DNA of 64,000 bases, taken from Allosphingosinicella sp. Lineage in GTDB: Bacteria > Pseudomonadota > Alphaproteobacteria > Sphingomonadales > Sphingomonadaceae. The DNA is taken from the NCBI GenBank assembly GCA_036403015.1, contig DASWRU010000048.1, positions 3,532-67,531 of the forward strand. Direction: 5' to 3'. The position numbers were made by a program, and so were the translations under genes. The notes beneath the pieces were generated by a model that saw only the letters and a program-made list of their open reading frames with translations, ran no database searches and had not been told where the DNA came from. The number at the start of each line of letters is the position of its first letter. Position 1 is the first letter of the stretch. Shown piece by piece: positions 1-64,000 of this stretch.

Positions 1-41
1 CGTCGTTTCAGATGCCGCGCCGCCCGAAATTGGCCGGGGGC

Positions 42-299
42 TCAGGCGGAGGCGCCCTCCGCCTCGAGCGCGGCCAGCACCATCCGCTCCCACACCGCCG
101 GATCGCCCGCCTCGGCCATGCGGGGATCGGGCTCCCGCAAGGTGCGCAGGATGGAGCGGGCGTCGTCGGCATAATCGCGCCAGGTGGCGTCGACGCGGTC
201 GCCGGCGGACGGATCGTCCCCCTCCGCGTTGATGCTCGCGACCCGGCCGGCGATGACTCTCGCGATCCGCTCGACGATGGACGTGTTCGATACGGGCAT
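42..299 (-). CDS. hypothetical small protein (85 aa)
   Basis: Inner ATG (MPVSNTSIVERIARV...) of ORF 42..476. GGGAGGA RBS 5 nt upstream (revcomp of 305-311). No domain recognised. Confidence 0.4.
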   Translation of the reverse strand: MPVSNTSIVERIARVIAGRVASINAEGDDPSAGDRVDATWRDYADDARSILRTLREPDPRMAEAGDPAVWERMVLAALEAEGASA

Positions 300-451
300 T
301 CGGGTCCTCCCTTCGTTTCGAGGTGATAACGTCAGGGACGGGCGGCGGGTTGCGCGGGGGCCCTTACGCCGCCCGGAGCTGAATTGACTCTGGGGACCGC
401 AGGTATAGCCTCGGCCGAAGCGTTTCATGAGTCGATGGGGAGGACTAGAAA

Positions 452-916
452 ATGCAACCGAGCCAAACCTGCGCAAGCATGATCAAGAAATTCGAAGGTT
501 GTGAGAAGAAGGGGCCGGGCGGAACGTTTTCCGCCTATCCCGATCCCGCTAGCGGCGGTGATCCCTGGACTATCGGCTACGGAACCACCGGCGCCGACGT
601 CAAGAAGGGCCTGGTCTGGACGCAGAAGCAATGCGACGATCGCTTCGCCAAGGATCTTCCCAACTTCGGTGCCAAGGTGGCCGCGTTGCTGGGAACGTCC
701 AAGACGACGCAAAACCAGTATGATGCGATGGTCAGCTTCGCCTACAATCTCGGCGTCAACGCGCTGCGCGACAGCACCTTGCTGAAGAAGCACAAGGCTG
801 GCGACTATGCCAACGTCCCCGCCGAGTTCAACAAATGGGTGCATGGCGGCGGCAAGGTGATGCCGGGCCTGGTCACCCGCCGGGCGGCGGAGGCGAAGCT
901 CTACGCCACCCCGTGA
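452..916 (+). CDS. glycoside hydrolase family 24 phage-type lysozyme
   Basis: KKFEG...YPD...WTIGYG catalytic spacing, plus YDAMVSFAYNLG and GLVTRRAAE motifs typical of lambda/T4-like muramidases. Confidence 0.85.
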   Translation: MQPSQTCASMIKKFEGCEKKGPGGTFSAYPDPASGGDPWTIGYGTTGADVKKGLVWTQKQCDDRFAKDLPNFGAKVAALLGTSKTTQNQYDAMVSFAYNLGVNALRDSTLLKKHKAGDYANVPAEFNKWVHGGGKVMPGLVTRRAAEAKLYATP

Positions 917-958
917 CGGGCGGGCGGGCGCCGGCCCGACGCCGGCGCCCGCCTCACC

Positions 959-2155
959 CTACAGCACCTCGAACAGCCCGGCCGCCCCCATGCCGCCGCC
1001 GACGCACATCGTCACCACCACCCACTGCACGCCGCGGCGCTTGCCCTCGATCAGCGCGTGGCCGGTCATGCGGGCGCCGGACATGCCGTAGGGGTGGCCG
1101 ATCGAGATGGAGCCGCCGTCGACGTTGAGGCGGTCGTCGGGGATGCCGAGCCGGTCCTGGCAGTAGAGGACCTGGACGGCGAAGGCCTCGTTGAGCTCCC
1201 AGAGGCCGATATCCTCTACCGCCAGCCCAAAGCGCTTCAGCAGCTTGGGGACGGCGAAGACGGGGCCGATGCCCATCTCGTCGGGCTCGGTGCCGGCCAC
1301 CGCCATGCCGACATAGCGGCCGAGGGGCTTGAGGCCGCGCTCGGCGGCGAGGCCGGCTTCCATGAGGACGCAGGCGGAGGCGCCGTCGGAGAGCTGCGAG
1401 GCGTTGCCGGCGGTGATCATCGCCTCCGGGCCCATGACAGGCTGCAGCTTCTGGAGGTCCTCCAGTGTCGTCTGCGGCCGGTTGCCCTCGTCCTTGGTAA
1501 GGGTCACCTCCTGCATCGAGGTTTCGCCGGTCTCCTTGTTCTTGACCATCATCTTCGCGGTGACCGGCACGATCTCATCGTCGAACTTGCCTTCTGCCTG
1601 GCCCTTCGCGGTGAGCTGCTGCGAGCGCAGCGCATAGGCGTCCTGGCGCTCGCGGCTGACGGTGTAGCGCTTGCCGACCACCTCGGCGGTCTGGATCATC
1701 GGCATGTAGACGCCGTTATGCATCGACAGCAGCTCCGGATCCGGCCCCACGCGCATCTCGGGCGTCTGCACCATCGAGATGCTCTCGACCCCGCCGGCCA
1801 CCATCACGTCCATCCGGTCGACGATGATCTGCTTGGCGGCGGTGGCGATCGACATCAGCCCCGACGAGCATTGCCGGTCGATCGACATGCCCGCGACCGT
1901 GACGGGAAGGCCTGAGCGCAAGGCGGCGGTGCGGCCGATGGTGGTCTGAACGCCCTGCTGGAGGGCGGCGCCCATGATCACGTCGTCGATCTCGGCGGGA
2001 TCGATCTTCGCCCGCTCCACCGCCGCCTTGATAGCGAAGCTGGCGAGGGTGGGGGAGGGCGTCGCGTTGAACGCGCCCCTATAGGCCTTGCCGATCGGCG
2101 TGCGGGCGGTGGAGACGATGACGGCTTCACGCGTGGGCATGGGGAATCCTTTCAT
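959..2155 (-). CDS. acetyl-CoA C-acyltransferase (thiolase)
   Basis: [14 protein letters not shown]-terminus, DRQCSSG active-site Cys, and C-terminal [10 protein letters not shown] / CVGGGMG signatures. The GGGAGG RBS lies inside the end of the upstream MITE. Confidence 0.9.
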
Positions 2156-2160
2156 GTTCT

Positions 2161-2290
2161 TGCCTCCCTACCGCGAAGCGGTGGGGAGGGGGACCACCAG
2201 AATGGTGGTGGAGGGGTAGGTGACGAGGTCTGTTCCATTACCCCTCCACCACCTTCGGTGGTCCCCCTCCCCGTCTCCGACGGGGAGGCA
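2161..2290. repeat. MITE/REP-like element family A, copy 1
   Basis: Long terminal inverted repeats: TGCCTCCC...GGGGAGGGGGACCACC(N4)GGTGGTGGAGGGGTA and its reverse complement. It fills the whole maoC-thiolase intergenic gap. A second copy lies at 16121-16287. Confidence 0.8.
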
Positions 2291-2295
2291 GGTTC

Positions 2296-2751
2296 TCATA
2301 CGAACATCAATCCGATCCAGTCGGCGACGAGCGCGGGCTTGTCCTCCCCCTCGATCTCGACCGTCACGCTGTGGACGAACTGCCACTGCCCCGGCCGCTT
2401 CTCCTCGAAGGCGGAGAGGGTGAAGCGGCCGCGGACGCGCTTGCCGGAGCGGACCGGGGCCATGAAGCGGACCCGCTCGAAGCCGTAATTGACGCCCATC
2501 CTGATGCTGTCGGGCCGGAGCATGACGTCGGCGGCCATGCGGCTCAGCAAGGAGAGGGTGAGGAAGCCGTGGGCGACGGTGCCTCCGAAGGGGGTGCGCG
2601 CGGCGGCTTCGGGATCGACGTGGATGAACTGGTGGTCCTCGGTCACCTCCGCGAACCTGTCGATCCGCGCCTGGTCGATCGCGATCCAGCCGGAGACGCC
2701 GATCTCCTCGCCGACGCGGGCGCGTATCTCGTCGAGGCTGGCGGCGGGCAT
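2296..2751 (-). CDS. MaoC-like (R)-specific enoyl-CoA hydratase/dehydratase
   Basis: Hot-dog fold motif DHQFIHVDPEAA...GGTVAHGFLTLSLL. Confidence 0.85.
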   Translation of the reverse strand: MPAASLDEIRARVGEEIGVSGWIAIDQARIDRFAEVTEDHQFIHVDPEAAARTPFGGTVAHGFLTLSLLSRMAADVMLRPDSIRMGVNYGFERVRFMAPVRSGKRVRGRFTLSAFEEKRPGQWQFVHSVTVEIEGEDKPALVADWIGLMFV

Positions 2752-2776
2752 GGCGCGGGTCTAGAGCGCGGCGGAT

Positions 2777-5700
2777 ATGAGACTCAAGCCCGTTGAGAGC
2801 AGCGCCGCGTCGGACGCTACGGCATCCGCACGCGGCGAAATCCGCCGCCTCCACCGCGCGCCCGAGCCCGAGGTGCTGAAGCCCCTTCTGAAGGACGCGG
2901 CGCTGACCGGCGATTCGCGGCGGCGGGTCGAGGAGCGGGCACTCGCCATGCTGAAGGAGCTGAGGGCGGCGCAGTCGTCCGGCTGGGTGAACCAGTTCCT
3001 GCAGGAATACAGGCTCAACACGTCCGAGGGGATCGCGCTGTTGTCGCTCGCCGAGGCCTTCCTGCGCGTGCCCGATCCGGAGACGGCGGACCAGCTCATC
3101 GCCGACAAGCTCGGCAATGCCGACTGGCGCGCCCACAAGGGTAGGTCGCATTCCACCCTGGTGAATAGCGCGACCTGGGGGTTGGTGATCGGGCGCGCCC
3201 TGGTCAGCGAGACCGAGCAGGCGAGCGCGCTCAAGCGGCTGATCGGACGGGTCGGCGAGCCGTTCGTTCGGCAGGCGGTCGGCGCGGCGATGCGGCTGAT
3301 GGGCGAGATTTTCGTCATGGGCCGCACCATCGACGAAGCCATCCGGCGGATGGATCGGCGGGAGAATGCCGGCTTCACCGCCAGCTTCGACATGCTCGGC
3401 GAAGCGGCGCGGACCTTTCCCGATGCGGAGCGCTATTTCGCCTCCTACGAGGGGGCGATCCGCGCCGTCGGCAAGGTGGCGAAGCGGGGGCATTCGATCT
3501 CGGTCAAGCTCTCCGCGCTCCACCCGCGCTACGAGGTAGCGCAATATGAAACCTGCGTGCCGTCGCTGATCGAGCAGGTGGAGGCGCTCGCCATGCTGGC
3601 GAAGGCGTCGGACATCGCCTTCACCATCGACGCCGAGGAGAGCGAGCGGCTCGAGATGAGCCTCGACATCATCGAGGCGGTGGCGGGGCTGCCGCCGCTC
3701 CGCGGCTGGGAGGGGCTCGGCATGGCCGTGCAGGCCTATGGCAAGAGGTGCCGGCCGACCATCGCCTGGGCGGACGCGGTGGGGGCGGCGACCGGACGGC
3801 GCATCGCGGTGCGGCTGGTCAAGGGCGCTTATTGGGACAGCGAGATCAAGCGCACTCAGGAGCAGGGGTTCGCCGACTATCCGCTCTTCACCCGCAAGGC
3901 GGCGACCGACGTCTCCTACCTCGCCTGCGCGAAAGACATGCTGGGGGCGAAGAACATCTTCTCCGCGTTCGCCACCCACAACGCGCTGACCGTGGCGACC
4001 CTGCTCGAATGGGCCGGGCCGAGCCGCGATTTCGAGTTCCAGCGCCTGCACGGCATGGGCGAGGGACTCTACGAACCGCTGGTGCGCGAGCAGGGTTACC
4101 GGACGCGCATCTATGCCCCGGTCGGCGGGCACCGCGACCTTCTCGCCTATCTCGTGCGGCGGCTGCTGGAGAATGGCGCGAATTCGAGCTTCGTCCACCA
4201 GCTCGCCGACGAACGGCTGTCCGACGCCGACATCCTCGCCGATCCGGTCGCGAAGATCGCCGCCGTCGGCGGCACCCGGCATCCGGCGATCCCGCTGCCC
4301 AAGGACCTGTTCGAGCCGGTGCGGGGGAACAGCCGGGGCATCGACCTGAACGACCGGGTAGAGCTCGAAAGAATCGCGGTTGTCGTTTCCGGAAATCCGT
4401 TCGCCCCGAGCGAAGTCGAGGGGCCCTCCCGAGCGAAGCCGAGGGCGGTTCTCGGCTCCGCTCGACGGGGTGTCTCGACTTCGCTCGACACGAACGGACA
4501 CAGGCTCACCGGCGAATCTTCCGAGGCTCCGCCCGTCACCTCCACCGGCGAAGGGGCCGCTCAATGCGCTGCCGAGGCGAAGGCGATGGTCGCGCGCGCA
4601 CTCACCGCCTTCCCGGCCTGGGACGCGCGCCCGGTCGAGGCGCGCGCCGCCTGCCTGGACCGGCTCGCCGACCTGCTCGAGCAGGAGCGGGACGCGCTGA
4701 TGCGCCTTTGCGTGCAGGAGGCGAAGAAGACCATCCCCGACGCGCTCGCCGAAGTCCGCGAGGCCGTCGACTTCTGCCGCTATTATGCCAACGAGGCGCG
4801 CCGCGGCCTTCAGCCCGTCGAGCTGCCCGGCCCCACCGGCGAGCGCAACATCCTGCGCATGGCCGGCCGCGGCGCCTGGGTCTGCATCGCGCCTTGGAAT
4901 TTTCCGCTCGCCATTTTGCTCGGGCAGGTGACGGCGGCGCTGGTCGCCGGCAACGCGGTGATCGCCAAGCCCGCGCCGCAGACGCCGGAGATCGCGGCTT
5001 ATGCCGTCGGCCTCGCGCACGGCGCCGGCATCCCGGAGGATGCGCTGATCCTCGCCCCGGGCGGGCCGGACATGGGAGCCGCCCTGGTGGAGGACAGCCG
5101 CATCGCCGGCATCGCCTTCACCGGCTCGACCGCCACCGCCAAAAGGATCGCGCGCGAGCTGCTCAGCGACGACGAGCGGCCGATCATCCCGTTCATCGCG
5201 GAAACCGGCGGCATCAACGCGATGATCGTCGATTCGACCGCCTTGCCCGAGCAGGTGGTGGTGGACGTCGTCACCTCCGCCTTCCGCTCCGCCGGCCAGC
5301 GCTGCTCGGCGCTGCGCGTGCTGCTGCTTCAGGAGGAGATAGCGGAGCGGACACTGGAGATGCTCGCCGGGGCGATGGATACTTTGATTGTCGGCGATCC
5401 GGCCGACCCGCGGACCGACGTCGGCCCGGTGATCGACGAGGGCGCCTATGCGCGGCTGATGGCGCATCGCGAGGAGACAAGGGCGGATTGGATTCATACC
5501 GTGGGCATCTCCAAGCCCCTCCCCTTCAGGGGAGGGGAAGAGCCCGGCGCAGCTGGGCGAAGGGGTGGGGCCGGTCCGACTGACAAGCCCCACCCCAACC
5601 CCTCCCCTGAAGGGGAGGGGCTATTCGTCCCACCCACCTTGATCCGGGTCGCCCGGGTCGAGGACGTGAGGAGGGAATGGTTCGGGCCGCTCCTCCACGT

Positions 5701-6034
5701 CGCCACCTGGAAGGCAGGGCAGCTCGCCGAGACGGTGGAGCGCGTCAACCGCTCCGGCTTCGGCCTCACCATGGGCCTCCACAGCCGCATCGCCCGCGCG
5801 GCCGAGACGGTCGAGGAGACGGCGACGGTCGGCAACCTCTACGTCAACCGATCGATGATCGGCGCCATCGTCGGCTCCCAACCGTTCGGCGGCGAAGGGC
5901 TGAGCGGCACCGGCCCCAAGGCCGGCGGCCCGCATTATTTGCCGCGCTTCTGCGCCGAGCGGGTGACCAGCACCGACACCACTTCGGCGGGCGGCAATGC
6001 GACCTTGCTGTCGCTGGAGGATGTGGGGCTCTGA
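2777..6034 (+). CDS. putA: bifunctional proline dehydrogenase / P5C dehydrogenase PutA (no N-terminal RHH domain)
   Basis: 1085 aa. PRODH barrel motifs (SVKLSALHPRY, VRLVKGAYWD, FQRLHGMGE) followed by an ALDH domain (FTGSTATAK, ETGGINAMIVD, GQRCSALR, GFGLTMGLHS). Contains two repeat-derived in-frame segments. Confidence 0.93.
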   Translation: MRLKPVESSAASDATASARGEIRRLHRAPEPEVLKPLLKDAALTGDSRRRVEERALAMLKELRAAQSSGWVNQFLQEYRLNTSEGIALLSLAEAFLRVPDPETADQLIADKLGNADWRAHKGRSHSTLVNSATWGLVIGRALVSETEQASALKRLIGRVGEPFVRQAVGAAMRLMGEIFVMGRTIDEAIRRMDRRENAGFTASFDMLGEAARTFPDAERYFASYEGAIRAVGKVAKRGHSISVKLSALHPRYEVAQYETCVPSLIEQVEALAMLAKASDIAFTIDAEESERLEMSLDIIEAVAGLPPLRGWEGLGMAVQAYGKRCRPTIAWADAVGAATGRRIAVRLVKGAYWDSEIKRTQEQGFADYPLFTRKAATDVSYLACAKDMLGAKNIFSAFATHNALTVATLLEWAGPSRDFEFQRLHGMGEGLYEPLVREQGYRTRIYAPVGGHRDLLAYLVRRLLENGANSSFVHQLADERLSDADILADPVAKIAAVGGTRHPAIPLPKDLFEPVRGNSRGIDLNDRVELERIAVVVSGNPFAPSEVEGPSRAKPRAVLGSARRGVSTSLDTNGHRLTGESSEAPPVTSTGEGAAQCAAEAKAMVARALTAFPAWDARPVEARAACLDRLADLLEQERDALMRLCVQEAKKTIPDALAEVREAVDFCRYYANEARRGLQPVELPGPTGERNILRMAGRGAWVCIAPWNFPLAILLGQVTAALVAGNAVIAKPAPQTPEIAAYAVGLAHGAGIPEDALILAPGGPDMGAALVEDSRIAGIAFTGSTATAKRIARELLSDDERPIIPFIAETGGINAMIVDSTALPEQVVVDVVTSAFRSAGQRCSALRVLLLQEEIAERTLEMLAGAMDTLIVGDPADPRTDVGPVIDEGAYARLMAHREETRADWIHTVGISKPLPFRGGEEPGAAGRRGGAGPTDKPHPNPSPEGEGLFVPPTLIRVARVEDVRREWFGPLLHVATWKAGQLAETVERVNRSGFGLTMGLHSRIARAAETVEETATVGNLYVNRSMIGAIVGSQPFGGEGLSGTGPKAGGPHYLPRFCAERVTSTDTTSAGGNATLLSLEDVGL
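4408..4486. repeat. REP-like nested hairpin (family C) inside the putA linker
   Basis: Perfect 13-bp arms GAGCGAAGTCGAG (4408-4420) and CTCGACTTCGCTC (4474-4486), with a second nested inverted repeat between them. Translates to the ...PSEVEG...VSTSLDTNG peptide typical of translated alphaproteobacterial REPs. Confidence 0.7.
5516..5620. repeat. family B double-hairpin element inside the putA ALDH domain
   Basis: Hairpins CCCCTCCCC-TTCA-GGGGAGGGG (5516-5537) and CCCCTCCCC-TGAA-GGGGAGGGG (5599-5620). The core GACAAGCCCCACCCCAACCCCTCCCCTGAAGGGGAGGGGCT is nearly identical to the intergenic copy at 7419-7528. Confidence 0.8.
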
Positions 6035-6282
6035 TGGAGCGGCGGCTGCGCGTTCACGAATTCCAATCGAGCGCGATCGCCCGTGGCGCCTACGACATCG
6101 ACGCACATACGCTCGACCTCTGGTACAAAGGCGGCGACCGCTATCGTTATTTCGGCGTGCCCGAAGCGGTGTTCGACGATCTCCTCGCCGCCGCGTCCGT
6201 GGGCGAGTTCGTCAACCGCGAGATCAAGCCGCATTATCGCTACGAGATCGAAGAGCGCCGCCGCCGCTTTCGTCCCGGCTGA
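6034..6282 (+). CDS. KTSC domain-containing small protein
   Basis: 82 aa. SSAIARGAYDIDAHTLDLWYKGGDRYRYFGVPEAVFDDLLAAASVGEFVNREIK matches the KTSC pattern. Its ATG overlaps the putA TGA (TGATG). Confidence 0.7.
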   Translation: MERRLRVHEFQSSAIARGAYDIDAHTLDLWYKGGDRYRYFGVPEAVFDDLLAAASVGEFVNREIKPHYRYEIEERRRRFRPG

Positions 6283-6302
6283 AGCCGGTGTAGCCAAGGG
6301 GC

Positions 6303-7313
6303 ATGACCGATCTCGACAGCTTCATCGCCGGCCTGCCCAAGGCCGAATTGCACATCCACATCGAGGGCAGCCTCGAGCCGGAGCTGATGTTCGCCCTGGC
6401 GCGGCGCAATCGGGTGGAGATCCCGTTCGCATCGGTGGAGGAGGTGCGGGCGGCCTACAGCTTCTCAAACCTCCAGGACTTTCTCGACATTTATTATCGC
6501 GGCGCGGCCGTGCTGCGGACGGAGGAGGATTTTCGCGACCTCGCGCTCGCCTATTTCGATCGGGCGGCGGCCGACGCGGTGACGCACGCGGAAATCTTCT
6601 TCGATCCGCAGACCCACACCGAGCGCGGCATCCCGTTCGGCGTGGTGATCGCCGGCCTCCTCGCCGGCATGGAGGAGGCGCGGGCGCGGCACGGGCTCAG
6701 TTCGAAGCTCATCCTCTGCTTCCTGCGCCACCTCGACGAGGAGGCGGCGTTCGCTACCTTGCGCGAGGCGGAACCGTGGCTCGACCGGATCGAGGCGGTG
6801 GGGCTCGATTCCTCCGAGCTCGGCCATCCGCCGGAGAAGTTCGCCCGCGTCTTCGCCGCCGCGGCGGAGCGCGGGCTGAAGCGGGTGGCCCATGCCGGCG
6901 AGGAGGGGCCTCCCGACTATGTCTGGCAGGCGCTCGATCTCCTCCACGTCGACCGGCTCGACCACGGCAACCGCGCGATGGAGGATCGGGCCCTGGTCGA
7001 ACGGCTGGCGGCGGAGAAGATGACGCTCACGGTGTGCCCGCTCTCCAACCTCAAGCTGTGCGTCGTGGGGGACATGGCCGACCACCCGGTGGACCGGATG
7101 CTGGCAGCCGGGCTCAAGGCGACGCTCAACTCGGACGACCCGGCTTATTTCGGCGGCTACATCAACGACAATTACCGCGCGGCCGCCAAGGGGCGGGGCC
7201 TGACTCGCGAACAGCTGGGCGCGGTGGCGAGGAACAGCTTCGAGGGAGCGTTCCTGAACGAGGCGGAGAAAGCCGGTCAGATCGCGCGGCTGGAGGCTTA
7301 TCTGGCCCGCTGA
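6303..7313 (+). CDS. adenosine/adenine deaminase family protein (adenine deaminase type)
   Basis: PKAELHIHIEGSLEPEL metal-binding motif, HAGEEGPP, and SDDPAYFGG near the C-terminus. Confidence 0.85.
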   Translation: MTDLDSFIAGLPKAELHIHIEGSLEPELMFALARRNRVEIPFASVEEVRAAYSFSNLQDFLDIYYRGAAVLRTEEDFRDLALAYFDRAAADAVTHAEIFFDPQTHTERGIPFGVVIAGLLAGMEEARARHGLSSKLILCFLRHLDEEAAFATLREAEPWLDRIEAVGLDSSELGHPPEKFARVFAAAAERGLKRVAHAGEEGPPDYVWQALDLLHVDRLDHGNRAMEDRALVERLAAEKMTLTVCPLSNLKLCVVGDMADHPVDRMLAAGLKATLNSDDPAYFGGYINDNYRAAAKGRGLTREQLGAVARNSFEGAFLNEAEKAGQIARLEAYLAR

Positions 7314-7418
7314 CACCCTTCCCTCGCAGGGGGGAAGCGTAGCGACGAGGAAGAGACGGCGGCCATCGAGGCGGGCGGCGTCTCGCCAGCCCGTGCGGCG
7401 TCGCATCATCGGAAAAAG

Positions 7419-7528
7419 CCCCGCCCCTTCAGGGGAGGGGTCGGGGTGGGGAATGTAACCCCACCACCCTCTCTCGTAACGCTCGACCGACAAGCCCCAC
7501 CCCCAACCCCTCCCCTGAAGGGGAGGGG
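7419..7528. repeat. family B double-hairpin element, intergenic copy
   Basis: CCCCGCCCC-TTCA-GGGGAGGGG (7419-7440) and CCCCTCCCC-TGAA-GGGGAGGGG (7507-7528) flank a roughly 65-bp core. Confidence 0.8.
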
Positions 7529-7587
7529 CTAGAGCAAGAGCGCTAAGGGCGCGCCAAGCCTGCCCCGCTCCCCCAGGGAGGGAGGAC

Positions 7588-8235
7588 TTAATCCTCGGTC
7601 AGCGGCCGGCCCTCTCGCCGCTCCAGGTCCCGCAGCAGCGTCCTGATCGCCCAGCGGCAGGCGGCGGCGATCTCCTCGCCGTCCATGTCCCACTGGTCCC
7701 GCATCTCGCGCCAGGCGAAGCCGGTCGAGAGCAGCTGAACGACGCCCAACGCCCAGTCCCGCTGCCTCTCCGGGAGGGCCTCGAGCTCTTTGGCGAGCGC
7801 CTTGCGCCAGCCGGCGACGCGTTCCGGCTTCACCGAATTGCGGACGGCACGGCCTTCGGGCGTGGTCAGCGAGACCATGATTGCGGCGGCGTTGCGGTCG
7901 AATCCGGTGAAGACTTCGTCGAGACGGCGCACGATCTCGTCGGCGTCCTTGGGGATGCCGACGCCCGGCCCGGCGGCGCGGGCGGTGCGCGTCCACAACG
8001 CCTTCAGCAGCGCGTCGCGGTCGGGATAATAACGGTAGACGGTGCGGCGCGAGACGCCCGCCGCCTCCGCGACCGCGTCATGGTTCAGGCGCTGGGTCTC
8101 GCCTCTGGCCATGAAGCCGAGAAGCGCATCGGCGATCCGCCTTTGCACCTCCTCCCGGTGCGCCGCGCGCTTGCCCGTGCTAGATTGCGAACCGTCCACC
8201 GGGCGGCGCTTAGAAAGTGTCACGGCCTGTGTCAA
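7588..8235 (-). CDS. TetR/AcrR family transcriptional regulator
   Basis: HTH LNHDAVAEAAGVSRRTVYRYYPDRDALL. The track start is a TTG inside the operator palindrome, so the real start is probably further downstream. Confidence 0.8.
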   Translation of the reverse strand: MTQAVTLSKRRPVDGSQSSTGKRAAHREEVQRRIADALLGFMARGETQRLNHDAVAEAAGVSRRTVYRYYPDRDALLKALWTRTARAAGPGVGIPKDADEIVRRLDEVFTGFDRNAAAIMVSLTTPEGRAVRNSVKPERVAGWRKALAKELEALPERQRDWALGVVQLLSTGFAWREMRDQWDMDGEEIAAACRWAIRTLLRDLERREGRPLTED

Positions 8236-8251
8236 ATCAGTATTGACACAG
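8227..8251. promoter_or_regulatory. candidate TetR operator palindrome
   Basis: Perfect 9-bp inverted repeat CTGTGTCAA-N7-TTGACACAG in the divergent intergenic region. It embeds TTGACA hexamers on both strands. Confidence 0.6.
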
Positions 8252-8298
8252 TTTGTGCCATGTTCTAGCGCTCAAGCCGTCAGGCAAGGGAGGCGACG

Positions 8299-8787
8299 AT
8301 GCTGTTTCATCTTTCGGCGGATGCGGAAGATCCGCAGCGGGCGGCGGAGCTCGTCGCTGAATTGTGGGGCGGCAGGGCCTATCCTTTCCCGCCTGTCGGA
8401 AAAGGCTCGTGGGTCGCGATGGCGGGCGACGCGCGCAACACCACGTTCGAATTCTACCGGCGGGGGACCGAGCTCCACCCGGGCGAGGGGGAGGCGGAGG
8501 GCTATGCCGTGGAGGCGAAGGGCCGCGGCTTCGTCCCCACCCATGCCGCGATCGCCACTTCGCTCACGACGGAAGAGGTGAAGGCGGCGGCGGCGCGCCA
8601 CGGCGCTCCTGCCAAGCACTGCGTCCGCGGCGGCGGTCTCTTCGCCGTGATCGAGGTGTGGATCGAAGGGCGCTTCCTGATCGAGGTGCTGACGGCCGAA
8701 ATGCAGGCGCAATACCAGGAGAATGTGACACCGGCGAAGTGGGAGCGGATGCTCGCGGCCGGCCCGCCCGCCGCCGCCGCGGCCTAG
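8299..8787 (+). CDS. hypothetical protein, possibly VOC/glyoxalase-like
   Basis: 162 aa, divergent from the TetR gene, GGGAGG RBS. The MLFHLSADAEDP...FEFYRRG...VIEVWIEGRFLIEVLT pattern is only loosely VOC-like. Confidence 0.5.
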   Translation: MLFHLSADAEDPQRAAELVAELWGGRAYPFPPVGKGSWVAMAGDARNTTFEFYRRGTELHPGEGEAEGYAVEAKGRGFVPTHAAIATSLTTEEVKAAAARHGAPAKHCVRGGGLFAVIEVWIEGRFLIEVLTAEMQAQYQENVTPAKWERMLAAGPPAAAAA

Positions 8788-8812
8788 CCGCGCCGTCTGT
8801 TCCGGTGGATAA

Positions 8813-10027
8813 TCATTCCTGCCCCTGGGGCTCCTTGCCGGGCTGGTCCGGATCCGAGGACTCGTCCTCCGCCTCCTGCGCCATCAGCGTCACCGGCGGG
8901 TAGGGCATGATGAGCGTCCCGTCCGGCGCCGCCGTGAAACTGGTCTGGCTCGGGTAGGCGAGCTGGATGTTCTCGCGGTTGAAGCGGTCGAGGATGGCGA
9001 GGCAGATGGCGTGGCGGGCGCCGAACACCTCTTCGTAATTGGTCGAGTGGACGTCGAATTGCAGCTCGAAGTCGAGGGTGGAGGCGCCGAATCCGGTCAT
9101 GCCGCAGCGCACCAGGCTGGTCTTGGGCTGGTCTTCCACGATCTCCTTCAGCATAGCCGGCAGCCGGGCGCATGTTTCCGGCGGCGTCTGGCAGACGAGG
9201 CCGAGCTGCATGACGATGCGCCTGTGCTCCAAATGCGCGAAATTGTGGATTTGCTGCTCCAGCAATTTGGAATTGGCGACGACGATCTGCTCGCCGCTGA
9301 GCGAGCGGATGCGGGTCGTCTTGAGGCCGATATTCTCGACATTGCCGCTGACGTCGCCGAAGCGGATGCCCTCGCCCTTGCGGAACGGCTTGTCGAACAG
9401 GATCGAGAGGGCGGCGAAGAGATCGGAGAAGATGCCCTGCGCGGCGAGGCCGATGGCGATGCCGCCGACGCCGAGGCCCGCCACCAGTCCGGTGACGTTG
9501 ACCCCCAGATTGTCGAGGATGAGGATGATCGCGATCGCGAACAGGGTGACGGTGACGAGCAGGCGGATGATGCCCACCGCGGAGCCGAGCGTCGTATGCT
9601 CCTCATTGGCGCCGACGCGGTGCTCGATATAGCCGAGCACCAGCTCGCGCGCCCAGATCGCTGCCTGGATGGCGAAAGCGATGACGAAGAGGGCGTTGAC
9701 GAAGCTGAGCAGGGTGGGCGGCGTGTCCGCATGCTCCGCCACCAGCTCCGCCGAGGCGAGGACGATGAAATAGACCTTGGTCTTGGCGAGCACCCGGGCG
9801 AAGATGACCGGCCAATGCGGGTCGCCGCCCCAGCGGGTGATGAGCTTGCAGCCGAGCGAGCGGATGGCGAGCATCGCCAGAGCCAGCGCAACGCCGATCG
9901 CCACGGCAATCAGGAGGCCGACGAGATTGCCGCCGATCCACTGCGACGCCTCGAGGGCGAGCCGATGGCTCTTCTCGCCGACGCCGGCGACCGTCTGGGT
10001 TACGGAGCCCGAATTCGCGAAGATCAT
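8813..10027 (-). CDS. mechanosensitive ion channel (MscS family)
   Basis: N-terminal TM helices followed by FDKPFRKGEGIRFGDVSGNVENIGLKTTRIRSLSGEQIVVANSKL. Confidence 0.88.
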   Translation of the reverse strand: MIFANSGSVTQTVAGVGEKSHRLALEASQWIGGNLVGLLIAVAIGVALALAMLAIRSLGCKLITRWGGDPHWPVIFARVLAKTKVYFIVLASAELVAEHADTPPTLLSFVNALFVIAFAIQAAIWARELVLGYIEHRVGANEEHTTLGSAVGIIRLLVTVTLFAIAIILILDNLGVNVTGLVAGLGVGGIAIGLAAQGIFSDLFAALSILFDKPFRKGEGIRFGDVSGNVENIGLKTTRIRSLSGEQIVVANSKLLEQQIHNFAHLEHRRIVMQLGLVCQTPPETCARLPAMLKEIVEDQPKTSLVRCGMTGFGASTLDFELQFDVHSTNYEEVFGARHAICLAILDRFNRENIQLAYPSQTSFTAAPDGTLIMPYPPVTLMAQEAEDESSDPDQPGKEPQGQE

Positions 10028-11127
10028 CAGGCCGCTTCCGCCTTCAGCCTCGTTTCCGCCTCGGCCGCCATGTCCGCCTCCACCTGCCGTTTCGACTTGC
10101 GAGCGGCCTTTGCCCGATGTTCGGCCTTGCCGTCCAGCTTGCGGGCTTCTTCGGGCAAGGCGTCGAGGAACTCGATCAGGCCCCTTTCTCCCGCGGAGAG
10201 GTATTTGGTCGGGCGCGGGAGACGGCGCTCGCCGATCGCTCCGGCGTCCTTGGCCGCCTCGATCAGCGCCGGATGGACGTAGGATTTCCGGCTGATCGCG
10301 GGCGTGTTGCCGAGCGCCTCCGCGACCGGCGCGATGACGCTCTTGAGCTTGACGCTGCCGTGCTTGCGCATCCGCCGCTCCATCTCCTCGAACGCGATGA
10401 CGCTCGCGCCCCAGGTGCGGAAGTCCTTTGCGGTGAAATCGTCGCCCATCACCGCCTTGATGTAACCGTTGACGTCGCCGGAGGTGACGGGACAGACCTC
10501 GCCCTCCTCGTTCACATATTCGAACAAATTCTGGCCCGGCAGGTCCTGCGTCCGCCTGGCGATGCGGACGAGGTTGCGGTCCGCGATCGTCACCGTCCGC
10601 CGGATCCCGTGCTTGCCCGCATAAGTGATCTTCAGCCGCCCGCGCTCCACCTTCGCGTGGCGGTTACGCAGGGTAGTCGCGCCGAAGCTCTTGTTCTCCT
10701 TGGCATATTCCTCGTTGCCGACGCGCATCCTGGTTTCGTCGATCAGCCGCACCACCGCCGCAAGCACCGTCTCCGGCGCCGTCGCCTTCCCCTTCAGATC
10801 CTCCTCGACCTGCTTGCGAAGCTTGGGCAGGGTGCGGCCGAACGCCGCGAGCCGCTCATATTTCAGCGCTTCCTGCTGCGCGCGGAAGCCGGGATGGTAA
10901 CGATATTGCCGCCGTCCCTTGGAGTCGTAGCCGATCGCCTGGATGTGGCCGTCGGGATCGGCGCAGAACCAGCAGCGCTCATAGGCCGGGGGCATGCCGA
11001 CGGCGTTGAGGCGGTCGATCTCCTCGCGGTCGGTCACCCGGCTGCCGTCGGCGCGGAAATATTGCCAGTAGCGCCCGCGGCGCTTGCGGGTGATGCCGGG
11101 CAGGGAATCGTCGACATAGCGGAGCAT
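10027..11127 (-). CDS. DNA topoisomerase IB (poxvirus-like bacterial type)
   Basis: YVDDSLPGITRKRRG N-terminus, GYDSKGRRQYRYHP, and catalytic-Tyr region AISRKSYVHPALIEA. Confidence 0.85.
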   Translation of the reverse strand: MLRYVDDSLPGITRKRRGRYWQYFRADGSRVTDREEIDRLNAVGMPPAYERCWFCADPDGHIQAIGYDSKGRRQYRYHPGFRAQQEALKYERLAAFGRTLPKLRKQVEEDLKGKATAPETVLAAVVRLIDETRMRVGNEEYAKENKSFGATTLRNRHAKVERGRLKITYAGKHGIRRTVTIADRNLVRIARRTQDLPGQNLFEYVNEEGEVCPVTSGDVNGYIKAVMGDDFTAKDFRTWGASVIAFEEMERRMRKHGSVKLKSVIAPVAEALGNTPAISRKSYVHPALIEAAKDAGAIGERRLPRPTKYLSAGERGLIEFLDALPEEARKLDGKAEHRAKAARKSKRQVEADMAAEAETRLKAEAA

Positions 11128-11166
11128 CGGCTCCCTTAAGCGCCCTCGGCGCCGCTTCGTTCCGGA

Positions 11167-12531
11167 TCAGCCGGCGGGAAGCGTGGCCGCCTTGGGGGCA
11201 AGGAAGGGCCGTTTCGCCGTGCGGGGATATTGGCGGCCGACGAAGCCGTCGAAACCGATCTGCACCGCGACCAGCATCCACACGAACGGCTGAAAGGCGA
11301 TGCCGACGAACAGCGAGCCGACGAGATAGATGATTTGCGCGCCCTGGAGCGCGGTGGCGAGCGGCGAGATCCACGCCTGCTCCGCGTCCGTAGCGGCCTT
11401 GAAGCGGCGGCGGAGCATCTCCATCCGCAGCAGGCCGATCGCGTGGATGACAAGGAACAGGAAGAGCCCGGGGAAGCCCTGCTCGCCCAGCATCTCGAAA
11501 TAGGAACTGTGATAGGCGCGGGCGCGGTCCGACTGCACCCGCCAATCGACCTCCTGCACCGGTCCCTTGCCGCCGCCGGTGGCGACGGTGTGCACCTGGA
11601 GGTCGTTCTGGCGATAGGCCTCGAAGCCCCCGCCCAGCGGGTGCTTCTTGGCATAGTCCCAGGTCCAGGCCCACACGGCGAGGCGCGAGGCGGCCGAGCT
11701 GTCGGACTGGTAGTTCTGGATCGTGCCCATCCGCGCCGAATAGCTTTGCGGCAGGAAGGGCACGGCGGCGAGCACCCCGGCGGCGATCAGCGCCGCGTAG
11801 AGGAAGCGCCGCTTGACCTCGCGCAGCATCAGGACGGTGAGCACGCCGATGCAGATGAGGCCGGTGCGCGCCTCCGTCCCGACCGGGATGAGCAGGCAGG
11901 CGAAGACCAGATTGTAGGCGAAGAGGCGCACCCGCCAGTCGCGTGGGAACACGGTGCCATGACGGCCGAGCCAGAGGATCACCGGGATGATGGCGACGGC
12001 CACGGTCGAGATGGTGCTGCCCTCGTAGAGGCCGCTATTGCTGGTCACCATCAGGTTCAGCGCGCCGTAGCCGCCGCCCGACGCCGCCGTCTTGATCCCG
12101 CCGACGATGACGATGGCCGCGGCCGAGAGCGTCATGAACAGGAGATAGGCCTCGACCCGCAGCCGCGTCCGCAATGTGAACGGGAGGAAGATCGCCCAGA
12201 CCATCGCCTTCCACACCCATTCCCACTTGTCCGGCGCGAATTGGGGAAAATCCGCGTGGAAGGTGGTGAAAGCGGCCCACAGGAGGAGGAGGACCATCAG
12301 CCCCTGCCGCGGCGCAACGCCCAGCTGCCTTTTGTCGTCGACGAGCAGCCATGATCCGACCGCGAGGCCGGCGACGATCATCGACAGGGGCACGCTGTTC
12401 AGCAGGAAGTAGGAGAGATGCTGCGGCGCGACGATGTCGACATAGGCATAAGCGAGCACGAACAGGAACGGCCGCCGGAAGCCGAGGCCGAGCAGGGCGA
12501 CGAGGAAGCCGACGAAGGCGAGGTCACGCAC
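11167..12531 (-). CDS. O-antigen ligase-like polytopic membrane protein (resembles the exosortase A-associated O-glycosylation ligase family)
   Basis: 454 aa with more than 10 TM segments, GTG start, N-terminus MRDLAFVGFLVALLGLGFRRPFLFVLAYAYVD. Confidence 0.65.
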   Translation of the reverse strand: MRDLAFVGFLVALLGLGFRRPFLFVLAYAYVDIVAPQHLSYFLLNSVPLSMIVAGLAVGSWLLVDDKRQLGVAPRQGLMVLLLLWAAFTTFHADFPQFAPDKWEWVWKAMVWAIFLPFTLRTRLRVEAYLLFMTLSAAAIVIVGGIKTAASGGGYGALNLMVTSNSGLYEGSTISTVAVAIIPVILWLGRHGTVFPRDWRVRLFAYNLVFACLLIPVGTEARTGLICIGVLTVLMLREVKRRFLYAALIAAGVLAAVPFLPQSYSARMGTIQNYQSDSSAASRLAVWAWTWDYAKKHPLGGGFEAYRQNDLQVHTVATGGGKGPVQEVDWRVQSDRARAYHSSYFEMLGEQGFPGLFLFLVIHAIGLLRMEMLRRRFKAATDAEQAWISPLATALQGAQIIYLVGSLFVGIAFQPFVWMLVAVQIGFDGFVGRQYPRTAKRPFLAPKAATLPAG

Positions 12532-12685
12532 CCGGCCGGCCTTTCCGGAACGGCCGCGCGGCCTTTGCGAGGGCGGGGTCGGGCGGGACGAGCGTCGAGT
12601 CGTCGAGATCGCGCCGCGAGACGAGCCGCCAGGCGGCGAGCAGGAGCAGGCCGTGGCTCAGCGCCAGAGCGAAATTGTCGATCAT
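12524..12685 (-). CDS. small single-TM protein (53 aa), not in the ORF track
   Basis: ATG at 12685 with a GAGGAGG RBS 8 nt upstream. Peptide MIDNFALALSHGLLLLAAWRLVSRRDLDD... Its TGA overlaps the GTG start of the ligase-like gene (GTGCGTGA). Confidence 0.45.
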   Translation of the reverse strand: MIDNFALALSHGLLLLAAWRLVSRRDLDDSTLVPPDPALAKAARPFRKGRPGA

Positions 12686-12761
12686 GCCGGCGCCTCCTCG
12701 ATCCGCTCTTAGACCGGGGCGGTTGACGCGGCGTTAAGCCTGCGCGCGCATAAGCCGGCTC

Positions 12762-13964
12762 ATGCGCATCCTCCACGTGCTCGACCACAGCCTGCCGCTC
12801 CACAGCGGCTACACGTTCCGCACGCGCGCGATCGTCACCGCCCAGCAGGCGCGGGGCCTGGAGGTCGCCTGCCTCACCGGCGCGCGCCAGGGAAACGCCG
12901 GGGCCGATCCCGAAATCGTCGACGGCATCACCTTCTACCGGACTCCCGCCCCGACACCGGCGCCCTCGCCGCTCAGGGAATGGCGCGAGATCAAGGCGCT
13001 CGAGGCGCGGCTGGACCGGCTGGCGGAGGAATGGCAGCCCGATCAGCTCCACGTCCACTCGCCGGTGCTCAACGCGCTGGCGGCGCTGCGCGTCGCCCGG
13101 CGCCGCGGCCTCCCCATCCTCTACGAGATCCGCGCCTTCTGGGAGGACGCCGCGGTCGGCAACGGCACCGGCCGCGAGGGATCGCCCCGCTACCGGCTCA
13201 CCCGCAGCCTCGAAACCTGGGCGGCGCACCACGCCGACTCGGTGGCCGTGATCTGCGAGGGGCTGAGGCGCGATCTCGTCGCGCGCGGCGTCGATCCCGG
13301 CAAGATCTTCCTGGCCCCCAACGGCGTCGACATGAGCCTGTTCGGCAACCCGCTGGCTCCGGACGCCGACCTTGCCGGGCGCCTGGGGCTCAAGGACAAG
13401 GACGTGGTCGGCTTCATCGGCTCCTTCTACGATTATGAAGGGCTGGACGACCTCATCGCCGCGATGCCGCTCCTGCTCCAGACGCGGCCCGACGCGCACC
13501 TCCTGCTGGTCGGCGGCGGTCCGATGGAAGCCACGCTGAAGGCCCAGGCGGAGGCGTCGCCGGCCCGGCGCGCCATCCATTTCGCCGGGCGCGTCCCGCA
13601 CCACGAGGTGGACCGCTATTACGGCCTTATCGACATCCTCGCTTATCCGCGCAAGGCGATGCGGCTCACCGAGCTCGTGACGCCGCTGAAGCCGCTCGAG
13701 GCGATGGCGCAGCGCAAGCTGGTCGCCGCATCGAACGTCGGCGGCCATCGCGAGCTGATCGAGGACGGCGTCACCGGCACGCTCTTTCCCGCCGGCGACC
13801 CGCGGGCGCTGGCCGAGGCGCTCGACACTTTGTTCGCCAACCGCCCTTCCTGGGAGCAGCGCCGGGACGTCGCGTGGCGGTTCGTCGAACGGGATCGTAA
13901 CTGGTCGTCAAATATTTCCAGCTACATGCCGGCCTACCAGAAGCTGACGGGCAAGGCATCCTAA
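12762..13964 (+). CDS. glycosyltransferase family 4 (resembles exosortase A system-associated GT)
   Basis: MRILHVLDHSLPLHSGYTFRT N-terminus and a C-terminal EX7E-type region PLEAMAQRKLVAASNVGGHRELIEDGVTG. Confidence 0.8.
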   Translation: MRILHVLDHSLPLHSGYTFRTRAIVTAQQARGLEVACLTGARQGNAGADPEIVDGITFYRTPAPTPAPSPLREWREIKALEARLDRLAEEWQPDQLHVHSPVLNALAALRVARRRGLPILYEIRAFWEDAAVGNGTGREGSPRYRLTRSLETWAAHHADSVAVICEGLRRDLVARGVDPGKIFLAPNGVDMSLFGNPLAPDADLAGRLGLKDKDVVGFIGSFYDYEGLDDLIAAMPLLLQTRPDAHLLLVGGGPMEATLKAQAEASPARRAIHFAGRVPHHEVDRYYGLIDILAYPRKAMRLTELVTPLKPLEAMAQRKLVAASNVGGHRELIEDGVTGTLFPAGDPRALAEALDTLFANRPSWEQRRDVAWRFVERDRNWSSNISSYMPAYQKLTGKAS

Positions 13965-14815
13965 TGGCAAAGCACAACAAGAGCCGGCTTTCGTCCGCGC
14001 TTGACCTCGGCGTCGGCGCCTTTGCGGCGGCGTCGGCGGGCTTCGTCTTCTTCGCGATGCCGGAGGACCTCTTCTCCACGCTCGTCGTGAAGAGCGGCCT
14101 CCCCAAGGTGCTCGCCGCCGCTCAGCCGCCGCTCGGCGACACCGCCCGGCTCGGCATCGTCGCGGTCGTCGCCCTGGTCACGTTCGCCTTCGTCTGGTCG
14201 CTGCTGCGCGCGCTCGACGGCGTTCCCGCACGGGTCGCCGGGGTCGAGGCGGAAGGGGAGCCGGAGCCTCAGGGCGAGGTTCTCCGCCTCCGCAAGGCTG
14301 ACGCCCATCCCGACGCCCCCGCGCGCCGGCCGCTCCTGGCCGGTCGCGAGCTGGGCGAGCCGTTCGCCCCGGAAGGGGAAATGCTCCTCACCCAGGCCGA
14401 TCTGGCGCCGGAGCCCGTGTCGGTGCCGGAGGCCGAAGCCGAATTCGGGCCGCCGCCGGCAGCCGAGCCCGAGCCGGAGCCGGAAGCCGAGCCGGAGGCG
14501 CTCCCGTCCTTCCTGGTTGCCCAGGAACCGGAAACCGAGCCGGACTCCGAATCGGAAGACGCGGAGGAGGCGGCGCCGGAGCCGGGCGATTCGGCCGATC
14601 TCTCCCGGCTCATGGCGCGGTTCGAATCCGGCCTCGGCCACAAGCGCCAGGCGATTGTCCGCGCGGCCTTGGCGCCGGCGCCCGGCCCCCAGCCCGAACC
14701 CGCACCGGCACCCTCGGCGGAGCCCGCCGCGCCCGAAGAGCCGGCGGACCGCGTCGGCCACCGCCTCCGCAGCGCCATCACCGAGCTCCAGAAGGTCTCC
14801 GGACGCGCCGGCTGA
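13964..14815 (+). CDS. membrane-anchored Pro/Glu/Ala-rich hypothetical protein
   Basis: Start overlaps the upstream stop (TAATG). Two N-terminal hydrophobic segments are followed by low-complexity EPEPEPEAEPEA tracts. Confidence 0.5.
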   Translation: MAKHNKSRLSSALDLGVGAFAAASAGFVFFAMPEDLFSTLVVKSGLPKVLAAAQPPLGDTARLGIVAVVALVTFAFVWSLLRALDGVPARVAGVEAEGEPEPQGEVLRLRKADAHPDAPARRPLLAGRELGEPFAPEGEMLLTQADLAPEPVSVPEAEAEFGPPPAAEPEPEPEAEPEALPSFLVAQEPETEPDSESEDAEEAAPEPGDSADLSRLMARFESGLGHKRQAIVRAALAPAPGPQPEPAPAPSAEPAAPEEPADRVGHRLRSAITELQKVSGRAG

Positions 14816-14817
14816 GC

Positions 14818-15144
14818 TCAGCCGTCCTCCACCGTCAACGCTTCGATCGCGATTCGGACCCGTCCGGGATGCCGCTCCTCCGACACCAGGGCGACATCGG
14901 CGAGCACATGGCCGCGCAGCCGGAACTCGGCTGCCCGCAGGTTCGACAGGAAGTCGGAGGCGGCCGTCTCCGCCGACGAGCCCTCGATCCGGAAGGTGAG
15001 CTCGTGACGAGCGCCGGTGAAGGTGACGCTCGCCCAGCCGCGGCTGCGGACCTCCTCCAGCGCGAACCGCCGGCCGAAGCCGGACAGCCTGGCGCACATC
15101 GCGCCGATCAGCGCCGTCGTGGCGTCCCTGGTCAGCGGTTCCAT
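14818..15144 (-). CDS. hypothetical protein (108 aa), second gene of the putative SOS-controlled operon
   Basis: Overlaps the upstream small HTH gene by 13 nt. No domain recognised. Confidence 0.5.
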   Translation of the reverse strand: MEPLTRDATTALIGAMCARLSGFGRRFALEEVRSRGWASVTFTGARHELTFRIEGSSAETAASDFLSNLRAAEFRLRGHVLADVALVSEERHPGRVRIAIEALTVEDG

Positions 15145-15344
15145 GCACGGCCTCCGATCTCCGCCTCACGGGCCTCGAGCCACAGGAGGAGGCGCTTCTC
15201 GAGCGGCGGGCGCAGCGTGCGTCCGGCGCGCAGGTCGAAGACGAGCCGCGGGTCCCCGATCGCCTCGCGGCCCAACCGCGTCGCTGAGACCCCCGTCTGC
15301 GTGATATAAGAGTTGATGCGCTTCATCAGCGGTCTCCCCGACAT
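15132..15344 (-). CDS. small Cro-like putative DNA-binding protein
   Basis: 70 aa (or 64 aa from MKRINSY). The TQTGVSATRLGREAIGDPRLVFDLRAGR region is HTH-like. Divergent from the S24 repressor gene. Confidence 0.5.
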   Translation of the reverse strand: MSGRPLMKRINSYITQTGVSATRLGREAIGDPRLVFDLRAGRTLRPPLEKRLLLWLEAREAEIGGRAWNR

Positions 15345-15365
15345 AAGTCTTCCTTCCGAATCACC

Positions 15366-15380
15366 GTTCCTGCTATGTTC
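15366..15380. promoter_or_regulatory. alphaproteobacterial SOS (LexA) box
   Basis: Exact GTTC-N7-GTTC direct repeat (GTTCctgctatGTTC), 22-36 nt upstream of the ATG at 15344. Confidence 0.55.
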
Positions 15381-15394
15381 GAATGTCAGGGTTG

Positions 15395-15423
15395 ATTTCC
15401 TATTTGTCTAGGCAAATTCCTAT
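15395..15423. promoter_or_regulatory. direct-repeat candidate operator
   Basis: ATTTCCTAT (15395-15403) and AATTCCTAT (15415-15423) are spaced 20 bp apart. A third, degenerate TTCCTgcTAT lies at 15367-15376. Confidence 0.4.
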
Positions 15424-15438
15424 GATAATGGAGTCCAT

Positions 15439-16083
15439 ATGAAAGCTGATCCACGCGCGGCGCTCGATCGCCTCATTCAAGAGCGGGGGGACGATTATGT
15501 CGGCCTGTCGCGGCTGATCGGCCGCAACGCCGCTTATGTGCAGCAATATATCAAGCGGGGGACGCCGAAGCGGTTGGCCGAGGACGACCGCCGAGTGCTG
15601 GCCGGCTATTTCGGCGTCGATGAGACGCTGCTCGGCGGGCCCGCGCGTTCCGCGCCGGGCGGCGGGCTGGTGCCCGTCCCGCGCCTCGACGTCGGCGCTT
15701 CGGCGGGGGCGGGCGCTCTCGATCCGACGGAGCGGGCGGTCGGCAGCATGGCCTTCGACCCGGGGTGGCTGCGCCGCCTCGGGGTCGCCGATCCGGGCCG
15801 GCTGTCCATGATCCGGGTCGCCGGCGAGTCGATGGCGCCGACGCTCTCGGACGGCGACGAGATATTGGTGGACGGCGGCGATTCCGCCGCCAGGCTGAGA
15901 GAGGGGGTCTACGCCTTGCGGATCGACGATGCGCTGGTGGTGAAGAGGGTGACGCCCGGTCCCGCCGCCGGCCGCATCTCGGTGCGTAGCGACAATCCCG
16001 ACTATCCGGGCTGGCCCGATTGCGACCCGGCCGGCATCGACGTGGTCGGCCGCGTCGTCTGGGTCGGGAGACGCCTCGGCTAG
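15439..16083 (+). CDS. S24 peptidase / CI-LexA-like repressor
   Basis: N-terminal HTH (VGLSRLIGRNAAYVQQYIKRG). C-terminal autopeptidase with GESMAPTL (Ser) and ALVVKRV (Lys). Confidence 0.85.
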   Translation: MKADPRAALDRLIQERGDDYVGLSRLIGRNAAYVQQYIKRGTPKRLAEDDRRVLAGYFGVDETLLGGPARSAPGGGLVPVPRLDVGASAGAGALDPTERAVGSMAFDPGWLRRLGVADPGRLSMIRVAGESMAPTLSDGDEILVDGGDSAARLREGVYALRIDDALVVKRVTPGPAAGRISVRSDNPDYPGWPDCDPAGIDVVGRVVWVGRRLG

Positions 16084-16120
16084 AGCGGTATCGACCTTCG
16101 GCGCTGAGCCCGAAGCTGCT

Positions 16121-16287
16121 TGCCTGCCTCCCCAGCGTCAGCGGGGGAGGGGGACCACCGAAGGTGGTGGAGGGGTAGAAGGCGCCGAAGCCGGAGAGTT
16201 CCCAGCTGAACCTCGCAGGCCGAGCCAATTACCCCTCCACCACCATTCTGGTGGTCCCCCTCCCCGCCGCTTCGCGGCAGGGAGGCA
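16121..16287. repeat. MITE/REP-like element family A, copy 2
   Basis: Same terminal inverted repeats as 2161-2290 (GGGGAGGGGGACCACCGAAGGTGGTGGAGGGGTA ... TACCCCTCCACCACCATTCTGGTGGTCCCCCTCCCC) around a longer core. Confidence 0.8.
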
Positions 16288-16339
16288 AAGAAGTGGCCGG
16301 CCCAGCGCGAAATATTCTGAATGTCGATACAGCCTAGGG

Positions 16340-16945
16340 CTAATCCACTCCCGCGGCGCGGAAGGCGAGGCTGGTCAGCGCCTCGGCGGCAAGCCCGATG
16401 GCGAGACCCGCGCCCACGTCGGTGGGATAATGGGCGCAGCGCGGGACCTGGACGAGCGCCAGCACGGCCGCCGCGCCACAGGCCGGAGCCGAATGCTCGG
16501 GATAGTCGCGGGCGAAGGCGCGGGCGACGGCCGCCGCACCGGCGCTGTGGCCGGAGGGGAAGCTGGTCTCCTCCTTCGCCTCGCTGCGGCCCGGCGCGGG
16601 GCGGTGGTCTTTCCCCGGCGCGTCGATCGACCGGGGCCGGGTGCGGTCGACGCGCTTCTTGACAAAGTCCTTGGCGAGCGTCGCCAGGCTGTGGGCCACG
16701 AACATGCGCGCGCCCGTGCGGATGAGCCGCCGGTCCTCGGCGATCAAGCCGACGGCGACGATTGCGCCGCAGAGGATGCGCATCTGCGGCTGGTCGCCGA
16801 GGTCCGCCACCGGCTCGAGCAGCCGCACGAGCAGGCTCTGCTCATGGCCCCGCGCCGTCCGCGCGGCGGCGGCATCGGCGGCGAGTGCCGCCTCGGCGGC
16901 GTCAGAGGGCTTCGGCTTCATGCCGCGCGAGGAGCGATGAGCCAT
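16340..16945 (-). CDS. PAP2 family phosphatase
   Basis: KKRVDRTRP, FPSGHS and RCAHYPTD acid-phosphatase motifs. An alternative start exists at 16921. Confidence 0.8.
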   Translation of the reverse strand: MAHRSSRGMKPKPSDAAEAALAADAAAARTARGHEQSLLVRLLEPVADLGDQPQMRILCGAIVAVGLIAEDRRLIRTGARMFVAHSLATLAKDFVKKRVDRTRPRSIDAPGKDHRPAPGRSEAKEETSFPSGHSAGAAAVARAFARDYPEHSAPACGAAAVLALVQVPRCAHYPTDVGAGLAIGLAAEALTSLAFRAAGVD

Positions 16946-17621
16946 AGCCGGCGAGGAGGTCCTCCGGTCCGTCGTAGAGGGCGCAGGCGCCGGCTTGCCT
17001 GAGCGCGTCGTCCGGAAAGCCGCCGGAGCGAAAGGCGAGGGTGCGAAGCCCGGCGCGGGCGGCGGCCTTCACGTCCCAAGGCGTGTCGCCGACGACGAGG
17101 ACGTCTTCGGGCCCGAGCGGATGGAGCCTGGCGAGCGCGGCCTCGAAAATGTCCGGACAGGGCTTCGACCTGTCGACATCGTCCTTCGAGGTGCAGGCGA
17201 AGACCAGGTCCTCGCAACCGATGAGCGCCAGATGATAGCCGACTTCCGCCTTGGACGAGGAGGAGGCGAGGACGATTTTGATCCCCTCCGCGACCAGCCG
17301 CTCGAACAGGGGCCGCACGCCGGCAAACGGCCTTGCGCGGGGGAGATAGCAGCGCTGGAACAGGTCGCGGCGATAGGCTTCGAGCGCGGCCTGCTCCTTC
17401 GCCGAAATGGCCGGCAGAAGGCTGGGGATCAGATTGTCCCCGCCTTTGCCCACCTGCCAGCGTATATCGTCGAACGGCACGTCGCGACCGAAGCGGACGA
17501 ACGCCTCCCGCCAGGCGGAGGCATGCAGGTCGTTGGTATCGACGAGCGTTCCGTCGACGTCGAACAGCACCGCCCGGACCGGGCGGCCGGTGTCGCAATC
17601 GGGGGGTAGGGGGTCGGTCAT
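16902..17621 (-). CDS. HAD family hydrolase
   Basis: Inner start MTDPLPP. Motif I is LFDVDGTLVDT, with GDTPWD near the C-terminus. Confidence 0.8.
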   Translation of the reverse strand: MTDPLPPDCDTGRPVRAVLFDVDGTLVDTNDLHASAWREAFVRFGRDVPFDDIRWQVGKGGDNLIPSLLPAISAKEQAALEAYRRDLFQRCYLPRARPFAGVRPLFERLVAEGIKIVLASSSSKAEVGYHLALIGCEDLVFACTSKDDVDRSKPCPDIFEAALARLHPLGPEDVLVVGDTPWDVKAAARAGLRTLAFRSGGFPDDALRQAGACALYDGPEDLLAGYGSSLLARHEAEAL

Positions 17622-17680
17622 ATGCCCGCCCAACGGGGCGGAGCGGGAAGAGTTTCCGCGCACGCGTTGCCGGGCGGCCC

Positions 17681-17896
17681 CTATTCGTCCCCCGCCGTGC
17701 GGAAGACGAGCAGCGCCCCGTCGGCATCGATGCCGGGGAGGCGCGGATAGGCGCCGATGAAGCGCTCCATGCCGGACGAGACGCGGAGCACCCACGCCTG
17801 GCCCTCGCCGGTCCTCAAGCGCAGCTCGAGGCGGGTGGCGACAGGAGGGGCGGTAAAGTCGAAGGCGGATCGCATGGGTAGGTCCATGCCAGCCAA
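17681..17896 (-). CDS. hypothetical small protein
   Basis: 71-aa ORF, no domain recognised. Coding status uncertain. Confidence 0.3.
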   Translation of the reverse strand: MAGMDLPMRSAFDFTAPPVATRLELRLRTGEGQAWVLRVSSGMERFIGAYPRLPGIDADGALLVFRTAGDE

Positions 17897-18000
17897 ACCT
17901 TCATAAATGCTTTCCGCTCCACGGCTTATCCCCCGCTTGGCGCGCTTAATCCGGAATAAAGAAGTTTACGCCAAAAGGGCGCAATGGGGCGGAGAGGGCT

Positions 18001-19995
18001 TTGACGGGGATCGTCGCCAGACTGCGTGAGATCGGTAGGACCGACCGGACGGTCGCGGACGAAGTGCGCCGTTCGCTGGTCGAGACCCTGTTCGTCTCCT
18101 CGACATCGCTGGGCGCCGGAGCCGCGGCCGGCGCCGCGGCGAGCACGGCCATCGCTTTGTCGAGCGGCGACCCGTGGCTGGCGGCGATCGCCATCGCCAT
18201 CGGCCTCACCGGCACCGCCCGTCTCTGCCACGCCGTCTTCTTCCACCGCAGCCCCGCCCACGACACGGTGGCGAGCGCGCGGTCCGAGACGATGTACGAG
18301 GTCGGCGCCTGGCTCTATGCGCTGCTGCTCGGCCTGCTCACTCTCCTCGCGCTGGTCCGCTCGGACAACGCGCTCCACCACCTGCTCGCGGGCACCGTGA
18401 CGATCGGCTATGCGGCGGGCATCTGCGGCCGCAACGCCGGCCGGCCGGTCATCGCCATCGGCCAGCTCGCGCTCGCTTCGCTGCCCATGTCGGTCGGCCT
18501 CTTCCTCAGCCCCGATCCGATCCGCTGGGTGCTCGGGATCATCGTCGTGGTGTTCATGGTGGGGATGACGGATATTACCTTCCAGACCTACTCGGCCGTG
18601 CTCAAGGCGATGTCGGCGACGCGCGAGCAGAAGCGGCTCACCGCCCGGTTCGAGCGTCTGGCCCGCTACGACGCGATGACCGGCCTCGAAAATCGCGGCG
18701 CCTTCCAGGACCGGCTCCAGGCGGAACTCGCGCAGATCGACGGCTCGGGCGAGCAGCTCGCCGTGCTGTGGATCGACCTCGACAAGTTCAAGGAGATCAA
18801 CGACAGCCTCGGCCATCCGACCGGCGACCGGGTGCTCTGCTCGGTGTCGCGCCAGCTCTCCTCGATCGTCGACGGCCGAGGCAGCGTCGCCCGCTTCGGC
18901 GGCGACGAGTTCGTCCTCCTCGCCAGGGGGACCAAGCCCGGCTTCGCGGAAGACATCGCCCGGGAGGTGATGCGCACCCTCGCCGTCCCGATGAACATCG
19001 ACGGCGCCTCGCTCCAGGCCACCGGCTCGATCGGAGTCGCGGTCTCGCCGGGCGACGGCAACGAGGTCGAGACCCTGCTGCAGCGGGCCGACATGGCGCT
19101 CTACCACGCCAAGTCCAACGGCCGGAACGATTATTGCCTGTTCCGCACCGCCATGGAGGAGGAGTTCCTGGAGCTGCGCGCGCTTGAGGCGGCGCTGCGC
19201 GAGGCGATCGGCAAGGAGCAGCTCGAAGTCTATTACCAGCCGATCGTCGACCTGAAGAGCGGCCGAATCACCTGCTGCGAGGCGCTGCTGCGCTGGCACC
19301 ATCCGGAGCTCGGCCTGGTCAGCCCCGCCCGCTTCATCCCGCTCGCCGAGAGCACCGGGCTGATCACCCCGATCAGCCATTGGGTGCTCGGCCAAGCCTG
19401 CGCCGCCGCGGCGCAGTGGCCGGAGGACGTCAGCATCGCGGTCAACATGTCACCGGCGCTGCTGAAGGACCTCCACCTCAGCCACATGATCCTCGGCGCT
19501 CTCTACATGTCGGGCCTGGCGGCGCGGCGGCTGGAGCTGGAGATCACCGAAAGCGTGCTGATCGACGAGAACGCCCAGTCCAACGCCCTCATCCGCGAGT
19601 TCCAGAAGATCGGCCTCAAGCTCTCGATCGACGATTTCGGGACCGGCTATTCCTCGCTCACCTATTTGAAGAAATACCGGTTCGACAAGATCAAGATCGA
19701 CACCAGCTTCATCGCCGACGTGACCCGCAGCCGCGAGGCGCGGGCGATCATCCATGCCCTCGTCGGCCTAGCCGCCGAGCTCGACATGGAGATCGTCGCC
19801 GAAGGGATCGAGACGGAGACCCAGCTCGGCTACGTCACCGGCGCCCGCTGCACCGCCGCGCAGGGCTTCTTTCTCGGCCGTCCCATGCCCGAAGCCGAGA
19901 TCCGCGCCCGCCTCGACGCGCAGAGCCGCGGCGAGGATTGGTCGGGCGGCGCGGGGACGGACGTGCCGCCGCTGCTGAAGCGGCTGCAGGCCTGA
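18001..19995 (+). CDS. membrane-bound GGDEF-EAL protein (diguanylate cyclase/phosphodiesterase)
   Basis: About 5-6 N-terminal TM helices, then RFGGDEFVLL (GGDEF), then CEALLRWHHP, DDFGTGYSSL and EGIETE (EAL). TTG start per the track. Confidence 0.88.
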   Translation: MTGIVARLREIGRTDRTVADEVRRSLVETLFVSSTSLGAGAAAGAAASTAIALSSGDPWLAAIAIAIGLTGTARLCHAVFFHRSPAHDTVASARSETMYEVGAWLYALLLGLLTLLALVRSDNALHHLLAGTVTIGYAAGICGRNAGRPVIAIGQLALASLPMSVGLFLSPDPIRWVLGIIVVVFMVGMTDITFQTYSAVLKAMSATREQKRLTARFERLARYDAMTGLENRGAFQDRLQAELAQIDGSGEQLAVLWIDLDKFKEINDSLGHPTGDRVLCSVSRQLSSIVDGRGSVARFGGDEFVLLARGTKPGFAEDIAREVMRTLAVPMNIDGASLQATGSIGVAVSPGDGNEVETLLQRADMALYHAKSNGRNDYCLFRTAMEEEFLELRALEAALREAIGKEQLEVYYQPIVDLKSGRITCCEALLRWHHPELGLVSPARFIPLAESTGLITPISHWVLGQACAAAAQWPEDVSIAVNMSPALLKDLHLSHMILGALYMSGLAARRLELEITESVLIDENAQSNALIREFQKIGLKLSIDDFGTGYSSLTYLKKYRFDKIKIDTSFIADVTRSREARAIIHALVGLAAELDMEIVAEGIETETQLGYVTGARCTAAQGFFLGRPMPEAEIRARLDAQSRGEDWSGGAGTDVPPLLKRLQA

Positions 19996-20021
19996 GGCGT
20001 TCGTAACCGGTCCGAAGCGTC

Positions 20022-20960
20022 TTACGCCGCCGCCAGCCTCGCCTGGGCGTCGACCAGCCGCTTCATCAGCTTCAAATCGCCGGCGCTGAGGCACAGCGCG
20101 CTGTCGGCCCAGACGTCGACCACCGCATTCAATTCGTCCAGGCTGATCGGATCGACCAGGCTGGAGGCGTGGTAGATGCCGCGGTGGCCGGACTGCTTGC
20201 GGCCGTTGCGGGCGATATAGGCGCGGACCGCCTCCTCGCCTTCGCCCGGCTCGGCGATGACGTGGACGATGCCGAGATCGTGCATTTCCTCCGCCGTGTA
20301 GAGCCGGCTGGACAGCATCATCTCCTCGGCCTTGGCGAGGCCCACCTTGCGGGCGAGCAGGCAGTGCGCGCCCATGCCGGGGAAGAGGCCGAAGGCGATC
20401 TCCGGCAGGCCGAAGCGCGAGCCCTTTTCGGCGACGATGACGTTGAACGAGAGCACCGCCTCGAAGCCGCCGCCGAGCGCGTCGCCCTGGACGAGGCCGA
20501 TGGTGACGATCGGCAGATCGAGCCGCTTCATGTTGGCGTGCAGGATCGAGACGCAGTCGCGGCCGTAGCGCACCAGCCCCTCGCGGTCGCCCGCGGCGAT
20601 GAAGCCGGCGAACAGATCGAGGTCGCCGCCGAGGTTGAACACCCCGGGGAAGCGCGAGCCGAGCACGAGATATTTCAGGCCCTCGGAAGGGTCCGCGAAC
20701 TCGCGGCGTATTTCCGACTGCCAGCGCTGGAAATCGCGCAGCATCGGCCGGTTGAAGTTCGGCCGGTCGACCGGCGTCATGTAGGTCCACAGCGTCCCCA
20801 GCGCCGCTTCCCACCGGACGTCGAGCTGTCCGAGATCGAAAAGGCTGGTCCCGGCCGGCCTCTCACGGTGCTGGAGTGCGATGGTCCCCGCCAGCGTGTC
20901 GGAAGACAGCGGGAGCCCACCCGCATCCTCCGCCGGCTGGAGACTGAAATGGTGATTCAT
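20022..20960 (-). CDS. rpfF: RpfF-like crotonase (DSF-family signal synthase candidate)
   Basis: VFNLGGDLDLF, LVQGDALGGGFEAVLS, GLPEIAFGLFPGMGA and the C-terminal VWADSALCLSAGDLKLMKRLVDAQ segment parallel the Xanthomonas RpfF sequence as I recall it, including both catalytic Glu positions. Confidence 0.7.
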   Translation of the reverse strand: MNHHFSLQPAEDAGGLPLSSDTLAGTIALQHRERPAGTSLFDLGQLDVRWEAALGTLWTYMTPVDRPNFNRPMLRDFQRWQSEIRREFADPSEGLKYLVLGSRFPGVFNLGGDLDLFAGFIAAGDREGLVRYGRDCVSILHANMKRLDLPIVTIGLVQGDALGGGFEAVLSFNVIVAEKGSRFGLPEIAFGLFPGMGAHCLLARKVGLAKAEEMMLSSRLYTAEEMHDLGIVHVIAEPGEGEEAVRAYIARNGRKQSGHRGIYHASSLVDPISLDELNAVVDVWADSALCLSAGDLKLMKRLVDAQARLAAA

Positions 20961-21031
20961 CCTTGCCCTCCAACGAGTTGGTTGACCGTCAAGTAAGCAT
21001 ATCGCCGCGGCAGTAACAATCGGGACTGAAC

Positions 21032-21048
21032 GGTTAACGGTGTTAACC
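21032..21048. promoter_or_regulatory. palindrome in the rpfF-fadL divergent region
   Basis: GGTTAAC-GGT-GTTAACC, perfect 7-bp arms, in an AT-richer 245-bp intergenic region. Confidence 0.35.
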
Positions 21049-21205
21049 TTTTCACTGTTGCTTGAAAGACTCGTTTTGGAGGCAGTTTGGACAAAGTCGG
21101 GCAGAGCCGGGCCTTGCCTTCGAAAAGTGCTTGAGAAACAAGGCTGTGCCCCGTAGTTCGAGGGCGCGGCAGGGGCGCCGCTGACGTGGTTTCGGGGGTG
21201 CGGAT

Positions 21206-22531
21206 ATGGGTGGGGCAGGGCTCAGGAGCCGTTTCGGCAGCCGGGGGATGTGGCTTTTCGGGACGGCCCTCGGGCTCGTCTTAACGCCGCCGGCGCCGCT
21301 TCGCGCGGCCGGATTCTACCTCCAGGAACAATCGGTTAGAGGATGGGGCCGGGCGAATTCCGGCGAGGTGGCGGACGACGGGCCGGCCTCCTTGTGGTGG
21401 AACCCCGCGGCCATCGGCGGGATCGAGGAGAGCGAGGCGAGCTTCGGCGCCACCGCGGTCCTGCCTTCCGGCGAGCTCGACGACCGCGGCACCCTCATCG
21501 ACCGCCCGATCGTGCCGCCCGCGCCGGTCGGCGGCCCCTCCTCGATGGCCGATCCGATCCAGAAGGGGATCGCGCCGAACATGGCGCTGGCGCTCCGCCT
21601 GGGCGACCGATTCGCGCTCGGCTTCACCGTCGCGGCGCCGTTCAGCTTCACCACCGACTACGACCCCAATGGCTGGCAGCGTTATTCCTCGATTCGCACC
21701 CGCCTGGTCACGCTCGACCTCCAGCCCTCCATCGCCTGGGCGCCCTCGCGGGCGCTGAGCGTCGGCGCGGCGCTCAACCTCGAATATGCGGACGCCTGGC
21801 TGTCCAACGCGCTCCCCAACCTCGCGCCCGGCTCCGCCGACGCGCGGCTGCGGCTGACCGGGAGCGGCTGGGACCTCGGCTGGAGCGCCGGGGCGCGGCT
21901 TCGGCCGGTGGAGGGCGTCTCGCTCGGCATCGCCTACAAGTCGGCCGTCTCCCACAAGCTCGAGGGGCCGGTGGACATTTCCGGCCTGCTCGCCCCGCTC
22001 GCCGCCCGCAACGTCCACGCTCAAACCGTCGCGCGCTTCACCACGCCTTGGCAGCTCATCGTCGGCGGCCGCTTCGCCGTCGGGCCGCGGCTGACGCTGA
22101 ACCTGCAGGCGGTGCGGTTCGGCTGGAGCAAGTTCGACCGGATCGCGCTGGCGGCGCCGCTGAGCAGCGCGATCGAGGAGAATTACAAGGATACGTGGAG
22201 CCTCGCCGTCGGGATCGACGCCCACGCCTCCGACCGGCTGACCCTTCGCGCCGGCATCCAGCGCGACCCGACGCCGACCCGCGACGCCAGCCGCGACGCT
22301 CGCGTGCCCGATGCCGACCGGCTGGACTACAATGCCGGCCTCAGCTGGCAGGCCGGTCGGCGCCTGACGCTCGATGCCGCCGCGGCGCTCACCGATCCGG
22401 GCAGCAGCCCGATCGCGCGCCAGGAGCGTTTCTATGCCGGGACCGGTGCCCAGACCGACATCCTCACCGCCGGCCGCGCCCGCAACCAGCGGGTGATCGT
22501 GCTTGCGCTCGGCGGACGCCTCCGCTTCTGA
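21206..22531 (+). CDS. FadL/TodX family outer-membrane long-chain fatty acid channel
   Basis: Signal peptide (probably from M at 21248), then AGFYLQEQSVRGWGRANSG...WWNPAAIGG and a beta-barrel repeat pattern to a C-terminal F. Confidence 0.8.
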   Translation: MGGAGLRSRFGSRGMWLFGTALGLVLTPPAPLRAAGFYLQEQSVRGWGRANSGEVADDGPASLWWNPAAIGGIEESEASFGATAVLPSGELDDRGTLIDRPIVPPAPVGGPSSMADPIQKGIAPNMALALRLGDRFALGFTVAAPFSFTTDYDPNGWQRYSSIRTRLVTLDLQPSIAWAPSRALSVGAALNLEYADAWLSNALPNLAPGSADARLRLTGSGWDLGWSAGARLRPVEGVSLGIAYKSAVSHKLEGPVDISGLLAPLAARNVHAQTVARFTTPWQLIVGGRFAVGPRLTLNLQAVRFGWSKFDRIALAAPLSSAIEENYKDTWSLAVGIDAHASDRLTLRAGIQRDPTPTRDASRDARVPDADRLDYNAGLSWQAGRRLTLDAAAALTDPGSSPIARQERFYAGTGAQTDILTAGRARNQRVIVLALGGRLRF

Positions 22532-22550
22532 GCGCGGCGCCGGTTCGGTT

Positions 22551-22724
22551 TCAGCCCTTGCCGTCGTCGCCGCTGTAGGGCGGCCGGCCGGTCGAGCCGC
22601 GATGGGCCCGCTCCAGATCGCCCGAATCCTGGCCCGCCTCGTTGGCGCTGTCGACGTTGCGCTTCTCGTCGCGATGGACGCCTTCGAGGTCGCTATGGGG
22701 GGTGGCCTTGGGCGGTTTCGGCAC
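22551..22724 (-). CDS. small hydrophilic protein (57 aa), candidate stress protein
   Basis: GTG start preceded by GGAGAGGAG. The product is charged and Gly-rich (…HRDEKRNVDSANEAGQDSGDLERAH…YSGDDGKG). This is a truncated version of track ORF 22551..22886. Confidence 0.35.
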   Translation of the reverse strand: MPKPPKATPHSDLEGVHRDEKRNVDSANEAGQDSGDLERAHRGSTGRPPYSGDDGKG

Positions 22725-22749
22725 GGGCGCGGGCTCCTCTCCCCGGGTC

Positions 22750-22774
22750 AACCGGTTGCGGGCAGGGCGGTTCA
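22750..22774 (-). promoter_or_regulatory. ECF/EcfG-like promoter (imperfect)
   Basis: TGAAC-N16-GGTT on the minus strand, preceded by a T8 tract. One mismatch in each element versus GGAAC-N16-CGTT. Confidence 0.3.
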
Positions 22775-22814
22775 AAAAAAATCGCGGGGCATGCAATTTT
22801 TTTGCGGCCGGCGT

Positions 22815-22839
22815 GGAACCGTCCCGCCGCTCCCCCGTT
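22815..22839 (+). promoter_or_regulatory. EcfG-type general stress promoter
   Basis: Exact GGAAC (22815-22819) - N16 - CGTT (22836-22839), with a T7 tract 12 nt upstream. Confidence 0.5.
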
Positions 22840-22845
22840 GTGTGG

Positions 22846-22987
22846 TTCGGATAGTGACCTTTTGCCCCCCCGCTCTCGCTATCCACGACATGAGCCCGGA
22901 CGCGCCAACCTCCCCCCCCCCGGTGGCGCCTCCGGGCTCAAATTTGTCCAGCCTCCCTCGAGGGCCTGCCGCGGCGGGCCCTTTTTT
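22846..22987 (+). ncRNA. candidate small RNA (about 140 nt) with C-rich anti-SD-like motifs
   Basis: Bounded by the EcfG-type promoter and an intrinsic terminator. No credible ORF. Contains C7, CCTCCCCCCCCCC and CCTCCC tracts. Confidence 0.4.
22962..22987 (+). terminator. Rho-independent terminator
   Basis: GGGCCTGCCGCGGCGGGCCC hairpin followed by TTTTTT on the plus strand only. Confidence 0.65.
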
Positions 22988-23783
22988 ATTGCGCCGCGCG
23001 CTTCACCCGCGCCTTGAGCTTCGGGTCGCGCATGGCGCGCAGCCAGGCTTCGATGAGGCTGAACAGGCCGAACAAAGCGAGGCCGGCCGCGACCGCGGCG
23101 CGAAGCGCGCCCGGCATCGCCGCGAGCGCGTCGCCGAGCCCGCCCGCCTCGGCCGGGCTGTGGTGGGTGGAGGCGCGGAACATCAGCCAGGCCGCCACGG
23201 CGAAGATCGCGCCGCGCGCGCAATAGCCGGCCATGCCGACCGCGACGATCCAGGCGTGCCGCTTGGCCTCGGGCCGCATGTGCCGCAGGAAGCGGCGGCC
23301 GAGCCCGACCGCGAGCTGCGCCCCCGCCACGGCGAGGAGGATGGCCGCCGCGATCGTCAATACCGCCGGGCCGCCCGGCAGGCTCATCGCCGTCGCCGCG
23401 CCCGCTTCGGCCGTGCGGCTGCCCCCGCCGGAGCCGCCGCCGGCGCCGAGCGCCAGCTTCGCCGCCGAGAAAGCGAGGCCGAGATGAACGCACCCGCTGC
23501 CGGCCGCGACGAGCCGGTGGCGGATATTCTTCCATCCGCTCCCCCGCGCCTCGGTGCCGAGCGCGGCGTCGAGGAGGCGCCAGGCGCTGTAGCCGGCGAA
23601 GCCCAGCGCCATCCCCGCCAGCACCAGCCGGCCGGCGCCGCTTCCCAAATAAGCGAGCGCGCCACCGGCATCCTCGCTTCGCCCGACCCTCAGCGCCAGC
23701 CAGGCGACGAGCAGGTACATGATCCCGCGCGCCGCGAAGCCGGCGCGGGCGAAGAGGAGGAAAGGCGGGTTCTTTTCGGGCAC
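22986..23783 (-). CDS. DUF1206 domain membrane protein
   Basis: Repeated FAARG(I/A)xYxxV(A)W pattern (GFAARGIMYLLVAWLAL, CARGAIFAVAAWLMF) and four TM pairs. GTG start. Confidence 0.7.
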   Translation of the reverse strand: MPEKNPPFLLFARAGFAARGIMYLLVAWLALRVGRSEDAGGALAYLGSGAGRLVLAGMALGFAGYSAWRLLDAALGTEARGSGWKNIRHRLVAAGSGCVHLGLAFSAAKLALGAGGGSGGGSRTAEAGAATAMSLPGGPAVLTIAAAILLAVAGAQLAVGLGRRFLRHMRPEAKRHAWIVAVGMAGYCARGAIFAVAAWLMFRASTHHSPAEAGGLGDALAAMPGALRAAVAAGLALFGLFSLIEAWLRAMRDPKLKARVKRAAQ

Positions 23784-23801
23784 GTGACGATTACCCCGCC
23801 G

Positions 23802-23827
23802 AACGCCGGTGCGGGCGCGGGCGTTCC
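23802..23827 (-). promoter_or_regulatory. EcfG-type general stress promoter
   Basis: Minus strand GGAAC (23823-23827) - N17 - CGTT (23802-23805), ending 18 nt upstream of the DUF1206 GTG start. Confidence 0.5.
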
Positions 23828-23830
23828 GTT

Positions 23831-23858
23831 CCTCCCCTCTCCCAAGGGAGAGGGGAGG
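23831..23858. repeat. single family B-type hairpin
   Basis: Perfect 13-bp stem CCTCCCCTCTCCC-AA-GGGAGAGGGGAGG. Confidence 0.7.
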
Positions 23859-23873
23859 GATTTGGGTACCTCC

Positions 23874-24104
23874 CTAGAACGCCACCGCCCTCAGCGGCAC
23901 CTTGAGAACGGGCCGGTGCGCCTCGTCCTCCACCTCGATCCAGCCCATGTGGGTGAAGTCCTGCTCGAGCAGGCGCTGGCGCACGATCCGCCGCGCCGCC
24001 CGCATCGCCTCGAAACGCGCGTCGTCCGCGGTCCGGCAATATTCGCCGGCCAGGTCGGTGGCCTCGAACTTGTCGCAGCGGAAGTTGAAATAATAACGCG
24101 GCAT
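23874..24104 (-). CDS. small conserved protein (76 aa, MPRYYF-type, DUF6894-like)
   Basis: Inner ATG of track ORF 23874..25073. The pattern MPRYYFNFRCDKFEATDLAGEYCRTADDARFEAMRAARRIV is typical of a small alphaproteobacterial family. Confidence 0.55.
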   Translation of the reverse strand: MPRYYFNFRCDKFEATDLAGEYCRTADDARFEAMRAARRIVRQRLLEQDFTHMGWIEVEDEAHRPVLKVPLRAVAF

Positions 24105-24182
24105 CGACGGTCTGAACGCGCGGCCCGCGGCGCCGGGTTCCCCGCTTGACCCCGCGCGCCGCGCCGCCGCACACAGGCGCCG

Positions 24183-25235
24183 ATGAAGCGGGAGCTGTTG
24201 CACAACGTCCAGGTCGCCCGATTCCTGGCGGCGGCGATGGTGCTCGTCACCCACACCGCGGATCTGGTCTATCCGGGAAGCCCGCTGTTCGCTGCTTTCC
24301 CGTGGGGGCTCGGCGTCGACATGTTCTTCGTCATCAGCGGCTTCATCATGGCCTATCTGGCGCGCGGCTGCTTCGGGGAAAAAGGCACGGGGCGGCATTT
24401 TCTCGTCCGCCGGCTGGCCCGCATCGCGCCGCCTTACTGGTTCTTCACGACCCTCATGCTGGCCGCCGCCATCCTTTTCACCGGCGCGGTCAGGCACACG
24501 ACGCTCAGCCCGGGGTCGATCGTCAGCTCCTATTTTTTCCTCCCCTGGCCGCGGGGCGACGGCAAGCTGAACCCGCTCCTGTCGCAGGGCTGGACGCTCA
24601 ATTACGAGGCCTTCTTCTACGTCGCCTTCGCTGCGGCGCTCCTGTTCCGGCGGGGCCTGGTCTGGCTCGCGGCGGCCTTCGTCCTGCTGGTCGCCTGCCA
24701 TCCCTGGATTCCGCGAGCGTGGTTCATGCTGCGCTTCTGGTCGCAGCCGATCATCCTCGAATTCCTGGCCGGCATCGTGCTGGCCCACCTCCATATCGCC
24801 GGCAAGCGCCTGCCGCTCGCCGCCGCGCTGCTTTGCGTGGCGGTGGGGCTGGTCTTCGCCGTGACGCGCCCATATCTCGGCACCCTCGCCTTCGCGCGGG
24901 TGGAGCATCAGGGCCTTGCCGGCCTCTTCTTCTGCATTGCCCTCATCCTCGGCCCGGAGCCGCGGCGGGTCGGCGCCTTCGGGCGGGCGCTGAGGGCGGG
25001 CGGGGACGCCTCCTACGCCCTCTATCTGTCCCACACCTTCACCGTGAACGCAGCCGTCATCGCCTGGCGGCATTTCCCCCTCTGTCCGGCCTGGCTGGCG
25101 ATGGCCGGCGCGATGGCGGCGGCGATGCTTCTCGCCTGGCTGTTCTATCGTTTCGTGGAGCGGCCGGTCACGGCGCGGCTTCAGCGGCTGAGCGGCGCGA
25201 GACCGCTGCGGGGCGCGGAGACGGTGGCCCCTTGA
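24183..25235 (+). CDS. acyltransferase family 3 (membrane O-acyltransferase)
   Basis: VQVARFLAAAMVLVTHT...GVDMFFVISGFIM N-terminal motif. About 10 TM segments. Confidence 0.85.
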   Translation: MKRELLHNVQVARFLAAAMVLVTHTADLVYPGSPLFAAFPWGLGVDMFFVISGFIMAYLARGCFGEKGTGRHFLVRRLARIAPPYWFFTTLMLAAAILFTGAVRHTTLSPGSIVSSYFFLPWPRGDGKLNPLLSQGWTLNYEAFFYVAFAAALLFRRGLVWLAAAFVLLVACHPWIPRAWFMLRFWSQPIILEFLAGIVLAHLHIAGKRLPLAAALLCVAVGLVFAVTRPYLGTLAFARVEHQGLAGLFFCIALILGPEPRRVGAFGRALRAGGDASYALYLSHTFTVNAAVIAWRHFPLCPAWLAMAGAMAAAMLLAWLFYRFVERPVTARLQRLSGARPLRGAETVAP

Positions 25236-25242
25236 GCGAAGC

Positions 25243-26049
25243 TCAGGGCGAGGGTTCGGCCGCTTCGGTGTCGCGCAGGCGGCGGCGCTCGGTGAACCAG
25301 ATCGCCACCAGCGACAGCTCGTAAAGGAGGACGAGGGGTACCGCGAGCATCAACTGCGAAACGACGTCGGGCGGGGTCAGCACCGCGGCCACCGCGAAGG
25401 CGGCGACGATCGCGTAGCGCCGGCCCTTCTTCAGCTGGTCGCGGCTGATGATCCCGGCCCGCTCCAGCAGCATCAGGAGCACCGGCAGCAGGAAGGCGAC
25501 CCCGAAGCCGAAGATGAAGCGGGTGGCGAAGGTCAAATAGTTGCCGACGCCGGGGAGCGCCTCGCGCTGGACGCCGCCGACATTGCCCTGGAAGCCGAGC
25601 AGCCAGTGCAGGGCGAGCGGCATGGCGACGTAATAAGCCAGCGACGCCCCGCCGAGGAACAGCAGCGGGGTCAGGAGCAGGAAGGGGAGCAGGGCCTTCT
25701 TCTCGCGGCCGTAGAGGCCCGGCGCGACGAACTTCCAGAGTTGGTTCGCGATCACCGGGAAGGCGATCATCAGGGCCGCGAAGAAGGCGACCTTCACCTC
25801 GACGAAGAAGGCCTCGAAAATGTCGGTATAATAGACCTTGCCCTGCCCCGCCCGGAGGAGGGGCTGCACCAGGAAGCCGAAGATCGGCTTGGCGAAGTAA
25901 AGGCACACGCCGAACGCGGCGGCGAGCGCGAGCATGCTCCACAGCAGGCGCCGGCGCAGCTCGATCAGATGGTCCATCAACGGCGCGCGGGTCTCGTCCA
26001 GCTCGCTCAGGGCCACCAGCGGCGGGCGGGTTTCGTCCGGCTCGTTCAT
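25243..26049 (-). CDS. tatC: twin-arginine translocase subunit TatC
   Basis: PLMDHLIELRRRLLWS..., six TM segments, gene order tatA-tatB-tatC. Confidence 0.92.
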   Translation of the reverse strand: MNEPDETRPPLVALSELDETRAPLMDHLIELRRRLLWSMLALAAAFGVCLYFAKPIFGFLVQPLLRAGQGKVYYTDIFEAFFVEVKVAFFAALMIAFPVIANQLWKFVAPGLYGREKKALLPFLLLTPLLFLGGASLAYYVAMPLALHWLLGFQGNVGGVQREALPGVGNYLTFATRFIFGFGVAFLLPVLLMLLERAGIISRDQLKKGRRYAIVAAFAVAAVLTPPDVVSQLMLAVPLVLLYELSLVAIWFTERRRLRDTEAAEPSP

Positions 26050-26453
26050 GGCAGCTCGCGCCTCGTCTCGGCCGGCGAGGGCGGATCGGGGAGGGGGAGC
26101 TCGTCCTGGGCCGAGGGCTCGGGCGGCGGGGCGACATCGGGGTCCAGCGCCGGCGGCGGGGGCTCGGCCGCGGCTTCGGGACCCGGGACGGGATCGGAGG
26201 TCGTCCAGGCGCCCGCGACCGGATGCTCGCGCATGATCCGGTCATTCTCCTCGCGCCACTTCTTCTCCATCTCCTCCAGCTCGGACTGGCGGATCATCTC
26301 GTCGATTCCCGAGCGGAAGTGGCGGGCCATGCCGCGGGCGCGGCCGACCCACTGGCCGACGACGCGCATGACGCGCGGCAGGTCCTTGGGCCCGATCACG
26401 ACCAGCGCGACCAGGGCGACGATGAGAAGCTCGGAGGAATCGACGCCGAACAT
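26046..26453 (-). CDS. tatB: twin-arginine translocase subunit TatB
   Basis: MFGVDSSELLIVALVALVVIGPKDLPRVMR N-terminus. Confidence 0.9.
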   Translation of the reverse strand: MFGVDSSELLIVALVALVVIGPKDLPRVMRVVGQWVGRARGMARHFRSGIDEMIRQSELEEMEKKWREENDRIMREHPVAGAWTTSDPVPGPEAAAEPPPPALDPDVAPPPEPSAQDELPLPDPPSPAETRRELP

Positions 26454-26482
26454 GGCGCTGGCGCTCGGCGGCTTGGTCTAGG

Positions 26483-26740
26483 TCAGGGCTCGCGCCGGTC
26501 GAGCGGGTCGGCCGTGCGGGTCGGCTCGGGCGGGGCCTCGGCGCGCGGCTCCGCGGAGAGGCGGCGCTGCGCCTCGGCCTTGCGGGCGGCTTCGGCCTCC
26601 TCGTCCTCGGTCATGCCCTTCTTGAAGCTTTTGATGCCCTTGGCGACGTCGCCCATCATGTCGGAGAAACGGCCCTTGCCGAACAGGAGCAGGATGATGA
26701 CTCCGAGGACGAGCCAGTGCCAGATGCTGAAGCCACCCAT
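26483..26740 (-). CDS. tatA: twin-arginine translocase subunit TatA
   Basis: Inner start [42 protein letters not shown]. Confidence 0.9.
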
Positions 26741-26772
26741 TCTCTCTCTCCGATCATGCCTTGCACCGGTAC

Positions 26773-27351
26773 CTAGTCGCCCTCGGGGCCACTTTCCAGT
26801 TCCAGTTGCTCCAGCGCCGCGTCGATCGGGTCGAGGAGGCCCGCCGCCTTCAAATCGTCGATGCCGGGAAGGTCGCGGCGGCTGGCCAGGCCGAAATGCT
26901 GCAGGAAGGCCTGGGTGGTGGCGTAGGTCAGCGGCCGCCCCGGCACTTCGCGGCGCCCGGCGGGGCGCACCCATCCCGCCTCCATCAGCACGTCGAGCGT
27001 GCCGCGCGAGATCTGCACGCCCCTTATCGCCTCGATCTCGGCGCGGCTGACCGGCTCGTGATAGGCGATGATCGCCAGCGTCTCGACGGCCGCGCGCGAC
27101 AGGCGGCGAGGCTCCTCCCGTTCGCGGCGCAGCACGTAAGCGAGGTCGGCGGCGGTCTGGAAATGCCAGCGTCCGCCCCGCTCGACCAGATTGACGCCGC
27201 GGCCGGCATAATGGCCCTCGAGCTCGGCGAGCGCCGCCTTGACCTCGACGCCCTCGCCGACATGGGCGGCGATGTCGTCGGGGCCGAGCGGCTCCGCCGC
27301 GGCGAACAGCGCCGCCTCCACCGCCCGCACGTCGTCCGAAAGCTCCCTCAT
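26773..27351 (-). CDS. scpB: segregation and condensation protein B
   Basis: Inner start [36 protein letters not shown] and [15 protein letters not shown] winged-helix motifs. Confidence 0.9.
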
Positions 27352-28124
27352 GCGGCGCGGATGTAGAGAGGCGCGAAGGGCGCCTTCTGGTCGAGCTCGG
27401 CGCGGCCGGTGCGGGCGAGCTCCAAAGCGGCGACGAAGCTCGACGCGAGCGCCGACCTGCGGAACTCCGGATCCTGCGTGTCCGGAAGGAAGCTTTCCAG
27501 CCGCGCCCATTCCAAACTGGCGCCGATCATCCGCTCGACCCGCAGCAAGGCCTCTTCCAGCGTCATCACCGGGCGGCGCGACACGATGTGGACGGCGGGC
27601 TCGGTGCGGGCGCGGACGGAGCCGTAGGCCGCGATCAGGTCGTAAAGCTCCGCCTGCCATGCCGAACGCCGCACGATTCGGAGCCCTTCCGGCGCCGCGC
27701 GCAGGAAGACGTCGCGGCCGATCCGGTCGCGGCCCATCAGCCGGGCGCCCGCCTCGCGCATCGCCGAAAGCCGCTGGAGCCTGAGCTGGAGCCGCATCGC
27801 CAGCTCTTCCGGGCTCGGATCGGCCTCGGATTCCTTGGGCAGGAGCAGGCAGGATTTGAGGTAGGCGAGCCACGCCGCCATGACGAGATAGTCCGCCGCG
27901 ATCTCGAGCTTGAGCTTCTTGGCGTCGGCGATGAAGGCGAGATATTGCTCGACCAGCGCGAGGATCGAGATCTTGGCGAGGTCCACCTTTTGCGAGCGCG
28001 CCAGCGTCAGCAGCAGGTCGAGCGGCCCTTCCCACCCGTCGATGTCGAGCGTCAGCCGGTCCGCCTCGCGCATCACCGGCGCTTCCTCGAATTCGGCCTC
28101 GTCGAAGGATTCGGGCTCTTCCAT
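27348..28124 (-). CDS. scpA: segregation and condensation protein A
   Basis: FEGPLDLLL-type motif ([31 protein letters not shown]). 4-nt overlap with scpB. Confidence 0.9.
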
Positions 28125-28471
28125 GGCCGGAGATTAGGGGCTCCGGCCGGGCTTGCGAAGCCCATTCGGAAACGACGGGCCTTTAGCGCGCCCGCGCGGT
28201 CGCTTCGGCGCACCTCAAACCCACTAAAATGGTGGATAAGTGATTTACCGTCTTGGCGAAGGTTTCCGATTGAGGCACTATCACTGGTGGCGCTGCCAAG
28301 GGGGTGACGCTAGACCTTGTGGAAAGTCGCTGCGCAACCTATATGGGTCGCGAGGCGGTGGAGCTGTGTCCTGTGGATATCGGGGACAGAGTGAAATGAG
28401 CGCCCCGCACCCCCCGCAAAGTGCTTAAGCTGGTGTAAACCGGCTGGAACGCAAATAGAACAAGGGGTAGG

Positions 28472-30397
28472 ATGATGGACCTTTCGGGCAGCAGCGAAGT
28501 GGGAGCGAGCGACGTGGCCACCACCACCACCGCGGAGGCGCCGAAGAAGCCTGTCCCGAGCGCAGGCGAGGGGGCCAAGCGGGACAGCAAGGCGATCGTC
28601 CCGCAGGTCTATCCGGTCGAGATCGACCACGGCCGTGATTCGCTGCTGACCGATTTCGGCAAGGATACGTTGACCGACCGCTATCTGCTCCCCGGCGAAT
28701 CCTATCAGGACCTGTTCGTCCGAGTCGCCTCGGCTTATGCCGACGACCAGGGCCACGCCCAGCGCATCTACGACTATATCTCCAAGCTGTGGTTCATGCC
28801 GGCGACCCCGGTCCTGTCCAACGGCGGCACCGGCCGCGGCCTCCCCATCTCCTGCTACCTGAACAGCGTCGACGACAGCCTGGAAGGGATCGTCGGCACC
28901 TGGAACGAGAATGTCTGGCTGGCCTCGCGCGGCGGCGGCATCGGCACCTATTGGGGCAATGTCCGCGGCATCGGCGAGGCGGTGGGCCTGAACGGCAAGA
29001 CCAGCGGCATCATCCCGTTCGTGCGGGTGATGGACAGTCTCACCCTCGCGATCAGCCAGGGCTCGTTGCGGCGCGGCTCGGCCGCCGTCTATCTCGACAT
29101 CTCGCACCCGGAGATCGAGGAGTTCCTCGAGATCAGGAAGCCGTCGGGCGACTTCAACCGCAAGGCCCTGAACCTCCACCACGGCGTGCTCGTCTCCGAC
29201 GCCTTCATGGAAGCAGTGCGCGACGGGAGCGAATGGATGCTCCGCTCGCCCAAGGACCAGTCGGAGCGCGCCACCGTCGACGCGCGGGCCCTGTTCCAGA
29301 AGCTGGTCGAGACGCGCCTCGCGACCGGCGAGCCCTACATCATCTTCATCGACCAGGTGAACCGGTCGATGCCCCGCCACCATCGTGAGCTCGGCCTCAA
29401 GGTGTCGACCTCGAACCTGTGCTCCGAGATCACCCTGCCAACCGGCATCGACCATCTCGGCAAGGCGCGCACCGCGGTCTGCTGCCTCTCCTCATTGAAC
29501 CTCGAGACGTGGGACGAGTGGAACAAGGACAAGCTCTTCATCGAGGACGTGATGCGCTTCCTCGACAACGTGCTGCAGGATTATATCGACCGAGCGCCGG
29601 ACGAGATGGCGCGGGCCAAATATTCGGCGATGCGCGAGCGCTCGGTCGGCCTCGGCGTGATGGGCTTCCACTCCTTCCTCCAGGCCCGCAACATCGCCTT
29701 CGAAGGGGCGATGGCGAAGAGCTGGAACCTCAAGATCTTCAAGCATATCCGCGCCCAGGTCGACGAAGCCTCGATGATGCTCGCCCATGAGCGCGGGCCC
29801 TGCCCCGACGCCGCCGACATGGGCGTGATGGAGCGCTTCTCGTGCAAGATGGCGATCGCTCCGACCGCCTCGATCTCGATCATCTGCGGCGGCACCTCCG
29901 CCTGCATCGAGCCGATCCCCGGCAACGTCTACACCCACAAGACGCTCAGCGGCTCCTTCTCGATCCGCAATCCGCACCTCGAGAAGTTGCTGATCGCCAA
30001 GTCGAAGAATTCGGAAGCCGTGTGGCACTCGATCCTCGAGCAGAACGGCTCGGTCCAGCACCTCGACTTCCTGACCGCCGAGGAGAAGGACACGTTCAAG
30101 ACCAGCTTCGAGATCGACCAGCGCTGGCTGATCGAGCTCGCCGCCGACCGCACCCGCTATATCGACCAGGCGACGTCCCTCAATCTGTTCATCCCCGCCG
30201 ACGTCGACAAATGGGACCTCCTGATGCTCCACTTCCGCGCCTGGGAGCTGGGCATCAAGTCGCTTTACTACCTCCGTTCCAAGTCGGTGCAGCGCGCCGG
30301 CTTCGCCGGCGGCGTGGAGGCCGACAACACCATCGACCTCAAGGAAATCCCCCTCGCCGCCACCACCGATTACGACGAGTGCCTGGCATGTCAGTGA
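28472..30397 (+). CDS. nrdA: ribonucleoside-diphosphate reductase alpha subunit (class I, no ATP-cone)
   Basis: PATPVLSNGGT, the STSNLCSEITLP active-site Cys/Glu, SLYYLRS and the C-terminal ECLACQ redox pair. Confidence 0.9.
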   Translation: MMDLSGSSEVGASDVATTTTAEAPKKPVPSAGEGAKRDSKAIVPQVYPVEIDHGRDSLLTDFGKDTLTDRYLLPGESYQDLFVRVASAYADDQGHAQRIYDYISKLWFMPATPVLSNGGTGRGLPISCYLNSVDDSLEGIVGTWNENVWLASRGGGIGTYWGNVRGIGEAVGLNGKTSGIIPFVRVMDSLTLAISQGSLRRGSAAVYLDISHPEIEEFLEIRKPSGDFNRKALNLHHGVLVSDAFMEAVRDGSEWMLRSPKDQSERATVDARALFQKLVETRLATGEPYIIFIDQVNRSMPRHHRELGLKVSTSNLCSEITLPTGIDHLGKARTAVCCLSSLNLETWDEWNKDKLFIEDVMRFLDNVLQDYIDRAPDEMARAKYSAMRERSVGLGVMGFHSFLQARNIAFEGAMAKSWNLKIFKHIRAQVDEASMMLAHERGPCPDAADMGVMERFSCKMAIAPTASISIICGGTSACIEPIPGNVYTHKTLSGSFSIRNPHLEKLLIAKSKNSEAVWHSILEQNGSVQHLDFLTAEEKDTFKTSFEIDQRWLIELAADRTRYIDQATSLNLFIPADVDKWDLLMLHFRAWELGIKSLYYLRSKSVQRAGFAGGVEADNTIDLKEIPLAATTDYDECLACQ

Positions 30398-30636
30398 TGC
30401 CGCACCCGCTCACCTGGGGCCACCTCCTCATCGGCCTCGCCGTCCTGGCCTTGCTCTACGCCCTGTGGCAGCTCGTCACCTGGGCGCGCTACCGCGGCGC
30501 CGGGCACGGCCGCGGCACGCCCGGCTACGCCCGCGCCCGCGACGGCCGCCGCTACGCGGTCTGGGCCGTTCTCGTCGCCCTCCTCCTCGCCGCGATCGGC
30601 TGCCTGACGCCGCTCTGCGCGGCCACCCTCTACTGA
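30388..30636 (+). CDS. small two-TM membrane protein between nrdA and nrdB
   Basis: 82 aa. Its ATG overlaps the nrdA end. Hydrophobic LLIGLAVLALLYALW and VWAVLVALLLAAIGCL segments. Confidence 0.35.
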   Translation: MSVMPHPLTWGHLLIGLAVLALLYALWQLVTWARYRGAGHGRGTPGYARARDGRRYAVWAVLVALLLAAIGCLTPLCAATLY

Positions 30637-30652
30637 CCCCGGAGTCCGCACC

Positions 30653-31732
30653 ATGCCCCTCCTCACCGCCTCCAAGACCTACAAGCCGTTCGAATATCCC
30701 TGGGCGTTCGAATTCTGGAAGCGCCAGCAGCAGATCCACTGGATGCCGGAGGAGGTCCCCCTCGGCGAGGATTGCCGCGACTGGGCGCAGAAATTGACCG
30801 ACCACGAGCGCTCGCTCCTCACCCAGATCTTCCGCTTCTTCACCCAGGCCGACATCGAGGTGCAGGATTGCTACCACGACAAATATGGCCGCGTGTTCAA
30901 GCCGGTCGAGGTCAAGATGATGCTGACCGCTTTCTCCAACATGGAGACGGTCCACATCGCCGCTTATTCGCACCTACTCGACACGATCGGCATGCCGGAG
31001 AGCGAATACAGCGCCTTCATGCAGTATAAGGAGATGAAGGATAAGCACGATTACCTCGCCACGTTCGGAGTCGACACGGACGAGGACATCGCCAGGACGC
31101 TCGCCATGTTCGGCGGCTTCACCGAGGGTCTTCAGCTCTTCGCCAGCTTCGCGATGCTGATGAACTTCCCGCGCTTCAACAAGATGAAGGGCATGGGCCA
31201 GATCGTCAGCTGGTCGGTCCGCGACGAGAGCCTCCATTGCGAGGGCATCACCCGCCTGTTCCACGCCTTCGTCAAGGAGCGGAACTGCATGACCAAGGCG
31301 GTGCGCGACGATATCATGGACGTCTGCCAGAAGACGGTGCGCCTCGAGGACGCCTTCATCGACCTCGCCTTCGAGCAGGGCCCGGTCCCCGGCATGACCC
31401 CCAAGGAGATCAAGAAGTACATCCGCTACATCGCCGACTGGCGGCTGGGCCAATTGGGCTTCCAGCCCATCTACATGATCGACGACCACCCTTTGCCGTG
31501 GCTGGCCCCCCTCCTCAACGGGGTGGAACACGCCAACTTCTTCGAAACGCGGGCGACCGAATATTCCAAGGCCGCGACCCGTGGGAATTGGGGCGAGGTC
31601 TGGGACAATTTCGACCGCCGGAAAGCGGCCAAGGCGGCCAACGACGGCGCGGCTGGCGTGGCCGCGGCGGCCGAGGCGAAGGCCGAGGGCGGCGAGGACA
31701 TGTTCACCCGGGCGGGCGTCGCGGCTGAATAG
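30653..31732 (+). CDS. nrdB: ribonucleoside-diphosphate reductase beta subunit
   Basis: Ferritin-like di-iron motifs (FFTQADIEV, ETVHIAAYSHL, FASFAMLM, DESLHCEG). The last roughly 50 codons are duplicated at 32208-32376. Confidence 0.9.
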   Translation: MPLLTASKTYKPFEYPWAFEFWKRQQQIHWMPEEVPLGEDCRDWAQKLTDHERSLLTQIFRFFTQADIEVQDCYHDKYGRVFKPVEVKMMLTAFSNMETVHIAAYSHLLDTIGMPESEYSAFMQYKEMKDKHDYLATFGVDTDEDIARTLAMFGGFTEGLQLFASFAMLMNFPRFNKMKGMGQIVSWSVRDESLHCEGITRLFHAFVKERNCMTKAVRDDIMDVCQKTVRLEDAFIDLAFEQGPVPGMTPKEIKKYIRYIADWRLGQLGFQPIYMIDDHPLPWLAPLLNGVEHANFFETRATEYSKAATRGNWGEVWDNFDRRKAAKAANDGAAGVAAAAEAKAEGGEDMFTRAGVAAE

Positions 31733-32016
31733 TGGAGGAGGTCGAGTTCGATCCGGTGAAGAGCGAGGAGAATCTTCGCCTGCGCGGTCTCCCGCTCGAG
31801 GCCGCCATCCTGCTCTTCGACGGACCATATATCGAAGAGCAGGACACCCGTCGTGATTATGGCGAGACGCGCTTCGTAGCCACCGGCCCGATTGAGGCGT
31901 TTGGCGATCGCGTCTTTGTGGTCGTATATACCTGGCGGGACGCGGTGCGGCGGATCATCAGTTTCAGGAGGGCCAATGGCCGAGAAATCCGAAAATACCG
32001 TGCGGATATCGCATGA
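31732..32016 (+). CDS. brnT: BrnT family toxin (type II TA ribonuclease)
   Basis: VEFDPVKSEENLRLRGLPLEAA...RVFVVVYTWRDAVRRIISFRRANGREIRKY matches the BrnT/DUF497 pattern. The GTG start overlaps the nrdB TAG. Confidence 0.8.
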   Translation: MEEVEFDPVKSEENLRLRGLPLEAAILLFDGPYIEEQDTRRDYGETRFVATGPIEAFGDRVFVVVYTWRDAVRRIISFRRANGREIRKYRADIA

Positions 32017-32203
32017 AGAGGCGCTGCGGCGCGCCCGCGAGTGGGCGACGCCGGAGAATCTCGCGCGCCTCGACGCGATGACCGACGAGGATATCGCCGC
32101 CCAGATCGCCAGCAACCCCGACGCCGCCCCCGAGCTCACCGACGAATGGTTCGAGAACGCGCGGCTGGTGATCCCGCTCAAGGGGCGCAAGCGCGCGGCG
32201 TGA
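31976..32203 (+). CDS. brnA: BrnA-type antitoxin (DUF4415-like)
   Basis: 75 aa. The MTDEDIAAQIASNPDAAPELTDEWFENARLV pattern overlaps the brnT 3' end. Confidence 0.7.
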   Translation: MAEKSENTVRISHEEALRRAREWATPENLARLDAMTDEDIAAQIASNPDAAPELTDEWFENARLVIPLKGRKRAA

Positions 32204-32207
32204 TGGT

Positions 32208-32376
32208 GGGGCAATTGGGGCGAGGTTTGGGACAGCGCAATCGTCCGGGGGACGACGAAGCCGACCGCCGCAAGCAGGCGAAGGCGGCGAATGACGGGGC
32301 GGCTTGCGTGGCGGCCGAGGCGAAGGCCGAGGGCGGCGAGGACATGTTCACGCGCGCGGGGGTCGGGGCGGAGTAG
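32208..32376 (+). pseudogene. displaced, frameshifted remnant of the nrdB 3' end
   Basis: Aligns to 31583-31732, including a 42-nt identical run (31666-31707 = 32310-32351). An indel after GGGACA breaks the frame. It retains a ...EAKAEGGEDMFTRAGVGAE* ending. Confidence 0.8.
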
Positions 32377-32475
32377 CTTGCTCTGAACAGGGTTGTACGG
32401 TATGGAACGAACATGGAACATGCATCATCAGCCGGAGGGCACTGCCGACTGGGCTCAAACAGCGTCGAGGCGGTA

Positions 32476-32979
32476 ATGTACGACGTGCGGGACGTAGCCA
32501 ATTTGACGCTGGATTTCGCCGAGGAGCGTCGATTGCCTATTACCAATCTCGCGCTTCAGAAGCTCCTGTATTTCGTGCATGGCTGGTTCTATTCATTATA
32601 TGACCAGCCACTAATAAAGAATAAGTTTGAGGCGTGGCAGTATGGGCCAGTCCAAAGGGTAATTTACGATCAGTTCAAATCGTGCAGAGACAGTCCAATT
32701 CGCAGTCTCCGAGCTACTTATATCGATCCCTTAAGCGGCGAACCCACGTATCGCGAGCCCTGTATAACTGCGGAGCATGCATGCGTAATTCGAGGCGTCC
32801 TTGAGAAATATGAGCGCTATACCGTAGGCCAATTAGTGGAAGAGTCTCACGCAGAGGACGGGCCGTGGGAATACGTGTGGAAGCAGGCAGAAGACGCAAT
32901 ATACCCTGGAATGAAGATTCCAGATGCGCTTATCCTCGACCATTTTAGGCGCTTGGCGCCTATACTCACTTTGCACTGA
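32476..32979 (+). CDS. Panacea (DUF4065) domain antitoxin-like protein (SocA/PanA type)
   Basis: MYDVRDVANLTLDF...ITNLALQKLLYFVHGWFYSLYDQPLIKNKFEAWQYGPVQRVIYDQF is the DUF4065 hallmark. Lies in the AT-rich segment. Confidence 0.7.
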   Translation: MYDVRDVANLTLDFAEERRLPITNLALQKLLYFVHGWFYSLYDQPLIKNKFEAWQYGPVQRVIYDQFKSCRDSPIRSLRATYIDPLSGEPTYREPCITAEHACVIRGVLEKYERYTVGQLVEESHAEDGPWEYVWKQAEDAIYPGMKIPDALILDHFRRLAPILTLH

Positions 32980-32990
32980 GGAGAGAGACG

Positions 32991-33683
32991 TTGGGTCGGA
33001 ACGTAGATTTGCTGGATGCCGCTCGAATGACTGCGGCAACGACCCGGGAGACGGCGCTGCGGGTAAGCCAGTATTTTGGCGATGCAGGACCATTCAGTTA
33101 CGGAAATGTGCGTCGGCTCACGCCCGTGTTGCTCGAAGGGGCGATGCCCTATGCTGTGGCCATCGCCGGGCTCCAGCGCATAAAGTTTGAGTTAGCTCGT
33201 AAATGCAACCTAGACGTGGCAGAGCTTGTAGCTGCCTGTACACAATTCAGAGGGCGGACTTTCTACAAGCTGAAAAGACTTCTCTACGCAATTGACCGTG
33301 ATTTTGCTCTCTCTATTCGACCAGAAACTGTAGCAGTTTTGGATGGCATTCCACATCTTATATTCCTGCAGCCTAGAAAGACGGCGACGCCGTGGGCTTA
33401 CAGTCCGAGCTTTATGAGGCGAGTGCTTGAAGAAGTCTACAGCGACTACTTCCAGGAATTTCGCCTTTGGCTAATCGACACCGAGGCTCTTGGAGATGAA
33501 GATAGGGAGCTAAGGGTGGTCGATCTCCAGGCTGTCGCTCCCATGGGGGAGAGAGAGTTCACACGACGAATCGCATCGCTTCGCAAGGCGTGGCGTCTTT
33601 ATCTAACGGGACCGCGTCCAAAGAAGGACCGTCCCGGAAGGTCCGACGATCGGCAGAAAGATTTCGGCTTCGATGATGAGTGA
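32991..33683 (+). CDS. orphan 230-aa protein (candidate PanT-type toxin or MTase partner)
   Basis: TTG start 5 nt after a GAGGAGAGAG RBS and 11 nt after the DUF4065 stop. The 3' end overlaps the MTase start by 11 nt. No motif recognised. Confidence 0.55.
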   Translation: MGRNVDLLDAARMTAATTRETALRVSQYFGDAGPFSYGNVRRLTPVLLEGAMPYAVAIAGLQRIKFELARKCNLDVAELVAACTQFRGRTFYKLKRLLYAIDRDFALSIRPETVAVLDGIPHLIFLQPRKTATPWAYSPSFMRRVLEEVYSDYFQEFRLWLIDTEALGDEDRELRVVDLQAVAPMGEREFTRRIASLRKAWRLYLTGPRPKKDRPGRSDDRQKDFGFDDE

Positions 33684-34353
33684 CCTGTTCCCGCGGCCAT
33701 CATTGGAAGAGAACGATTTGAGCGAGGCTGGGATCGATCTCCTAGCCAGCGCGCGCGGGAGGAAGTTCGGGACAATCCTCGCCGACCCCCCGTGGCAGTT
33801 CCAGAACCGCACCGGCAAGGTTGCGCCGGAGCACAAGCGCCTTTCGCGCTACGGCACGATGACGCTGGACGAGATTTGCGCGCTGCCGGTCGAGGACATC
33901 GCCGCCGACCCCTCGCACCTGTACCTCTGGGTGCCGAACGCGCTGCTGCCCGAGGGGCTGAAAGTGATGGACGCCTGGGGCTATCGGTACATTTCCAACA
34001 TCGTCTGGCACAAGGTCCGCAAGGACGGCGGCTCGGACGGGCGTGGCGTCGGCTTCTACTTCCGCAACGTCACCGAGATCCTGCTGTTCGGCGTCCGCGG
34101 CAAGAACGCCCGAACGCTCGCTCCCGGCCGCAGCCAGGTCAACATGATCCAGAGCCGTAAACGCGAGCACAGCCGCAAACCGGACGAGCAGTACAAGATA
34201 ATCGAGGACTGCAGCTTCACACCACGGCTGGAAATGTTTAGCCGTGGCAAGCGGCGCGGCTGGACCGCCTGGGGCAACCAGGCCGACCATGACTACAAAC
34301 CCACCTGGGACACCTACGGCTACAACAGCGCCACGGACATCGCGGCCGAATAA
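33673..34353 (+). CDS. MT-A70 family N6-adenine DNA methyltransferase (minimal, 226 aa)
   Basis: ILADPPWQF catalytic motif, YLWVPNALL and EHSRKPDEQYKIIE. Confidence 0.85.
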   Translation: MMSDLFPRPSLEENDLSEAGIDLLASARGRKFGTILADPPWQFQNRTGKVAPEHKRLSRYGTMTLDEICALPVEDIAADPSHLYLWVPNALLPEGLKVMDAWGYRYISNIVWHKVRKDGGSDGRGVGFYFRNVTEILLFGVRGKNARTLAPGRSQVNMIQSRKREHSRKPDEQYKIIEDCSFTPRLEMFSRGKRRGWTAWGNQADHDYKPTWDTYGYNSATDIAAE

Positions 34354-35172
34354 TCAGTCCTCGTCCTCTTCTTCGGCGAGGAACTCGGCCGCCGCTCTTG
34401 CATCCAGAACGGCGTGCGCCTTCCTCCAGTCTTCCAACTCCGTGAAGATGGCTTCCTTGAAGCCCAACGCCAAAAGAGGACATCCCCCTGCCCGTCCGGC
34501 ATTTACCCGGTAGTCGAGCTTGCCCATCCATGTGGTGCTGGCGCCATACTTGTCCTTGAAGGATTTCACCGTATTCAAGCGGCTCGCTATGTCGGCAAAC
34601 ATCGCAGTCAGGCCTGTTGAACGCGTCAGGATTATACCGACATCGATGATGCCGCATTCGTAGAAGGCGCGCATGGCGTACAGATCGCGGTCGAACGTTT
34701 GGTCCTTGCTGTTCCACTCGAGATCGAACGCCACTCGGTCCTTCACGAAATCCACCTGGTGTCCATCGAGGAAGTTTTCCAGCAAACTCACATCCTCAAC
34801 TTTCAGGAACTTCGGACTCTTGGCCCGAGTGTTAAGAGCTCTAGCGGCCTTCCGCACCAGAAGGTCGCCGGATATCCTGGTCTCGTTCCAGCCCAATGGA
34901 TGAAGCAGCGCTTCGAGCTTTTTAGCGACTTGGCTCTTGTTCCCGCCCTTCTTGAGGATGTCCTCCATCTGGATCTCGAAGGAATTCAGGATTTCGAAGA
35001 GCTGCCGCACCTCACCACCATGGGCGGTGGAAAGCAGAATCGCTGCGTTCCGAAAGCTCTTGATCTCGTACTTTGCGCTGAAGCCCTCCGGCAGCAGCCC
35101 CTTCGGAAGCCGATCCTCGGTCGCTATTCTGGGCAGTGCCGCAAGCGCGTTCTTGAGTGGGTCGTCAGTCAT
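34354..35172 (-). CDS. type II restriction endonuclease, BglII/BamHI-like fold
   Basis: Inner start MTDDPL. VDFVKDRVAFDLEWNSKDQTFDRDLYAMRAFYECGIIDVGIILTR resembles the BglII-family D-x8-(D/E)-x-(E/Q) core. Coupled to the C gene by ATGACTGA. Confidence 0.6.
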   Translation of the reverse strand: MTDDPLKNALAALPRIATEDRLPKGLLPEGFSAKYEIKSFRNAAILLSTAHGGEVRQLFEILNSFEIQMEDILKKGGNKSQVAKKLEALLHPLGWNETRISGDLLVRKAARALNTRAKSPKFLKVEDVSLLENFLDGHQVDFVKDRVAFDLEWNSKDQTFDRDLYAMRAFYECGIIDVGIILTRSTGLTAMFADIASRLNTVKSFKDKYGASTTWMGKLDYRVNAGRAGGCPLLALGFKEAIFTELEDWRKAHAVLDARAAAEFLAEEEDED

Positions 35173-35404
35173 CCTGTTGTTCCTGGGCGGGCAGCGCAGC
35201 GTTTGGCAAGCCACTGCCCGGCGGGAGCACTCCTCCTTCGGCGGCAAACCGTACCCCGGTCATCTCGAACGCTCGACGAACGGCTTCCAGGTTGGGAGAG
35301 CGGGGCGTGCTCTCCCCCTGTTCGAAGCGAAGGATCGTCTTCCGATTCACGCCTGCTGCGGCAGCGAGATCGTCGAGGGACCAGCACAGCGCCGCCCGCG
35401 CCAT
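35165..35404 (-). CDS. XRE-family HTH controller (C) protein
   Basis: 79 aa. LCWSLDDLAAAAGVNRKTILRFEQGESTP HTH. Lies immediately upstream of the nuclease gene and overlaps it. Confidence 0.7.
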   Translation of the reverse strand: MARAALCWSLDDLAAAAGVNRKTILRFEQGESTPRSPNLEAVRRAFEMTGVRFAAEGGVLPPGSGLPNAALPAQEQQDD

Positions 35405-35466
35405 TCGGCATTGGACCGGAAGCAGATCATGAGCGGCGATACATACCCCCTTGACCAGCCCAAGTA

Positions 35467-35485
35467 GTGGGACTAAACGTCCCAC
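35467..35485. promoter_or_regulatory. candidate C-box operator
   Basis: Perfect inverted repeat GTGGGAC-TAAAC-GTCCCAC (contains GACT...GTC), 63-81 nt upstream of the C-gene ATG. Confidence 0.45.
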
Positions 35486-35506
35486 TGCAAAAGGAGACCC
35501 TCAGGC

Positions 35507-35983
35507 ATGGCTGCCGCGAGGCATAACCTGACGCGCCGGGCGTTGCTAGGCGCGGGTGTCGTCGCTTGCGCGGCGGGCACAAGGGACAGTCACTTGCTGA
35601 CTGTCCCGTTCTCAGGCACCGGCGCATCAGGGGATAGTCGGCAAGCGACTGTCCCCTGCCTCCGCCGTCGTTGGGCGCTCACCCTCGCCGCCTATCGCCG
35701 CGCCGAGGCGCGGGTGGCGGCGTTCAAGGCGGAGGAGGCGCTGCTGCCGGCGGCACGGCGCGCCTATCCGGCATGTAAGGACCTTGAGGAGCGCTTCGGC
35801 GACCTCGACAGCCTCCGCCTCGCGGCGCTCCGGCGCCTGCTCCGCCTTCCTGCGCCGGACGTCGCCGCTCTCGCCCTCAAGCTCGAACTCGCGGTCGCGG
35901 ATTTCGTCTGGGAGCTCACCGGCTGCGAAGCCTGCCTTGCCGCCGTCGCAGCGGACGCGCGGCGGCTGGCGCAGGATGCCTGA
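35507..35983 (+). CDS. hypothetical protein (158 aa)
   Basis: AAGGAG RBS and high-GC codon usage. The N-terminal third is occupied by two DNA hairpins, so the true start may be further downstream. Confidence 0.45.
   Translation: MAAARHNLTRRALLGAGVVACAAGTRDSHLLTVPFSGTGASGDSRQATVPCLRRRWALTLAAYRRAEARVAAFKAEEALLPAARRAYPACKDLEERFGDLDSLRLAALRRLLRLPAPDVAALALKLELAVADFVWELTGCEACLAAVAADARRLAQDA
35583..35656. repeat. pair of GGGAC-stem hairpins
   Basis: GGGACAGTCA-CTTGC-TGACTGTCCC (35583-35607) and GGGGATAGTCG-GCAAG-CGACTGTCCCC (35630-35656). Confidence 0.7.
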
Positions 35984-36134
35984 CGGGCTCGCTCCCGTCG
36001 GCAACCCACAGCGGCCATCGGCCCAATCCCATTGAACGCGGATGCCGATTGGGCCACAACAGGTATTTTCCTACGCCTCCTTCTGGCGTAGATGTTCGGC
36101 TTCCGTTCTCCTCACATCGATTCGGAGCCATGGC

Positions 36135-36788
36135 ATGACCGACCCTTTTCCGCCCCCGCCGCAAGGCGAGTCCGTACCCCAACGCCTCCCCACGCCGCCC
36201 GGCGGCGCGCCGCCCCCCGCGCCCGCCTCGCCCGGCCCCGAAGCCGTGCCCGACATCCCCTTCGATCCCGTCCCGGTGCGTGCCCGCCGGGACGGCTGGA
36301 CCGCCGCGAAGCAGCGCATCTTCATCCAGGTTCTGGCCGAGACCGGAATCGCCCGCCTCGCCGCGGCCGCGGCGGGGATGAGCGAGCGCTCGGCCCATCG
36401 CCTGGCGCTTCGCGACGATGCCGAGAGCTTCTGCACGGCGTGGGACGCGGCGCTGCAGATCGCGGCCCGGCGCGGCGCCTCCTTGCTGTTCGAATATGCG
36501 CTGGAAGGCATGGTCGAGACGATCTGGCGCGACGGCGAGATCGTCTGCCAGCGCCGGCGGCCGTCCGAGAAGGCGCTGTTCTTCCTGCTCACCCGCCTCG
36601 ATCCCGCGCGCTTCGGCAAAGCGGGGCCCGACCCGGACTTCCCGCATTACGATCCGATCAAGGCCAATCTCGGCGACCTCTCCCTCCATCTCGACAGCCT
36701 GAAGGACCTTCCAGACGACGAGGAGGAAGGTCCGCCGGCCGGCGAGGCGTCGCCGGGGCCTGGGCGGCCGGGGGCCGGCCGTGACTGA
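36135..36788 (+). CDS. hypothetical protein with putative HTH (217 aa)
   Basis: Inner ATG. Pro-rich N-terminus, then DGWTAAKQRIFIQVLAETGIARLAAAAAGMSERSAHRL (HTH-like). Confidence 0.5.
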   Translation: MTDPFPPPPQGESVPQRLPTPPGGAPPPAPASPGPEAVPDIPFDPVPVRARRDGWTAAKQRIFIQVLAETGIARLAAAAAGMSERSAHRLALRDDAESFCTAWDAALQIAARRGASLLFEYALEGMVETIWRDGEIVCQRRRPSEKALFFLLTRLDPARFGKAGPDPDFPHYDPIKANLGDLSLHLDSLKDLPDDEEEGPPAGEASPGPGRPGAGRD

Positions 36789-36876
36789 GCCCCCGCGCGC
36801 GCCCGCGCACGTAGGAGACGGACTTTACGGACCTTTCGCCGGAGCGCGCACCCTTGCAGGCCCGCTCCCGCAGCCC

Positions 36877-37398
36877 TCAGGACACGAACAGCCTGATCGC
36901 ATAAGCGGAGAGCGCGGCCATGGGCAGCAGCACCGCCGCCTGCGCCCACAGGGCGCTCCGCGCCGGCAGTCGGCCGAGCAGCAGATAGGCGCCGACGAGC
37001 AGCGGCAGGGCCGCGACGGCGAGCTGGCACAGCCGGTTCGACGGATAATCGGTGGCGAAGACGGTGGCGATGCCGGCCACCGGCACCAGCAGGAAGCCGG
37101 CGCGGCGCGGCCAGGAGGCTCCGCCGAGGCCGCGGTCGAGCGCGAGGAGGACGAGCAGCATTCCCCACAGCAGGGCCAGAGCCGTCAGCGCCTCATAAGC
37201 CTGCGCGACGACGGCGTCGCCGGGGCCGACCAGGCTCGCAAGATCCACCGACAGGAACCAGAGATAGAGCAGCAGGCCCGCCGCGCCGCCCGCCGCCATC
37301 GCGATCGTCCCGGGCCTGAGCTTCGCCCCCCTCTCCATGCGCCAGATGAGCGCCGATCCGCACCGGAACGCAAGCCTTCCGACTCCCGCTTCCCGCAA
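36877..37398 (-). CDS. hypothetical polytopic membrane protein
   Basis: Four to five hydrophobic helices. An alternative start exists at 37338. Confidence 0.5.
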   Translation of the reverse strand: MREAGVGRLAFRCGSALIWRMERGAKLRPGTIAMAAGGAAGLLLYLWFLSVDLASLVGPGDAVVAQAYEALTALALLWGMLLVLLALDRGLGGASWPRRAGFLLVPVAGIATVFATDYPSNRLCQLAVAALPLLVGAYLLLGRLPARSALWAQAAVLLPMAALSAYAIRLFVS

Positions 37399-37458
37399 GG
37401 TGTCGGCGGTCGCCGCCGGCCGCTGAGCCGCTTATTCCTGAGCGCGCCGCCCCGTCGC

Positions 37459-37695
37459 TCAGGCCTCGCCGCCCGGCTCCCCCCGTCCCGCCGCCTCCAT
37501 CGCCTTGCGCAGGCTGAGCGGCCGCATGTCGGTCCAGATCTCCTTGATATAGTCGATGCACTCGGCCTTGGTGCCGGACTTGCCCGCGTCGCTCCAGCCG
37601 GGCGCATTCTCCCGGTCGGCGGGCCAGACCGAATATTGCTCCTCGTGGTTCACCACCACCTTGTAGATCCTCCGGTCCTCGCGCTCGTCGTCCAT
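37459..37695 (-). CDS. MbtH-like protein
   Basis: [24 protein letters not shown]...[17 protein letters not shown], including the three conserved Trp positions. Confidence 0.85.
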
Positions 37696-37822
37696 CTTCG
37701 CTCCCCTTCCGCGCGGCGGAGCCTAGCAGGCGAGCGGCGCCGGCGACAGATGCGAGGGCCTTTGCGGCGCGCGCTCGAACGTGCGATTGTCCGGTCCCGC
37801 ACCAGACAGGGGGAGACTCGCC

Positions 37823-38227
37823 ATGTCCCGGGAGAATGTCGATCTGATCCGCTCCATCTATGCCGCCTTCGCCGCTGGCGACGTGCCCGGCGTGGTCGCC
37901 CGCATGGACGAGGGCATCGTCTGGAACGAGGCCGAGAATTTCCCTTATGCCGACGGCAATCCCTATGAGGGGCCGGACGCGATCCTCGGCGGAGTCTTCG
38001 CCCGGCTGGGCTCGGAGTGGGACGGCTTCGCCGCGGAGCCGGAGGAATATCTCGACGCCGGCGACACGGTGGTCGTGCTCGGCCGCTACCGGGGCACCCA
38101 CCGTGGAACGGGCCGCGCGTTCTACGCGCAGATGGTCCATGTCTGGCGCGTCGAAGGCGGCAAGGCCGCGCGCTTCCAGCAATATACCGACACCCTCCAG
38201 GCCGCCCGCGCCACCGGAGCGGCGTGA
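37823..38227 (+). CDS. SnoaL-like / NTF2-fold protein
   Basis: Inner ATG with a GGGGGAG RBS. NVDLIRSIYAAFAAGDVPGVVARMDEGIVW... pattern. Confidence 0.7.
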   Translation: MSRENVDLIRSIYAAFAAGDVPGVVARMDEGIVWNEAENFPYADGNPYEGPDAILGGVFARLGSEWDGFAAEPEEYLDAGDTVVVLGRYRGTHRGTGRAFYAQMVHVWRVEGGKAARFQQYTDTLQAARATGAA

Positions 38228-38320
38228 CGCGTCCGCGGCGCTGCTGAAACCCTTGCCTCCTCAAGGCGTTAACCACGCCGGCCTCCCTGTGCTTCGGAGG
38301 TCGTTTCAGGAGGTACCCCC

Positions 38321-38761
38321 ATGAAGCCTTATGTGTTCGCGGCCGCCGCCTTCGCGGTCGCCCTTCCCGCCGCGCCGGCCCTCGCCCATTGCGGCACCGC
38401 CCACCATCGCGTCGCCGCCCGCAAGATCGTCCACCGAGTCGCCTATCGGGCGCCGCTACGCCGCGCCGCGATCCGCACCGCCTGCGGCTGCGGCCCACGC
38501 GCCGCCTACCGCGCCGCCTACTTCCGGCCGGCCGCCTATCCGATCGTGTACCGCCCCCGCGCGGTGCGCGTCGTCTATGTCGAGCGGCCGCTCTACCGGC
38601 CCTACCGCCATGTCTATGCGGAGCCCTTCTATCGGCCGCGCCCGGTCTTCTACGCGGCGGGCTACGGGCGCTGGCACGGCTATGACGGCGGCTTCCGGCA
38701 CGAGCGCTTCCGCCGCTACGGCGGCTATGCCGGCGGCTACGGCCGCCACGGCTGGCGCTGA
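38321..38761 (+). CDS. secreted Arg/Tyr/Ala-rich basic protein
   Basis: CAGGAGG RBS and signal peptide MKPYVFAAAAFAVALPAAPALA. The mature part is dominated by R, Y, A, P and G, and it ends GYGRHGWR. Confidence 0.65.
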   Translation: MKPYVFAAAAFAVALPAAPALAHCGTAHHRVAARKIVHRVAYRAPLRRAAIRTACGCGPRAAYRAAYFRPAAYPIVYRPRAVRVVYVERPLYRPYRHVYAEPFYRPRPVFYAAGYGRWHGYDGGFRHERFRRYGGYAGGYGRHGWR

Positions 38762-38861
38762 GCCGGGGAGACGGCCGGCACCGCGCCGGCCGTCTCGCCC
38801 CCATCCCTGGAAGCGCCGGCCGCGCTTGCGTCCGCTTCCGGGCCGTCCCATCTAGGCGGCC

Positions 38862-39212
38862 ATGCGCATCCTCGACGTCGACTCCGCCGCGCCTTCGGAA
38901 GGCCCGGCCCTCACCGATCACCTGATCCACGGGGAGGCGGTCCACGCCGCCTTCGTCTCGCCGACCGGAACGGTGCTCTTCACCGACCGCCGCATCCTCC
39001 TCGTCCACCGCGAGCACCTGCTCGATGCGCGGGTCGAGACGAGCTCCTATCCCTATCGCGAGGTCCGCCATTTCGGCATCCAGGAAGGCGCCGACGGCCG
39101 CAGCGCGGTGAGGATCTGGCTCGGCGACGAGCCCCAGCCGCTCCATTTGCGCGCCCGCCCCGGCACCGATCTCGGCCCCCTCCAGCGCCTCCTCGCCGAC
39201 CGGCTCATATGA
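38862..39212 (+). CDS. bacterial PH domain-containing protein
   Basis: LIHGEAVHAAFVSPTGTVLFTDRRILLV...YPYREVRHF pattern. Confidence 0.5.
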   Translation: MRILDVDSAAPSEGPALTDHLIHGEAVHAAFVSPTGTVLFTDRRILLVHREHLLDARVETSSYPYREVRHFGIQEGADGRSAVRIWLGDEPQPLHLRARPGTDLGPLQRLLADRLI

Positions 39213-39292
39213 AGGCTCGACCGGGCCGGCTTAACCCGGTTTTCACGGCTCCCGATTAGCCTTGGGCGAAAGTCTTTGACTGGGGAGGGCTC

Positions 39293-40042
39293 ATGTTCCT
39301 GAAGACCTTCGGTGCGCTGGCGCCGGTGATGGCGGGGTTGCTCTATTTCGGCGGCGCGTTCGGCGGCGGCTTCAGCCGCGACGTCGACCGCCCGCCGGCC
39401 GCGGTGCTGGCGGCGCTCGAGGCGCTCGACATCACCAGGCAGCCGGGCTCCCCGGGCACCGATCCGTCCCGGTCGGGCGGCGTGGCGGCCGTGTTCCAGC
39501 TGGCGCGGGGACCGGATCGCATCACCTGGACGGTGATGAGCGGCGACAAGGTGGCGACTCGGATGACCGCCATCGTCTCGCCGCTCGACGGCGGCCGGCG
39601 AAGCCGAGTCACGGCCGCGGTCGAGCGCGGCGACGCGCCCGACGATCTGGTCTCCCCCGCCTTCCGCTCCAAGGGAATCACATTGGCCCTGTTCGGCGCG
39701 GCGATTGACGACGACCTTAACGCCCTCACCGCACCCCCGCCCGGCGATCCGGCCAAATGCGACGCGCTGAAGGCGAAGTTCGAGGCCGACAACGAAGCGG
39801 CCGGCTTCGCCGAACGGCCATCCGGCCTCGGCCAGGCGATCGGCCGTACCGCGCAGATCGCGGCGCGGCTGCGCGCGATGGAGGCCGAGCTGCGCCGCAA
39901 CGGCTGCGACACGAGCCCGGCCGGCGGCGGCGGGGACCGCTTCACCGAGGTCAGGAGCGAGATGGGCAATCCGGGCGCCGAACCGGCCGAGGGCGTAAGC
40001 TTCAAGCCCGGCCAGCCGATGGTCGACACCAGCCGCCATTAG
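39293..40042 (+). CDS. hypothetical protein (N-terminal TM/signal)
   Basis: 249 aa, GGGGAGGG RBS. No domain recognised. Confidence 0.5.
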   Translation: MFLKTFGALAPVMAGLLYFGGAFGGGFSRDVDRPPAAVLAALEALDITRQPGSPGTDPSRSGGVAAVFQLARGPDRITWTVMSGDKVATRMTAIVSPLDGGRRSRVTAAVERGDAPDDLVSPAFRSKGITLALFGAAIDDDLNALTAPPPGDPAKCDALKAKFEADNEAAGFAERPSGLGQAIGRTAQIAARLRAMEAELRRNGCDTSPAGGGGDRFTEVRSEMGNPGAEPAEGVSFKPGQPMVDTSRH

Positions 40043-40092
40043 CCTTCCGCCGCGGCCCCGCCTGGTTTAGGCTCGCGGCCGAGGAGGAACCG

Positions 40093-40542
40093 ATGGACGC
40101 GCCGCCGACACGCTACAGGGTCGAGGAGAAGGACGGGCGGCTGATCGTCATCGACACGGCGACCGGCGCTCCGGCGTCGCCGTCCGCGCCTCCCCGCGTC
40201 GGCGCCGGCACGCGCCCGATCGCGCCGGGCAGGGGCCTCGTCGACGCGCTCTGCGACGCCCTCGTCGCCCGCGCCTCGACGGGCCGGGATGCGGAAGGGC
40301 GGGCGGTGATCGCCTGGGAGTGGAAGCAGAACAGGCAGACCAAGCGCTGGGATGCCGCGCTCGACTCGGGCCAGGAACGGCGGCTCGGCCGCGCCTTGCT
40401 CAGCTTCGTCTCGGCCGCGCCGCTGATGCTGGTCTTCTTCATCGCCGGTCACCCGTTCATCGGTCTCTTCGTCTCCCTGCCGTCGGTGGGCCGGGGCCTG
40501 TGGATGCTGAACCGCCTCCAGGCGGAGACCGCGCAGGGATGA
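40093..40542 (+). CDS. hypothetical membrane protein
   Basis: Inner ATG with a GAGGAGGA RBS. C-terminal hydrophobic pair LLSFVSAAPLMLVFFIAGHPFIGLFVSL. Confidence 0.5.
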   Translation: MDAPPTRYRVEEKDGRLIVIDTATGAPASPSAPPRVGAGTRPIAPGRGLVDALCDALVARASTGRDAEGRAVIAWEWKQNRQTKRWDAALDSGQERRLGRALLSFVSAAPLMLVFFIAGHPFIGLFVSLPSVGRGLWMLNRLQAETAQG

Positions 40543-40663
40543 ACCGCCGTTCCGCGGCTAAACCGCCGCTGAACGCGCCGTCGCGAGGGGTTCATGGGGG
40601 CGCGCGTAGACCTTCGCCGTGCCTGCGGTGCGCCGCGGGCGCCTATGATCGAAGGAGACAGTT

Positions 40664-40918
40664 ATGCGTAAGATGCTTCTGGCCGCCGTCGCCGCCGCTA
40701 CCCTGCTGCCCGCGACCGCCGTGTCCGCCCAGGGCTATGGCTACGGCAACGGCTATGGCCGCAACGATCGCGTGACCCGCGAGGTGCGCGAGTGCCGGCG
40801 CGAGCTGCGCCAGGCGGACAACCGGCGCGAATATCGCCGCGAGCTTCGTGAGTGCCGGCGCGAGATCGCGCAGGCGCGGCGCCACGGACGCGGCGACCGC
40901 CGCTATCGCGGCTGGTAA
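40664..40918 (+). CDS. small secreted Gly/Tyr + Arg-rich protein with internal repeat
   Basis: AGGAGA RBS and signal peptide ...ATAVSA. GYGYGNGYG, then the duplicated RE(V/L)RECRRE(L/I) unit. Ends RRYRGW. Confidence 0.65.
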   Translation: MRKMLLAAVAAATLLPATAVSAQGYGYGNGYGRNDRVTREVRECRRELRQADNRREYRRELRECRREIAQARRHGRGDRRYRGW

Positions 40919-40986
40919 ACCCGGCGGCGGGAGGCCGAGGCTTCCCGCCGTCCCCTCCCGGCGCTAGGGTCGGCGGAGGAGGGGCC

Positions 40987-41499
40987 ATGGCGACCCAGGC
41001 ACAAGGCGGCGACGAAGCCGCAATCGCGGCGCGCGCCGTTACGGGCGCCCGCTTCGCCACCCGGCTGGATCTGCCCGGAGGCGCCCTCGTCGCCGACGAG
41101 CCCGTCTCCGTCGGCGGCGGCGGCAGCGGGCCCACGCCCTACCAGCTCCTTTCCGCCGCGCTCGCCGCCTGCACGTCGATGACGCTGCGCCTTTATGCCG
41201 GCCGCAAGGGCTGGACCCTGCCCGACTTCACCGTGGAAGTGGCGCACGCCCTCATCCCCGGCAGCCCGCCGCGCGACCGCTTCACCCGCCGAATCCTCTT
41301 CGCCGCCGCCGTCGCCCCAGAGGATGAGGCGCGGCTGCTGGACATGGCGGACCGCTGCCCGGTCCACCGCACCCTGAGCGGCGGCGGGGCCGAGATCGTC
41401 ACCAGCACGGCGCTCGTGCCGCCCCCGGCGGCCGCGCTCGCTCCTGCGGATCCGCCCGAGCAGCACCTCCTCCAGATGGAGCAGGCGTCGAGCCGCTGA
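40987..41499 (+). CDS. OsmC family peroxiredoxin-like protein
   Basis: Inner ATG. GGGSGPTPYQLLSAALAACTSMTLRLYA and ADRCPVHRTL carry the two conserved Cys. Confidence 0.8.
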   Translation: MATQAQGGDEAAIAARAVTGARFATRLDLPGGALVADEPVSVGGGGSGPTPYQLLSAALAACTSMTLRLYAGRKGWTLPDFTVEVAHALIPGSPPRDRFTRRILFAAAVAPEDEARLLDMADRCPVHRTLSGGGAEIVTSTALVPPPAAALAPADPPEQHLLQMEQASSR

Positions 41500-41626
41500 C
41501 GCGGATATAAGTTGTTTTACAAAACCCTCTTTAACTTCCGCGACTTGCTCTTATCTGATGGCTGCGGCCGCGCCCTCCCTGGCGGCCGATGGCCGGAGGC
41601 GGGTTCGCCTGCCACGGTCCACATGG

Positions 41627-41661
41627 CCCCGCCGCGTACCCCCTTGCGCGGCGGGGTTTTT
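41627..41661 (+). terminator. Rho-independent terminator
   Basis: CCCCGCCGCG-N10-CGCGGCGGGG followed by TTTTT, about 130 nt after the osmC-family stop. Confidence 0.6.
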
Positions 41662-41667
41662 GATTCC

Positions 41668-42402
41668 TCAGCCGGCCGCGAACCGCGCCAGCGCCTCGTC
41701 GGCGATCCCCTCGGGCACTTCATGACCACCGCCGAACTCGGTGTAGCGCAGCTCGAACCCCGCCTCCCGGAGCTGCGCCGCGATGTGCCGGCCGCACGGC
41801 TCCACCGGGAGAATAAGATCGGCCGTGCCGTGGGAGAGGAAGATGCGGGGCCGGCCTTCGATGCGCTTCGGCGCCATGAACCCCGCGGAGAACGCGATGA
41901 CGTCGCTGAACAAAGCCCCGTTGGAGAGGCCGAGCGACAGCGCGTAGGAGGCGCCGTCCGAAAAGCCGCCGAGCGCGACCCTGGCCGGATCGACCCGATA
42001 GGCGCCAGCGACCCTGACCAGCAAAGCGTCCAGCGCAGCGACGTCGGGGCCGTAGGCGCGGCGGGCGATCACGTCCCACGTCGCGCCCCGCGACTTGGGC
42101 GCGAGGACCAGGAAACCGAGCTTCGCCGCCTGCCGCCGCACGATCGCCAAGGCGCGTTCGGGATTGCCGTTGGCGCCGTGGAGCATGATGAGCAAAGGCG
42201 TGGGCCGGTCCGGCCGGTAGCTCTTCGGGACGTAGAGGAGCGCCCCGCCCTCGAAGGGGATGACGCCCGTGCGGTTTGCCGGCGTGGACGGCTCCGCCTC
42301 GAAACGCGCGGAGAGCCGGGCCGCCGCGGCATCGTCGCCCGGCTGGGCGGAAACCGGCGCAGCCATGAGGAGGAGCGCGGCGAGCGCTCGGAGCGGCCTC
42401 AA
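41668..42402 (-). CDS. secreted alpha/beta hydrolase (carboxylesterase/phospholipase family)
   Basis: Proposed TTG start (TTGA overlap with the upstream stop) gives a signal peptide ...LLLMAAPVSA. LLIMLHG, the GFSDGAS nucleophile elbow and SHGTADLILP. Confidence 0.7.
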   Translation of the reverse strand: MRPLRALAALLLMAAPVSAQPGDDAAAARLSARFEAEPSTPANRTGVIPFEGGALLYVPKSYRPDRPTPLLIMLHGANGNPERALAIVRRQAAKLGFLVLAPKSRGATWDVIARRAYGPDVAALDALLVRVAGAYRVDPARVALGGFSDGASYALSLGLSNGALFSDVIAFSAGFMAPKRIEGRPRIFLSHGTADLILPVEPCGRHIAAQLREAGFELRYTEFGGGHEVPEGIADEALARFAAG

Positions 42403-42797
42403 ACCAGGAGCCGCAAGCTGAAGGTGAGGTCGATCGAATCCCAGCCGCCGCGGTGCAGCTCGGGGGGCAGATGGAGTGGGGAGCAGCGCATCACCGCCAT
42501 GCTCGCGGCCTCGGCCATCAATGCCGCATAGGGGCTGTTCTCCGGCGTCACCCCCTGCTGGTAGACGATTTGGGGCGTCGCCGCGAGGGCGCCGTCCGGG
42601 GAGAAACGGACGTGGAGGCGCGTGATGATCCGCCGTCCGGCGCTCGGCACCTGCGGCCAGCGGTAGCAGCGCTTGACCTGCGCGGCGGCTGCCATCGCCA
42701 CTCCGCTCGCCTCGACCGGCGTGACCCGCGCCCTTTGCGGCCCCGCGCAACCGGCGGCGACGAGGGGGAGCAGGAGGAGGATCGAAGGACGGACCAT
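42399..42797 (-). CDS. lipoprotein with TonB/TolA C-terminal-like domain
   Basis: Inner start with lipobox LLLPLVAAGC. VKRCYRWP...LHVRFSPDGAL...AVMRCSPLHLPPE pattern. Confidence 0.55.
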   Translation of the reverse strand: MVRPSILLLLPLVAAGCAGPQRARVTPVEASGVAMAAAAQVKRCYRWPQVPSAGRRIITRLHVRFSPDGALAATPQIVYQQGVTPENSPYAALMAEAASMAVMRCSPLHLPPELHRGGWDSIDLTFSLRLLV

Positions 42798-42860
42798 GTT
42801 TTCAGGCGGTTGGGAGCGGTCGAGGGACGCTAGCACCTCGCCCCTGCCGTTTGAAGGGCG

Positions 42861-43694
42861 TCAACCGTCGCGTTCCAGCTTCTGCATCGCCTTTTCCCAG
42901 TCGCCGAGGCTGGAGCGCGCGTCCTGGACGAAGCGCGAATGGCGCACGCCGGCCAGGAACAGGCCTCCGAGGAGGCGGCCGGCGAGGCCCGTCGGCCGCC
43001 GGAACTGGATGAGCAGGATGACCCGCTGCTCGTCCGTGTCGTTCCACACTTCGTGGTGGTAGGTGTCGTCGAACACGAGCACCTCGCCCTGCTTCCAGCT
43101 CAGCATCTCCTCGTCGACCTGCATCCGGCAGGCTTCCCGCCTGGCCGGCACGACGATGCCGAGATGGGCGGTGAGGATCGCCTTGGTGACTCCGCGGTGG
43201 CGGGGAATATGGGCGCCCGGCGCGAGAATGGAGAAGAAGGCGCTGTTGAGGCCGGGCAGGCGCGACACCGCGTCGGCGGTGTTCGGACAGCGCGCGCAAT
43301 TCTCCTCGTTGCGATAGCCGTAGCCGTAGAGGAAGAAGCTCTTCCACTTGCCGGGCGGCGCGATGCGGCGGTGGTCGGGCGAGATCTCGGCCAGGGGGGG
43401 AATCCCCTCCTCGCGCGCCAGCAACGCGTCCACTTCGGCGTGGATCTCAGGCCAGCGCGCTTCAAGCCCCGCGATCCAGGGGAAGAGGCGCGGATCGTGG
43501 ACCGGGCTGTTCCCCACGGTGGAGGAGCGGGCGATGATGGCGCTGATCCGGTGCCTGAGGCGCTTGCCGATGCGGAACAGAGGCGGCAGCGGCGGCACCG
43601 TGCGCTCGGCGGCGGCGATCGCTTCGGACGAAGAGGCGCGGTCCATCGTCTCCAGATGGCAAAGCGTCGCGGTCGCTTCAATCACTTCCGTCAA
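42861..43694 (-). CDS. aspartyl/asparaginyl beta-hydroxylase family (LpxO-like) dioxygenase
   Basis: FFSILAPGAHIPRHRGVTKAILTAHLGIVVP...VFDDTYHHEVWNDTD. Confidence 0.8.
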   Translation of the reverse strand: MTEVIEATATLCHLETMDRASSSEAIAAAERTVPPLPPLFRIGKRLRHRISAIIARSSTVGNSPVHDPRLFPWIAGLEARWPEIHAEVDALLAREEGIPPLAEISPDHRRIAPPGKWKSFFLYGYGYRNEENCARCPNTADAVSRLPGLNSAFFSILAPGAHIPRHRGVTKAILTAHLGIVVPARREACRMQVDEEMLSWKQGEVLVFDDTYHHEVWNDTDEQRVILLIQFRRPTGLAGRLLGGLFLAGVRHSRFVQDARSSLGDWEKAMQKLERDG

Positions 43695-43707
43695 TTCGGC
43701 GGCGACC

Positions 43708-44154
43708 CTAGCGCCCGGCAGGCTTGGCGCCGGGCTCGTTGGGCACGGGCACGGCCGGCCCGAGGGGCTTGCACGCGGGCAGCTTGAGCTCCGCCAGATC
43801 GGCGCAGCGGCGGACCTGGACGTCGTCGGTGGCGGCGATGAAGATCGCCCAGTCGCCGGTGTCGGTGCAGTGGCCGACCCACATGGCGAGGTTCCTGAAA
43901 TCCTGCTGGAAGGCGCCGTTGTCGACCTTCTTGCAGCGCTGGCCGGAATCGAGGATCGAGCGGCGCAGGCCGAGATAGCGGTAGAGTGGGCTCATCGCCT
44001 TCAGCCGGTCGGAGGCGGGGACGGCGACTCGGACGCTGGTCACGTTGCGCTCGGGCGTCCCGTCCTCGCACGCGGCGAGCGGCATGAGGGCGAGGGTTAG
44101 GGCAATGGGGGCGGCGGCTCCAGGTCGCATGCGCATATCGGTCCTCCCGGTCAT
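43708..44154 (-). CDS. hypothetical lipoprotein
   Basis: Lipobox LALMPLAAC and four further Cys. Start ambiguous (M1, M7 or M9). Confidence 0.5.
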   Translation of the reverse strand: MTGRTDMRMRPGAAAPIALTLALMPLAACEDGTPERNVTSVRVAVPASDRLKAMSPLYRYLGLRRSILDSGQRCKKVDNGAFQQDFRNLAMWVGHCTDTGDWAIFIAATDDVQVRRCADLAELKLPACKPLGPAVPVPNEPGAKPAGR

Positions 44155-44588
44155 TCGATGTCGCGGGCGAAGCGCTCGTTGCCGACGAAGCCGAGCTTTT
44201 CGATGCCCGAGCGCTTCACCGTCGCCAGCACGCGATCGAACGCATCATAACGCGTTTCGGCCTCCGACTGCACCTCCAGCACGCCGTCGGGACGGACGTA
44301 GCGGAAGGCATGGAGGCGCCCGGGCAGGGAAGCTTCGGAAATCGGCGCGCCGTCCCAGAACAGGCGGCCGCCGCCATCGAGGGCGAGGCGGTGCTTCTCC
44401 GGCTCGTCCAGGTTGATCCTGCCCGCCGCCGGCAGGTCGATCTTCACCGCGTGGGTAGCGAGCGGCACGGTCAGGATGACCATGATCAGGAGGACGAGCA
44501 TCACGTCGATCAGCGGCGTCGTGTTCATCTGGGAGATAGGCGCGTCGGCGACGGCGGCGAAGGCGGGGCGGACGGGATGGCTCCTCAT
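44151..44588 (-). CDS. exbD: ExbD/TolR family biopolymer transport protein
   Basis: Inner start. NTTPLIDVMLVLLIMVILT TM segment followed by a periplasmic domain. No exbB or tonB next to it. Confidence 0.8.
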   Translation of the reverse strand: MRSHPVRPAFAAVADAPISQMNTTPLIDVMLVLLIMVILTVPLATHAVKIDLPAAGRINLDEPEKHRLALDGGGRLFWDGAPISEASLPGRLHAFRYVRPDGVLEVQSEAETRYDAFDRVLATVKRSGIEKLGFVGNERFARDIE

Positions 44589-44692
44589 GGCGACGCTCCT
44601 GCTGATGTTATGTAATATTGTGACATCAACGTCGCCGCGGCGCAAGGGGTTCCTCTTCCGCCTCCCTTTCCCGAGGGAGAGGGGAACGGGCC

Positions 44693-45115
44693 TCAGCCGC
44701 CCGGCTTGCCGCGCGGGCGGGGGCGGCCGCCGCCGGGGGCGCCACGAGGGCGGCCGTCGCCCCGGGGCGGGCCCTGGGAGGGCCGGGGCGGGCGCGGGCC
44801 GTCGCCTCGCGGCGCCGGGCGCGGCGGGCGCCTCGTCGAGTCGGGCCGCGGCGCCTGCGCGGCCGGCGCCGGCCGGCCGGGAGAGACCGAATAGCCCTCG
44901 CGCAGCAGGCGCGTGAAGGCGGCGCGGACGCTCGCCGCGACCGCCGCCTGCAGCGCCTCGGGGAGGTCGGCGACCGCGGTATTGGCATGGATGGCGTTGA
45001 GGTCCCTCAGCAAGGTGTTGGGGACGCCCTTCGAAGCCGCCTTCATCGCGACGACGGCGTCGACCACGGCGGCGAAGAGGATGTCCTGCATCACGTCGGT
45101 CGCCGACCTCGTCAT
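44693..45115 (-). CDS. hypothetical protein with Arg/Pro/Gly-rich disordered tail
   Basis: Inner start MTRSATDVMQDILF. The C-terminal 60 aa are RPPRP/GGRPRG-rich. Confidence 0.45.
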   Translation of the reverse strand: MTRSATDVMQDILFAAVVDAVVAMKAASKGVPNTLLRDLNAIHANTAVADLPEALQAAVAASVRAAFTRLLREGYSVSPGRPAPAAQAPRPDSTRRPPRPAPRGDGPRPPRPSQGPPRGDGRPRGAPGGGRPRPRGKPGG

Positions 45116-45276
45116 TATTGTCTCCACCGGCGCCGGTTGCTGGGAGTCGCGCCGCCTCGACTCATAGCTCGCGCGCCGCGGAAAGCCACGCCGCCCGTTC
45201 CGGCGCGCCGCTTCGGCCCCATGCAACCATGGGCGTGCCGGTGCGCTGTTGAGCCCAGGCGGGCAGGGAGACGAAG

Positions 45277-45585
45277 ATGGGCCGTGCGCCGGGATCTCGA
45301 CGAGGCAGTCTGGCGGGCCGTGCCGTGGCGGTCACGGCGGCCCTCCTGTCGGTGCTGAGCCTGCCGCTGCTGCTACCCGCCGCCGCGGTGTCGCCGCTGG
45401 CGCTTCAAGGCAAGGGGCTCAACGACGCGGCGGTCTACGTCTTCTTCCTCAGCCCCCTCCTGCTGCTCGTCACGGTGATCGGCGCCTTCCTCACCTGGCG
45501 ACGCTACAGCCACGCGCGCCTCGCCGTCACGCTCGTCCCGTTCGTCGCCGTCGTGGCGGCGGGGGCCTTCCTGCGCTTTTCCTAG
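45277..45585 (+). CDS. hypothetical membrane protein
   Basis: 102 aa, three hydrophobic segments, GGGAGA RBS. Confidence 0.45.
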   Translation: MGRAPGSRRGSLAGRAVAVTAALLSVLSLPLLLPAAAVSPLALQGKGLNDAAVYVFFLSPLLLLVTVIGAFLTWRRYSHARLAVTLVPFVAVVAAGAFLRFS

Positions 45586-46049
45586 CCGGTGAAGACCCGC
45601 CAGGCGCGGTCCGAGCCGTCATGGGCGCGGCGCAGCGAGACGCTGCCGGCGCTGCCGAACGCGCGGCCGCCGCGCAGCCGGCCGGTGATCATCACCGGCA
45701 CTTCGACATAGTCCCAGTCGCCGGCGCGGACCGGCAAAGAGGGGGCGCCGACCTGGGCGCGGTAGCTTTCATAGACCTTGAAATTGGCGGCGAAGCGCGC
45801 GCGGTCGATGCCGTCGCTGGCGGTCCGCATCGCCCAGGCGCCGTCATAATCGCCCTGCTCGATGTGGGAATAATAGCGCGCGAGAGTGGCGGCGGCGTCG
45901 CCGGCGGCGGCGGGCGGGGCGGGCTGCTCGGGCTGGCGCTGGGCGGGGCGCGTGGCGACGGGGCCGGTGCGCTGCTTCGGCTGGGGCGCGGGGGGCGGCT
46001 TGTCGCAGGCGAAGAGTAGGAGCGGGGCGATGAGGAGGAGCGGGCGCAT
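45582..46049 (-). CDS. hypothetical lipoprotein
   Basis: Lipobox PLLLFAC, a Pro-rich linker, then a globular C-terminal domain. Confidence 0.55.
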   Translation of the reverse strand: MRPLLLIAPLLLFACDKPPPAPQPKQRTGPVATRPAQRQPEQPAPPAAAGDAAATLARYYSHIEQGDYDGAWAMRTASDGIDRARFAANFKVYESYRAQVGAPSLPVRAGDWDYVEVPVMITGRLRGGRAFGSAGSVSLRRAHDGSDRAWRVFTG

Positions 46050-46102
46050 GGGATAGCCATAAGCCTGCCTCCCCGTGAGCGGAAGCTCGCGGGTCTCCTA
46101 TC

Positions 46103-46207
46103 CCCTCTCCCATGGGGAGAGGGTCAGGGTGAGGGGTTCAAGCGTCGGCGAGCAATCACGGACGCCGGAGCCCCTCACCCCTGCCCCTCTCCCCATGGGG
46201 AGAGGGG
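46103..46207. repeat. family B-like double-hairpin element
   Basis: CCCTCTCC-CATGG-GGAGAGGG (46103-46123) and the perfect palindrome CCCCTCTCCCCATGGGGAGAGGGG (46184-46207) flank a core that holds GGGTGAGGGG...CCCCTCACCC. Confidence 0.75.
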
Positions 46208-46210
46208 AAT

Positions 46211-48550
46211 TCAGGCGCTGAGCCGCGTCTGGGTGCCGTGGATGAGGTCGGTGGCGCGCTCGAAGCTCATCGGGCGGCCGAACAGATAGCCCTGGATCTG
46301 GTGGCAGCCCAAATCGCGCATGCGGGTGAAGTCGTCGGCGGTCTCGACCCCTTCGGCGGTGACGGTCATGCGGAAGCTCTTGGCGAGCTGGACGATCGAC
46401 TGGATGATCGCCACCGTCTCGCGATTGTGCGCCGCCTCGCGGACGAAGCTGCCGTCGATCTTGAGCTTATGGAAGACCGCCTTGTTCAGATAGCCGAGCG
46501 AGGAATAACCGGTGCCGAAATCGTCCAGCGCTATGCCGACACCAAGGGCGCGGAGGCGCTTCAAGACGTCGAGCGAGCCTTCCGAATCGCCGAGGAAGAC
46601 GCTCTCGGTGACTTCGAGCTCAAGGCGGTTGGCCTTGAGCTTGTACTTGGCGAGCGCCTCGGAGACGGTGTTGGGCAGGGCCGGCAGGATGAGCTGGCGG
46701 GCCGAGAGGTTGAGGGCGACGCTGATATAGTCCGGCCACACCGCGGCGGCGCGGCAGGCTTCGTCGATGACCCAGTCGCCGAGGTCCATGATCAGGCCGG
46801 TTTCCTCGGCCAGGGTGATGAAGTCGATCGGCGAGACCATGCCGCGGGTCGGGTGGTGCCAGCGGATCAAAGCCTCGAAACCCATCAGGCTCTGGTCGGC
46901 GGCGTTGATCAGGGGCTGGTAGTCGAGGCGGAACTGCTTGAGGCTGATCGCCTGGCGGAGGTCCTGCTCGAGCCGGAGGCGGTCCTCGGCCTCGTTCTGC
47001 ATGTCGGCGGAGAAATAGCAGCACGTGCCGCGGCCTTGGGCCTTGGCCTGGTAGAGCGCGAGATCGGCCTTCTGGATGAGGTCGTCGACGCTCTGGCCGT
47101 CGATCGGGCCGAAGGCGCAGCCGATCGAGACTCCGATGCGGATCTCGGCCTTGTCGATATGATAGGGCTCCGCCACCGCGGCGATGATTCGGCAGGCGAG
47201 GTCGTCGACCTTTTTGCGGCTCTGGGCGTCGCGGATGACGATGGCGAACTCGTCGCCGCCCATGCGGCCGACATGGCCGACCTCGCCCGCTTCCTTGACG
47301 AGGCGCTGCGAGACGCTCTTCAGCACCGCGTCGCCCTTGGGGTGGCCGAACGTGTCGTTGACCGGCTTGAAGCCGTCCAGATCGAGGAACATGATCGCGC
47401 AGGGGACATTGCCCGACTGCGCACCCGACAAAGCCTCGCCGAGCAGCTGGCGCACCCGGCCCCGATTGGGGAGGCCCGACAGCACGTCCATGTTGGCGAG
47501 GTTGGTGAGGCGCTCCTGGGTGCGGCGCACCTCGGTGATGTCGGAGCCGACTCCGCGAAAGCCCTGGAACTGGCCGCCCATGTCGATGATCGGATCGCCG
47601 GCAAGGCTGATCCAGCGGGCGCCGCGGCGGGTCTTCAGCTCCATTTCGAGGTTGGCAAAGGGCTGGCGGGCGAGGAGGGTGCGGCCGAGAGCGCTGTTGC
47701 CGCCCAAGGTGGCGGGGAGCGAATGGCCGATCAGCTGGCTCGCCGAGCGGCCGAGCAAAGAGGTCATTCGCGAGGAAATGTAGACGACGCGATTCTCGCC
47801 GTCGACCTGCCACAGCCAGCCGACGCCGCGATGCTCATATTCCTTGAGGAGGAGGCGGACCGACTCGGCCTGGGTGCGGACGCTGGCGATGGTCTGGAGC
47901 AGCGCGTAGGTCCAGCGGGTGAGCCGCGCCATGCCGAAGATGGCGACCGCGGCGATTCCGACGATGGTGACTCCCATGGTCGGATCGAGGAGGCCGCTGC
48001 CCAGCCAGTAGGCGCAGCACAAGGCGGCGGTGATGGTGGCGATCCAGGCGAAGGCCGCCGCGGGGATCGAGGCCAAAGCGACGGCGGCGATGATCATCGT
48101 CGCCATCGCGGCGACGATCACCACCTGCGCCTCGTGGCTCTGGCTGGCGAAGGCCCAGGTCGGAAGCGAGGCCCAGACGGCGCCGAGGCCGACGGCTTCG
48201 GCGACCGCGCGGGTGACGGAGCGCCGCTCGGCGGAGCGGCTGTCGGCGGCGGAGCGCTCGCGCAGGGCGAAGCGGACATTGAGGAAGTTCACACCGGCGA
48301 CGAGCGCCAGCCACCCGACGATCAGCTCGATCCGGGTGCCGGGGAGAAGCGCCCAGCCGACGAGCAGGCCAGTGCCCATGCCGGTGGCCCCGAAGAAGGG
48401 CGCGAAGAGCGCGCGCGCCTGCGCCTGTCCCTGGTGAAGATGGGCTTCGCGCAGGCGATGGCTGCTCGCATCCGCGCCCATGCTCTCGTCGGCGACCTCG
48501 GCCGGCTCCTCCGGCGGCTCGAGATCGAGGGGGACGGGGGCGTGATACAT
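46211..48550 (-). CDS. membrane PAS-GGDEF-EAL signalling protein
   Basis: N-terminal TM block, a PAS-like segment (WLWQVDGENRVVYISS...), RMGGDEFAIVI, then EALIRWHHP, DDFGTGYSSL and EGVETA. Confidence 0.88.
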   Translation of the reverse strand: MYHAPVPLDLEPPEEPAEVADESMGADASSHRLREAHLHQGQAQARALFAPFFGATGMGTGLLVGWALLPGTRIELIVGWLALVAGVNFLNVRFALRERSAADSRSAERRSVTRAVAEAVGLGAVWASLPTWAFASQSHEAQVVIVAAMATMIIAAVALASIPAAAFAWIATITAALCCAYWLGSGLLDPTMGVTIVGIAAVAIFGMARLTRWTYALLQTIASVRTQAESVRLLLKEYEHRGVGWLWQVDGENRVVYISSRMTSLLGRSASQLIGHSLPATLGGNSALGRTLLARQPFANLEMELKTRRGARWISLAGDPIIDMGGQFQGFRGVGSDITEVRRTQERLTNLANMDVLSGLPNRGRVRQLLGEALSGAQSGNVPCAIMFLDLDGFKPVNDTFGHPKGDAVLKSVSQRLVKEAGEVGHVGRMGGDEFAIVIRDAQSRKKVDDLACRIIAAVAEPYHIDKAEIRIGVSIGCAFGPIDGQSVDDLIQKADLALYQAKAQGRGTCCYFSADMQNEAEDRLRLEQDLRQAISLKQFRLDYQPLINAADQSLMGFEALIRWHHPTRGMVSPIDFITLAEETGLIMDLGDWVIDEACRAAAVWPDYISVALNLSARQLILPALPNTVSEALAKYKLKANRLELEVTESVFLGDSEGSLDVLKRLRALGVGIALDDFGTGYSSLGYLNKAVFHKLKIDGSFVREAAHNRETVAIIQSIVQLAKSFRMTVTAEGVETADDFTRMRDLGCHQIQGYLFGRPMSFERATDLIHGTQTRLSA

Positions 48551-48665
48551 GTTTGTCCTGCTGCTACCGGTCGTGCCTTTCCCTAGCCGGAGAGTTTTGA
48601 TGGAGTGTTAAGGGAGGGATTAATTCTCCCCGGGGGGCCGGCCCGGCGCGGCGCGGCCAAGCCCT

Positions 48666-49262
48666 TCAGCAGCCTTCATATTTCCAGTTTCGGCGCTTGC
48701 CTTCGGCCATCCACGCGACCGCCTGCGCGACCCTTTTCGCCCGCGTCTCGGGCCGTTTGGCCTCGATCACCCATTCGACATATTCGCGCCGGCAGCTCGG
48801 CGCGAAGCCGGCGAAGGTGGCGGCCGCCTGCGGCTCGGCGGCGAGCGCCGTGGCGAGGTCGTCGGGAGTCGCGAGCTCCGGGCGGGGCGGCTTCTTGGGC
48901 CGCGGCTTCGGGCCCGCCTCGATCGCGGTCATAGCCTTGCGCACCAGCGCCTCCAGCTCGGCCCGGGGCGGCAGATCGGCGAGCGAGGTCAAACGGCCGA
49001 ACTGCCCCATCGCGTCGCGCTCGGCGCCGGTTTCGCCGAGCACGTCGCCCGCGCGCCAGAAGCCGAGCGTCGCATGGGCCTTGAACACGGCCGCCATGGC
49101 GAGGATCTTCCCCTTGTAGACGAAGCTCGACATGCTCCACTTGATCGTCTCCTCCACCTCCGGGCAGCCGGCGTGGACGGCGGCACGAATCGCCTCGAGG
49201 ATCGGCCGGGCGAAATCGGCCTGCTTCGCGATATACGCGTCGACGCGGGGGTCTTGGGTCAT
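48666..49262 (-). CDS. DUF1801 / YdeI-OmpD-associated family protein
   Basis: Inner start MTQDPRVDAYIAKQADFARPILEAIR. C-terminal REYVEWVIEAKRPETRAKRV. Confidence 0.7.
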   Translation of the reverse strand: MTQDPRVDAYIAKQADFARPILEAIRAAVHAGCPEVEETIKWSMSSFVYKGKILAMAAVFKAHATLGFWRAGDVLGETGAERDAMGQFGRLTSLADLPPRAELEALVRKAMTAIEAGPKPRPKKPPRPELATPDDLATALAAEPQAAATFAGFAPSCRREYVEWVIEAKRPETRAKRVAQAVAWMAEGKRRNWKYEGC

Positions 49263-49341
49263 GGCGCGGCAATAGCCTCGATGCGGCGGGGAATCGATCC
49301 CGTCCGGGCGAGGGCGACGGATATGCGCTGCTGCCTCCATC

Positions 49342-49364
49342 GTGCAATCAAAATGCGATTGCAC
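49342..49364. promoter_or_regulatory. candidate HicB operator
   Basis: Perfect 8-bp inverted repeat GTGCAATC-N7-GATTGCAC, 30-52 nt upstream of the hicA GTG. Confidence 0.5.
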
Positions 49365-49393
49365 TCTCCCGTCTTTGATGATAGCAGTGCTCC

Positions 49394-49648
49394 GTGAACG
49401 GTCGGCAGAGGAAGACTTTGACGGCGGTCTTTGCCGACCCGGTTTCGCCGGCGGTCGCCTGGGCGTCCATAGAGAACTTGCTCCTCGCCCTCGGCTGTGA
49501 ACTGGTCGAAGGCAGCGGCTCTCGCGTCCGGTTCGCGAAAGACGGGATGATCGAGAGCTTTCATCGCTCGCACCCGGCCAAGGAAGCCAAGAAATATCAG
49601 GTGTTGGCGGCACGGAGCTATCTGTCCCGCTTGGGAGTAGAGCCATGA
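49394..49648 (+). CDS. hicA: HicA family mRNA interferase toxin
   Basis: 84 aa. ...IENLLLALGCELVEGSGSRVRFAKDGMIESFHRSHPAKEAKKYQV. GTG start. Confidence 0.8.
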   Translation: MNGRQRKTLTAVFADPVSPAVAWASIENLLLALGCELVEGSGSRVRFAKDGMIESFHRSHPAKEAKKYQVLAARSYLSRLGVEP

Positions 49649-49986
49649 CGAATATCCTGCGGCACAAAGGCTATGCGGCGCGCGTCGAGTTCGACGTCGA
49701 CGATGGCATCTTCTTCGGCCGGATCGCGGGGATCGAGGATGGGGTCGGTTTTCATGCCGACACCGTGGCGGGCCTGGTCGCCGCGTTCGAGGAGGCGGTG
49801 GACGATTATCTCGGCACCTGCGCCAGGATCGGCAAGGCGCCGGAGAAGCCCTATTCCGGCAAGATGATGCTGCGGGTGAGCCCCGAAACCCACGCCAAGG
49901 CGGCGCTTGCGGCGAAGCTGTCGGGCAAGAGCCTCAATCAGTTCGGGGAGGAAGCGTTGCGGGCAGCGGCGGAGCGCTTCGGCTAG
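49645..49986 (+). CDS. hicB: HicB family antitoxin
   Basis: YAARVEFDVDDGIFFGRIAGIEDGVGFHADT N-domain plus a C-terminal RHH (KMMLRVSPETHAKAALAAKLSGKSLNQF). 4-nt overlap with hicA. Confidence 0.85.
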   Translation: MTNILRHKGYAARVEFDVDDGIFFGRIAGIEDGVGFHADTVAGLVAAFEEAVDDYLGTCARIGKAPEKPYSGKMMLRVSPETHAKAALAAKLSGKSLNQFGEEALRAAAERFG

Positions 49987-51173
49987 CCCCGGCTCCAGCC
50001 CGGCGGCGGCGGGTGGTGGAGGTTGGCTTCGGGGATGAGGCGCCGCAGCTTCCTTGCGAAGCTCTTGAGGCACACCTCGCTTTCGCCGAGCGGGCCGGGG
50101 GTCCAGCGGCGCGAGGCCATGCCGGCCTGGACGCCTTCCACCAGGGCGGTGTCCTCGGCGTTGACGCGGCGGTTGATGCGCCAGTTGAGGTAACGGGCCG
50201 CCTTCATCTCCCGGCCCCATTTTTCAGGCATATCGGCGTCGGGCAGCGCATAGCTGATCTCGCGGATCAGCGTCTCGGTCGGCGAGATGGGCAGGAACTG
50301 CATGAAATCGACCTGGTCGGGATAGAGGTCGAAGGCGACGTTAGGCCACAGCTTGAAATAGAGCCAGCGGCGCTGGAGGTCGGCGGGCAGGTGTGGGACC
50401 TCGGGGAGGAAAGCCTGGTAGGCGCGTTCTGACGGATTGGTGGAAGGGCGCTCGAGCAGGTCTCCGGACATTCGATCGACATGGGCCTCCGCCTCGATCC
50501 GGTAGGCGCGGCCGAACAGGCGGGTGAGGCCGGGATGGGCGATGGCGATGTGGAGGCCGTCCGAATAATTGTCGGCGACGTTCTTCCAGTTGACCGCGCG
50601 GGGGCGCAACGTCACCCGGCCGAGCGCCTGCAGGCCCTCGAGCCGGTAGGGCGCGACCTCGCGCTCGTAGGGCCGCATCATCTCGGCGACCGAAGGGCCT
50701 CCGCTCTCCAGCCGGACGAAGAGGAAGCCGTGCCAGCTTTCCAGCTCCACCGGGAGGAGGCCGAGCCGGGCGGGGTCGAAGCCCGGATATTCGCCCTTGT
50801 GGGGAACGCCGATCAGCCGGCCGTCGAGCGCATAGGTCCAGGCGTGATAGGGGCAGGTGAGGCGCCTGGCGCATCCCGCCTCGCCGGACACAAGGCGCGA
50901 GGCGCGGTGGCGGCAGACGTTGGCGAAGGCGCGGACCGCTTTGTCCTCGCCGCGCACGACGATGACGCTCTCGCCGAGATAATCGAGCGTTCGCCAGTCG
51001 CCCGCCTCGGCGATTTCGCTGGCGTGGCACACGATCTGCCAGGCGGGGCGGATCACCCGCTCCATCTCGACGGCAAAGAATTCCGGGTCGCGGTAGACCC
51101 AGCCGGGGAGGCTGAGCTCCGGCTCCGGTGCGGCCGCGAGATGGGGGAGGGACGACATGGCCCTGTGTGGCAA
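49983..51173 (-). CDS. Rieske [2Fe-2S] aromatic-ring-hydroxylating oxygenase alpha-subunit-like protein
   Basis: CRHRASRL...CPYHAWTY Rieske motif, with a catalytic domain carrying DNYSDGLHIAIAHP. Confidence 0.85.
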   Translation of the reverse strand: MPHRAMSSLPHLAAAPEPELSLPGWVYRDPEFFAVEMERVIRPAWQIVCHASEIAEAGDWRTLDYLGESVIVVRGEDKAVRAFANVCRHRASRLVSGEAGCARRLTCPYHAWTYALDGRLIGVPHKGEYPGFDPARLGLLPVELESWHGFLFVRLESGGPSVAEMMRPYEREVAPYRLEGLQALGRVTLRPRAVNWKNVADNYSDGLHIAIAHPGLTRLFGRAYRIEAEAHVDRMSGDLLERPSTNPSERAYQAFLPEVPHLPADLQRRWLYFKLWPNVAFDLYPDQVDFMQFLPISPTETLIREISYALPDADMPEKWGREMKAARYLNWRINRRVNAEDTALVEGVQAGMASRRWTPGPLGESEVCLKSFARKLRRLIPEANLHHPPPPGWSRG

Positions 51174-51254
51174 AGGGCGGGCTGGTTGTCACCAGCCTTG
51201 CCTCCTTCTCTCCGCCCCCTTGCGTGTTCGTTCCGTTTGCGTGACAATCGCGGC

Positions 51255-51656
51255 ATGAACACCGAACTCATCGTGCTCGCCTGGGGCTGCGTGCTCGCTT
51301 TGGTCCATATCTTCGCCGCGGCCAGGGTGAAGACCCGGCAATATGGGACGAAGTGGAACGTCGGCGCGCGCGACGAGGCGCTGCCGCCGCCGCTGCCGGT
51401 GGTCGGCCGGCTGGCGCGGGCGCAGGCCAATTTCTACGAGACCTTCCCGCTCTACGCCGCGGCGGCGCTGACGGTGTCCGTCGCCCATCTCACCGACCGG
51501 TGGACGGCGATCGGCGCGCTGCTCTGGATCGGCGGCCGCATTGTCTACCTGCCGCTCTACGCTACGGGCGTGCCCTATGTACGCACGGCGGCGTGGCTGG
51601 TCAGCCTGGCCGGCATCGCGCTGGTGCTGCGGCCGGCGATCGCCGCCACCTTCTAA
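51255..51656 (+). CDS. MAPEG family membrane protein
   Basis: Inner ATG, 133 aa, four TM segments, RAQANFYETFPLYAAA motif. Confidence 0.7.
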   Translation: MNTELIVLAWGCVLALVHIFAAARVKTRQYGTKWNVGARDEALPPPLPVVGRLARAQANFYETFPLYAAAALTVSVAHLTDRWTAIGALLWIGGRIVYLPLYATGVPYVRTAAWLVSLAGIALVLRPAIAATF

Positions 51657-52081
51657 TCCTCGCGCGGGACGTCGCGGATGATGGCGAGCGTGCCGTCGCC
51701 GCAGCGCAGGCGGACGGCGCCGTAGCGCTTGCGTGCAGGAAAGGTGCCGCGCACGTCGTAAGTGGCGGGGCCGCCGGTGGCGTCACCGCCGGGCGGCGTG
51801 GTCCGCACCATGATCTCCTGCACCGGCTCGCGCAGCTTCTCGACCGGGCCGAGATCGAGCGAGACGGCATAGCCCTCGCCCGGCACGGTGACCTTCCCAG
51901 CCACCACCAGCATCGGCTTCAGGATGGGGCGGACGTGGGCGGTGGGGAATCTCTCGACATGCGCGCTCCAGCCGGTCGAGGAGACGGCGTGGCACGGCGA
52001 ATAGACTGGGTCGGCGACCGGGATCCGCACCAGGCAGGCGGCCGGGAGGAGGAGGAGCGGCAAGGCGAGGAGGCGGGCCAT
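51653..52081 (-). CDS. hypothetical secreted/lipoprotein
   Basis: Inner start MARLLALPLLLLPAAC (lipobox). Confidence 0.5.
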   Translation of the reverse strand: MARLLALPLLLLPAACLVRIPVADPVYSPCHAVSSTGWSAHVERFPTAHVRPILKPMLVVAGKVTVPGEGYAVSLDLGPVEKLREPVQEIMVRTTPPGGDATGGPATYDVRGTFPARKRYGAVRLRCGDGTLAIIRDVPRED

Positions 52082-52089
52082 GAGGCTGC

Positions 52090-53013
52090 TTAGCCGCGCG
52101 GGAGCGGGGCGGCTAGGGTGCGGGCGGCGCCGCGGGCGGTCCTGACGCTTTCGAAGACGAAGATGGCGAGCGCGGCCCAGATCGCGCCGAAGCAGACGAG
52201 GTGGGCGGCGGTGAGCGGCTCTCCGAAGACGAGCACGGCGAGCAGGAACTGGAGCGAGGGCGCGACATATTGGAGGAAGCCGAGCGTCGAATAAGGCAGG
52301 CGCTTGGCCGCGGCGGTGAAGAGGAGGAGCGGGATCGCCGTCACCGCGCCGCCGCAGACCAGGAGGAGGTCCGTCGTCCGGCTGACGAGGAACCCGCTCG
52401 CGCCCGCGTGCTGGAGCCACAGGATCCAGGCGAGCGCGAGGGGCGTGAGGAAGATCGTCTCGACCGACAGGCCCTCCAGTGCGTCGACCGGAGCGATTTT
52501 GCGAAGGAAACCGTACAAGGCGAAGCTCGCCGCCAGCGTCAGGCTGATCCAGATCGCCCCGCCCGCGCCGGCCGCGAGGATCGCGACGCCGGCCGCGGCC
52601 AGAGCGAAGGCGCCCTTCTGGGCCGCGGTGAGCCGCTCCTTCAGGAAGAAGACCCCGAGGAGCACATTGACCAGGGGATTGAGGAAATAGCCGAGGCTCC
52701 CTTCCAGCACATGGCCGCCGACCACGGCGTAGATGTAGACCAGCCAGTTGACTCCGATCAGCGAGGCGGTGAGCGCCAGCGTCATCGCGACTTTCGGGGT
52801 GGCGAGGGCGGCGCGGATCGCCGGCCCTTTTTTCCAGAGCGCCGCCAGCGCCGCGAGGAAGAAGAGCGACCAAAGGATGCGGTGCGCGACGATCTCGGTC
52901 GGCTTCACCGCCGCCAGCGCCTTGAAATAGAGCGGCAGCACGCCCCAGAGCGCATAGGCACAAAGGCCGAGGAGGAGCCCGCCGCGGGCGCGGGCGTCGG
53001 AAGGATCGGTCAC
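52090..53013 (-). CDS. rarD: EamA/RarD family transporter
   Basis: GLCAYALWGVLPLYFKAL...PTEIVAHRILWS. Ten TM segments. Confidence 0.8.
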   Translation of the reverse strand: MTDPSDARARGGLLLGLCAYALWGVLPLYFKALAAVKPTEIVAHRILWSLFFLAALAALWKKGPAIRAALATPKVAMTLALTASLIGVNWLVYIYAVVGGHVLEGSLGYFLNPLVNVLLGVFFLKERLTAAQKGAFALAAAGVAILAAGAGGAIWISLTLAASFALYGFLRKIAPVDALEGLSVETIFLTPLALAWILWLQHAGASGFLVSRTTDLLLVCGGAVTAIPLLLFTAAAKRLPYSTLGFLQYVAPSLQFLLAVLVFGEPLTAAHLVCFGAIWAALAIFVFESVRTARGAARTLAAPLPRG

Positions 53014-53107
53014 GCCGGGCGACTAGCCGAACGGCGCTCCGCTCCACAAGCGATTGCCGTCGGCGCGCTTTGGGCTATTTTGGCGGCGTGGGGGGAGGAG
53101 AAGACGA

Positions 53108-53635
53108 ATGCCCGGCCTCAAGCTTGCCTGCTTCCTTTCGCTGGCGCCGTTCGCGCTCGCCGGGTGCGGCGCGGACGAAGACGACATGAACCTGGCTCCC
53201 GCCAACACCCAGATCTCCGCGGAGGGTAAGGCGGAGGAAGGCAAGATCTCGGTCAAGGCGCCGGGTTTCGAGCTGAAGTTCAGCCTGCCCAAGGAGATGA
53301 CCGGCGAGGTCAAGGTCGATCGCGACAGCCGCATCTTCTACCCGGACGCGACGATCAGCGGAATGGCGGTCGCCGCCGGGCGGGGGGGCGACGACGGCGG
53401 CGGCAGCGAGGTGGAGTTCCGTTTCGCCAGCGCCGACCCGGTCGACAGGGTGCTCGCCTGGTATCGCAGCCCGGCGCGCTCCGACGGATATCGGCTCGAC
53501 GGCGCGGCCCCGGAAGGCGATGCCTGGGTGATCACCGGCACTCAGAAGCGCGACGGCCATCGCTTCAAGGTGCGGCTGGCGGCCCGCGGCGGCGGCGGGA
53601 CCGACGGCCGTGTCACCGTGCGCCACGACGACTGA
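53108..53635 (+). CDS. hypothetical lipoprotein
   Basis: Inner ATG. Lipobox FALAGC. Confidence 0.55.
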   Translation: MPGLKLACFLSLAPFALAGCGADEDDMNLAPANTQISAEGKAEEGKISVKAPGFELKFSLPKEMTGEVKVDRDSRIFYPDATISGMAVAAGRGGDDGGGSEVEFRFASADPVDRVLAWYRSPARSDGYRLDGAAPEGDAWVITGTQKRDGHRFKVRLAARGGGGTDGRVTVRHDD

Positions 53636-54029
53636 CGGGACGGTGCCAGCGCTCGCCGAGCCCGGGGAGGTGCGGCTCCACCTCGTCGCCGCGGCCAAGG
53701 CGGGGGTGGCCTTGAGCTACGGGGAATTGCTCGAGCGGCTCGGCTACCGCTTCTCGCGGCCCAAGATGCGCGCCCTCTGCGCGATCCTCGGCACGGTCGA
53801 CGAGGAAGCGGCGGCGCAAGGCGAGCCGGAGCTCGCCGTGCTGGTCGTCCGCCAGAGCGACGGCATACCCGGACAAGGCTGGTGGGTGGCCGGCGGTGCC
53901 CGCTCCCGCGGCTATGAGGGGCCGTGGGACGGGCCGGAGGCGCGGCGCTTCATCGCCCGCGTGCAGTCGGAAACTTTCGCCTGGTGGCAGTCCCGGAGCG
54001 GGACAGGCGCCGCAGGGGTGCCGCGTTAA
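53610..54029 (+). CDS. hypothetical protein
   Basis: Start uncertain (GTG at 53610 or 53643). LSYGELLERLGYRFSRPKMRALCAILGTVDEE segment. No family assigned. Confidence 0.45.
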   Translation: MSPCATTTDGTVPALAEPGEVRLHLVAAAKAGVALSYGELLERLGYRFSRPKMRALCAILGTVDEEAAAQGEPELAVLVVRQSDGIPGQGWWVAGGARSRGYEGPWDGPEARRFIARVQSETFAWWQSRSGTGAAGVPR

Positions 54030-54076
54030 CCAGCCTTGGTCACCCATTCTCCGCGGAAATGCGGCATAGGGGTCGG

Positions 54077-54727
54077 ATGCGGAAGCCTTCGCCCCTGCTC
54101 GTCCCCCTTGCCGCGGCGCTTGCGCTGGGCGCGTGCCAGCGCGGCGGCGGCGATGCCGGCAACAATCTCGCCAGCCTCGACAACCAGCTGGTCGGCAACG
54201 ACGTCGATCCGGCGCTGACCAGCGCGCTCGCCGACCAGATCGCGGTCGACCCGAGCCTCGCCAACCAGTCTAACCGCAACGCGGTGCGCACGCCGGAGAC
54301 GCCGACCCAGGCGCAATATCCGGCGCCCGCGCCCGGCCAGCCGGCGGCCCGCCCGGCGGGCGCGGCGGCCGGGGACGACGAAAGCTGCAGCCTCGACGGG
54401 CCGTTCGCCTACGACAATGGCTGGGCCAATCGGCTTCCCGCGGCCTTTCCCGTCTATCCGGGCGGCCGGGTGACCGAGGCGGCGGGATATGACAAGGCAA
54501 GCTGCCGGATGCGGGTGGTGACCTTCACCACGCCAGCCGACTGGCGGCAGGTCGCCGACTGGTATGGCGCGCAGGCGGGCCGCGCCGGTTATTCGGCCCG
54601 GCAGCAGGTGCGCGGCGAGGACCATGTCGTCGCGGGCACCGGGCAGGACGGCGGCTCCTATTACGTGATCGTCACGCCCAAGCCCGCGGGGAGCGAAGTC
54701 GCGCTGGTGGTCGACAAGGGGCGCTGA
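54077..54727 (+). CDS. hypothetical lipoprotein
   Basis: Inner ATG. Lipobox ALALGAC. Confidence 0.55.
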   Translation: MRKPSPLLVPLAAALALGACQRGGGDAGNNLASLDNQLVGNDVDPALTSALADQIAVDPSLANQSNRNAVRTPETPTQAQYPAPAPGQPAARPAGAAAGDDESCSLDGPFAYDNGWANRLPAAFPVYPGGRVTEAAGYDKASCRMRVVTFTTPADWRQVADWYGAQAGRAGYSARQQVRGEDHVVAGTGQDGGSYYVIVTPKPAGSEVALVVDKGR

Positions 54728-54803
54728 CCGCCTCCGCCTCCCGTCGTCGCGATGGGGAGGAAAGCTTCTGGCGCCTCCCGCCCCGCCCCGCTACATCGCC
54801 GCC

Positions 54804-55181
54804 ATGCCCAATTTCCTCTATGTCCTTGTCGGCGGCGCGGCCGGCGCGGGGCTGCGCTACGAAGTCGGGCGGCTGGCGCTGCGCCATGCGGGCGCCGGCT
54901 TCCCGTGGGGGACGCTGGCGGTCAATTTGGCCGGCGGGCTGCTGATGGGCGTGCTGGCCGGGGCGATGGCCGGGGAGGGGACGGCCAGCCGGCCGCTGTG
55001 GCTGCTCCTCTGCGTCGGCGTGCTCGGCGGCTTCACCACCTTTTCCGCCTTCAGCCTCGACATGTTCCTCATGCTCCAGCGCGGCCAGGCGGGGCTCGCG
55101 GCCGGCTATGCCTTGCTCTCGGTGCTGGGCGCGCTGGCCCTGCTGTTCGCCGGCTACGCCCTCGCCAGGGCCGCGGGATGA
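54804..55181 (+). CDS. crcB: fluoride ion channel CrcB/FluC
   Basis: 125 aa. VLVGGAAGAGLRY, FPWGTLAVNLAGG, GGFTTFSAFSLD. Confidence 0.9.
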   Translation: MPNFLYVLVGGAAGAGLRYEVGRLALRHAGAGFPWGTLAVNLAGGLLMGVLAGAMAGEGTASRPLWLLLCVGVLGGFTTFSAFSLDMFLMLQRGQAGLAAGYALLSVLGALALLFAGYALARAAG

Positions 55182-56260
55182 GCGAGGTCCGCCAGTTCAC
55201 CGTCGCGCCGGACGACGACGGCATCCGTCTCGACCGCTGGTTCAAGCGCCATTTGCCCGACGCGAGCTTCAACATGGTCTCGCGCTGGTCGCGAACCGGT
55301 CAGCTGCGCGTCGACGGCAAGCGCGCCGCGCCGGGCGATCGGATCGAGGCGGGGCAGACGATCCGAGTCCCGCCGGCCGAGCCGGCCGCAGCGCCCAGGC
55401 CCAAGGCGGAGCGGCCGAAGCTCAGCGAGGACGAGATCGCCTTCGTCAACGAGATCGTCATCCATCGCGACGAGGCCGGCATCGTCGTCAACAAGCCGCC
55501 GGGCCTCGCCACGCAGGGCGGAACCGGCACGCGCACCCACCTCGACGGCCTGCTCGACGGGCTGGCCGACGATGCGGGGCAGCGGCCCAAGCTCGTCCAC
55601 CGCCTCGACAAGGACACGTCGGGCGTCCTCCTCCTCGCCCGCACCGCGCGGGCGGCGGCCTCCTTCTCCAAGGCCTTTTCCGGACGCACCGCCCGCAAGG
55701 TCTATTGGGCGGTCGTCGTCGGGGTGCCGGAGGTGAAGGACGGCTACATCGACCTGCCGCTCGCCAAGCAGCCCGGCACCGGCGGCGAGAAGATGCACGT
55801 TGAGGAAGGTGAGGAGGGCCTTGCCGCGCGCACCCGCTATCGGGTGATCGAGCGGGCGGGGAACCGCGCCGCCTGGGTGGAGCTCCAGCCGCTCACCGGC
55901 CGCACCCACCAGCTGCGCGTCCACATGGCGGCGATCGGCCACCCGATGGTCGGCGACGGCAAATATGGCGGCCAGGACGCCTTCCTGACCGGCGCGATCA
56001 GCCGCAAGCTCCACCTCCACGCGCGGCGCCTGAGGATCGACCATCCCGACGGCGGGCGAATCGACGTCACCGCCGACCTGCCGCCGCATTTCGCCGAGAC
56101 CATGGCCAATCTCGGCTTCGATATGACGGCCGGCGACCTGCCGCTCGACGAGGTCAAATTCTCCCAGACGCCGGAGGGCAAGCGCCGCGCCGCCACCGCC
56201 GCGGCCAAGGCGCGGCGCAAGGAGCGCAAGGGCGAACGGCGCAGCCGGGGCCGGAGCTGA
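55178..56260 (+). CDS. RluA family 23S rRNA pseudouridine synthase (RluC-like)
   Basis: ATGA overlap with crcB. S4-like N-terminus, catalytic HRLDKDTSGVLLLA, and a basic Lys/Arg tail. Confidence 0.85.
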   Translation: MSEVRQFTVAPDDDGIRLDRWFKRHLPDASFNMVSRWSRTGQLRVDGKRAAPGDRIEAGQTIRVPPAEPAAAPRPKAERPKLSEDEIAFVNEIVIHRDEAGIVVNKPPGLATQGGTGTRTHLDGLLDGLADDAGQRPKLVHRLDKDTSGVLLLARTARAAASFSKAFSGRTARKVYWAVVVGVPEVKDGYIDLPLAKQPGTGGEKMHVEEGEEGLAARTRYRVIERAGNRAAWVELQPLTGRTHQLRVHMAAIGHPMVGDGKYGGQDAFLTGAISRKLHLHARRLRIDHPDGGRIDVTADLPPHFAETMANLGFDMTAGDLPLDEVKFSQTPEGKRRAATAAAKARRKERKGERRSRGRS

Positions 56261-56877
56261 TGCACCCGAACCGCAAATTCCATGTCGAAGACCAGGAGGC
56301 GATGGCGCGCTTCGTGCGGGAGGCGGGGTTCGGCCTCGTCGCGGTGCAGACGGAGGCGGGCCTGCGCGCCGTCCATGTCCCGCTCCTCGTGGAGGGCGAG
56401 CGCCTCCGCTTCCACGTCAGCCGCGGCAATGCGGTCCACGCGGCGCTGCTCGAGGGCGGCGAGGCGCTGGCGGTGGTGAACGGCCCCCACGCTTATATCA
56501 GCCCCGACTGGTACGGGCTGGAGGGCCGAGTGCCGACCTGGAACTATGTCGCGGTCGAGCTGAACGGACCGGTGCGGCCGCTCGATGGGGACGCTCTGGT
56601 CCGCCTGCTCGACGCGATGTCGGCCGAGCACGAAGGGCGGCTCGAGCCGAAGCCGGCCTGGACCCGCGACAAGATGGGCCCCGGCCGGTTCGAGGCCCTG
56701 CTCAAGGCGATCGGCGGGTTCGAAATGGAGATCGCCGCCTGGCGCGGCACCGCCAAGATCGACCAGGACAAGCCGCCGGAAGTGCGGGAGCGCATCGCGC
56801 AGGCGCTCGACGGCAGGGGCGAGGCCGGCATGGCCGCGCTTATGCGCCCCGGCTCCTCGGGGATCGACCATGTCTAG
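56260..56877 (+). CDS. FMN-binding negative transcriptional regulator (PaiB family)
   Basis: GPHAYISPDWYGLEGRVPTWNYVAVELNG and KIDQDKPPE motifs. Confidence 0.8.
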   Translation: MHPNRKFHVEDQEAMARFVREAGFGLVAVQTEAGLRAVHVPLLVEGERLRFHVSRGNAVHAALLEGGEALAVVNGPHAYISPDWYGLEGRVPTWNYVAVELNGPVRPLDGDALVRLLDAMSAEHEGRLEPKPAWTRDKMGPGRFEALLKAIGGFEMEIAAWRGTAKIDQDKPPEVRERIAQALDGRGEAGMAALMRPGSSGIDHV

Positions 56878-57478
56878 GGCCGCCGAGTCCGTCATCGGGG
56901 CCGTGGTGGCAGCCGCGGGCCGGGCGGTGGGCGCCGTCCAGACCGCCCTTGGCCTGCAGCCGCGCGAGCGCCCGCTCACCGCAGCAGAGACCGCTTTGCT
57001 GCGCCGGGTCTATCGCGGCTCGGTCGACCTGTCGCGAGTGCGCATCGTCGCCGGCCGCGCGGGCCTCTTCAGCCTCAGCGGCCGGCCCTTCACGCTGGGC
57101 GACCGCATCTACCTGAAGGGTTTCGACCCGGCCGCGCGGGTGGACGTCCTGGTCCACGAATGCTGTCACGTCTGGCAGCACCAGCGCGAGGGGATAAGCT
57201 ATATCGGCGGCGCGATCCTGGCGCAGCTGGGCAAGGGGCGCGGCGCCTACGACTGGCAGGCCGAGCGGCGTGCGGCCAAAGCCTGGCCCCAGTTCAATCG
57301 CGAGGCTCAGGCGCAGCTCGTCCAGGACCTGTTCCGCGACGGCGGCCGCGCCGGACGCACGGGAGACGGCGCCTTCTTCGACGAGGAGCCGCTGGGGCAG
57401 GATGTATCGTTCATCGTCCGCGGCGAGGATCTGACCGCCTTCGCGCGGGCGAGCATCGAACATGTCCGGGCTGGGTGA
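56870..57478 (+). CDS. DUF4157-like putative zinc metallopeptidase
   Basis: Inner ATG overlapping the paiB-family stop by 8 nt. LSRVRIV...RPFTLGDRIYL...LVHECCHVWQHQ (HExxH). Confidence 0.55.
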   Translation: MSRAAESVIGAVVAAAGRAVGAVQTALGLQPRERPLTAAETALLRRVYRGSVDLSRVRIVAGRAGLFSLSGRPFTLGDRIYLKGFDPAARVDVLVHECCHVWQHQREGISYIGGAILAQLGKGRGAYDWQAERRAAKAWPQFNREAQAQLVQDLFRDGGRAGRTGDGAFFDEEPLGQDVSFIVRGEDLTAFARASIEHVRAG

Positions 57479-57488
57479 GGAGGCGCCG

Positions 57489-58148
57489 ATGAACCGCCTC
57501 GCCCTCTTCGACTGCGATGGCACCCTTGTCGACGGGCAGGCGGCCATATGCCTTGCGATGGAGGAATGCTTCGCTCGGGCGAAGCTTCCGCCGCCGCCGC
57601 GCGAGCGGACTCGGCGGGTGGTGGGCCTCAGCCTCCTCGAGGCGATGCGCACGATGCTGCCGGAAGGCGCGGATTCGCTGCACGCCGCGCTCGCCGAGGA
57701 TTACAAAGCGGCGTTCCACCGGCTGCGCGGACGCGGAGAGATCGAGGAGCCGCTCTACGAGGGCATTGCCGCTTCGCTCGATGCGCTGGAGGCGGACGGC
57801 TGGCTGATCGGCGTCGCGACCGGGAAGTCCGACCGGGGGCTGCGGCTCTGCCTGGAACGTCACGGCCTCGGCGCCCGCTTCGCGACGCTGCAGACCGCCG
57901 ACCGCCACCCCTCCAAGCCGCACCCGTCGATGATCGAGGCGGCCCTTGCGGAAACGGGGGCGAGCCCCGACCTCAGCGCGATGATCGGCGACACGAGCTA
58001 CGACATGGCGATGGCGAAGGCGGCGGGGGTGAGGGCGATCGGCGTCGCCTGGGGCTATCACGAACCGGCGGAGCTTCTGGCGGCGGGCGCGGACGAAATC
58101 GCCGCGCACCCGGCCGAGCTTCCCGCGCTGATGGGAGCCTTCGCATGA
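57489..58148 (+). CDS. HAD family phosphatase (phosphoglycolate phosphatase-like)
   Basis: LALFDCDGTLVDG motif I, VATGKS, and GDTSYDMAMAKAAG motif III. GAGGAGG RBS. Confidence 0.85.
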   Translation: MNRLALFDCDGTLVDGQAAICLAMEECFARAKLPPPPRERTRRVVGLSLLEAMRTMLPEGADSLHAALAEDYKAAFHRLRGRGEIEEPLYEGIAASLDALEADGWLIGVATGKSDRGLRLCLERHGLGARFATLQTADRHPSKPHPSMIEAALAETGASPDLSAMIGDTSYDMAMAKAAGVRAIGVAWGYHEPAELLAAGADEIAAHPAELPALMGAFA

Positions 58149-58375
58149 CGCAGCAGGACGAGGATCTCTGGCGCAACCGGTTCATCATTGTGAACATGGC
58201 CCGGATCGGCGCGACGATCGTGGTGCTGATCGGACTCGCCATCTGGTACAGCGACATCCTCGTCGAAGGCGGCTCGGCCGTGGTGGGGCTGCCGCTCGCC
58301 ATCGCCGGAGTCGCGGCGAGCTTCTGGGCTCCGACGGCCCTCTCCCGTCACTGGAAGCGGCGCGACGGCCGGTGA
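58145..58375 (+). CDS. small two-TM membrane protein
   Basis: 76 aa. ATGA overlap with the upstream gene and GTGA overlap with the downstream gene. Confidence 0.45.
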   Translation: MTQQDEDLWRNRFIIVNMARIGATIVVLIGLAIWYSDILVEGGSAVVGLPLAIAGVAASFWAPTALSRHWKRRDGR

Positions 58376-59061
58376 AGCGCTTCTACAAGGACGCGACGGC
58401 GTCGCCGCAGGACGGCGGCGTCGCGGTGCTGCTCGACGGGCGGCCGGTGAAGACGCCGGCGCGCCACGCCCTGCGCGTCCCCAACGCGCGGCTGGCAGAG
58501 GCGATCGCGGCAGAATGGAAGGCGCAGGGGGAGACGATCGAGCCCCACACGATGCCGCTCACCGGCCTCGCCAATGCGGCCATCGACCGGGTCGCGCCCG
58601 ACCCGGAGGCTTTCGCCCGCGGCCTTGTCCGCTATGGCGAGGCCGACCTCCTTTGCTACCGCGCCGATGCGCCGCGGCCGCTGGTCGAGCGCCAGGCGGC
58701 GCTCTGGGACCCGTTGCTGGACTGGGCGCGGCGGCGGTTCGACGCGGAGTTCGAAACGGTTTGCGGCATCATGCACCGCCCCCAGCCGGAAGCGACCGTC
58801 GAGCGGCTCGCCGCCGCGGTGATGGCGCGCGGCGCCTTTGAGCTCGCCGGCCTCGCGCCGCTGGTGACGGTGTCGGGCTCGCTGCTGATCGCGCTGGCGC
58901 TCGCGGAAGGGGCGGTCGGGCTGGAGCAGGCCTGGTCGGCGGCGACGCTGGACGAGGCGTGGCAGGCGGAGCAATGGGGCGACGACCCGCTCGCCGCCGC
59001 CGCCCATGACGAGCGGCGGCGCGATTTCGACGCGGGGTATCTCTTCCTTACGCTTCTGTAG
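58372..59061 (+). CDS. ATP12 family F1-ATPase assembly chaperone
   Basis: MKRFYKDATASPQDGGVAVLLDGRPVKTPARHAL...IAAEWKAQGETI pattern. Confidence 0.8.
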   Translation: MKRFYKDATASPQDGGVAVLLDGRPVKTPARHALRVPNARLAEAIAAEWKAQGETIEPHTMPLTGLANAAIDRVAPDPEAFARGLVRYGEADLLCYRADAPRPLVERQAALWDPLLDWARRRFDAEFETVCGIMHRPQPEATVERLAAAVMARGAFELAGLAPLVTVSGSLLIALALAEGAVGLEQAWSAATLDEAWQAEQWGDDPLAAAAHDERRRDFDAGYLFLTLL

Positions 59062-59683
59062 CCGGCGCTTCTGTAGCCGGCGCTTCTGTAGCCGGCGCTT
59101 CGTAGGCCGCGGCGGGCTCCGCGGCGGCCGGCCGGTAATGCGGCAGGAACCAGCGGGCGATGACGAGGCCGGCGAGGATCAAGGCGATATTCTCGACCAC
59201 GAAGGAATAGATCCAGAAGCGCCAGCCGAAATGGTTGAAGATCGGCGTCGCCAGGAACTCCCAGGCCGTGAAGGCAAGGGTGTAGAGCACGACCAGCCGG
59301 GCGACCGGGCCGAAGGCGCGCCCGCCGCCGCCGACCGAAGCGAGGGCGAAGGCCATGAGCAATCCGGTGATCTCCGCCATCACGAAGCCCGGCAGGATCA
59401 TGCCCATGTCGTCGGGCGCGAAGCCGGCATTGTTGTAATCGACCATCGCGACGGGCCCGCGCGTATAGGCGGAGGCGCCGTCGCGGGAGCGCGGATCGGG
59501 GATCTTGTAGGTGCCGTTGCCGTTTTGAGCGAGGTTCTGGGCGAGGCTGGTCTGCACCGCCGCCTGCTGCGCGTCGCTGGCGTGGGTGAAAGGTATATCG
59601 CCGAGCGGCGTCGCCCAGAATATGTAGCCCATGACGAAGATGATGAGGCCGCCCAGCAGGCCGCCGATCAGGGTCCGTACCAT
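59048..59683 (-). CDS. hypothetical polytopic membrane protein with C-terminal EAPAT repeats
   Basis: 211 aa, four TM segments. The 3' end overlaps the convergent ATP12 gene by 14 nt. Confidence 0.55.
   Translation of the reverse strand: MVRTLIGGLLGGLIIFVMGYIFWATPLGDIPFTHASDAQQAAVQTSLAQNLAQNGNGTYKIPDPRSRDGASAYTRGPVAMVDYNNAGFAPDDMGMILPGFVMAEITGLLMAFALASVGGGGRAFGPVARLVVLYTLAFTAWEFLATPIFNHFGWRFWIYSFVVENIALILAGLVIARWFLPHYRPAAAEPAAAYEAPATEAPATEAPATEA
59051..59110. repeat. 15-bp tandem repeat (3 perfect + 1 degenerate units)
   Basis: CGCTTCTGTAGCCGG x3, then CGCTTCGTAGGCCGC. On the minus strand it encodes EAPATEAPATEAPATEA. Confidence 0.9.
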
Positions 59684-59770
59684 CGAGATCCTCCCCCTAT
59701 GAAGCGGCGAGCGTAGCGCAAAGCCGGGGCGGGGGTAATCCCCCTCCCGGCGTGCGGGTGGGGCGTAGGC

Positions 59771-60403
59771 CTAGCCGATCAGGCTGCGGACGAAATCGTG
59801 GAGGAAGACGCGGCGGGAGGCCTTGAGCCGCTCGGCCTTGAGGATGGTGTGGACGAGCTTCAGGCAATGCTGCGCATCGTCGTTGATGAGGACATAATCA
59901 TATTCGGCCCAGTGGCTGATCTCGACCGTCGAGCGCGCCATGCGCCGCTCGATCACCGCCTCGCTGTCGGTCTTGCGCGAGCGCAGGCGCCGCTCCAGCT
60001 CCTCCATCGAGGGCGGGAGGATGAAGACGCGGACGATGTCCGGGTCGACCTGCTTCAATTGCTGGGTGCCCTGCCAGTCGATGTCGAGCAGGACGTCGCG
60101 CCCGCCCTCGATCTGCTTCACCACCTCTCGCTTCAGAGTGCCGTAGCGGTGGCCGAAGACGTGCGCCCATTCCAGGAACTCGCCGGCCGCGATCCGCCGC
60201 TCGAACTCGTCGTCGGAGACGAAGTGATAATCCCGGCCGTCCACCTCCCCGGGCCGCATCGGGCGGGTGGTGGCGGAGACGGAGAGGCCGATGCCGTCGT
60301 CCCGTTCCAGCAGCATGTGCGAGATGGTGGTCTTGCCCGCCCCGCTCGGGCTCGACAGGACGAAGAGGAGGCCGCGCCGCAGGAGAGGATTGTGGGTCGC
60401 CAT
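59771..60403 (-). CDS. gmk: guanylate kinase
   Basis: Inner start. P-loop SSPSGAGKTT, ATTRPMRPGEVDGRDYHF, EWAHVFGHRYGT. Confidence 0.92.
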   Translation of the reverse strand: MATHNPLLRRGLLFVLSSPSGAGKTTISHMLLERDDGIGLSVSATTRPMRPGEVDGRDYHFVSDDEFERRIAAGEFLEWAHVFGHRYGTLKREVVKQIEGGRDVLLDIDWQGTQQLKQVDPDIVRVFILPPSMEELERRLRSRKTDSEAVIERRMARSTVEISHWAEYDYVLINDDAQHCLKLVHTILKAERLKASRRVFLHDFVRSLIG

Positions 60404-60451
60404 GCGCGCTACTGGCTTGCCACCCGCCGCTCCGTCAAGCAGGCTCTCGCC

Positions 60452-60976
60452 ATGGCGGGATTCGTGGGGCTGTTGAGGGGGATCAATGTCGGCGGCCACG
60501 CGCGGCTGCCGATGGCCGCGCTGAGGGAGATCTGTGCCGGGCTCGGCTGGGAGAAGGTCGAAACCTACATCCAGAGCGGCAATTTCGTCTTCGAGGCGGA
60601 GGGGAGGGAAGCCACGCTCGAGGCGGCGCTGGAGGCGGCGCTTCCCCTGCGGGTTCCGGTGCTCGTGCGCGCGGCCCCGGCCTGGCGCCGGCTCGTCGCC
60701 GCCAACCCCTTCGCGGCCGAGGCGCAAGACGAGGCGCAGCGCGTCCTCACCGGCCTTTCGAAACGCCCGCCGGCGGCCGGCGCCGCTGCCGCCATCGAGG
60801 CCAAGGCCGCGGCCGGCGAGCGCGTCTTGGAAGCCGGCGGCGCGCTCTGGTTCCACTATCCCGAGGGCGTCGGCACGTCGAAGCTGACACCGGCGCTGAT
60901 TGACCGGGCCGCGGGCTCGCCGGTCACCGCCCGCAACTGGCGCACCCTGCAGAAGCTCGAGGAGATGCTCGGATGA
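60452..60976 (+). CDS. DUF1697 domain protein
   Basis: Inner ATG. GLLRGINVGGHARLPMAALREI...VETYIQSGNFVF. Confidence 0.75.
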   Translation: MAGFVGLLRGINVGGHARLPMAALREICAGLGWEKVETYIQSGNFVFEAEGREATLEAALEAALPLRVPVLVRAAPAWRRLVAANPFAAEAQDEAQRVLTGLSKRPPAAGAAAAIEAKAAAGERVLEAGGALWFHYPEGVGTSKLTPALIDRAAGSPVTARNWRTLQKLEEMLG

Positions 60977-61545
60977 CCACCGCGCCGCTCATTCCCCGCC
61001 GCTACTGGTATGTCACCTTCGCCATCGTCGCGGTCGCGGCGGCGATCCTCCTGTGGATGGGGCGGCCGCCCATCTGCACTTGCGGCACGGTGAAGCTCTG
61101 GGTGGGGACGGTGAACGGCCCCGACAACAGCCAGCATATCGCCGACTGGTACACGCCGAGCCACATCGTCCACGGCTTCCTGTTCTACGCGCTCGGCTGG
61201 CTGTGCCTGAGGCGCAATCCGCCCGGCGACCGGCTGCTCGCCGCCGTCACCATCGAGGCGGCGTGGGAGCTGCTCGAGAACAGCCCGTGGATCATCGAGC
61301 GCTACCGCCACGCGACCATGGCGCTCGGCTATAATGGCGACAGCGTCATCAACTCGGTCGCGGATATCTCCTGGATGCTGCTCGGCTTCGCGGTCGCCCG
61401 GCGGCTGCCGGTGTGGGCGACCGTGGCGATCGCGGTGGGGCTGGAGCTGCTGGCCCTGGCGGTGATCCGCGACAATCTGACGCTGAACGTCATCATGCTG
61501 GTGGCGCCCAGCAACGCCATCAGGGCGTGGCAGGCCGGAGCCTGA
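60973..61545 (+). CDS. DUF2585 (UPF0314) family membrane protein
   Basis: ICTCGTVKLWVG...QHIADWYTPSHIVHGFLFY...EAAWELLENSPWIIERYR. Confidence 0.75.
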   Translation: MTTAPLIPRRYWYVTFAIVAVAAAILLWMGRPPICTCGTVKLWVGTVNGPDNSQHIADWYTPSHIVHGFLFYALGWLCLRRNPPGDRLLAAVTIEAAWELLENSPWIIERYRHATMALGYNGDSVINSVADISWMLLGFAVARRLPVWATVAIAVGLELLALAVIRDNLTLNVIMLVAPSNAIRAWQAGA

Positions 61546-61557
61546 CTTAAAGCCAAA

Positions 61558-62091
61558 TCAGGCGGCCAGCGCCCTCACCCTGTCGAGGTGCATCTGGACG
61601 ACGGGCACCGCCGCGTTCGCCACCGCGCGCAGCGCCGCCGTGTCGCCGTTCGTGCCGTAATTGCTGTGGAGGGCAAGCGCCATCTGGTGGGCCTGGACCT
61701 GCTGCGCGAGATAGACGCGGTCGAAATCGGCGCTCGACGCGGCTTGGAGCTGGTTCATCATCGTCGCCTGCATGGGAAGCAGCGCCGGGACCGGCGGGGC
61801 CATGCCGGCGGCCTGGGCGGCGGCGGTGAGCTGGGCGGTGGTCCGGCTGTGATCGTCGATCATCATCTGGGCGAAGTCCCGCACCTCGGGCCGCTGGGCG
61901 CGCGAGCGCGCGAGTTGCGAGGACTGGATCTCGAACATGTCGCTGGCGGCGGCCATGCCGACATAGGCGTCGCGCTGCGTCGGAGTCATGTCGCCCGAAG
62001 CGGCCGCGGACATGGCGGCCTCGTCGGCGGCGCAGGCCGAAAGCGCGAGCGAGACGGCGGCCGCCGCCGCAATCAGCAGGGTACGTGACAT
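61558..62091 (-). CDS. DUF4142 domain lipoprotein
   Basis: Inner start with lipobox LALSAC. FEIQSSQLA...VRDFAQMMIDDHSRT. Confidence 0.7.
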   Translation of the reverse strand: MSRTLLIAAAAAVSLALSACAADEAAMSAAASGDMTPTQRDAYVGMAAASDMFEIQSSQLARSRAQRPEVRDFAQMMIDDHSRTTAQLTAAAQAAGMAPPVPALLPMQATMMNQLQAASSADFDRVYLAQQVQAHQMALALHSNYGTNGDTAALRAVANAAVPVVQMHLDRVRALAA

Positions 62092-62191
62092 TGCGGGCTC
62101 CTTGGGCAATGAATGCGCTCGAAACCGGACGCCGGGCGCCCGGTTCCGGCCCAGCGAGGCGGAGCTGATGTGGGTTAGCGAGATTCCCGGC

Positions 62192-62356
62192 TCAGCCGCC
62201 GGCGAGGCCTTCGACGATTTTGCCGGTACCGTTGCAGACGGGGCAGGGGACGCCGTCATGCTCCCCGGTGCCGCCGCAATGGCGGCAGATATTCTCGCTT
62301 GTGCCGGGGGTACCGGGAGCGGCTTCGTCGCCAGGCGCGGTGTCACCGTTGCTCAT
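62192..62356 (-). CDS. mini zinc-finger protein (54 aa, DnaJ-type CxxCxGxG x2)
   Basis: Inner start MSNGD. CRHCGGTG...CPVCNGTG. Confidence 0.5.
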   Translation of the reverse strand: MSNGDTAPGDEAAPGTPGTSENICRHCGGTGEHDGVPCPVCNGTGKIVEGLAGG

Positions 62357-62428
62357 GGCGCCTCCAACACGGATGGGCCGGGCCGGTTCCCACCGGCGCG
62401 GAACCGGCCCCGTCGCGGCGGGTTTGCG

Positions 62429-62953
62429 ATGCCCATGAAGCTGTGCCTTCCAGCCGCCGCGGCCGCCGCCCTCGCCGCGGCCGCGCCGGCCCATGCCGAC
62501 GAGATATTCGGCGGCGTCTACGCCCATGACGTCAACTGGATCACCGTCAGCGGCATCGAAACCGGCGCCGACGTCGAGATCGGCTGGCGCGGCGACCGCA
62601 TCCTGCCCGTCATCGGCGGGCCGCAGCCCCATGCCTTCGTCTCGGTCAACAGCGACGGCGACACCCATTTCGCCGCGGCCGGCCTCAGCTGGCGGATCGG
62701 CAGCCCGGTCTACGTCCGCCCGGGGATCGGCCTTGCCGTCCACACCGGCCCCGGCCGCTTCGACCCCACCGGCCGGCGCATCTGGTTCGGCTCGCGCGTG
62801 CTGTTCGAGCCGGAGCTGGGCATCGGCTACCGCCTCAACGACCGCGTCTCGCTAGAGGCCAGCTGGGTCCATCTCAGCCACGCCAAATTGTTCAGCGCCC
62901 AGAATCCGGGCCTCGACACGGTCGGGGTGCGGGTCAATGTCAAGCTGCGCTGA
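62429..62953 (+). CDS. acyloxyacyl hydrolase / PagL-like lipid deacylase outer-membrane protein
   Basis: Inner ATG. Signal peptide ...AAPAHA. The C-terminal EASWVHLSHAKLFSAQNPGLDTVGVRV carries the His/Ser pair. Confidence 0.7.
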   Translation: MPMKLCLPAAAAAALAAAAPAHADEIFGGVYAHDVNWITVSGIETGADVEIGWRGDRILPVIGGPQPHAFVSVNSDGDTHFAAAGLSWRIGSPVYVRPGIGLAVHTGPGRFDPTGRRIWFGSRVLFEPELGIGYRLNDRVSLEASWVHLSHAKLFSAQNPGLDTVGVRVNVKLR

Positions 62954-63013
62954 GCCATTGCCGGTATCGGCCCGCGACCTTAACCTGAACGGCATGAGGC
63001 CGATATTCCGTTG

Positions 63014-64000
63014 ATGCTGCGCCGGCGCGACGCGATCCTCGCCGGAGCCGCGCTCTTCGCGAGCCGGGCCGGGGGGCGCAGCCGGACGAGCCGCTTCGTG
63101 ACTCGGCACGGCACCGCCCTGCTGCGCGGCGGGCGTCGTTACCGCTTCGCCGGCGCGAACATGTGGTATGCGGCCTATGTCGGGCCGACCGACCCCGCGC
63201 GGCTGCGGCGGGAGCTGGACCGGCTCGCCGCGCTCGGCGTCGCCAACCTGCGCATCCTCGCCGCGTCGGAGCTGTCGCCGCTCAAGAATTCGCTGCGCCC
63301 CGCCTTCCACGACCGGACGCCGCCTCATGACGAGCGCCTGCTTCGCGGCCTCGACCTCGCGCTCGCGGAGGTCGGCCGGCGGGGGATGACGGCCGTCGTC
63401 TATCTCAATAATTTCTGGGAATGGTCCGGGGGGATGGCGACCTATCTCTACTGGACCAATGGCGGGCGTTATGTCGACATGAACGACCCGGGGCATCCCT
63501 GGCCGGAATTTCCCGATTTCACCTCCGGCTTCTACGAAAGCGGGCCGGCAATGGCGCTGTCGCACGATTATCTGCGCGGCGTGGTCCGGCGCGTGAATAC
63601 CGTGACCGGCCGGCTTTATCGCGATGATCCGGCGATCATGGCCTGGCAGCTCGCCAACGAGCCCCGGCCGGGCGGCAGCGAGGCGGTCGCGGCGGAACGC
63701 ATGCCGGCCTTCCGCGCCTGGGTGGCGGCGACGGCGCGGCTGATCAAGTCGCGCGACCCCAATCACCTCGTCTCCACCGGCAGCGAGGGGCTGAAGGGCT
63801 GCGTCGAGAGCGCCGCCTGCGTGCTCGCCGAGCACGCGATCCCGGAGGTGGATTATCTCACCGCCCATGTCTGGCCGTTGAACTGGAGCTGGGTGGACAC
63901 CGCCGACCTCGCCGGCACCTGGGCGGCGGGCGAAGCGAAGGTGAGCGACTATCTCGTCCGACACATCGCGCTTGCGGCCCAGCTCGGCAAGCCGCTGGTG
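63014..64000 (+). CDS. glycoside hydrolase family 5 (mannanase-like), 3'-truncated by the window end
   Basis: Not in the ORF track because it is open at the 3' end. Tat-type signal MLRRRDAILAGAALFA, then YRFAGANMWY, VVYLNNFWEWSGG and AWQLANEPRP (NEP catalytic Glu). The frame stays open to position 64000. Confidence 0.75.
   Translation, partial: MLRRRDAILAGAALFASRAGGRSRTSRFVTRHGTALLRGGRRYRFAGANMWYAAYVGPTDPARLRRELDRLAALGVANLRILAASELSPLKNSLRPAFHDRTPPHDERLLRGLDLALAEVGRRGMTAVVYLNNFWEWSGGMATYLYWTNGGRYVDMNDPGHPWPEFPDFTSGFYESGPAMALSHDYLRGVVRRVNTVTGRLYRDDPAIMAWQLANEPRPGGSEAVAAERMPAFRAWVAATARLIKSRDPNHLVSTGSEGLKGCVESAACVLAEHAIPEVDYLTAHVWPLNWSWVDTADLAGTWAAGEAKVSDYLVRHIALAAQLGKPLV

Follow-up and report, generated by a model that had tools for sequence, protein, structure and literature searches.

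The locus described here, from an Allosphingosinicella-like soil sphingomonad, probably encodes a two-gene DSF-family fatty-acid signalling module, made of an RpfF-type synthase and a membrane GGDEF-EAL sensor, with a FadL channel as accessory. The recurrence of the sensor's membrane domain beside this synthase subfamily points to a third, uncharacterised route of sensing DSF-type signals. To our knowledge, nearly all described cases of DSF-family signalling come from pathogens among the gamma- and betaproteobacteria, where it follows two "core" routes, RpfC/RpfG and RpfR. Literature searches on RpfF or DSF in Sphingomonas, Sphingomonadaceae and Alphaproteobacteria gave only reviews and KEGG-based surveys and no characterised module, as the original prediction, made from the DNA sequence, had supposed for such organisms. 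What is new is the sensor module, which would link DSF-family signalling to c-di-GMP, with putative chemistry and ligand.

The window (the whole stretch of 64,000 nucleotides that was analysed) carries the following features of the locus:

18001 to 19995, plus strand: gene of the GGDEF-EAL protein, 664 aa, with a TTG start
18001 to 18645, plus strand: input domain with six TM helices (residues 1-215 of the GGDEF-EAL protein), a candidate for sensing the signal or regulating RpfF
18646 to 19995, plus strand: GGDEF (residues 221-376) and EAL (residues 397-628) outputs, assigned by Pfam
19996 to 20021: 26-nt spacer separating the convergent stop codons
20022 to 20960, minus strand: gene of the crotonase, 312 aa
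20961 to 21205: divergent rpfF/fadL control region (245 bp), with conserved blocks
21032 to 21048: perfect palindrome GGTTAACGGTGTTAACC inside the rpfF/fadL control region, species-specific
21206 to 22531, plus strand: gene of the FadL/TodX protein, 441 aa

The three open reading frames originally called here (crotonase, GGDEF-EAL and FadL) were all recovered with these boundaries, and the 26 bp announced between the convergent stops are there. No terminator-like hairpin was detected in this spacer. The palindrome GGTTAACGGTGTTAACC was rejected as a conserved operator since it is present in the same species only. Neither an RpfB-like ligase gene (rpfB) nor rpfC, rpfG, rpfH or any other rpf gene is found within the window.

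Profile and structure searches place the crotonase, by sequence, in one family with Xcc RpfF and Bcam0581, both proven to make DSF signals, and not with ordinary enoyl-CoA hydratases. It scores 351.5 bits against NCBIfam PRK08788 (cutoff 177), where Xcc RpfF and Bcam0581 reach 428 and 395 bits, and 73 bits against the best non-RpfF model. Phmmer against the PDB gives 153-165 bits to the RpfF structures 7zq7, 3m6m, 5fus and 6dgn and 64 bits to the next crotonase. The alignments to 3m6m, 5fus and 7zq7 span residues 41/64-309 and include the carboxyl-terminal third, which is left uncovered by the Pfam ECH_1 match (residues 97-236 only). The xanthomonad RpfF equivalog model NF053515 gives 185.7 bits, below its cutoff of 550, and the proven BDSF synthase Bcam0581 likewise falls below it with 183 bits. 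The clade assignment relies on these HMM and phmmer score gaps, as the only tree made was an unrooted neighbour-joining tree without ordinary crotonases as outgroup. The likeness to RpfF noticed at first is therefore real and specific, and the peptides on which it had been based (VFNLGGDLDLF, LVQGDALGGGFEAVLS, GLPEIAFGLFPGMGA and VWADSALCLS...LMKRLVDAQ) are all in the translation.

Across 264 aligned residues the crotonase shares 34% identity with Bcam0581; its identity to Xcc RpfF is also 34%, with pocket residues conserved too. Its Glu167 and Glu187 are the counterparts of Xcc RpfF E141 and E161; these two glutamates, announced as catalytic, are invariant across 127 relatives, as are G163 and M196, while G111 and W284 are invariant in the 125 of these relatives whose alignment reaches them. 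A passage of PMC9040811, citing Liu et al. 2018, lists Gly86, Gly138, Glu141 and Glu161 of Xcc RpfF as thioesterase/catalytic residues. Their counterparts G111, G163, E167 and E187 are identical wherever the 127 relatives align. The protein is a candidate DSF-family cis-2-enoic acid synthase, with predicted dehydratase and thioesterase chemistry. NCBI labels it only "crotonase/enoyl-CoA hydratase family protein"; JGI auto-annotation already names homologs "DSF synthase", so that there is nothing new in calling it a synthase.

The convergent partner has intact output domains, as had been read from its GGDEF and EAL motifs. Pfam assigns GGDEF to residues 221-376 (150 bits) and EAL to residues 397-628 (244 bits), and direct reading of the sequence finds all catalytic signatures intact, GGDEF, EALLR and DDFGTGYS among them, with no RxxD I-site upstream of GGDEF. 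Among 77 orthologs of TM-GGDEF-EAL architecture, GGDEF is intact in all 77, and 76 have E[A/T/V]LLR as their EAL motif.

The amino-terminal part of the partner is a confidently modelled input domain, so far undescribed, that recurs widely as a module. Residues 1-215 form six long membrane helices in the AF2 model (pLDDT 95.7, pTM 0.90), almost without periplasmic loops, and Pfam at E<10 finds no domain in this segment, the sole match being to a spurious viral protein (E 0.12). The proposed block of 5-6 TM segments in place of a PAS domain thus proves to be a six-helix one. A Foldseek search of the model against the PDB gives no significant match (best E 0.18, TM-score <=0.39). The conserved motif GYAAGIxGRNAGRPxIAxxQL sits at the cytoplasmic end of TM4, and the helix boundaries of the model, if the topology is N-in, would place the conserved polar residues R74, R144, N145, R148 and Q155 within the cytoplasmic leaflet or at its interface. 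That the domain shows no detectable similarity to the RpfC sensor or to any solved fold speaks against reading it as a receptor.

By exhaustive HMM search, 1022 clusters (50% identity) carry the 6-TM domain; among the matches listed it stands at or close to the N-terminus. A word-indexed search with the TM-domain alignment, whose list of candidates is flooded by hydrophobic words, had returned 14 matches only. In a phmmer census of output domains (106 aligned representatives) the domain is fused to GGDEF-EAL, PAS-GGDEF-EAL, GGDEF or HisKA-HATPase-REC. A distant paralog sits on a plain GGDEF protein. This modularity of the TM block beside the RpfF subfamily is the main point that the original prediction had missed.

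Gene context ties the 6-TM domain to the synthase. Of 80 GTDB species loci from Sphingomonas and Allosphingosinicella, 78 retain the convergent crotonase/TM-GGDEF-EAL pair, although identity drops to 56% for RpfF and 40% for the sensor and flanking genes are not conserved. Exceptions are the closest genome (L004), with no sensor gene after rpfF, and an rpfF paralog without sensor gene (L031). In a Caulobacteraceae MAG (L045) the domain is carried by a hybrid histidine kinase (HisKA-HATPase-REC, with no HPt domain detected) that is convergent to an RpfF-subfamily gene. In Pseudolabrys (L127-L129) it is found on a PAS_7-GGDEF-EAL protein that is divergent from an RpfF-subfamily gene, whose product is 59% identical to the crotonase of the window. 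The domain adjoins the RpfF subfamily in each of the three alphaproteobacterial orders that were covered, under three output architectures; this context covers three lineages of a family of 1022 clusters, all reached via RpfF or close relatives, which, like the exceptions above and the distant paralog, counts against the signalling reading. S. melonis, S. faeni and Leaf strains, all from the phyllosphere, are among the carriers, and S. melonis, S. faeni and S. deserti are culturable examples. The neighbouring HAD and PAP2 genes were dismissed as module parts, being conserved only within the Allosphingosinicella-like clade; the HAD and PAP2 genes near the S. melonis locus are unrelated and coincidental, and are missing from other Sphingomonas loci.

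The third gene belongs to the FadL/TodX family and is divergent from the synthase over the 245-bp spacer, as had been proposed. It matches Pfam Toluene_X with 266 bits over residues 33-409, and its translation shows a signal-like N-terminus and the hatch NPA motif in WWNPAAIG. Among solved structures it comes nearest to 3dwo, a FadL homolog of P. aeruginosa (94 bits), and the E. coli FadL equivalog model gives 84 bits, below its 585 cutoff. Gene callers differ on its length (427 or 441 aa), and the true start is possibly Met15. FadL adjacency is confined to the Allosphingosinicella-like clade and S. parva; neither Sphingomonas proper nor the Caulobacteraceae MAG nor Pseudolabrys shows it. FadL was rejected as a core component on account of its absence outside this narrow clade and downgraded to an accessory, which leaves little to argue for the "dedicated" porin of the original prediction. 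PMC4504480 and PMC9938287 give a precedent for FadL in the uptake of fatty acids or long-chain signals.

The presence of FadL/TodX channels, which usually take up hydrophobic substrates, would suit a crotonase that acts as a metabolic hydratase, isomerase or thioesterase in fatty-acid or xenobiotic catabolism beside its importer, the GGDEF-EAL protein being unrelated. The plain NCBI annotation and the lack of an acyl-CoA ligase or signalling regulator nearby agree with such a role. We judge it highly improbable: the crotonase lies in the family of two proven signal synthases, 90-100 bits above metabolic crotonases, no beta-oxidation genes adjoin it, and its link to FadL is limited to one narrow clade whereas its link to the sensor extends over three orders despite changed orientation and outputs. 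There is equally little chance that the pair is a device to listen to or quench foreign DSF, such as that of soil or leaf xanthomonads, with a crotonase that alters or inactivates cis-2 acids taken up from outside rather than making them. FadL would again suit uptake, Xanthomonas lives alongside many of the carriers, which are phyllosphere Sphingomonas, and interspecies DSF sensing is known, e.g. for PA1396 (PMC4504480). However, the catalytic and pocket residues of the synthases are all retained, and known DSF turnover is due to RpfB/FadD-type ligases (PMC4504480, PMC9973270), none of which is linked here.

We favour the signalling module. By homology, the crotonase would dehydrate 3-hydroxyacyl-ACP to cis-2-enoyl-ACP and then cleave the thioester, freeing a cis-2-unsaturated fatty acid. 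Against this reading, the broad thioesterase activity of RpfF-family enzymes (PMC4504480) might yield no more than a common fatty acid. The 6-TM domain of its inner-membrane partner would perceive this lipophilic product inside the membrane, presumably by binding it directly, and possibly also restrain the synthase. It would shift the GGDEF/EAL balance, most likely toward c-di-GMP degradation as in RpfR, so that the signal level would be coupled to c-di-GMP-controlled biofilm, motility and EPS. FadL, in the Allosphingosinicella-like clade, may help the hydrophobic acid to cross the outer membrane. We advance more tentatively, as a possibility somewhat short of even chances, that the 6-TM domain (GYAAGIxGRNAGRP) forms a third class of DSF-family receptors, specific to Alphaproteobacteria, that senses within the inner membrane and is interchangeable on GGDEF-EAL proteins, PAS-GGDEF-EAL proteins and hybrid histidine kinases.

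The synthase-sensor link could also be real with a 6-TM domain that is not a ligand receptor. The domain would then mainly tether and inhibit the synthase, like the REC domain of RpfC or the FI domain of RpfR, or sense a membrane state (fluidity, free fatty-acid load) perturbed by the RpfF thioesterase, c-di-GMP reporting in this last case lipid homeostasis and not cell density. Repression of RpfF by a receptor that binds it is known from both characterised DSF systems (PMC6361424, PMC4504480), and the conserved cytoplasmic N-terminal helix pair of the domain together with its motif at the cytoplasmic face could dock the synthase. RpfF is moreover a broad-specificity thioesterase that frees many fatty acids (PMC4504480). 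We nevertheless find this explanation unlikely. The conserved polar residues, buried in helices, would suggest a site for a ligand or a conformational change rather than one for docking, and tethering is compatible with ligand sensing since RpfR does both.

If the signalling module is confirmed, the DSF signal class would extend to abundant plant and soil Alphaproteobacteria, the well-studied phyllosphere Sphingomonas included, and a third receptor type would be defined. If the 6-TM domain is indeed such a receptor class, DSF-type quorum sensing would be widespread in soil and leaf Sphingomonas, Caulobacteraceae and Hyphomicrobiales, in which, as far as we know, only AHL signalling has been studied so far. 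The 6-TM domain is also a sizeable family of signalling inputs (about 1000 clusters at 50% identity) with no Pfam model and no solved structure. Since Sphingomonas carriers share leaves with DSF-signalling Xanthomonas, the module could bear on cross-talk and plant protection, and the culturable strains that carry the pair offer a directly testable handle.

Among known systems, DspI (PA0745) of P. aeruginosa is also a crotonase and is implicated in cis-2-decenoic acid synthesis. It gives 54 bits to the crotonase of the window, among ordinary crotonases and far from the RpfF structures, so that of the three synthases with which comparison had been proposed, RpfF and Bcam0581 belong to the family of the crotonase and DspI lies outside the clade. 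The DspI gene is located in a fatty-acid metabolism cluster with no adjoining sensor (PMC4504480).

The closest solved relatives of the GGDEF-EAL output are MorA (4rnh/4rnf; 336 bits for 4rnh) and the diguanylate cyclase 5m3c (327 bits), and the MucR phosphodiesterase 5m1t of P. aeruginosa matches the EAL part with 191 bits. These solved fragments align to residues 213-634 only, leaving the N-terminal membrane block without counterpart in them. MorA and MucR are membrane-anchored bifunctional GGDEF-EAL proteins of P. aeruginosa whose sensor modules, PAS domains in MorA and MHYT in MucR, differ from the 6-TM domain, and neither is known to have a linked synthase.

The RpfF/RpfC/RpfG system of Xcc has the same synthase family, with conserved catalytic E141/E161, and a sensor whose input domain is likewise polytopic, embedded in the membrane and hardly exposed to the periplasm. 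The HisKA-HATPase-REC fusion of the Caulobacteraceae MAG has part of the RpfC domain set. The RpfC-type 5-TM sensory input domain also occurs in RpfH and PA1396. Homology of the TM block to this 5-TM sensor was rejected: hhalign of the 6-TM profile (71 sequences) against 30 Xanthomonadales RpfC N-termini gave a probability of 0.3% (E 0.23), while the positive control, a 25%-identical paralog, was found at 96%. The output is here a fused GGDEF-EAL, in contrast to the phosphorelay to the HD-GYP protein RpfG. The sensor gene is convergent to rpfF in Xcc too; both known DSF systems have this arrangement and are coupled to c-di-GMP (PMC4504480, PMC6361424).

The RpfF/RpfR system of Burkholderia cenocepacia (Bcam0581 and Bcam0580) and Cronobacter likewise sets an RpfF-family synthase convergent with a single GGDEF-EAL protein (PMC6361424, PMC4504480). 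RpfR is a soluble protein with a BDSF-sensing PAS domain and an N-terminal FI domain that inhibits RpfF (PMC6361424). The partner described here has neither PAS nor FI domain and carries instead the 6-TM membrane domain of an undescribed family; its Pseudolabrys relatives, unlike it, have PAS_7 behind the TM domain. The rpfF/rpfR-style module of the original prediction holds for the RpfF family and the conserved convergent membrane GGDEF-EAL protein, and the partner lacks the PAS/FI equipment of RpfR. As with RpfR, signal perception would couple directly to c-di-GMP turnover.

The locus comprises three genes, all of them called in the original prediction and confirmed here by translation and Pfam searches:

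18001..19995, + strand, GGDEF-EAL gene (the putative sensor): 664 aa, TTG start; Pfam GGDEF at residues 221-376, EAL at residues 397-628
20022..20960, - strand, crotonase gene (the putative synthase, rpfF): 312 aa; Pfam ECH_1
21206..22531, + strand, FadL/TodX gene: 441 aa; Pfam Toluene_X

The stop codons of the convergent crotonase and GGDEF-EAL genes are 26 nt apart, the distance read initially from the sequence, and a 245-bp spacer separates the divergent starts of the crotonase and FadL genes. An identical crotonase is encoded on three independent metagenome contigs, where gene callers agree with the ORF calls of the window. Soil MAGs with Allosphingosinicella and Sphingomonadaceae names match best at the genome level, so the source is an uncultured, Allosphingosinicella-like bacterium of the family Sphingomonadaceae.

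HMM scanning of the crotonase gives 351 bits on the NCBIfam model PRK08788 (cutoff 177), followed by the Xanthomonad RpfF equivalog (186 bits), while the best ordinary enoyl-CoA hydratase model reaches 73 bits. PRK08788 was calibrated by scanning RpfF of Xanthomonas campestris (Xcc; sequence from a metagenome contig) and Bcam0581, the BDSF synthase of Burkholderia cenocepacia, which score 428 and 395 bits, respectively. The Xanthomonad-specific model gives Bcam0581 183 bits, a score similar to that of the crotonase, which therefore relates to Xcc RpfF as a proven BDSF synthase does. A search of all PDB sequences extends this homology: the four top matches are the RpfF structures 7zq7, 3m6m, 5fus and 6dgn (153-165 bits) versus 64 bits for the next crotonase. 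Alignments to the RpfF structures span residues 41/64-309, including the C-terminal third left uncovered by Pfam ECH_1. DspI of Pseudomonas aeruginosa (5wyb), which the original prediction had counted in the same clade, falls outside it by sequence, with 54 bits. Crotonase residues G111, G163, E167 and E187 align with Xcc G86, G138, E141 and E161, described as thioesterase and catalytic residues (PMC9040811); the two glutamates recognized earlier as catalytic are E167 and E187. All four positions are identical in every one of the 127 relatives whose alignment covers them, and the active site is intact. The score gaps and these conserved residues place the protein with RpfF and Bcam0581 and not among ordinary hydratases, as had been predicted. 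At the family level the crotonase is thus RpfF-like by sequence, with 34% identity to Xcc RpfF and 34% to Bcam0581, and in an unrooted NJ tree the alphaproteobacterial RpfF-like proteins form a separate group of their own. The synthase call as such is not new: JGI already auto-annotates homologs as 'DSF synthase'.

The convergent arrangement noted in the original prediction recurs in relatives. Among 80 GTDB species loci fetched around crotonase relatives and searched using the neighbour genes of the window, 78 carry a convergent TM-GGDEF-EAL gene after rpfF. Carriers include a Novosphingobium as well as cultured Sphingomonas, among them many Leaf isolates and S. melonis, S. faeni, S. aerolata, S. 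phyllosphaerae and S. deserti. The linkage is kept at modest identity to the window proteins (56-64% for the synthase, 40-47% for the sensor and 36-46% for its N-terminal block alone) and with flanking genes that vary outside the close clade. GGDEF is intact in 77/77 orthologs of the sensor's architecture and the EAL signature is kept as EAL, ETL or EVL, so both output domains appear, from these motifs, to be under selection. The two loci lacking the pairing are L031 and L004. L031 (7770..8915) is from Sphingomonas sp. 3-13AW, which has a normal pair on a separate contig (L036); the gene in L031 is an additional rpfF paralog, 60% identical, and no sensor gene adjoins it. L004 (8936..10454) is from the GTDB genome nearest to the window, with an RpfF that is 92% identical. 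It is collinear with the window up to the rpfF stop codon and no further: the last 1.5 kb up to the contig end have no match to the window and encode no EAL domain. Either a rearrangement or insertion or a break in the assembly could account for this.

Even at E<10, Pfam matches nothing in residues 1-215 of the sensor. An AlphaFold2 model built on a 106-sequence alignment (pLDDT 95.7, pTM 0.90) predicts six long helices, preceded at the N-terminus by two short ones; the last long helix continues as a linker into GGDEF. The model agrees with the transmembrane block expected in place of the PAS domain of Burkholderia RpfR. Since GGDEF is cytoplasmic and the N-terminus basic, we infer an N-in/C-in topology with periplasmic loops of just 3-5 residues. 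Conservation is strongest at R74, G136-Y-A-A-G-I-x-G-R-N-A-G-R-P149 and Q155, which the model, given the assumed N-in topology, would place within the cytoplasmic leaflet or at the interface on that side. A Foldseek search of the PDB returns no match for the block (best E 0.18). An RpfR-like sensor is rejected, PAS and FI domains being both absent from the block. An RpfC-like sensor is rejected as well: against 30 RpfC sensor domains from Xanthomonadales, profile-profile comparison yields a probability of 0.3%, and the same method finds a 25%-identical S. melonis paralog at 96%. That paralog is the N-terminus of a 367-aa GGDEF protein adjoining the pair (L044 11311..12414, + strand; hhalign 96%); it is a distant version of the domain without the GRNAGRP motif.

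When 1.84 billion cluster representatives are searched exhaustively by HMM, the 6-TM domain turns up in 1022 clusters (E<=1e-3), 428 of them with E<=1e-10. In the best 150 of the 1022 it is found at the protein N-terminus or close to it, and the best 148 show TM-PAS_7-GGDEF-EAL, TM-GGDEF-EAL, TM-GGDEF and TM-HisKA-HATPase-REC architectures, plus many truncated fragments; the domain is modular. An RpfF homolog in a Caulobacteraceae MAG (L045) shares 59% identity with the window protein, and its gene converges on that of a 648-aa protein in which a hybrid histidine kinase is joined to the 6-TM domain, IGYAGGICGRNAGRP included. The 648-aa protein has the HisKA-HATPase-REC core of RpfC, and no HPt domain was detected in it. 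In Pseudolabrys (Hyphomicrobiales), a TM-PAS_7-GGDEF-EAL gene is divergent from the gene of a 320-aa crotonase, 59% identical to the window protein (PRK08788 358 bits). Only the partnership of an RpfF-subfamily enzyme with the 6-TM domain is constant over three orders, three output architectures and two gene orientations. Because the two stay together while orientation and output change, this gene context, from three lineages of which two were reached starting from RpfF, is the strongest evidence suggesting that the functional tie to the synthase lies in the domain and not in the c-di-GMP enzymes. All three Pseudolabrys loci fetched (L127-L129) have the same co-oriented DUF898, M48 peptidase and DUF1499 trio downstream of the TM-PAS-GGDEF-EAL gene (L127 8451..11702; L129 8455..11703). 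In L129 the crotonase also has, 2.5 kb upstream, a gene for an AMP-binding (acyl-CoA ligase-like) protein that could be an RpfB-like partner.

The third gene, proposed earlier as a dedicated porin divergent from the synthase, encodes by sequence a genuine FadL/TodX member; among solved structures, the P. aeruginosa homolog 3dwo comes closest to it. Its adjacency is limited to loci with a synthase at least 74% identical, in Allosphingosinicella-like MAGs and S. parva, and some loci of that group lack it (L026-L028). Synteny at such evolutionary distance is weak evidence, and a place for FadL in the core module is not supported. By analogy it is plausible that the channel moves the hydrophobic acid across the outer membrane: FadL has been suggested to take up RpfF-derived fatty acids (PMC4504480), and a rhizobial study ties FadL to extracellular long-chain AHLs (PMC9938287). 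The divergent control region (20961..21205) has conserved non-coding blocks in an alignment of 13 clade members: CTTGTTTCTCAAGCGCTTTT, with the inverted repeat CTTG-N5-CAAG, ~60 bp upstream of fadL, and GATTGT plus GATATGCTTAC, ~35 bp upstream of the rpfF start. Such blocks may serve as promoter elements or as sites for a regulator. The spacer holds also a perfect palindrome, GGTTAACGGTGTTAACC (21032..21048; 1 match versus 0.02 expected), flagged as terminator-like yet sitting between divergent genes; it is rejected as a conserved operator, being confined to contigs of the same species.

Genes for a HAD-family phosphatase and a PAP2 lipid phosphatase (16340..17795, - strand) lie beyond the sensor gene. 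They accompany it, at 59-77% identity, across the Allosphingosinicella-like clade, but Sphingomonas proper does not keep this linkage. The HAD and PAP2 genes that S. melonis has on the opposite side of rpfF are unrelated, and their position there seems coincidental. About 1.9 kb from the module, a 214-aa S24-peptidase protein with a LexA/CI-like repressor fold is encoded alone (15439..16083, + strand) and is adjoined by a low-complexity Pro/Ala/Glu-rich ORF (13964..14815). Positions 28001..36000 have a G+C of 0.58-0.64 versus about 0.70 elsewhere, and the gene calls on the matching contig L002 put ribonucleotide reductase in part of this region. No Rfam family, rRNA and tRNA included, is found in the window.

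RpfF and Bcam0581 combine dehydratase and thioesterase chemistry (PMC6361424, PMC4504480) and, by homology, the synthase would turn 3-hydroxyacyl-ACP into cis-2-enoic acid. This lipophilic product would partition into the inner membrane, where the 6-TM domain would read it and shift the balance between DGC and PDE activity in the domains attached to it. A second role, restraint of the synthase, is possible for the sensor's conserved cytoplasmic N-terminal helices, because the two receptors known so far bind RpfF and inhibit it as well.

Full-text literature on RpfF/DSF signalling in Sphingomonas, Sphingomonadaceae and other Alphaproteobacteria yields only reviews and KEGG surveys, in line with the earlier statement that no such module is known to have been characterized in this kind of organism. 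The locus resembles RpfF/RpfR in that a single protein, whose gene is convergent to the synthase gene, would join the fatty-acid signal to c-di-GMP. It resembles RpfC in its sensor logic, with polytopic membrane input. The sensor belongs to neither family, and the part of the module that would be new is its 6-TM domain.

Follow-up and report, generated by a model that had tools for sequence, protein, structure and literature searches.

A probable SocAB-type toxin-antitoxin module beside a standard type II restriction-modification cassette in a cargo slot that follows nrdAB in sphingomonads

Introduction

Three genes of Allosphingosinicella sp., encoding a Panacea-type protein, a 230-aa protein and an MT-A70 methyltransferase, follow each other so closely, and face a nuclease gene so directly, that the question arises whether they constitute a single system. 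This was the claim of an earlier note on the sequence, in which the trio was regarded as an undescribed three-gene system and its second protein as an orphan. We analyzed these genes within the window, i.e. the whole stretch of 64,000 nucleotides. The reading that we consider best, with a probability of roughly 0.8, is that the segment contains a SocAB-type toxin-antitoxin (TA) module next to a standard type II restriction-modification (R-M) cassette, and that these are two independent modules of known kinds that occupy a cargo slot behind the nrdAB genes of sphingomonads.

Results

The first gene (32476..32979, plus strand) encodes a socA-like antitoxin or adaptor of 167 aa that contains a Panacea/DUF4065 domain with its GPV motif. 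The protein matched the Pfam model SocA_Panacea (PF13274) with an E-value of 6.6e-22 and 79 bits (cutoff 25.7), and its sequence includes NLALQKLLYFVHGW and, further on, FEAWQYGPV, in which WQYGPV is the GPV signature described for the Panacea domain (PMC8832971). The Panacea/SocA-type hallmark previously noticed at these positions is thus borne out. The NCBIfam model SocA_antitoxin (NF047745) was a near miss: the score of 163.6 bits, for an alignment of positions 23-180 with model positions 1-157 of 176, is below the equivalog cutoff of 190. There are 228 homologues at E <= 1e-10; the 120 listed come from close sphingomonad relatives and are mostly 167 aa long; the dN/dS of the gene is 0.046. 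A longer reading frame of 188 aa, starting from ATG 32413, was rejected as unlikely, because the homologues begin at a conserved MYD and because a conserved operator-like box covers position 32413.

The second gene (32991..33683, plus strand) encodes the 230-aa socB-like toxin. It begins with a TTG codon 11 nt after the socA stop and GAGGAGAGAG is located just before it, at 32979-32988, which confirms on the sequence the spacing, ribosome binding site and start codon proposed earlier. Since the protein has 118 close homologues, and since comparison with an 89%-identical homologue gave a dN/dS of 0.046, reflecting strong purifying selection, the gene is real.

Several lines of evidence support our view that this protein is a divergent member of the SocB superfamily, a relation that was traced through family models and relatives. 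First, its sole NCBIfam match, weak and full-length, was SocB_toxin (NF047746; E 1.8e-5, 23.9 bits, residues 5-205 against 4-215 of 228). This score is far under the cutoff of 210 bits, which rules the protein out as an equivalog of Caulobacter SocB. Second, SocB_toxin was also the only NCBIfam family matched by 27 of 51 distant relatives, at best with an E-value of 1.3e-9. Third, the Pfam family PF26318 'SocB' is annotated on four members of the close family (P0074, P0084, P0095 and P0097) and on the distant relatives P0126, P0127 and P0301. Fourth, profile-profile alignment (hhalign) of the close family with the distant SocB-like set extended over the full length with a probability of 100 and an E-value of 2.5e-42. 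The identity to the wider superfamily is at the level of about 20%. No protein named SocB was among the distant relatives found by profile search, none of the 65 profile matches was a true SocB equivalog, and scans of 71 distant matches likewise revealed no equivalog. The 230-aa protein itself gave zero matches to the local copy of Pfam, to PADLOC and to PHROGs, its sequence profile found nothing among the PDB chains even at an E-value of 10, and no plasmid homologue was found.

The company that the gene keeps points in the same direction. A SocA_Panacea gene is located directly upstream of every socB-like member examined, i.e. in all 15 close loci and all 3 distant families. A survey of synteny, as the earlier note had advised, therefore revealed constant linkage with SocA/DUF4065, whereas an MT-A70 gene is present in just 4 of the 15 loci. 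With 118 homologues, a SocB_toxin match and a superfamily that bears PF26318, the designation "orphan" no longer applies. The proposal that it is a toxin neutralized by the adjacent Panacea protein is supported in so far as it is a SocB-superfamily partner of SocA, but not in so far as a new type of toxin was envisaged.

The C-terminus provides a further link to SocB. Residues 222-227 (33654..33671, plus strand), behind a basic linker, read QKDFGF, a motif of the beta-clamp-binding type. Among 105 close homologues, 91% have the pattern Qxx[LFIM]x?[FLW] within their final 14 residues, as compared to 1.5% when shuffled; among 67 distant relatives the values are 37% and 2.8%. Examples of tails are QLDIF, QFDLF and QDDLF. 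Clamp binders have been reported to carry the consensus QL(S/D)LF at the C-terminus, and SocB to bind the clamp through the usual motif (PMC9690074). We infer that the QKDFGF tail is a putative peptide for binding the DnaN clamp.

By analogy with Caulobacter SocB, this tail would plug the hydrophobic cleft of the DnaN sliding clamp, which would displace the polymerase and stall replication elongation. Neutralization by the SocA/Panacea protein may take one of two forms: delivery of the toxin to ClpXP, as in the type VI system of Caulobacter, or direct binding, as in the type II mode of other PanA proteins. That the SocA-like protein merely sequesters the SocB-type toxin, as in an ordinary type II PanAT pair in which ClpXP plays no role, is a less probable reading. 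It would agree with the work of Kurata et al., in which the tested PanA antitoxins neutralized without ClpXP or Lon and formed complexes with their toxins (PMC8832971), and with the score of the SocA-like protein below its equivalog cutoff (163.6 against 190 bits). However, the only characterized pair of the SocB family uses ClpXP, and the SocA-like protein matches the SocA model much more closely than the toxin matches its own; moreover, type II and ClpXP modes can coexist (PMC8832971).

The AlphaFold2 (AF2) model of the 230-aa protein had a pLDDT of 87 and a pTM of 0.81, and divides into an N-terminal helical part plus a RecB/Cas4-like alpha/beta core (residues ~1-206), followed by the basic disordered linker (207-221). 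The Foldseek comparison advised earlier was run with this model: the top matches in the PDB were all PD-(D/E)xK nucleases (Cas4 SSO0001, RecE, AdnAB, MGME1 and AddAB), with probabilities of 0.97-1.00 for Cas4, RecE and AdnAB and an E-value of 9e-4 for Cas4 SSO0001 (probability likewise 0.97-1.00). In the BFVD library there were 31 matches at E <= 1e-3, of which the named ones were mostly RecB-family, PD-(D/E)xK, Cas4 and other exonucleases, and phage RecB-family nucleases reached E 1e-5. Thus RecB/Cas4-like folds were matched, at modest TM-scores of 0.31-0.49, and the alpha-beta-beta-beta-alpha-beta core of the PD-(D/E)xK superfamily is present in the model. Together with the SocB model match and the clamp-type tail, this predicted fold supersedes the initial impression that no motif could be placed in the protein.

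With respect to catalysis, no conserved D...(D/E)xK triad could be placed: where the strand order would lead one to expect it, the sequence has P111-E/x and Q127-P-R129, and distant relatives do not conserve the acidic residue. Nor is a QxxxY motif recognizable, and Fe-S cysteines are absent. The protein is therefore predicted to have a RecB/Cas4-like PD-(D/E)xK fold lacking the canonical catalytic triad. In other words, the model has its overall fold in common with RecB/Cas4/RecE-type nucleases in two structure libraries, but the protein differs from them in having neither recognizable D...(D/E)xK or QxxxY motifs nor Fe-S cysteines nor sequence similarity. An active nuclease toxin that is tethered to the clamp by its C-terminal motif and cuts DNA at replication forks, instead of merely blocking the clamp, therefore strikes us as improbable. 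The nucleases at the top of the PDB matches and in the majority among the named BFVD matches argue in its favor, as do the polar residues N73, Q127, R129, K130, D163 and R172, which are nearly invariant across the SocB-like superfamily. On the other hand, the TM-scores are modest, the triad cannot be placed and its acidic residue is not conserved in distant relatives, the sequence matches no nuclease family or PDB chain, and canonical SocB is described in the literature consulted as a clamp-binding inhibitor, with no mention of nuclease activity. The nuclease-like fold could nevertheless indicate a toxic activity other than a clamp block. If the fold is functionally relevant, the understanding of SocB toxicity would change; otherwise the finding would be an ordinary one.

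Upstream of socA, a putative promoter was read from the sequence at 32378..32406 (plus strand), with TTGCTC at 32378-32383, a spacer of 17 nt and TATGGA at 32401-32406. A generic scan for sigma-70 promoters and terminators gave nothing above chance, and an Rfam scan of the window found zero RNA families. Two elements are conserved across the loci, a TTGA or TTGC right behind the stop codon of nrdB and a TAT/TAA ahead of the box described below, so that we place the socAB promoter here by inference. The box itself (GAACGAACATGGAAC; 32405..32419, plus strand) lies 57 nt before the socA start codon. It has the form GAAC-N7-GAAC and corresponds, at the level of the motif, to the GTTC-N7-GTTC / GAAC-N7-GAAC operator of the alphaproteobacterial LexA regulon; the SOS box of Caulobacter is GTTCN7GTTC (PMC9578287, Table 1). 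Of the 13 loci with a spacer between nrdB and socA, 12 have the exact box, located at -50 to -77 relative to socA; it has one mismatch in L001, and a distant socA/socB-like pair of Robiginitomaculum has a box of the same type at -24. It has been reported that socAB belongs to the SOS-induced TA systems (PMC12700426) and is induced 14-17-fold alongside SOS genes (PMC6120978). The conserved LexA-type box over the putative promoter suggests that the socAB operon (module 1, 32378-33683) would be SOS-induced.

The order nrdB, socA and socB-like is found in all 15 sphingomonad loci; L026, a contig of 1.2 kb on which the arrangement is inverted, was treated as an assembly artefact. In the locus studied here, a separate TA cassette is inserted between nrdB and socA, consisting of a BrnT gene (31732-32016; PF04365, E 1.9e-19) and a BrnA-like gene (31976-32203), both on the plus strand, while in the closest relative (L003) the distance between nrdB and socA is only ~100 bp. 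Behind the cassette, the 3' end of nrdB recurs as a decayed second copy (32210..32376, plus strand). The original-type copy is located at 31583-31732; the direct repeats D1, D2 and D6 are 77-92% identical, and copy 1 is nearer to the nrdB tails of relatives.

Behind the socB-like gene lies the MT-A70 gene (33673..34353, plus strand), which encodes a type II DNA methyltransferase. It matched PF05063 (E 6.8e-31, 107.9 bits) and PADLOC MTase_II (308.7 bits) and contains ADPPWQF, as expected for the MT-A70 enzyme with a DPPW motif proposed in the earlier note. The overlap of 11 nt with the stop of the 230-aa reading frame is also correct for the longest reading frame, starting at ATG 33673. The start itself is uncertain, between ATG 33673 and TTG 33718: the first ~15 residues are not conserved, and the alternative TTG is accompanied by a Shine-Dalgarno-like GGAAGAG. 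Next to it, on the minus strand and convergent, a gene starting at ATG 35172 and abutting the methyltransferase stop (34354..35172) encodes a type II restriction endonuclease of 272 aa. This protein belongs to the BglII/BstYI family (PF09195, E 3.5e-41, 141 bits), and BstYI is its only sequence relative in the PDB. With regard to palindrome avoidance, GGATCC is scarce in the window (7 sites, 20 expected) and AGATCT is not (10 sites, 12 expected), but 64 kb are too few for guessing the target in this way. The nuclease start is overlapped (ATGACTGA) by the stop of a gene for an XRE-type, C-protein-like HTH regulator of ~79 aa (35165..35404, minus strand, ATG 35404; HTH_3 E 3.1e-6, PADLOC Control_protein E 1.1e-8). 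Between this gene and the divergent orf158 there is a perfect palindrome, GTGGGAC-TAAAC-GTCCCAC (35467..35485), which is a candidate operator. A different perfect palindrome occupies the equivalent place in L003 and L009, between a conserved TTGAC and the orf158 ribosome binding site. L009 likewise has the HTH gene, orf158 and a palindrome but lacks R-M genes, and L005 has the R-M genes without the HTH gene. Module 2 (33673-35485) comprises the MT-A70 adenine methyltransferase and the convergent HTH-BglII/BstYI nuclease pair.

The base composition of the segment was noted early on to be AT-richer than its flanks, and indeed its GC content is 0.50-0.55 as compared to 0.65-0.73. At third codon positions, however, this applies to socA (GC3 0.55), to the socB-like gene (0.54) and in part to the nuclease gene (0.72), whereas the methyltransferase gene is host-like (0.86; nrdAB 0.91). 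The low GC content might be taken to indicate a recent island. We reject this for socAB, because its GC3 is low in every genome and yet the operon is always found at the same address.

Discussion

The analysis points to two modules in a slot that has other contents elsewhere, and not to the undescribed system suspected at the outset. Besides the locus studied here, three of the 15 (L003, L005 and L019) carry an MT-A70 gene behind the socB-like gene, in each case paired with a BglII/BstYI-type nuclease gene; the other 11 do not, and no MT-A70 gene was found beside the distant socB-like relatives examined. Other cargo in the slot includes BrnTA, DUF2442 with an NTase pair, and DuOB with DUF488. 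The methyltransferase-nuclease pair is, in turn, an ordinary and widely travelled type II R-M cassette of predicted activity, examples of which are present on plasmids of three proteobacterial classes, in Rhizobium sp. B230/85 (NZ_CP072159), Xanthomonas citri (pXfc37) and Comamonas resistens (pZM22-2). None of these three plasmid neighbourhoods contains a SocB-like gene.

How the two modules are joined deserves attention. The methyltransferase gene starts at -11, -11, 0 and +18 nt from the socB stop in the four loci, and because it always butts against this stop we regard it as a probable part of the socAB transcript, perhaps with translational coupling. Assuming such co-transcription, we interpret the junction as gene packing that does not imply functional dependence. 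Its tight recurrence in four loci could mean more than packing, and so could the observation that the methyltransferase is better conserved between these loci than the SocB-like protein (80-90% against 56-89% identity).

The corresponding alternative is that the three genes form one unit, in which the methyltransferase is deliberately placed under the SOS and TA control of the socAB operon and methylation, and hence the balance with the nuclease, follows the SocAB or DNA-damage state. We consider this quite improbable. It is true that the spacing in all four loci leaves no room for a promoter of the methyltransferase's own, that a LexA-type box precedes the operon, and that the SocB-like proteins and methyltransferases keep the above identities, while the nucleases have been swapped or are 29-60% identical (that of the present locus being only 29-40% identical to those of the three sister loci). 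Yet 11 of the 15 loci lack the methyltransferase and unrelated cargo fills the slot in other genomes; the same cassette exists on plasmids without SocAB, in convergent and co-directional forms; the GC3 values of 0.86 and 0.54 argue for separate histories of methyltransferase and socAB; and the high conservation of the methyltransferase is intrinsic, because it is 72-76% identical even across phyla. The last proposal, that the 230-aa protein is a DNA-recognition or scaffold partner of a minimal MT-A70 enzyme, comparable to METTL14 in METTL3-METTL14, is hardly tenable: apart from adjacency, the possible translational overlap and the heteromeric eukaryotic MT-A70 complexes that are the closest solved relatives of the enzyme, nothing speaks for it, whereas no MT-A70 gene accompanies the 230-aa family in 11 of the 15 close loci or in any distant locus examined, this family has SocA as its invariable partner and has no similarity to MT-A70 or other methyltransferases, obligatory co-occurrence is contradicted by the 4 of 15 loci, and the enzyme needs no partner, since 72-76%-identical enzymes form two-gene R-M cassettes with the BglII/BstYI nuclease in the three plasmid neighbourhoods, which have no SocB-like gene.

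A more far-reaching idea combines several of these elements. SocB-superfamily toxins might be clamp-tethered RecB/Cas4-fold proteins that act on fork DNA, either by cleaving it at an active site of non-canonical type or by gripping it as pseudo-nucleases. The LexA-controlled module of sphingomonads, with its fixed place behind nrdAB, would then serve to slow replication during the SOS response, and the R-M methyltransferase would have been captured in its transcript, tying self-methylation to the DNA-damage state. This is speculative, and we consider it improbable.

Returning to the preferred reading of two independent modules, about 120 "hypothetical proteins" of Sphingomonadales can be labelled SocB-type toxins paired with SocA, which is relevant because this toxin family has so far been studied in one organism only. 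The present work adds to the SocB family a predicted RecB/Cas4-like fold, a C-terminal clamp-type peptide behind a basic linker, a LexA-type operator and an nrdAB-linked address, and indicates that the slot following the nrdAB-linked socAB genes collects defence and addiction cargo.

Comparison with known systems

The closest known system is the SocAB type VI TA system of Caulobacter crescentus, reportedly the subject of the 2013 study by Aakre et al. In Caulobacter, the only organism for which this mode is known, SocA is the adaptor through which ClpXP degrades SocB constitutively. The two systems share the two-gene layout of a Panacea SocA followed by a toxin of ~230 aa, a clamp-binding-type motif, an alphaproteobacterial host and a link to DNA damage or SOS. 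The locus analyzed here differs in that both proteins are below the equivalog cutoffs, and in its fixed place behind nrdAB in sphingomonads and persistently low GC3; DnaN binding is predicted for it by analogy, and ClpXP dependence is one of its two candidate modes.

In the survey of Panacea systems, Caulobacter SocB falls, with about 35 mostly alphaproteobacterial proteins, one of them from Sphingomonas paucimobilis, in the PanT toxin cluster T10, and the tested PanATs are of type II while SocAB is of type VI (PMC8832971). As in T10, the locus has a Panacea antitoxin next to a toxin annotated as 'hypothetical protein'. The evidence places the toxin in the superfamily of SocB, which was the first partner described for SocA and represents toxin cluster T10 in the survey by Kurata et al. 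(2022); its sphingomonad clade would be a candidate member of T10.

The R-M genes resemble the plasmid-borne MT-A70 plus BglII/BstYI cassettes, whose methyltransferases are 72-76% identical to the one described here and adjoin nucleases of the same family in convergent or co-directional orientation, often beside TA genes. Unlike those, the cassette is chromosomal, its methyltransferase gene is joined to the 3' end of a socB-like gene and an HTH gene precedes the nuclease gene. Finally, SOS-regulated TA operons such as higBA of Caulobacter and dinB-yafNO of E. coli have a LexA operator over the promoter, as the motif suggests here; their toxins are RNases or ribosome-dependent, whereas the present toxin is predicted to act against the replisome clamp. 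Thus, both the TA and the R-M module are of kinds already known, and what is new is the fold, the clamp motif, the LexA-type box and the anchoring to nrdAB.

Results

The three genes that the earlier note had described as a translationally coupled trio lie as it had drawn them. The ORF map and the sequence place a 167-aa Panacea protein (socA; Pfam SocA_Panacea) at 32476-32979 (+), the 230-aa ORF that had been called an orphan (hereafter socB-like) at 32991-33683 (+), with a TTG start preceded 3-12 nt upstream by GAGGAGAGAG, and an MT-A70 ORF (Pfam MT-A70) at 33673-34353 (+), whose ATGATG start and the socB-like stop overlap by 11 nt. Pfam further assigned Endonuc-BglII to 34354-35247 (-), HTH_3 to 35165-35485 (-), and BrnT upstream of socA.

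The socB-like protein had no match in Pfam, PADLOC or PHROGs and a single one in NCBIfam, to SocB_toxin (NF047746; E 1.8e-5, residues 5-205 on model positions 4-215 of 228), with a score far under the equivalog cutoff; the socA product scored 163.6 bits on NCBIfam SocA_antitoxin, against a cutoff of 190. There are 118 close homologues (53-89% identity), the named ones all from Sphingomonadales, and several have a precomputed assignment to Pfam PF26318, a family that appears as "SocB" in a context table. When a profile of 18 members was searched against 1.8 billion representatives, 65 matches were obtained, about 50 of them full-length (228-251 aa). SocB_toxin, and no other NCBIfam family, was matched by 27 of 51 full-length distant relatives (best E 1.3e-9); PF26318 was present on three of the distant relatives, and profile-profile comparison of the close family with the distant set gave a probability of 100 (E 2.5e-42 over 229 columns). 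None of the profile-search matches reached the SocB equivalog cutoff, and membership is placed at the superfamily level. Judged by these comparisons, the protein is a divergent member of the SocB superfamily, a toxin type already known: in Kurata et al. (PMC8832971), SocB is the Panacea-linked toxin cluster T10, which occurs across Alphaproteobacteria, one Sphingomonas included. Thus, the proposal that the orphan is a new toxin neutralised by the Panacea protein was right in kind, but not in calling the toxin new. Relative to its 89%-identical copy, socB-like has a dN/dS of 0.046, a value shared by socA, and the socB-like gene is under strong purifying selection.

Two AlphaFold2 runs gave the same model of the socB-like protein (pLDDT 82 then 87; pTM 0.78 then 0.81), in which a helical N-terminal part precedes a beta-beta-beta-beta-alpha-beta-beta-alpha core and the tail is disordered from about residue 207 on. 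The Foldseek search that the earlier note had proposed returned almost exclusively PD-(D/E)xK nucleases: Cas4 SSO0001, RecE, AdnAB, MGME1, AddAB, HincII and Hjc in the PDB, and 31 matches with E <= 1e-3 in BFVD, where the named ones were mostly RecB-family, PD-(D/E)xK, Cas4 and other exonucleases. TM-scores were modest (0.31-0.49), and the canonical D...(D/E)xK residues could not be placed; the residues conserved throughout the superfamily are Y37, N73, Q127, R129, K130, D163 and R172 (Q127, R129 and K130 belonging to an FLQPRK motif). On these grounds, we take the protein to have a RecB/Cas4-like fold whose site is degenerate or non-canonical. In the literature library searched, no paper connects SocB with a nuclease fold.

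The tail forms a linker rich in K, R and P and ends in DDRQKDFGFDDE. Among 105 close homologues, 91% have the pattern Qxx[LFIM]x?[FLW] within their last 14 residues, versus 1.5% after shuffling; among 67 distant relatives, the corresponding figures are 37% and 2.8%. Many further distant tails finish in PDLF or PGLF, and some have textbook forms (QLDIF, QFDLF, QDDLF). A review (PMC9690074) gives a C-terminal QL(S/D)LF as the bacterial consensus for clamp binding and states that SocB uses the usual motif to bind the clamp.

The order nrdB, socA, socB-like is found in all 15 close-family loci with a readable upstream side, the window counted, and in all three distant families examined the gene lies directly behind a SocA_Panacea gene. 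The other neighbours of these three families differ (Kiwa; ssb/uvrA; hisS/pgi), and none of their neighbourhoods contains an MT-A70 gene. In the distant loci L013/L014 (1876-4699), the SocA/SocB pair (Pfam SocB) is directly downstream of a Kiwa (KwaA/KwaB) defence system. Linkage to socA was thus general among the homologues examined, but linkage to MT-A70 was not: an MT-A70 gene plus a BglII-family nuclease follows socB-like in only 4 of the 15 assessable loci (the window, its nearest relative L003, L005 and L019). The place is taken by BrnTA in L001, by DUF2442 and an NTase pair in L002, by DuOB and two DUF488 genes, with no restriction-modification (R-M) cassette, in the Allosphingosinicella locus L009 (4334-6029), and by other genes in the remaining loci. 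The slot behind socB-like acts like a small island of changing content that takes up defence or addiction cargo.

At the extreme end of nrdB in the window, a BrnT/BrnA-like cassette (31732-32203) has been inserted such that its BrnT GTG overlaps the nrdB stop. Copies of a duplicated stretch of about 150 nt from the nrdB 3' end lie on its two sides (31583-32376 in all), and the downstream one (32210-32376) is decaying. The insertion is absent from L003, and the BrnTA of L001 is on the other side of socAB.

The idea that the orphan is a partner subunit of the MT-A70 enzyme is not supported, given the presence of an MT-A70 gene in only 4 of 15 loci and the occurrence of the enzyme elsewhere. Plasmids of Rhizobium, Agrobacterium, Xanthomonas and Comamonas have the same enzyme annotated, at 72-76% identity, and similarly close matches (63-75%) exist in Deinococcus and actinobacteria. 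In all three neighbourhoods inspected, a "BglII/BstYI family type II restriction endonuclease" adjoins it, convergent or co-directional, unrelated TA genes are often near, and no SocB-like gene is present. The solved relatives of the methyltransferase are ciliate MTA1c and METTL3, and the sole sequence relative of the nuclease in the PDB is BstYI. The methyltransferase thus appears to need no partner, and a new three-gene system is not supported.

Among the four R-M-bearing loci, identity is 80-90% for the methyltransferases, 56-89% for the SocB-like proteins and 29-60% for the nucleases, one of which is co-directional. The methyltransferase starts at -11, -11, 0 and +18 nt from the socB stop, and it is therefore likely co-transcribed with socAB, while translational coupling is possible; the window also offers an alternative start (TTG 33718). 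In L005 (4500-4521) and L019 (997-1002), the methyltransferase is in the same frame as socB-like with only a stop codon between, and in L019 TGA is immediately followed by GTG. In the window, the methyltransferase stop (TAA, 34351-34353) abuts the nuclease stop (34354-34356); since there are no intergenic bases and no terminator-like structure at this junction (34351-34356), the convergent transcripts must overlap.

The HTH "C protein" gene and the divergent orf158, a neighbour ORF, form a conserved pair (window 35165-35983; L003 ~9214-10148; L009 6246-7025), with a locus-specific perfect palindrome that has a conserved TTGAC on one side and the orf158 ribosome-binding site on the other. Because L009 has the pair but no R-M cassette, the HTH protein may be a resident regulator behind which the nuclease gene landed.

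The segment had been described as AT-rich, and GC is indeed 0.50-0.55 at 32.5-33.5 kb versus 0.65-0.73 in the flanks. The low GC is carried by socA and socB-like (GC3 0.55 and 0.54), but not by the methyltransferase, which is host-like (0.86; nrdAB 0.91); the nuclease is intermediate (0.72). In the window, L001-L005, L009 and L022, the GC3 of socA/socB-like is 0.35-0.67 against 0.81-0.91 for the adjacent nrdB, despite the fixed position; repeated recombinational replacement and selection for low expression are both possible explanations.

Aligned nrdB-socA spacers conserve little beyond three elements: TTGA/TTGC immediately behind the nrdB stop, TAT/TAA, and GAAC-N7-GAAC. In the window, the last of these occupies 32405-32419 and precedes the socA ATG by 57 nt. 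The box is exact in 12 of 13 spacers, with one mismatch in L001, and recurs at -24 in a socA/socB-like pair of Robiginitomaculum; the window contains five, versus 1.24 expected. On the opposite strand, this LexA-type motif reads GTTCN7GTTC, the Caulobacter SOS box (PMC9578287). In the metagenome contigs L024 and L025, only 4 nt lie between the nrdB stop and the start of socA; spacer and LexA-type box are both missing, and socAB would there be read with nrdB.

A box also lies at 28447-28461 and precedes the nrdA start (28472) by 25 nt; Sphingobium boeckii (L001 1959-1973) has the same arrangement, at -28. LexA control may therefore extend to the ribonucleotide reductase operon in these bacteria. 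Another box (15366-15380) is 59 nt upstream of the gene for a 214-aa HTH + Peptidase_S24 (LexA/CI-like) repressor (15439-16083), which supports GAAC-N7-GAAC as a real operator type in this genome. One or both of two further boxes may be due to chance: that at 36094-36108, about 24 nt ahead of an ATG (36132) that lies inside orf248, a conserved neighbour, and that at 35267-35281, inside the HTH gene and about 95 nt upstream of the nuclease start.

Discussion

The interest of this locus lies in the predicted fold, the clamp motif, the putative LexA control, the anchoring to nrdAB and the recurrent methyltransferase-toxin gene fusion. For socAB, the evidence comprises homology, obligatory SocA pairing, the motif, the predicted fold, the operator motif and selection. 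The methyltransferase would ride on the socAB transcript, and the nuclease would be expressed from the opposite strand, behind the HTH gene.

The socAB operon has been cited among SOS-induced toxin-antitoxin systems (PMC12700426), iron limitation raises it 14-17-fold along with SOS genes (PMC6120978), and a published paper states that SocB builds up following DNA damage. In E. coli, Caulobacter SocB (WP_010921343.1) was not toxic. By analogy with Caulobacter SocAB, LexA cleavage would derepress the socAB operon, the toxin tail would occupy the DnaN cleft and block elongation, and SocA would keep the toxin low via ClpXP delivery and/or direct binding.
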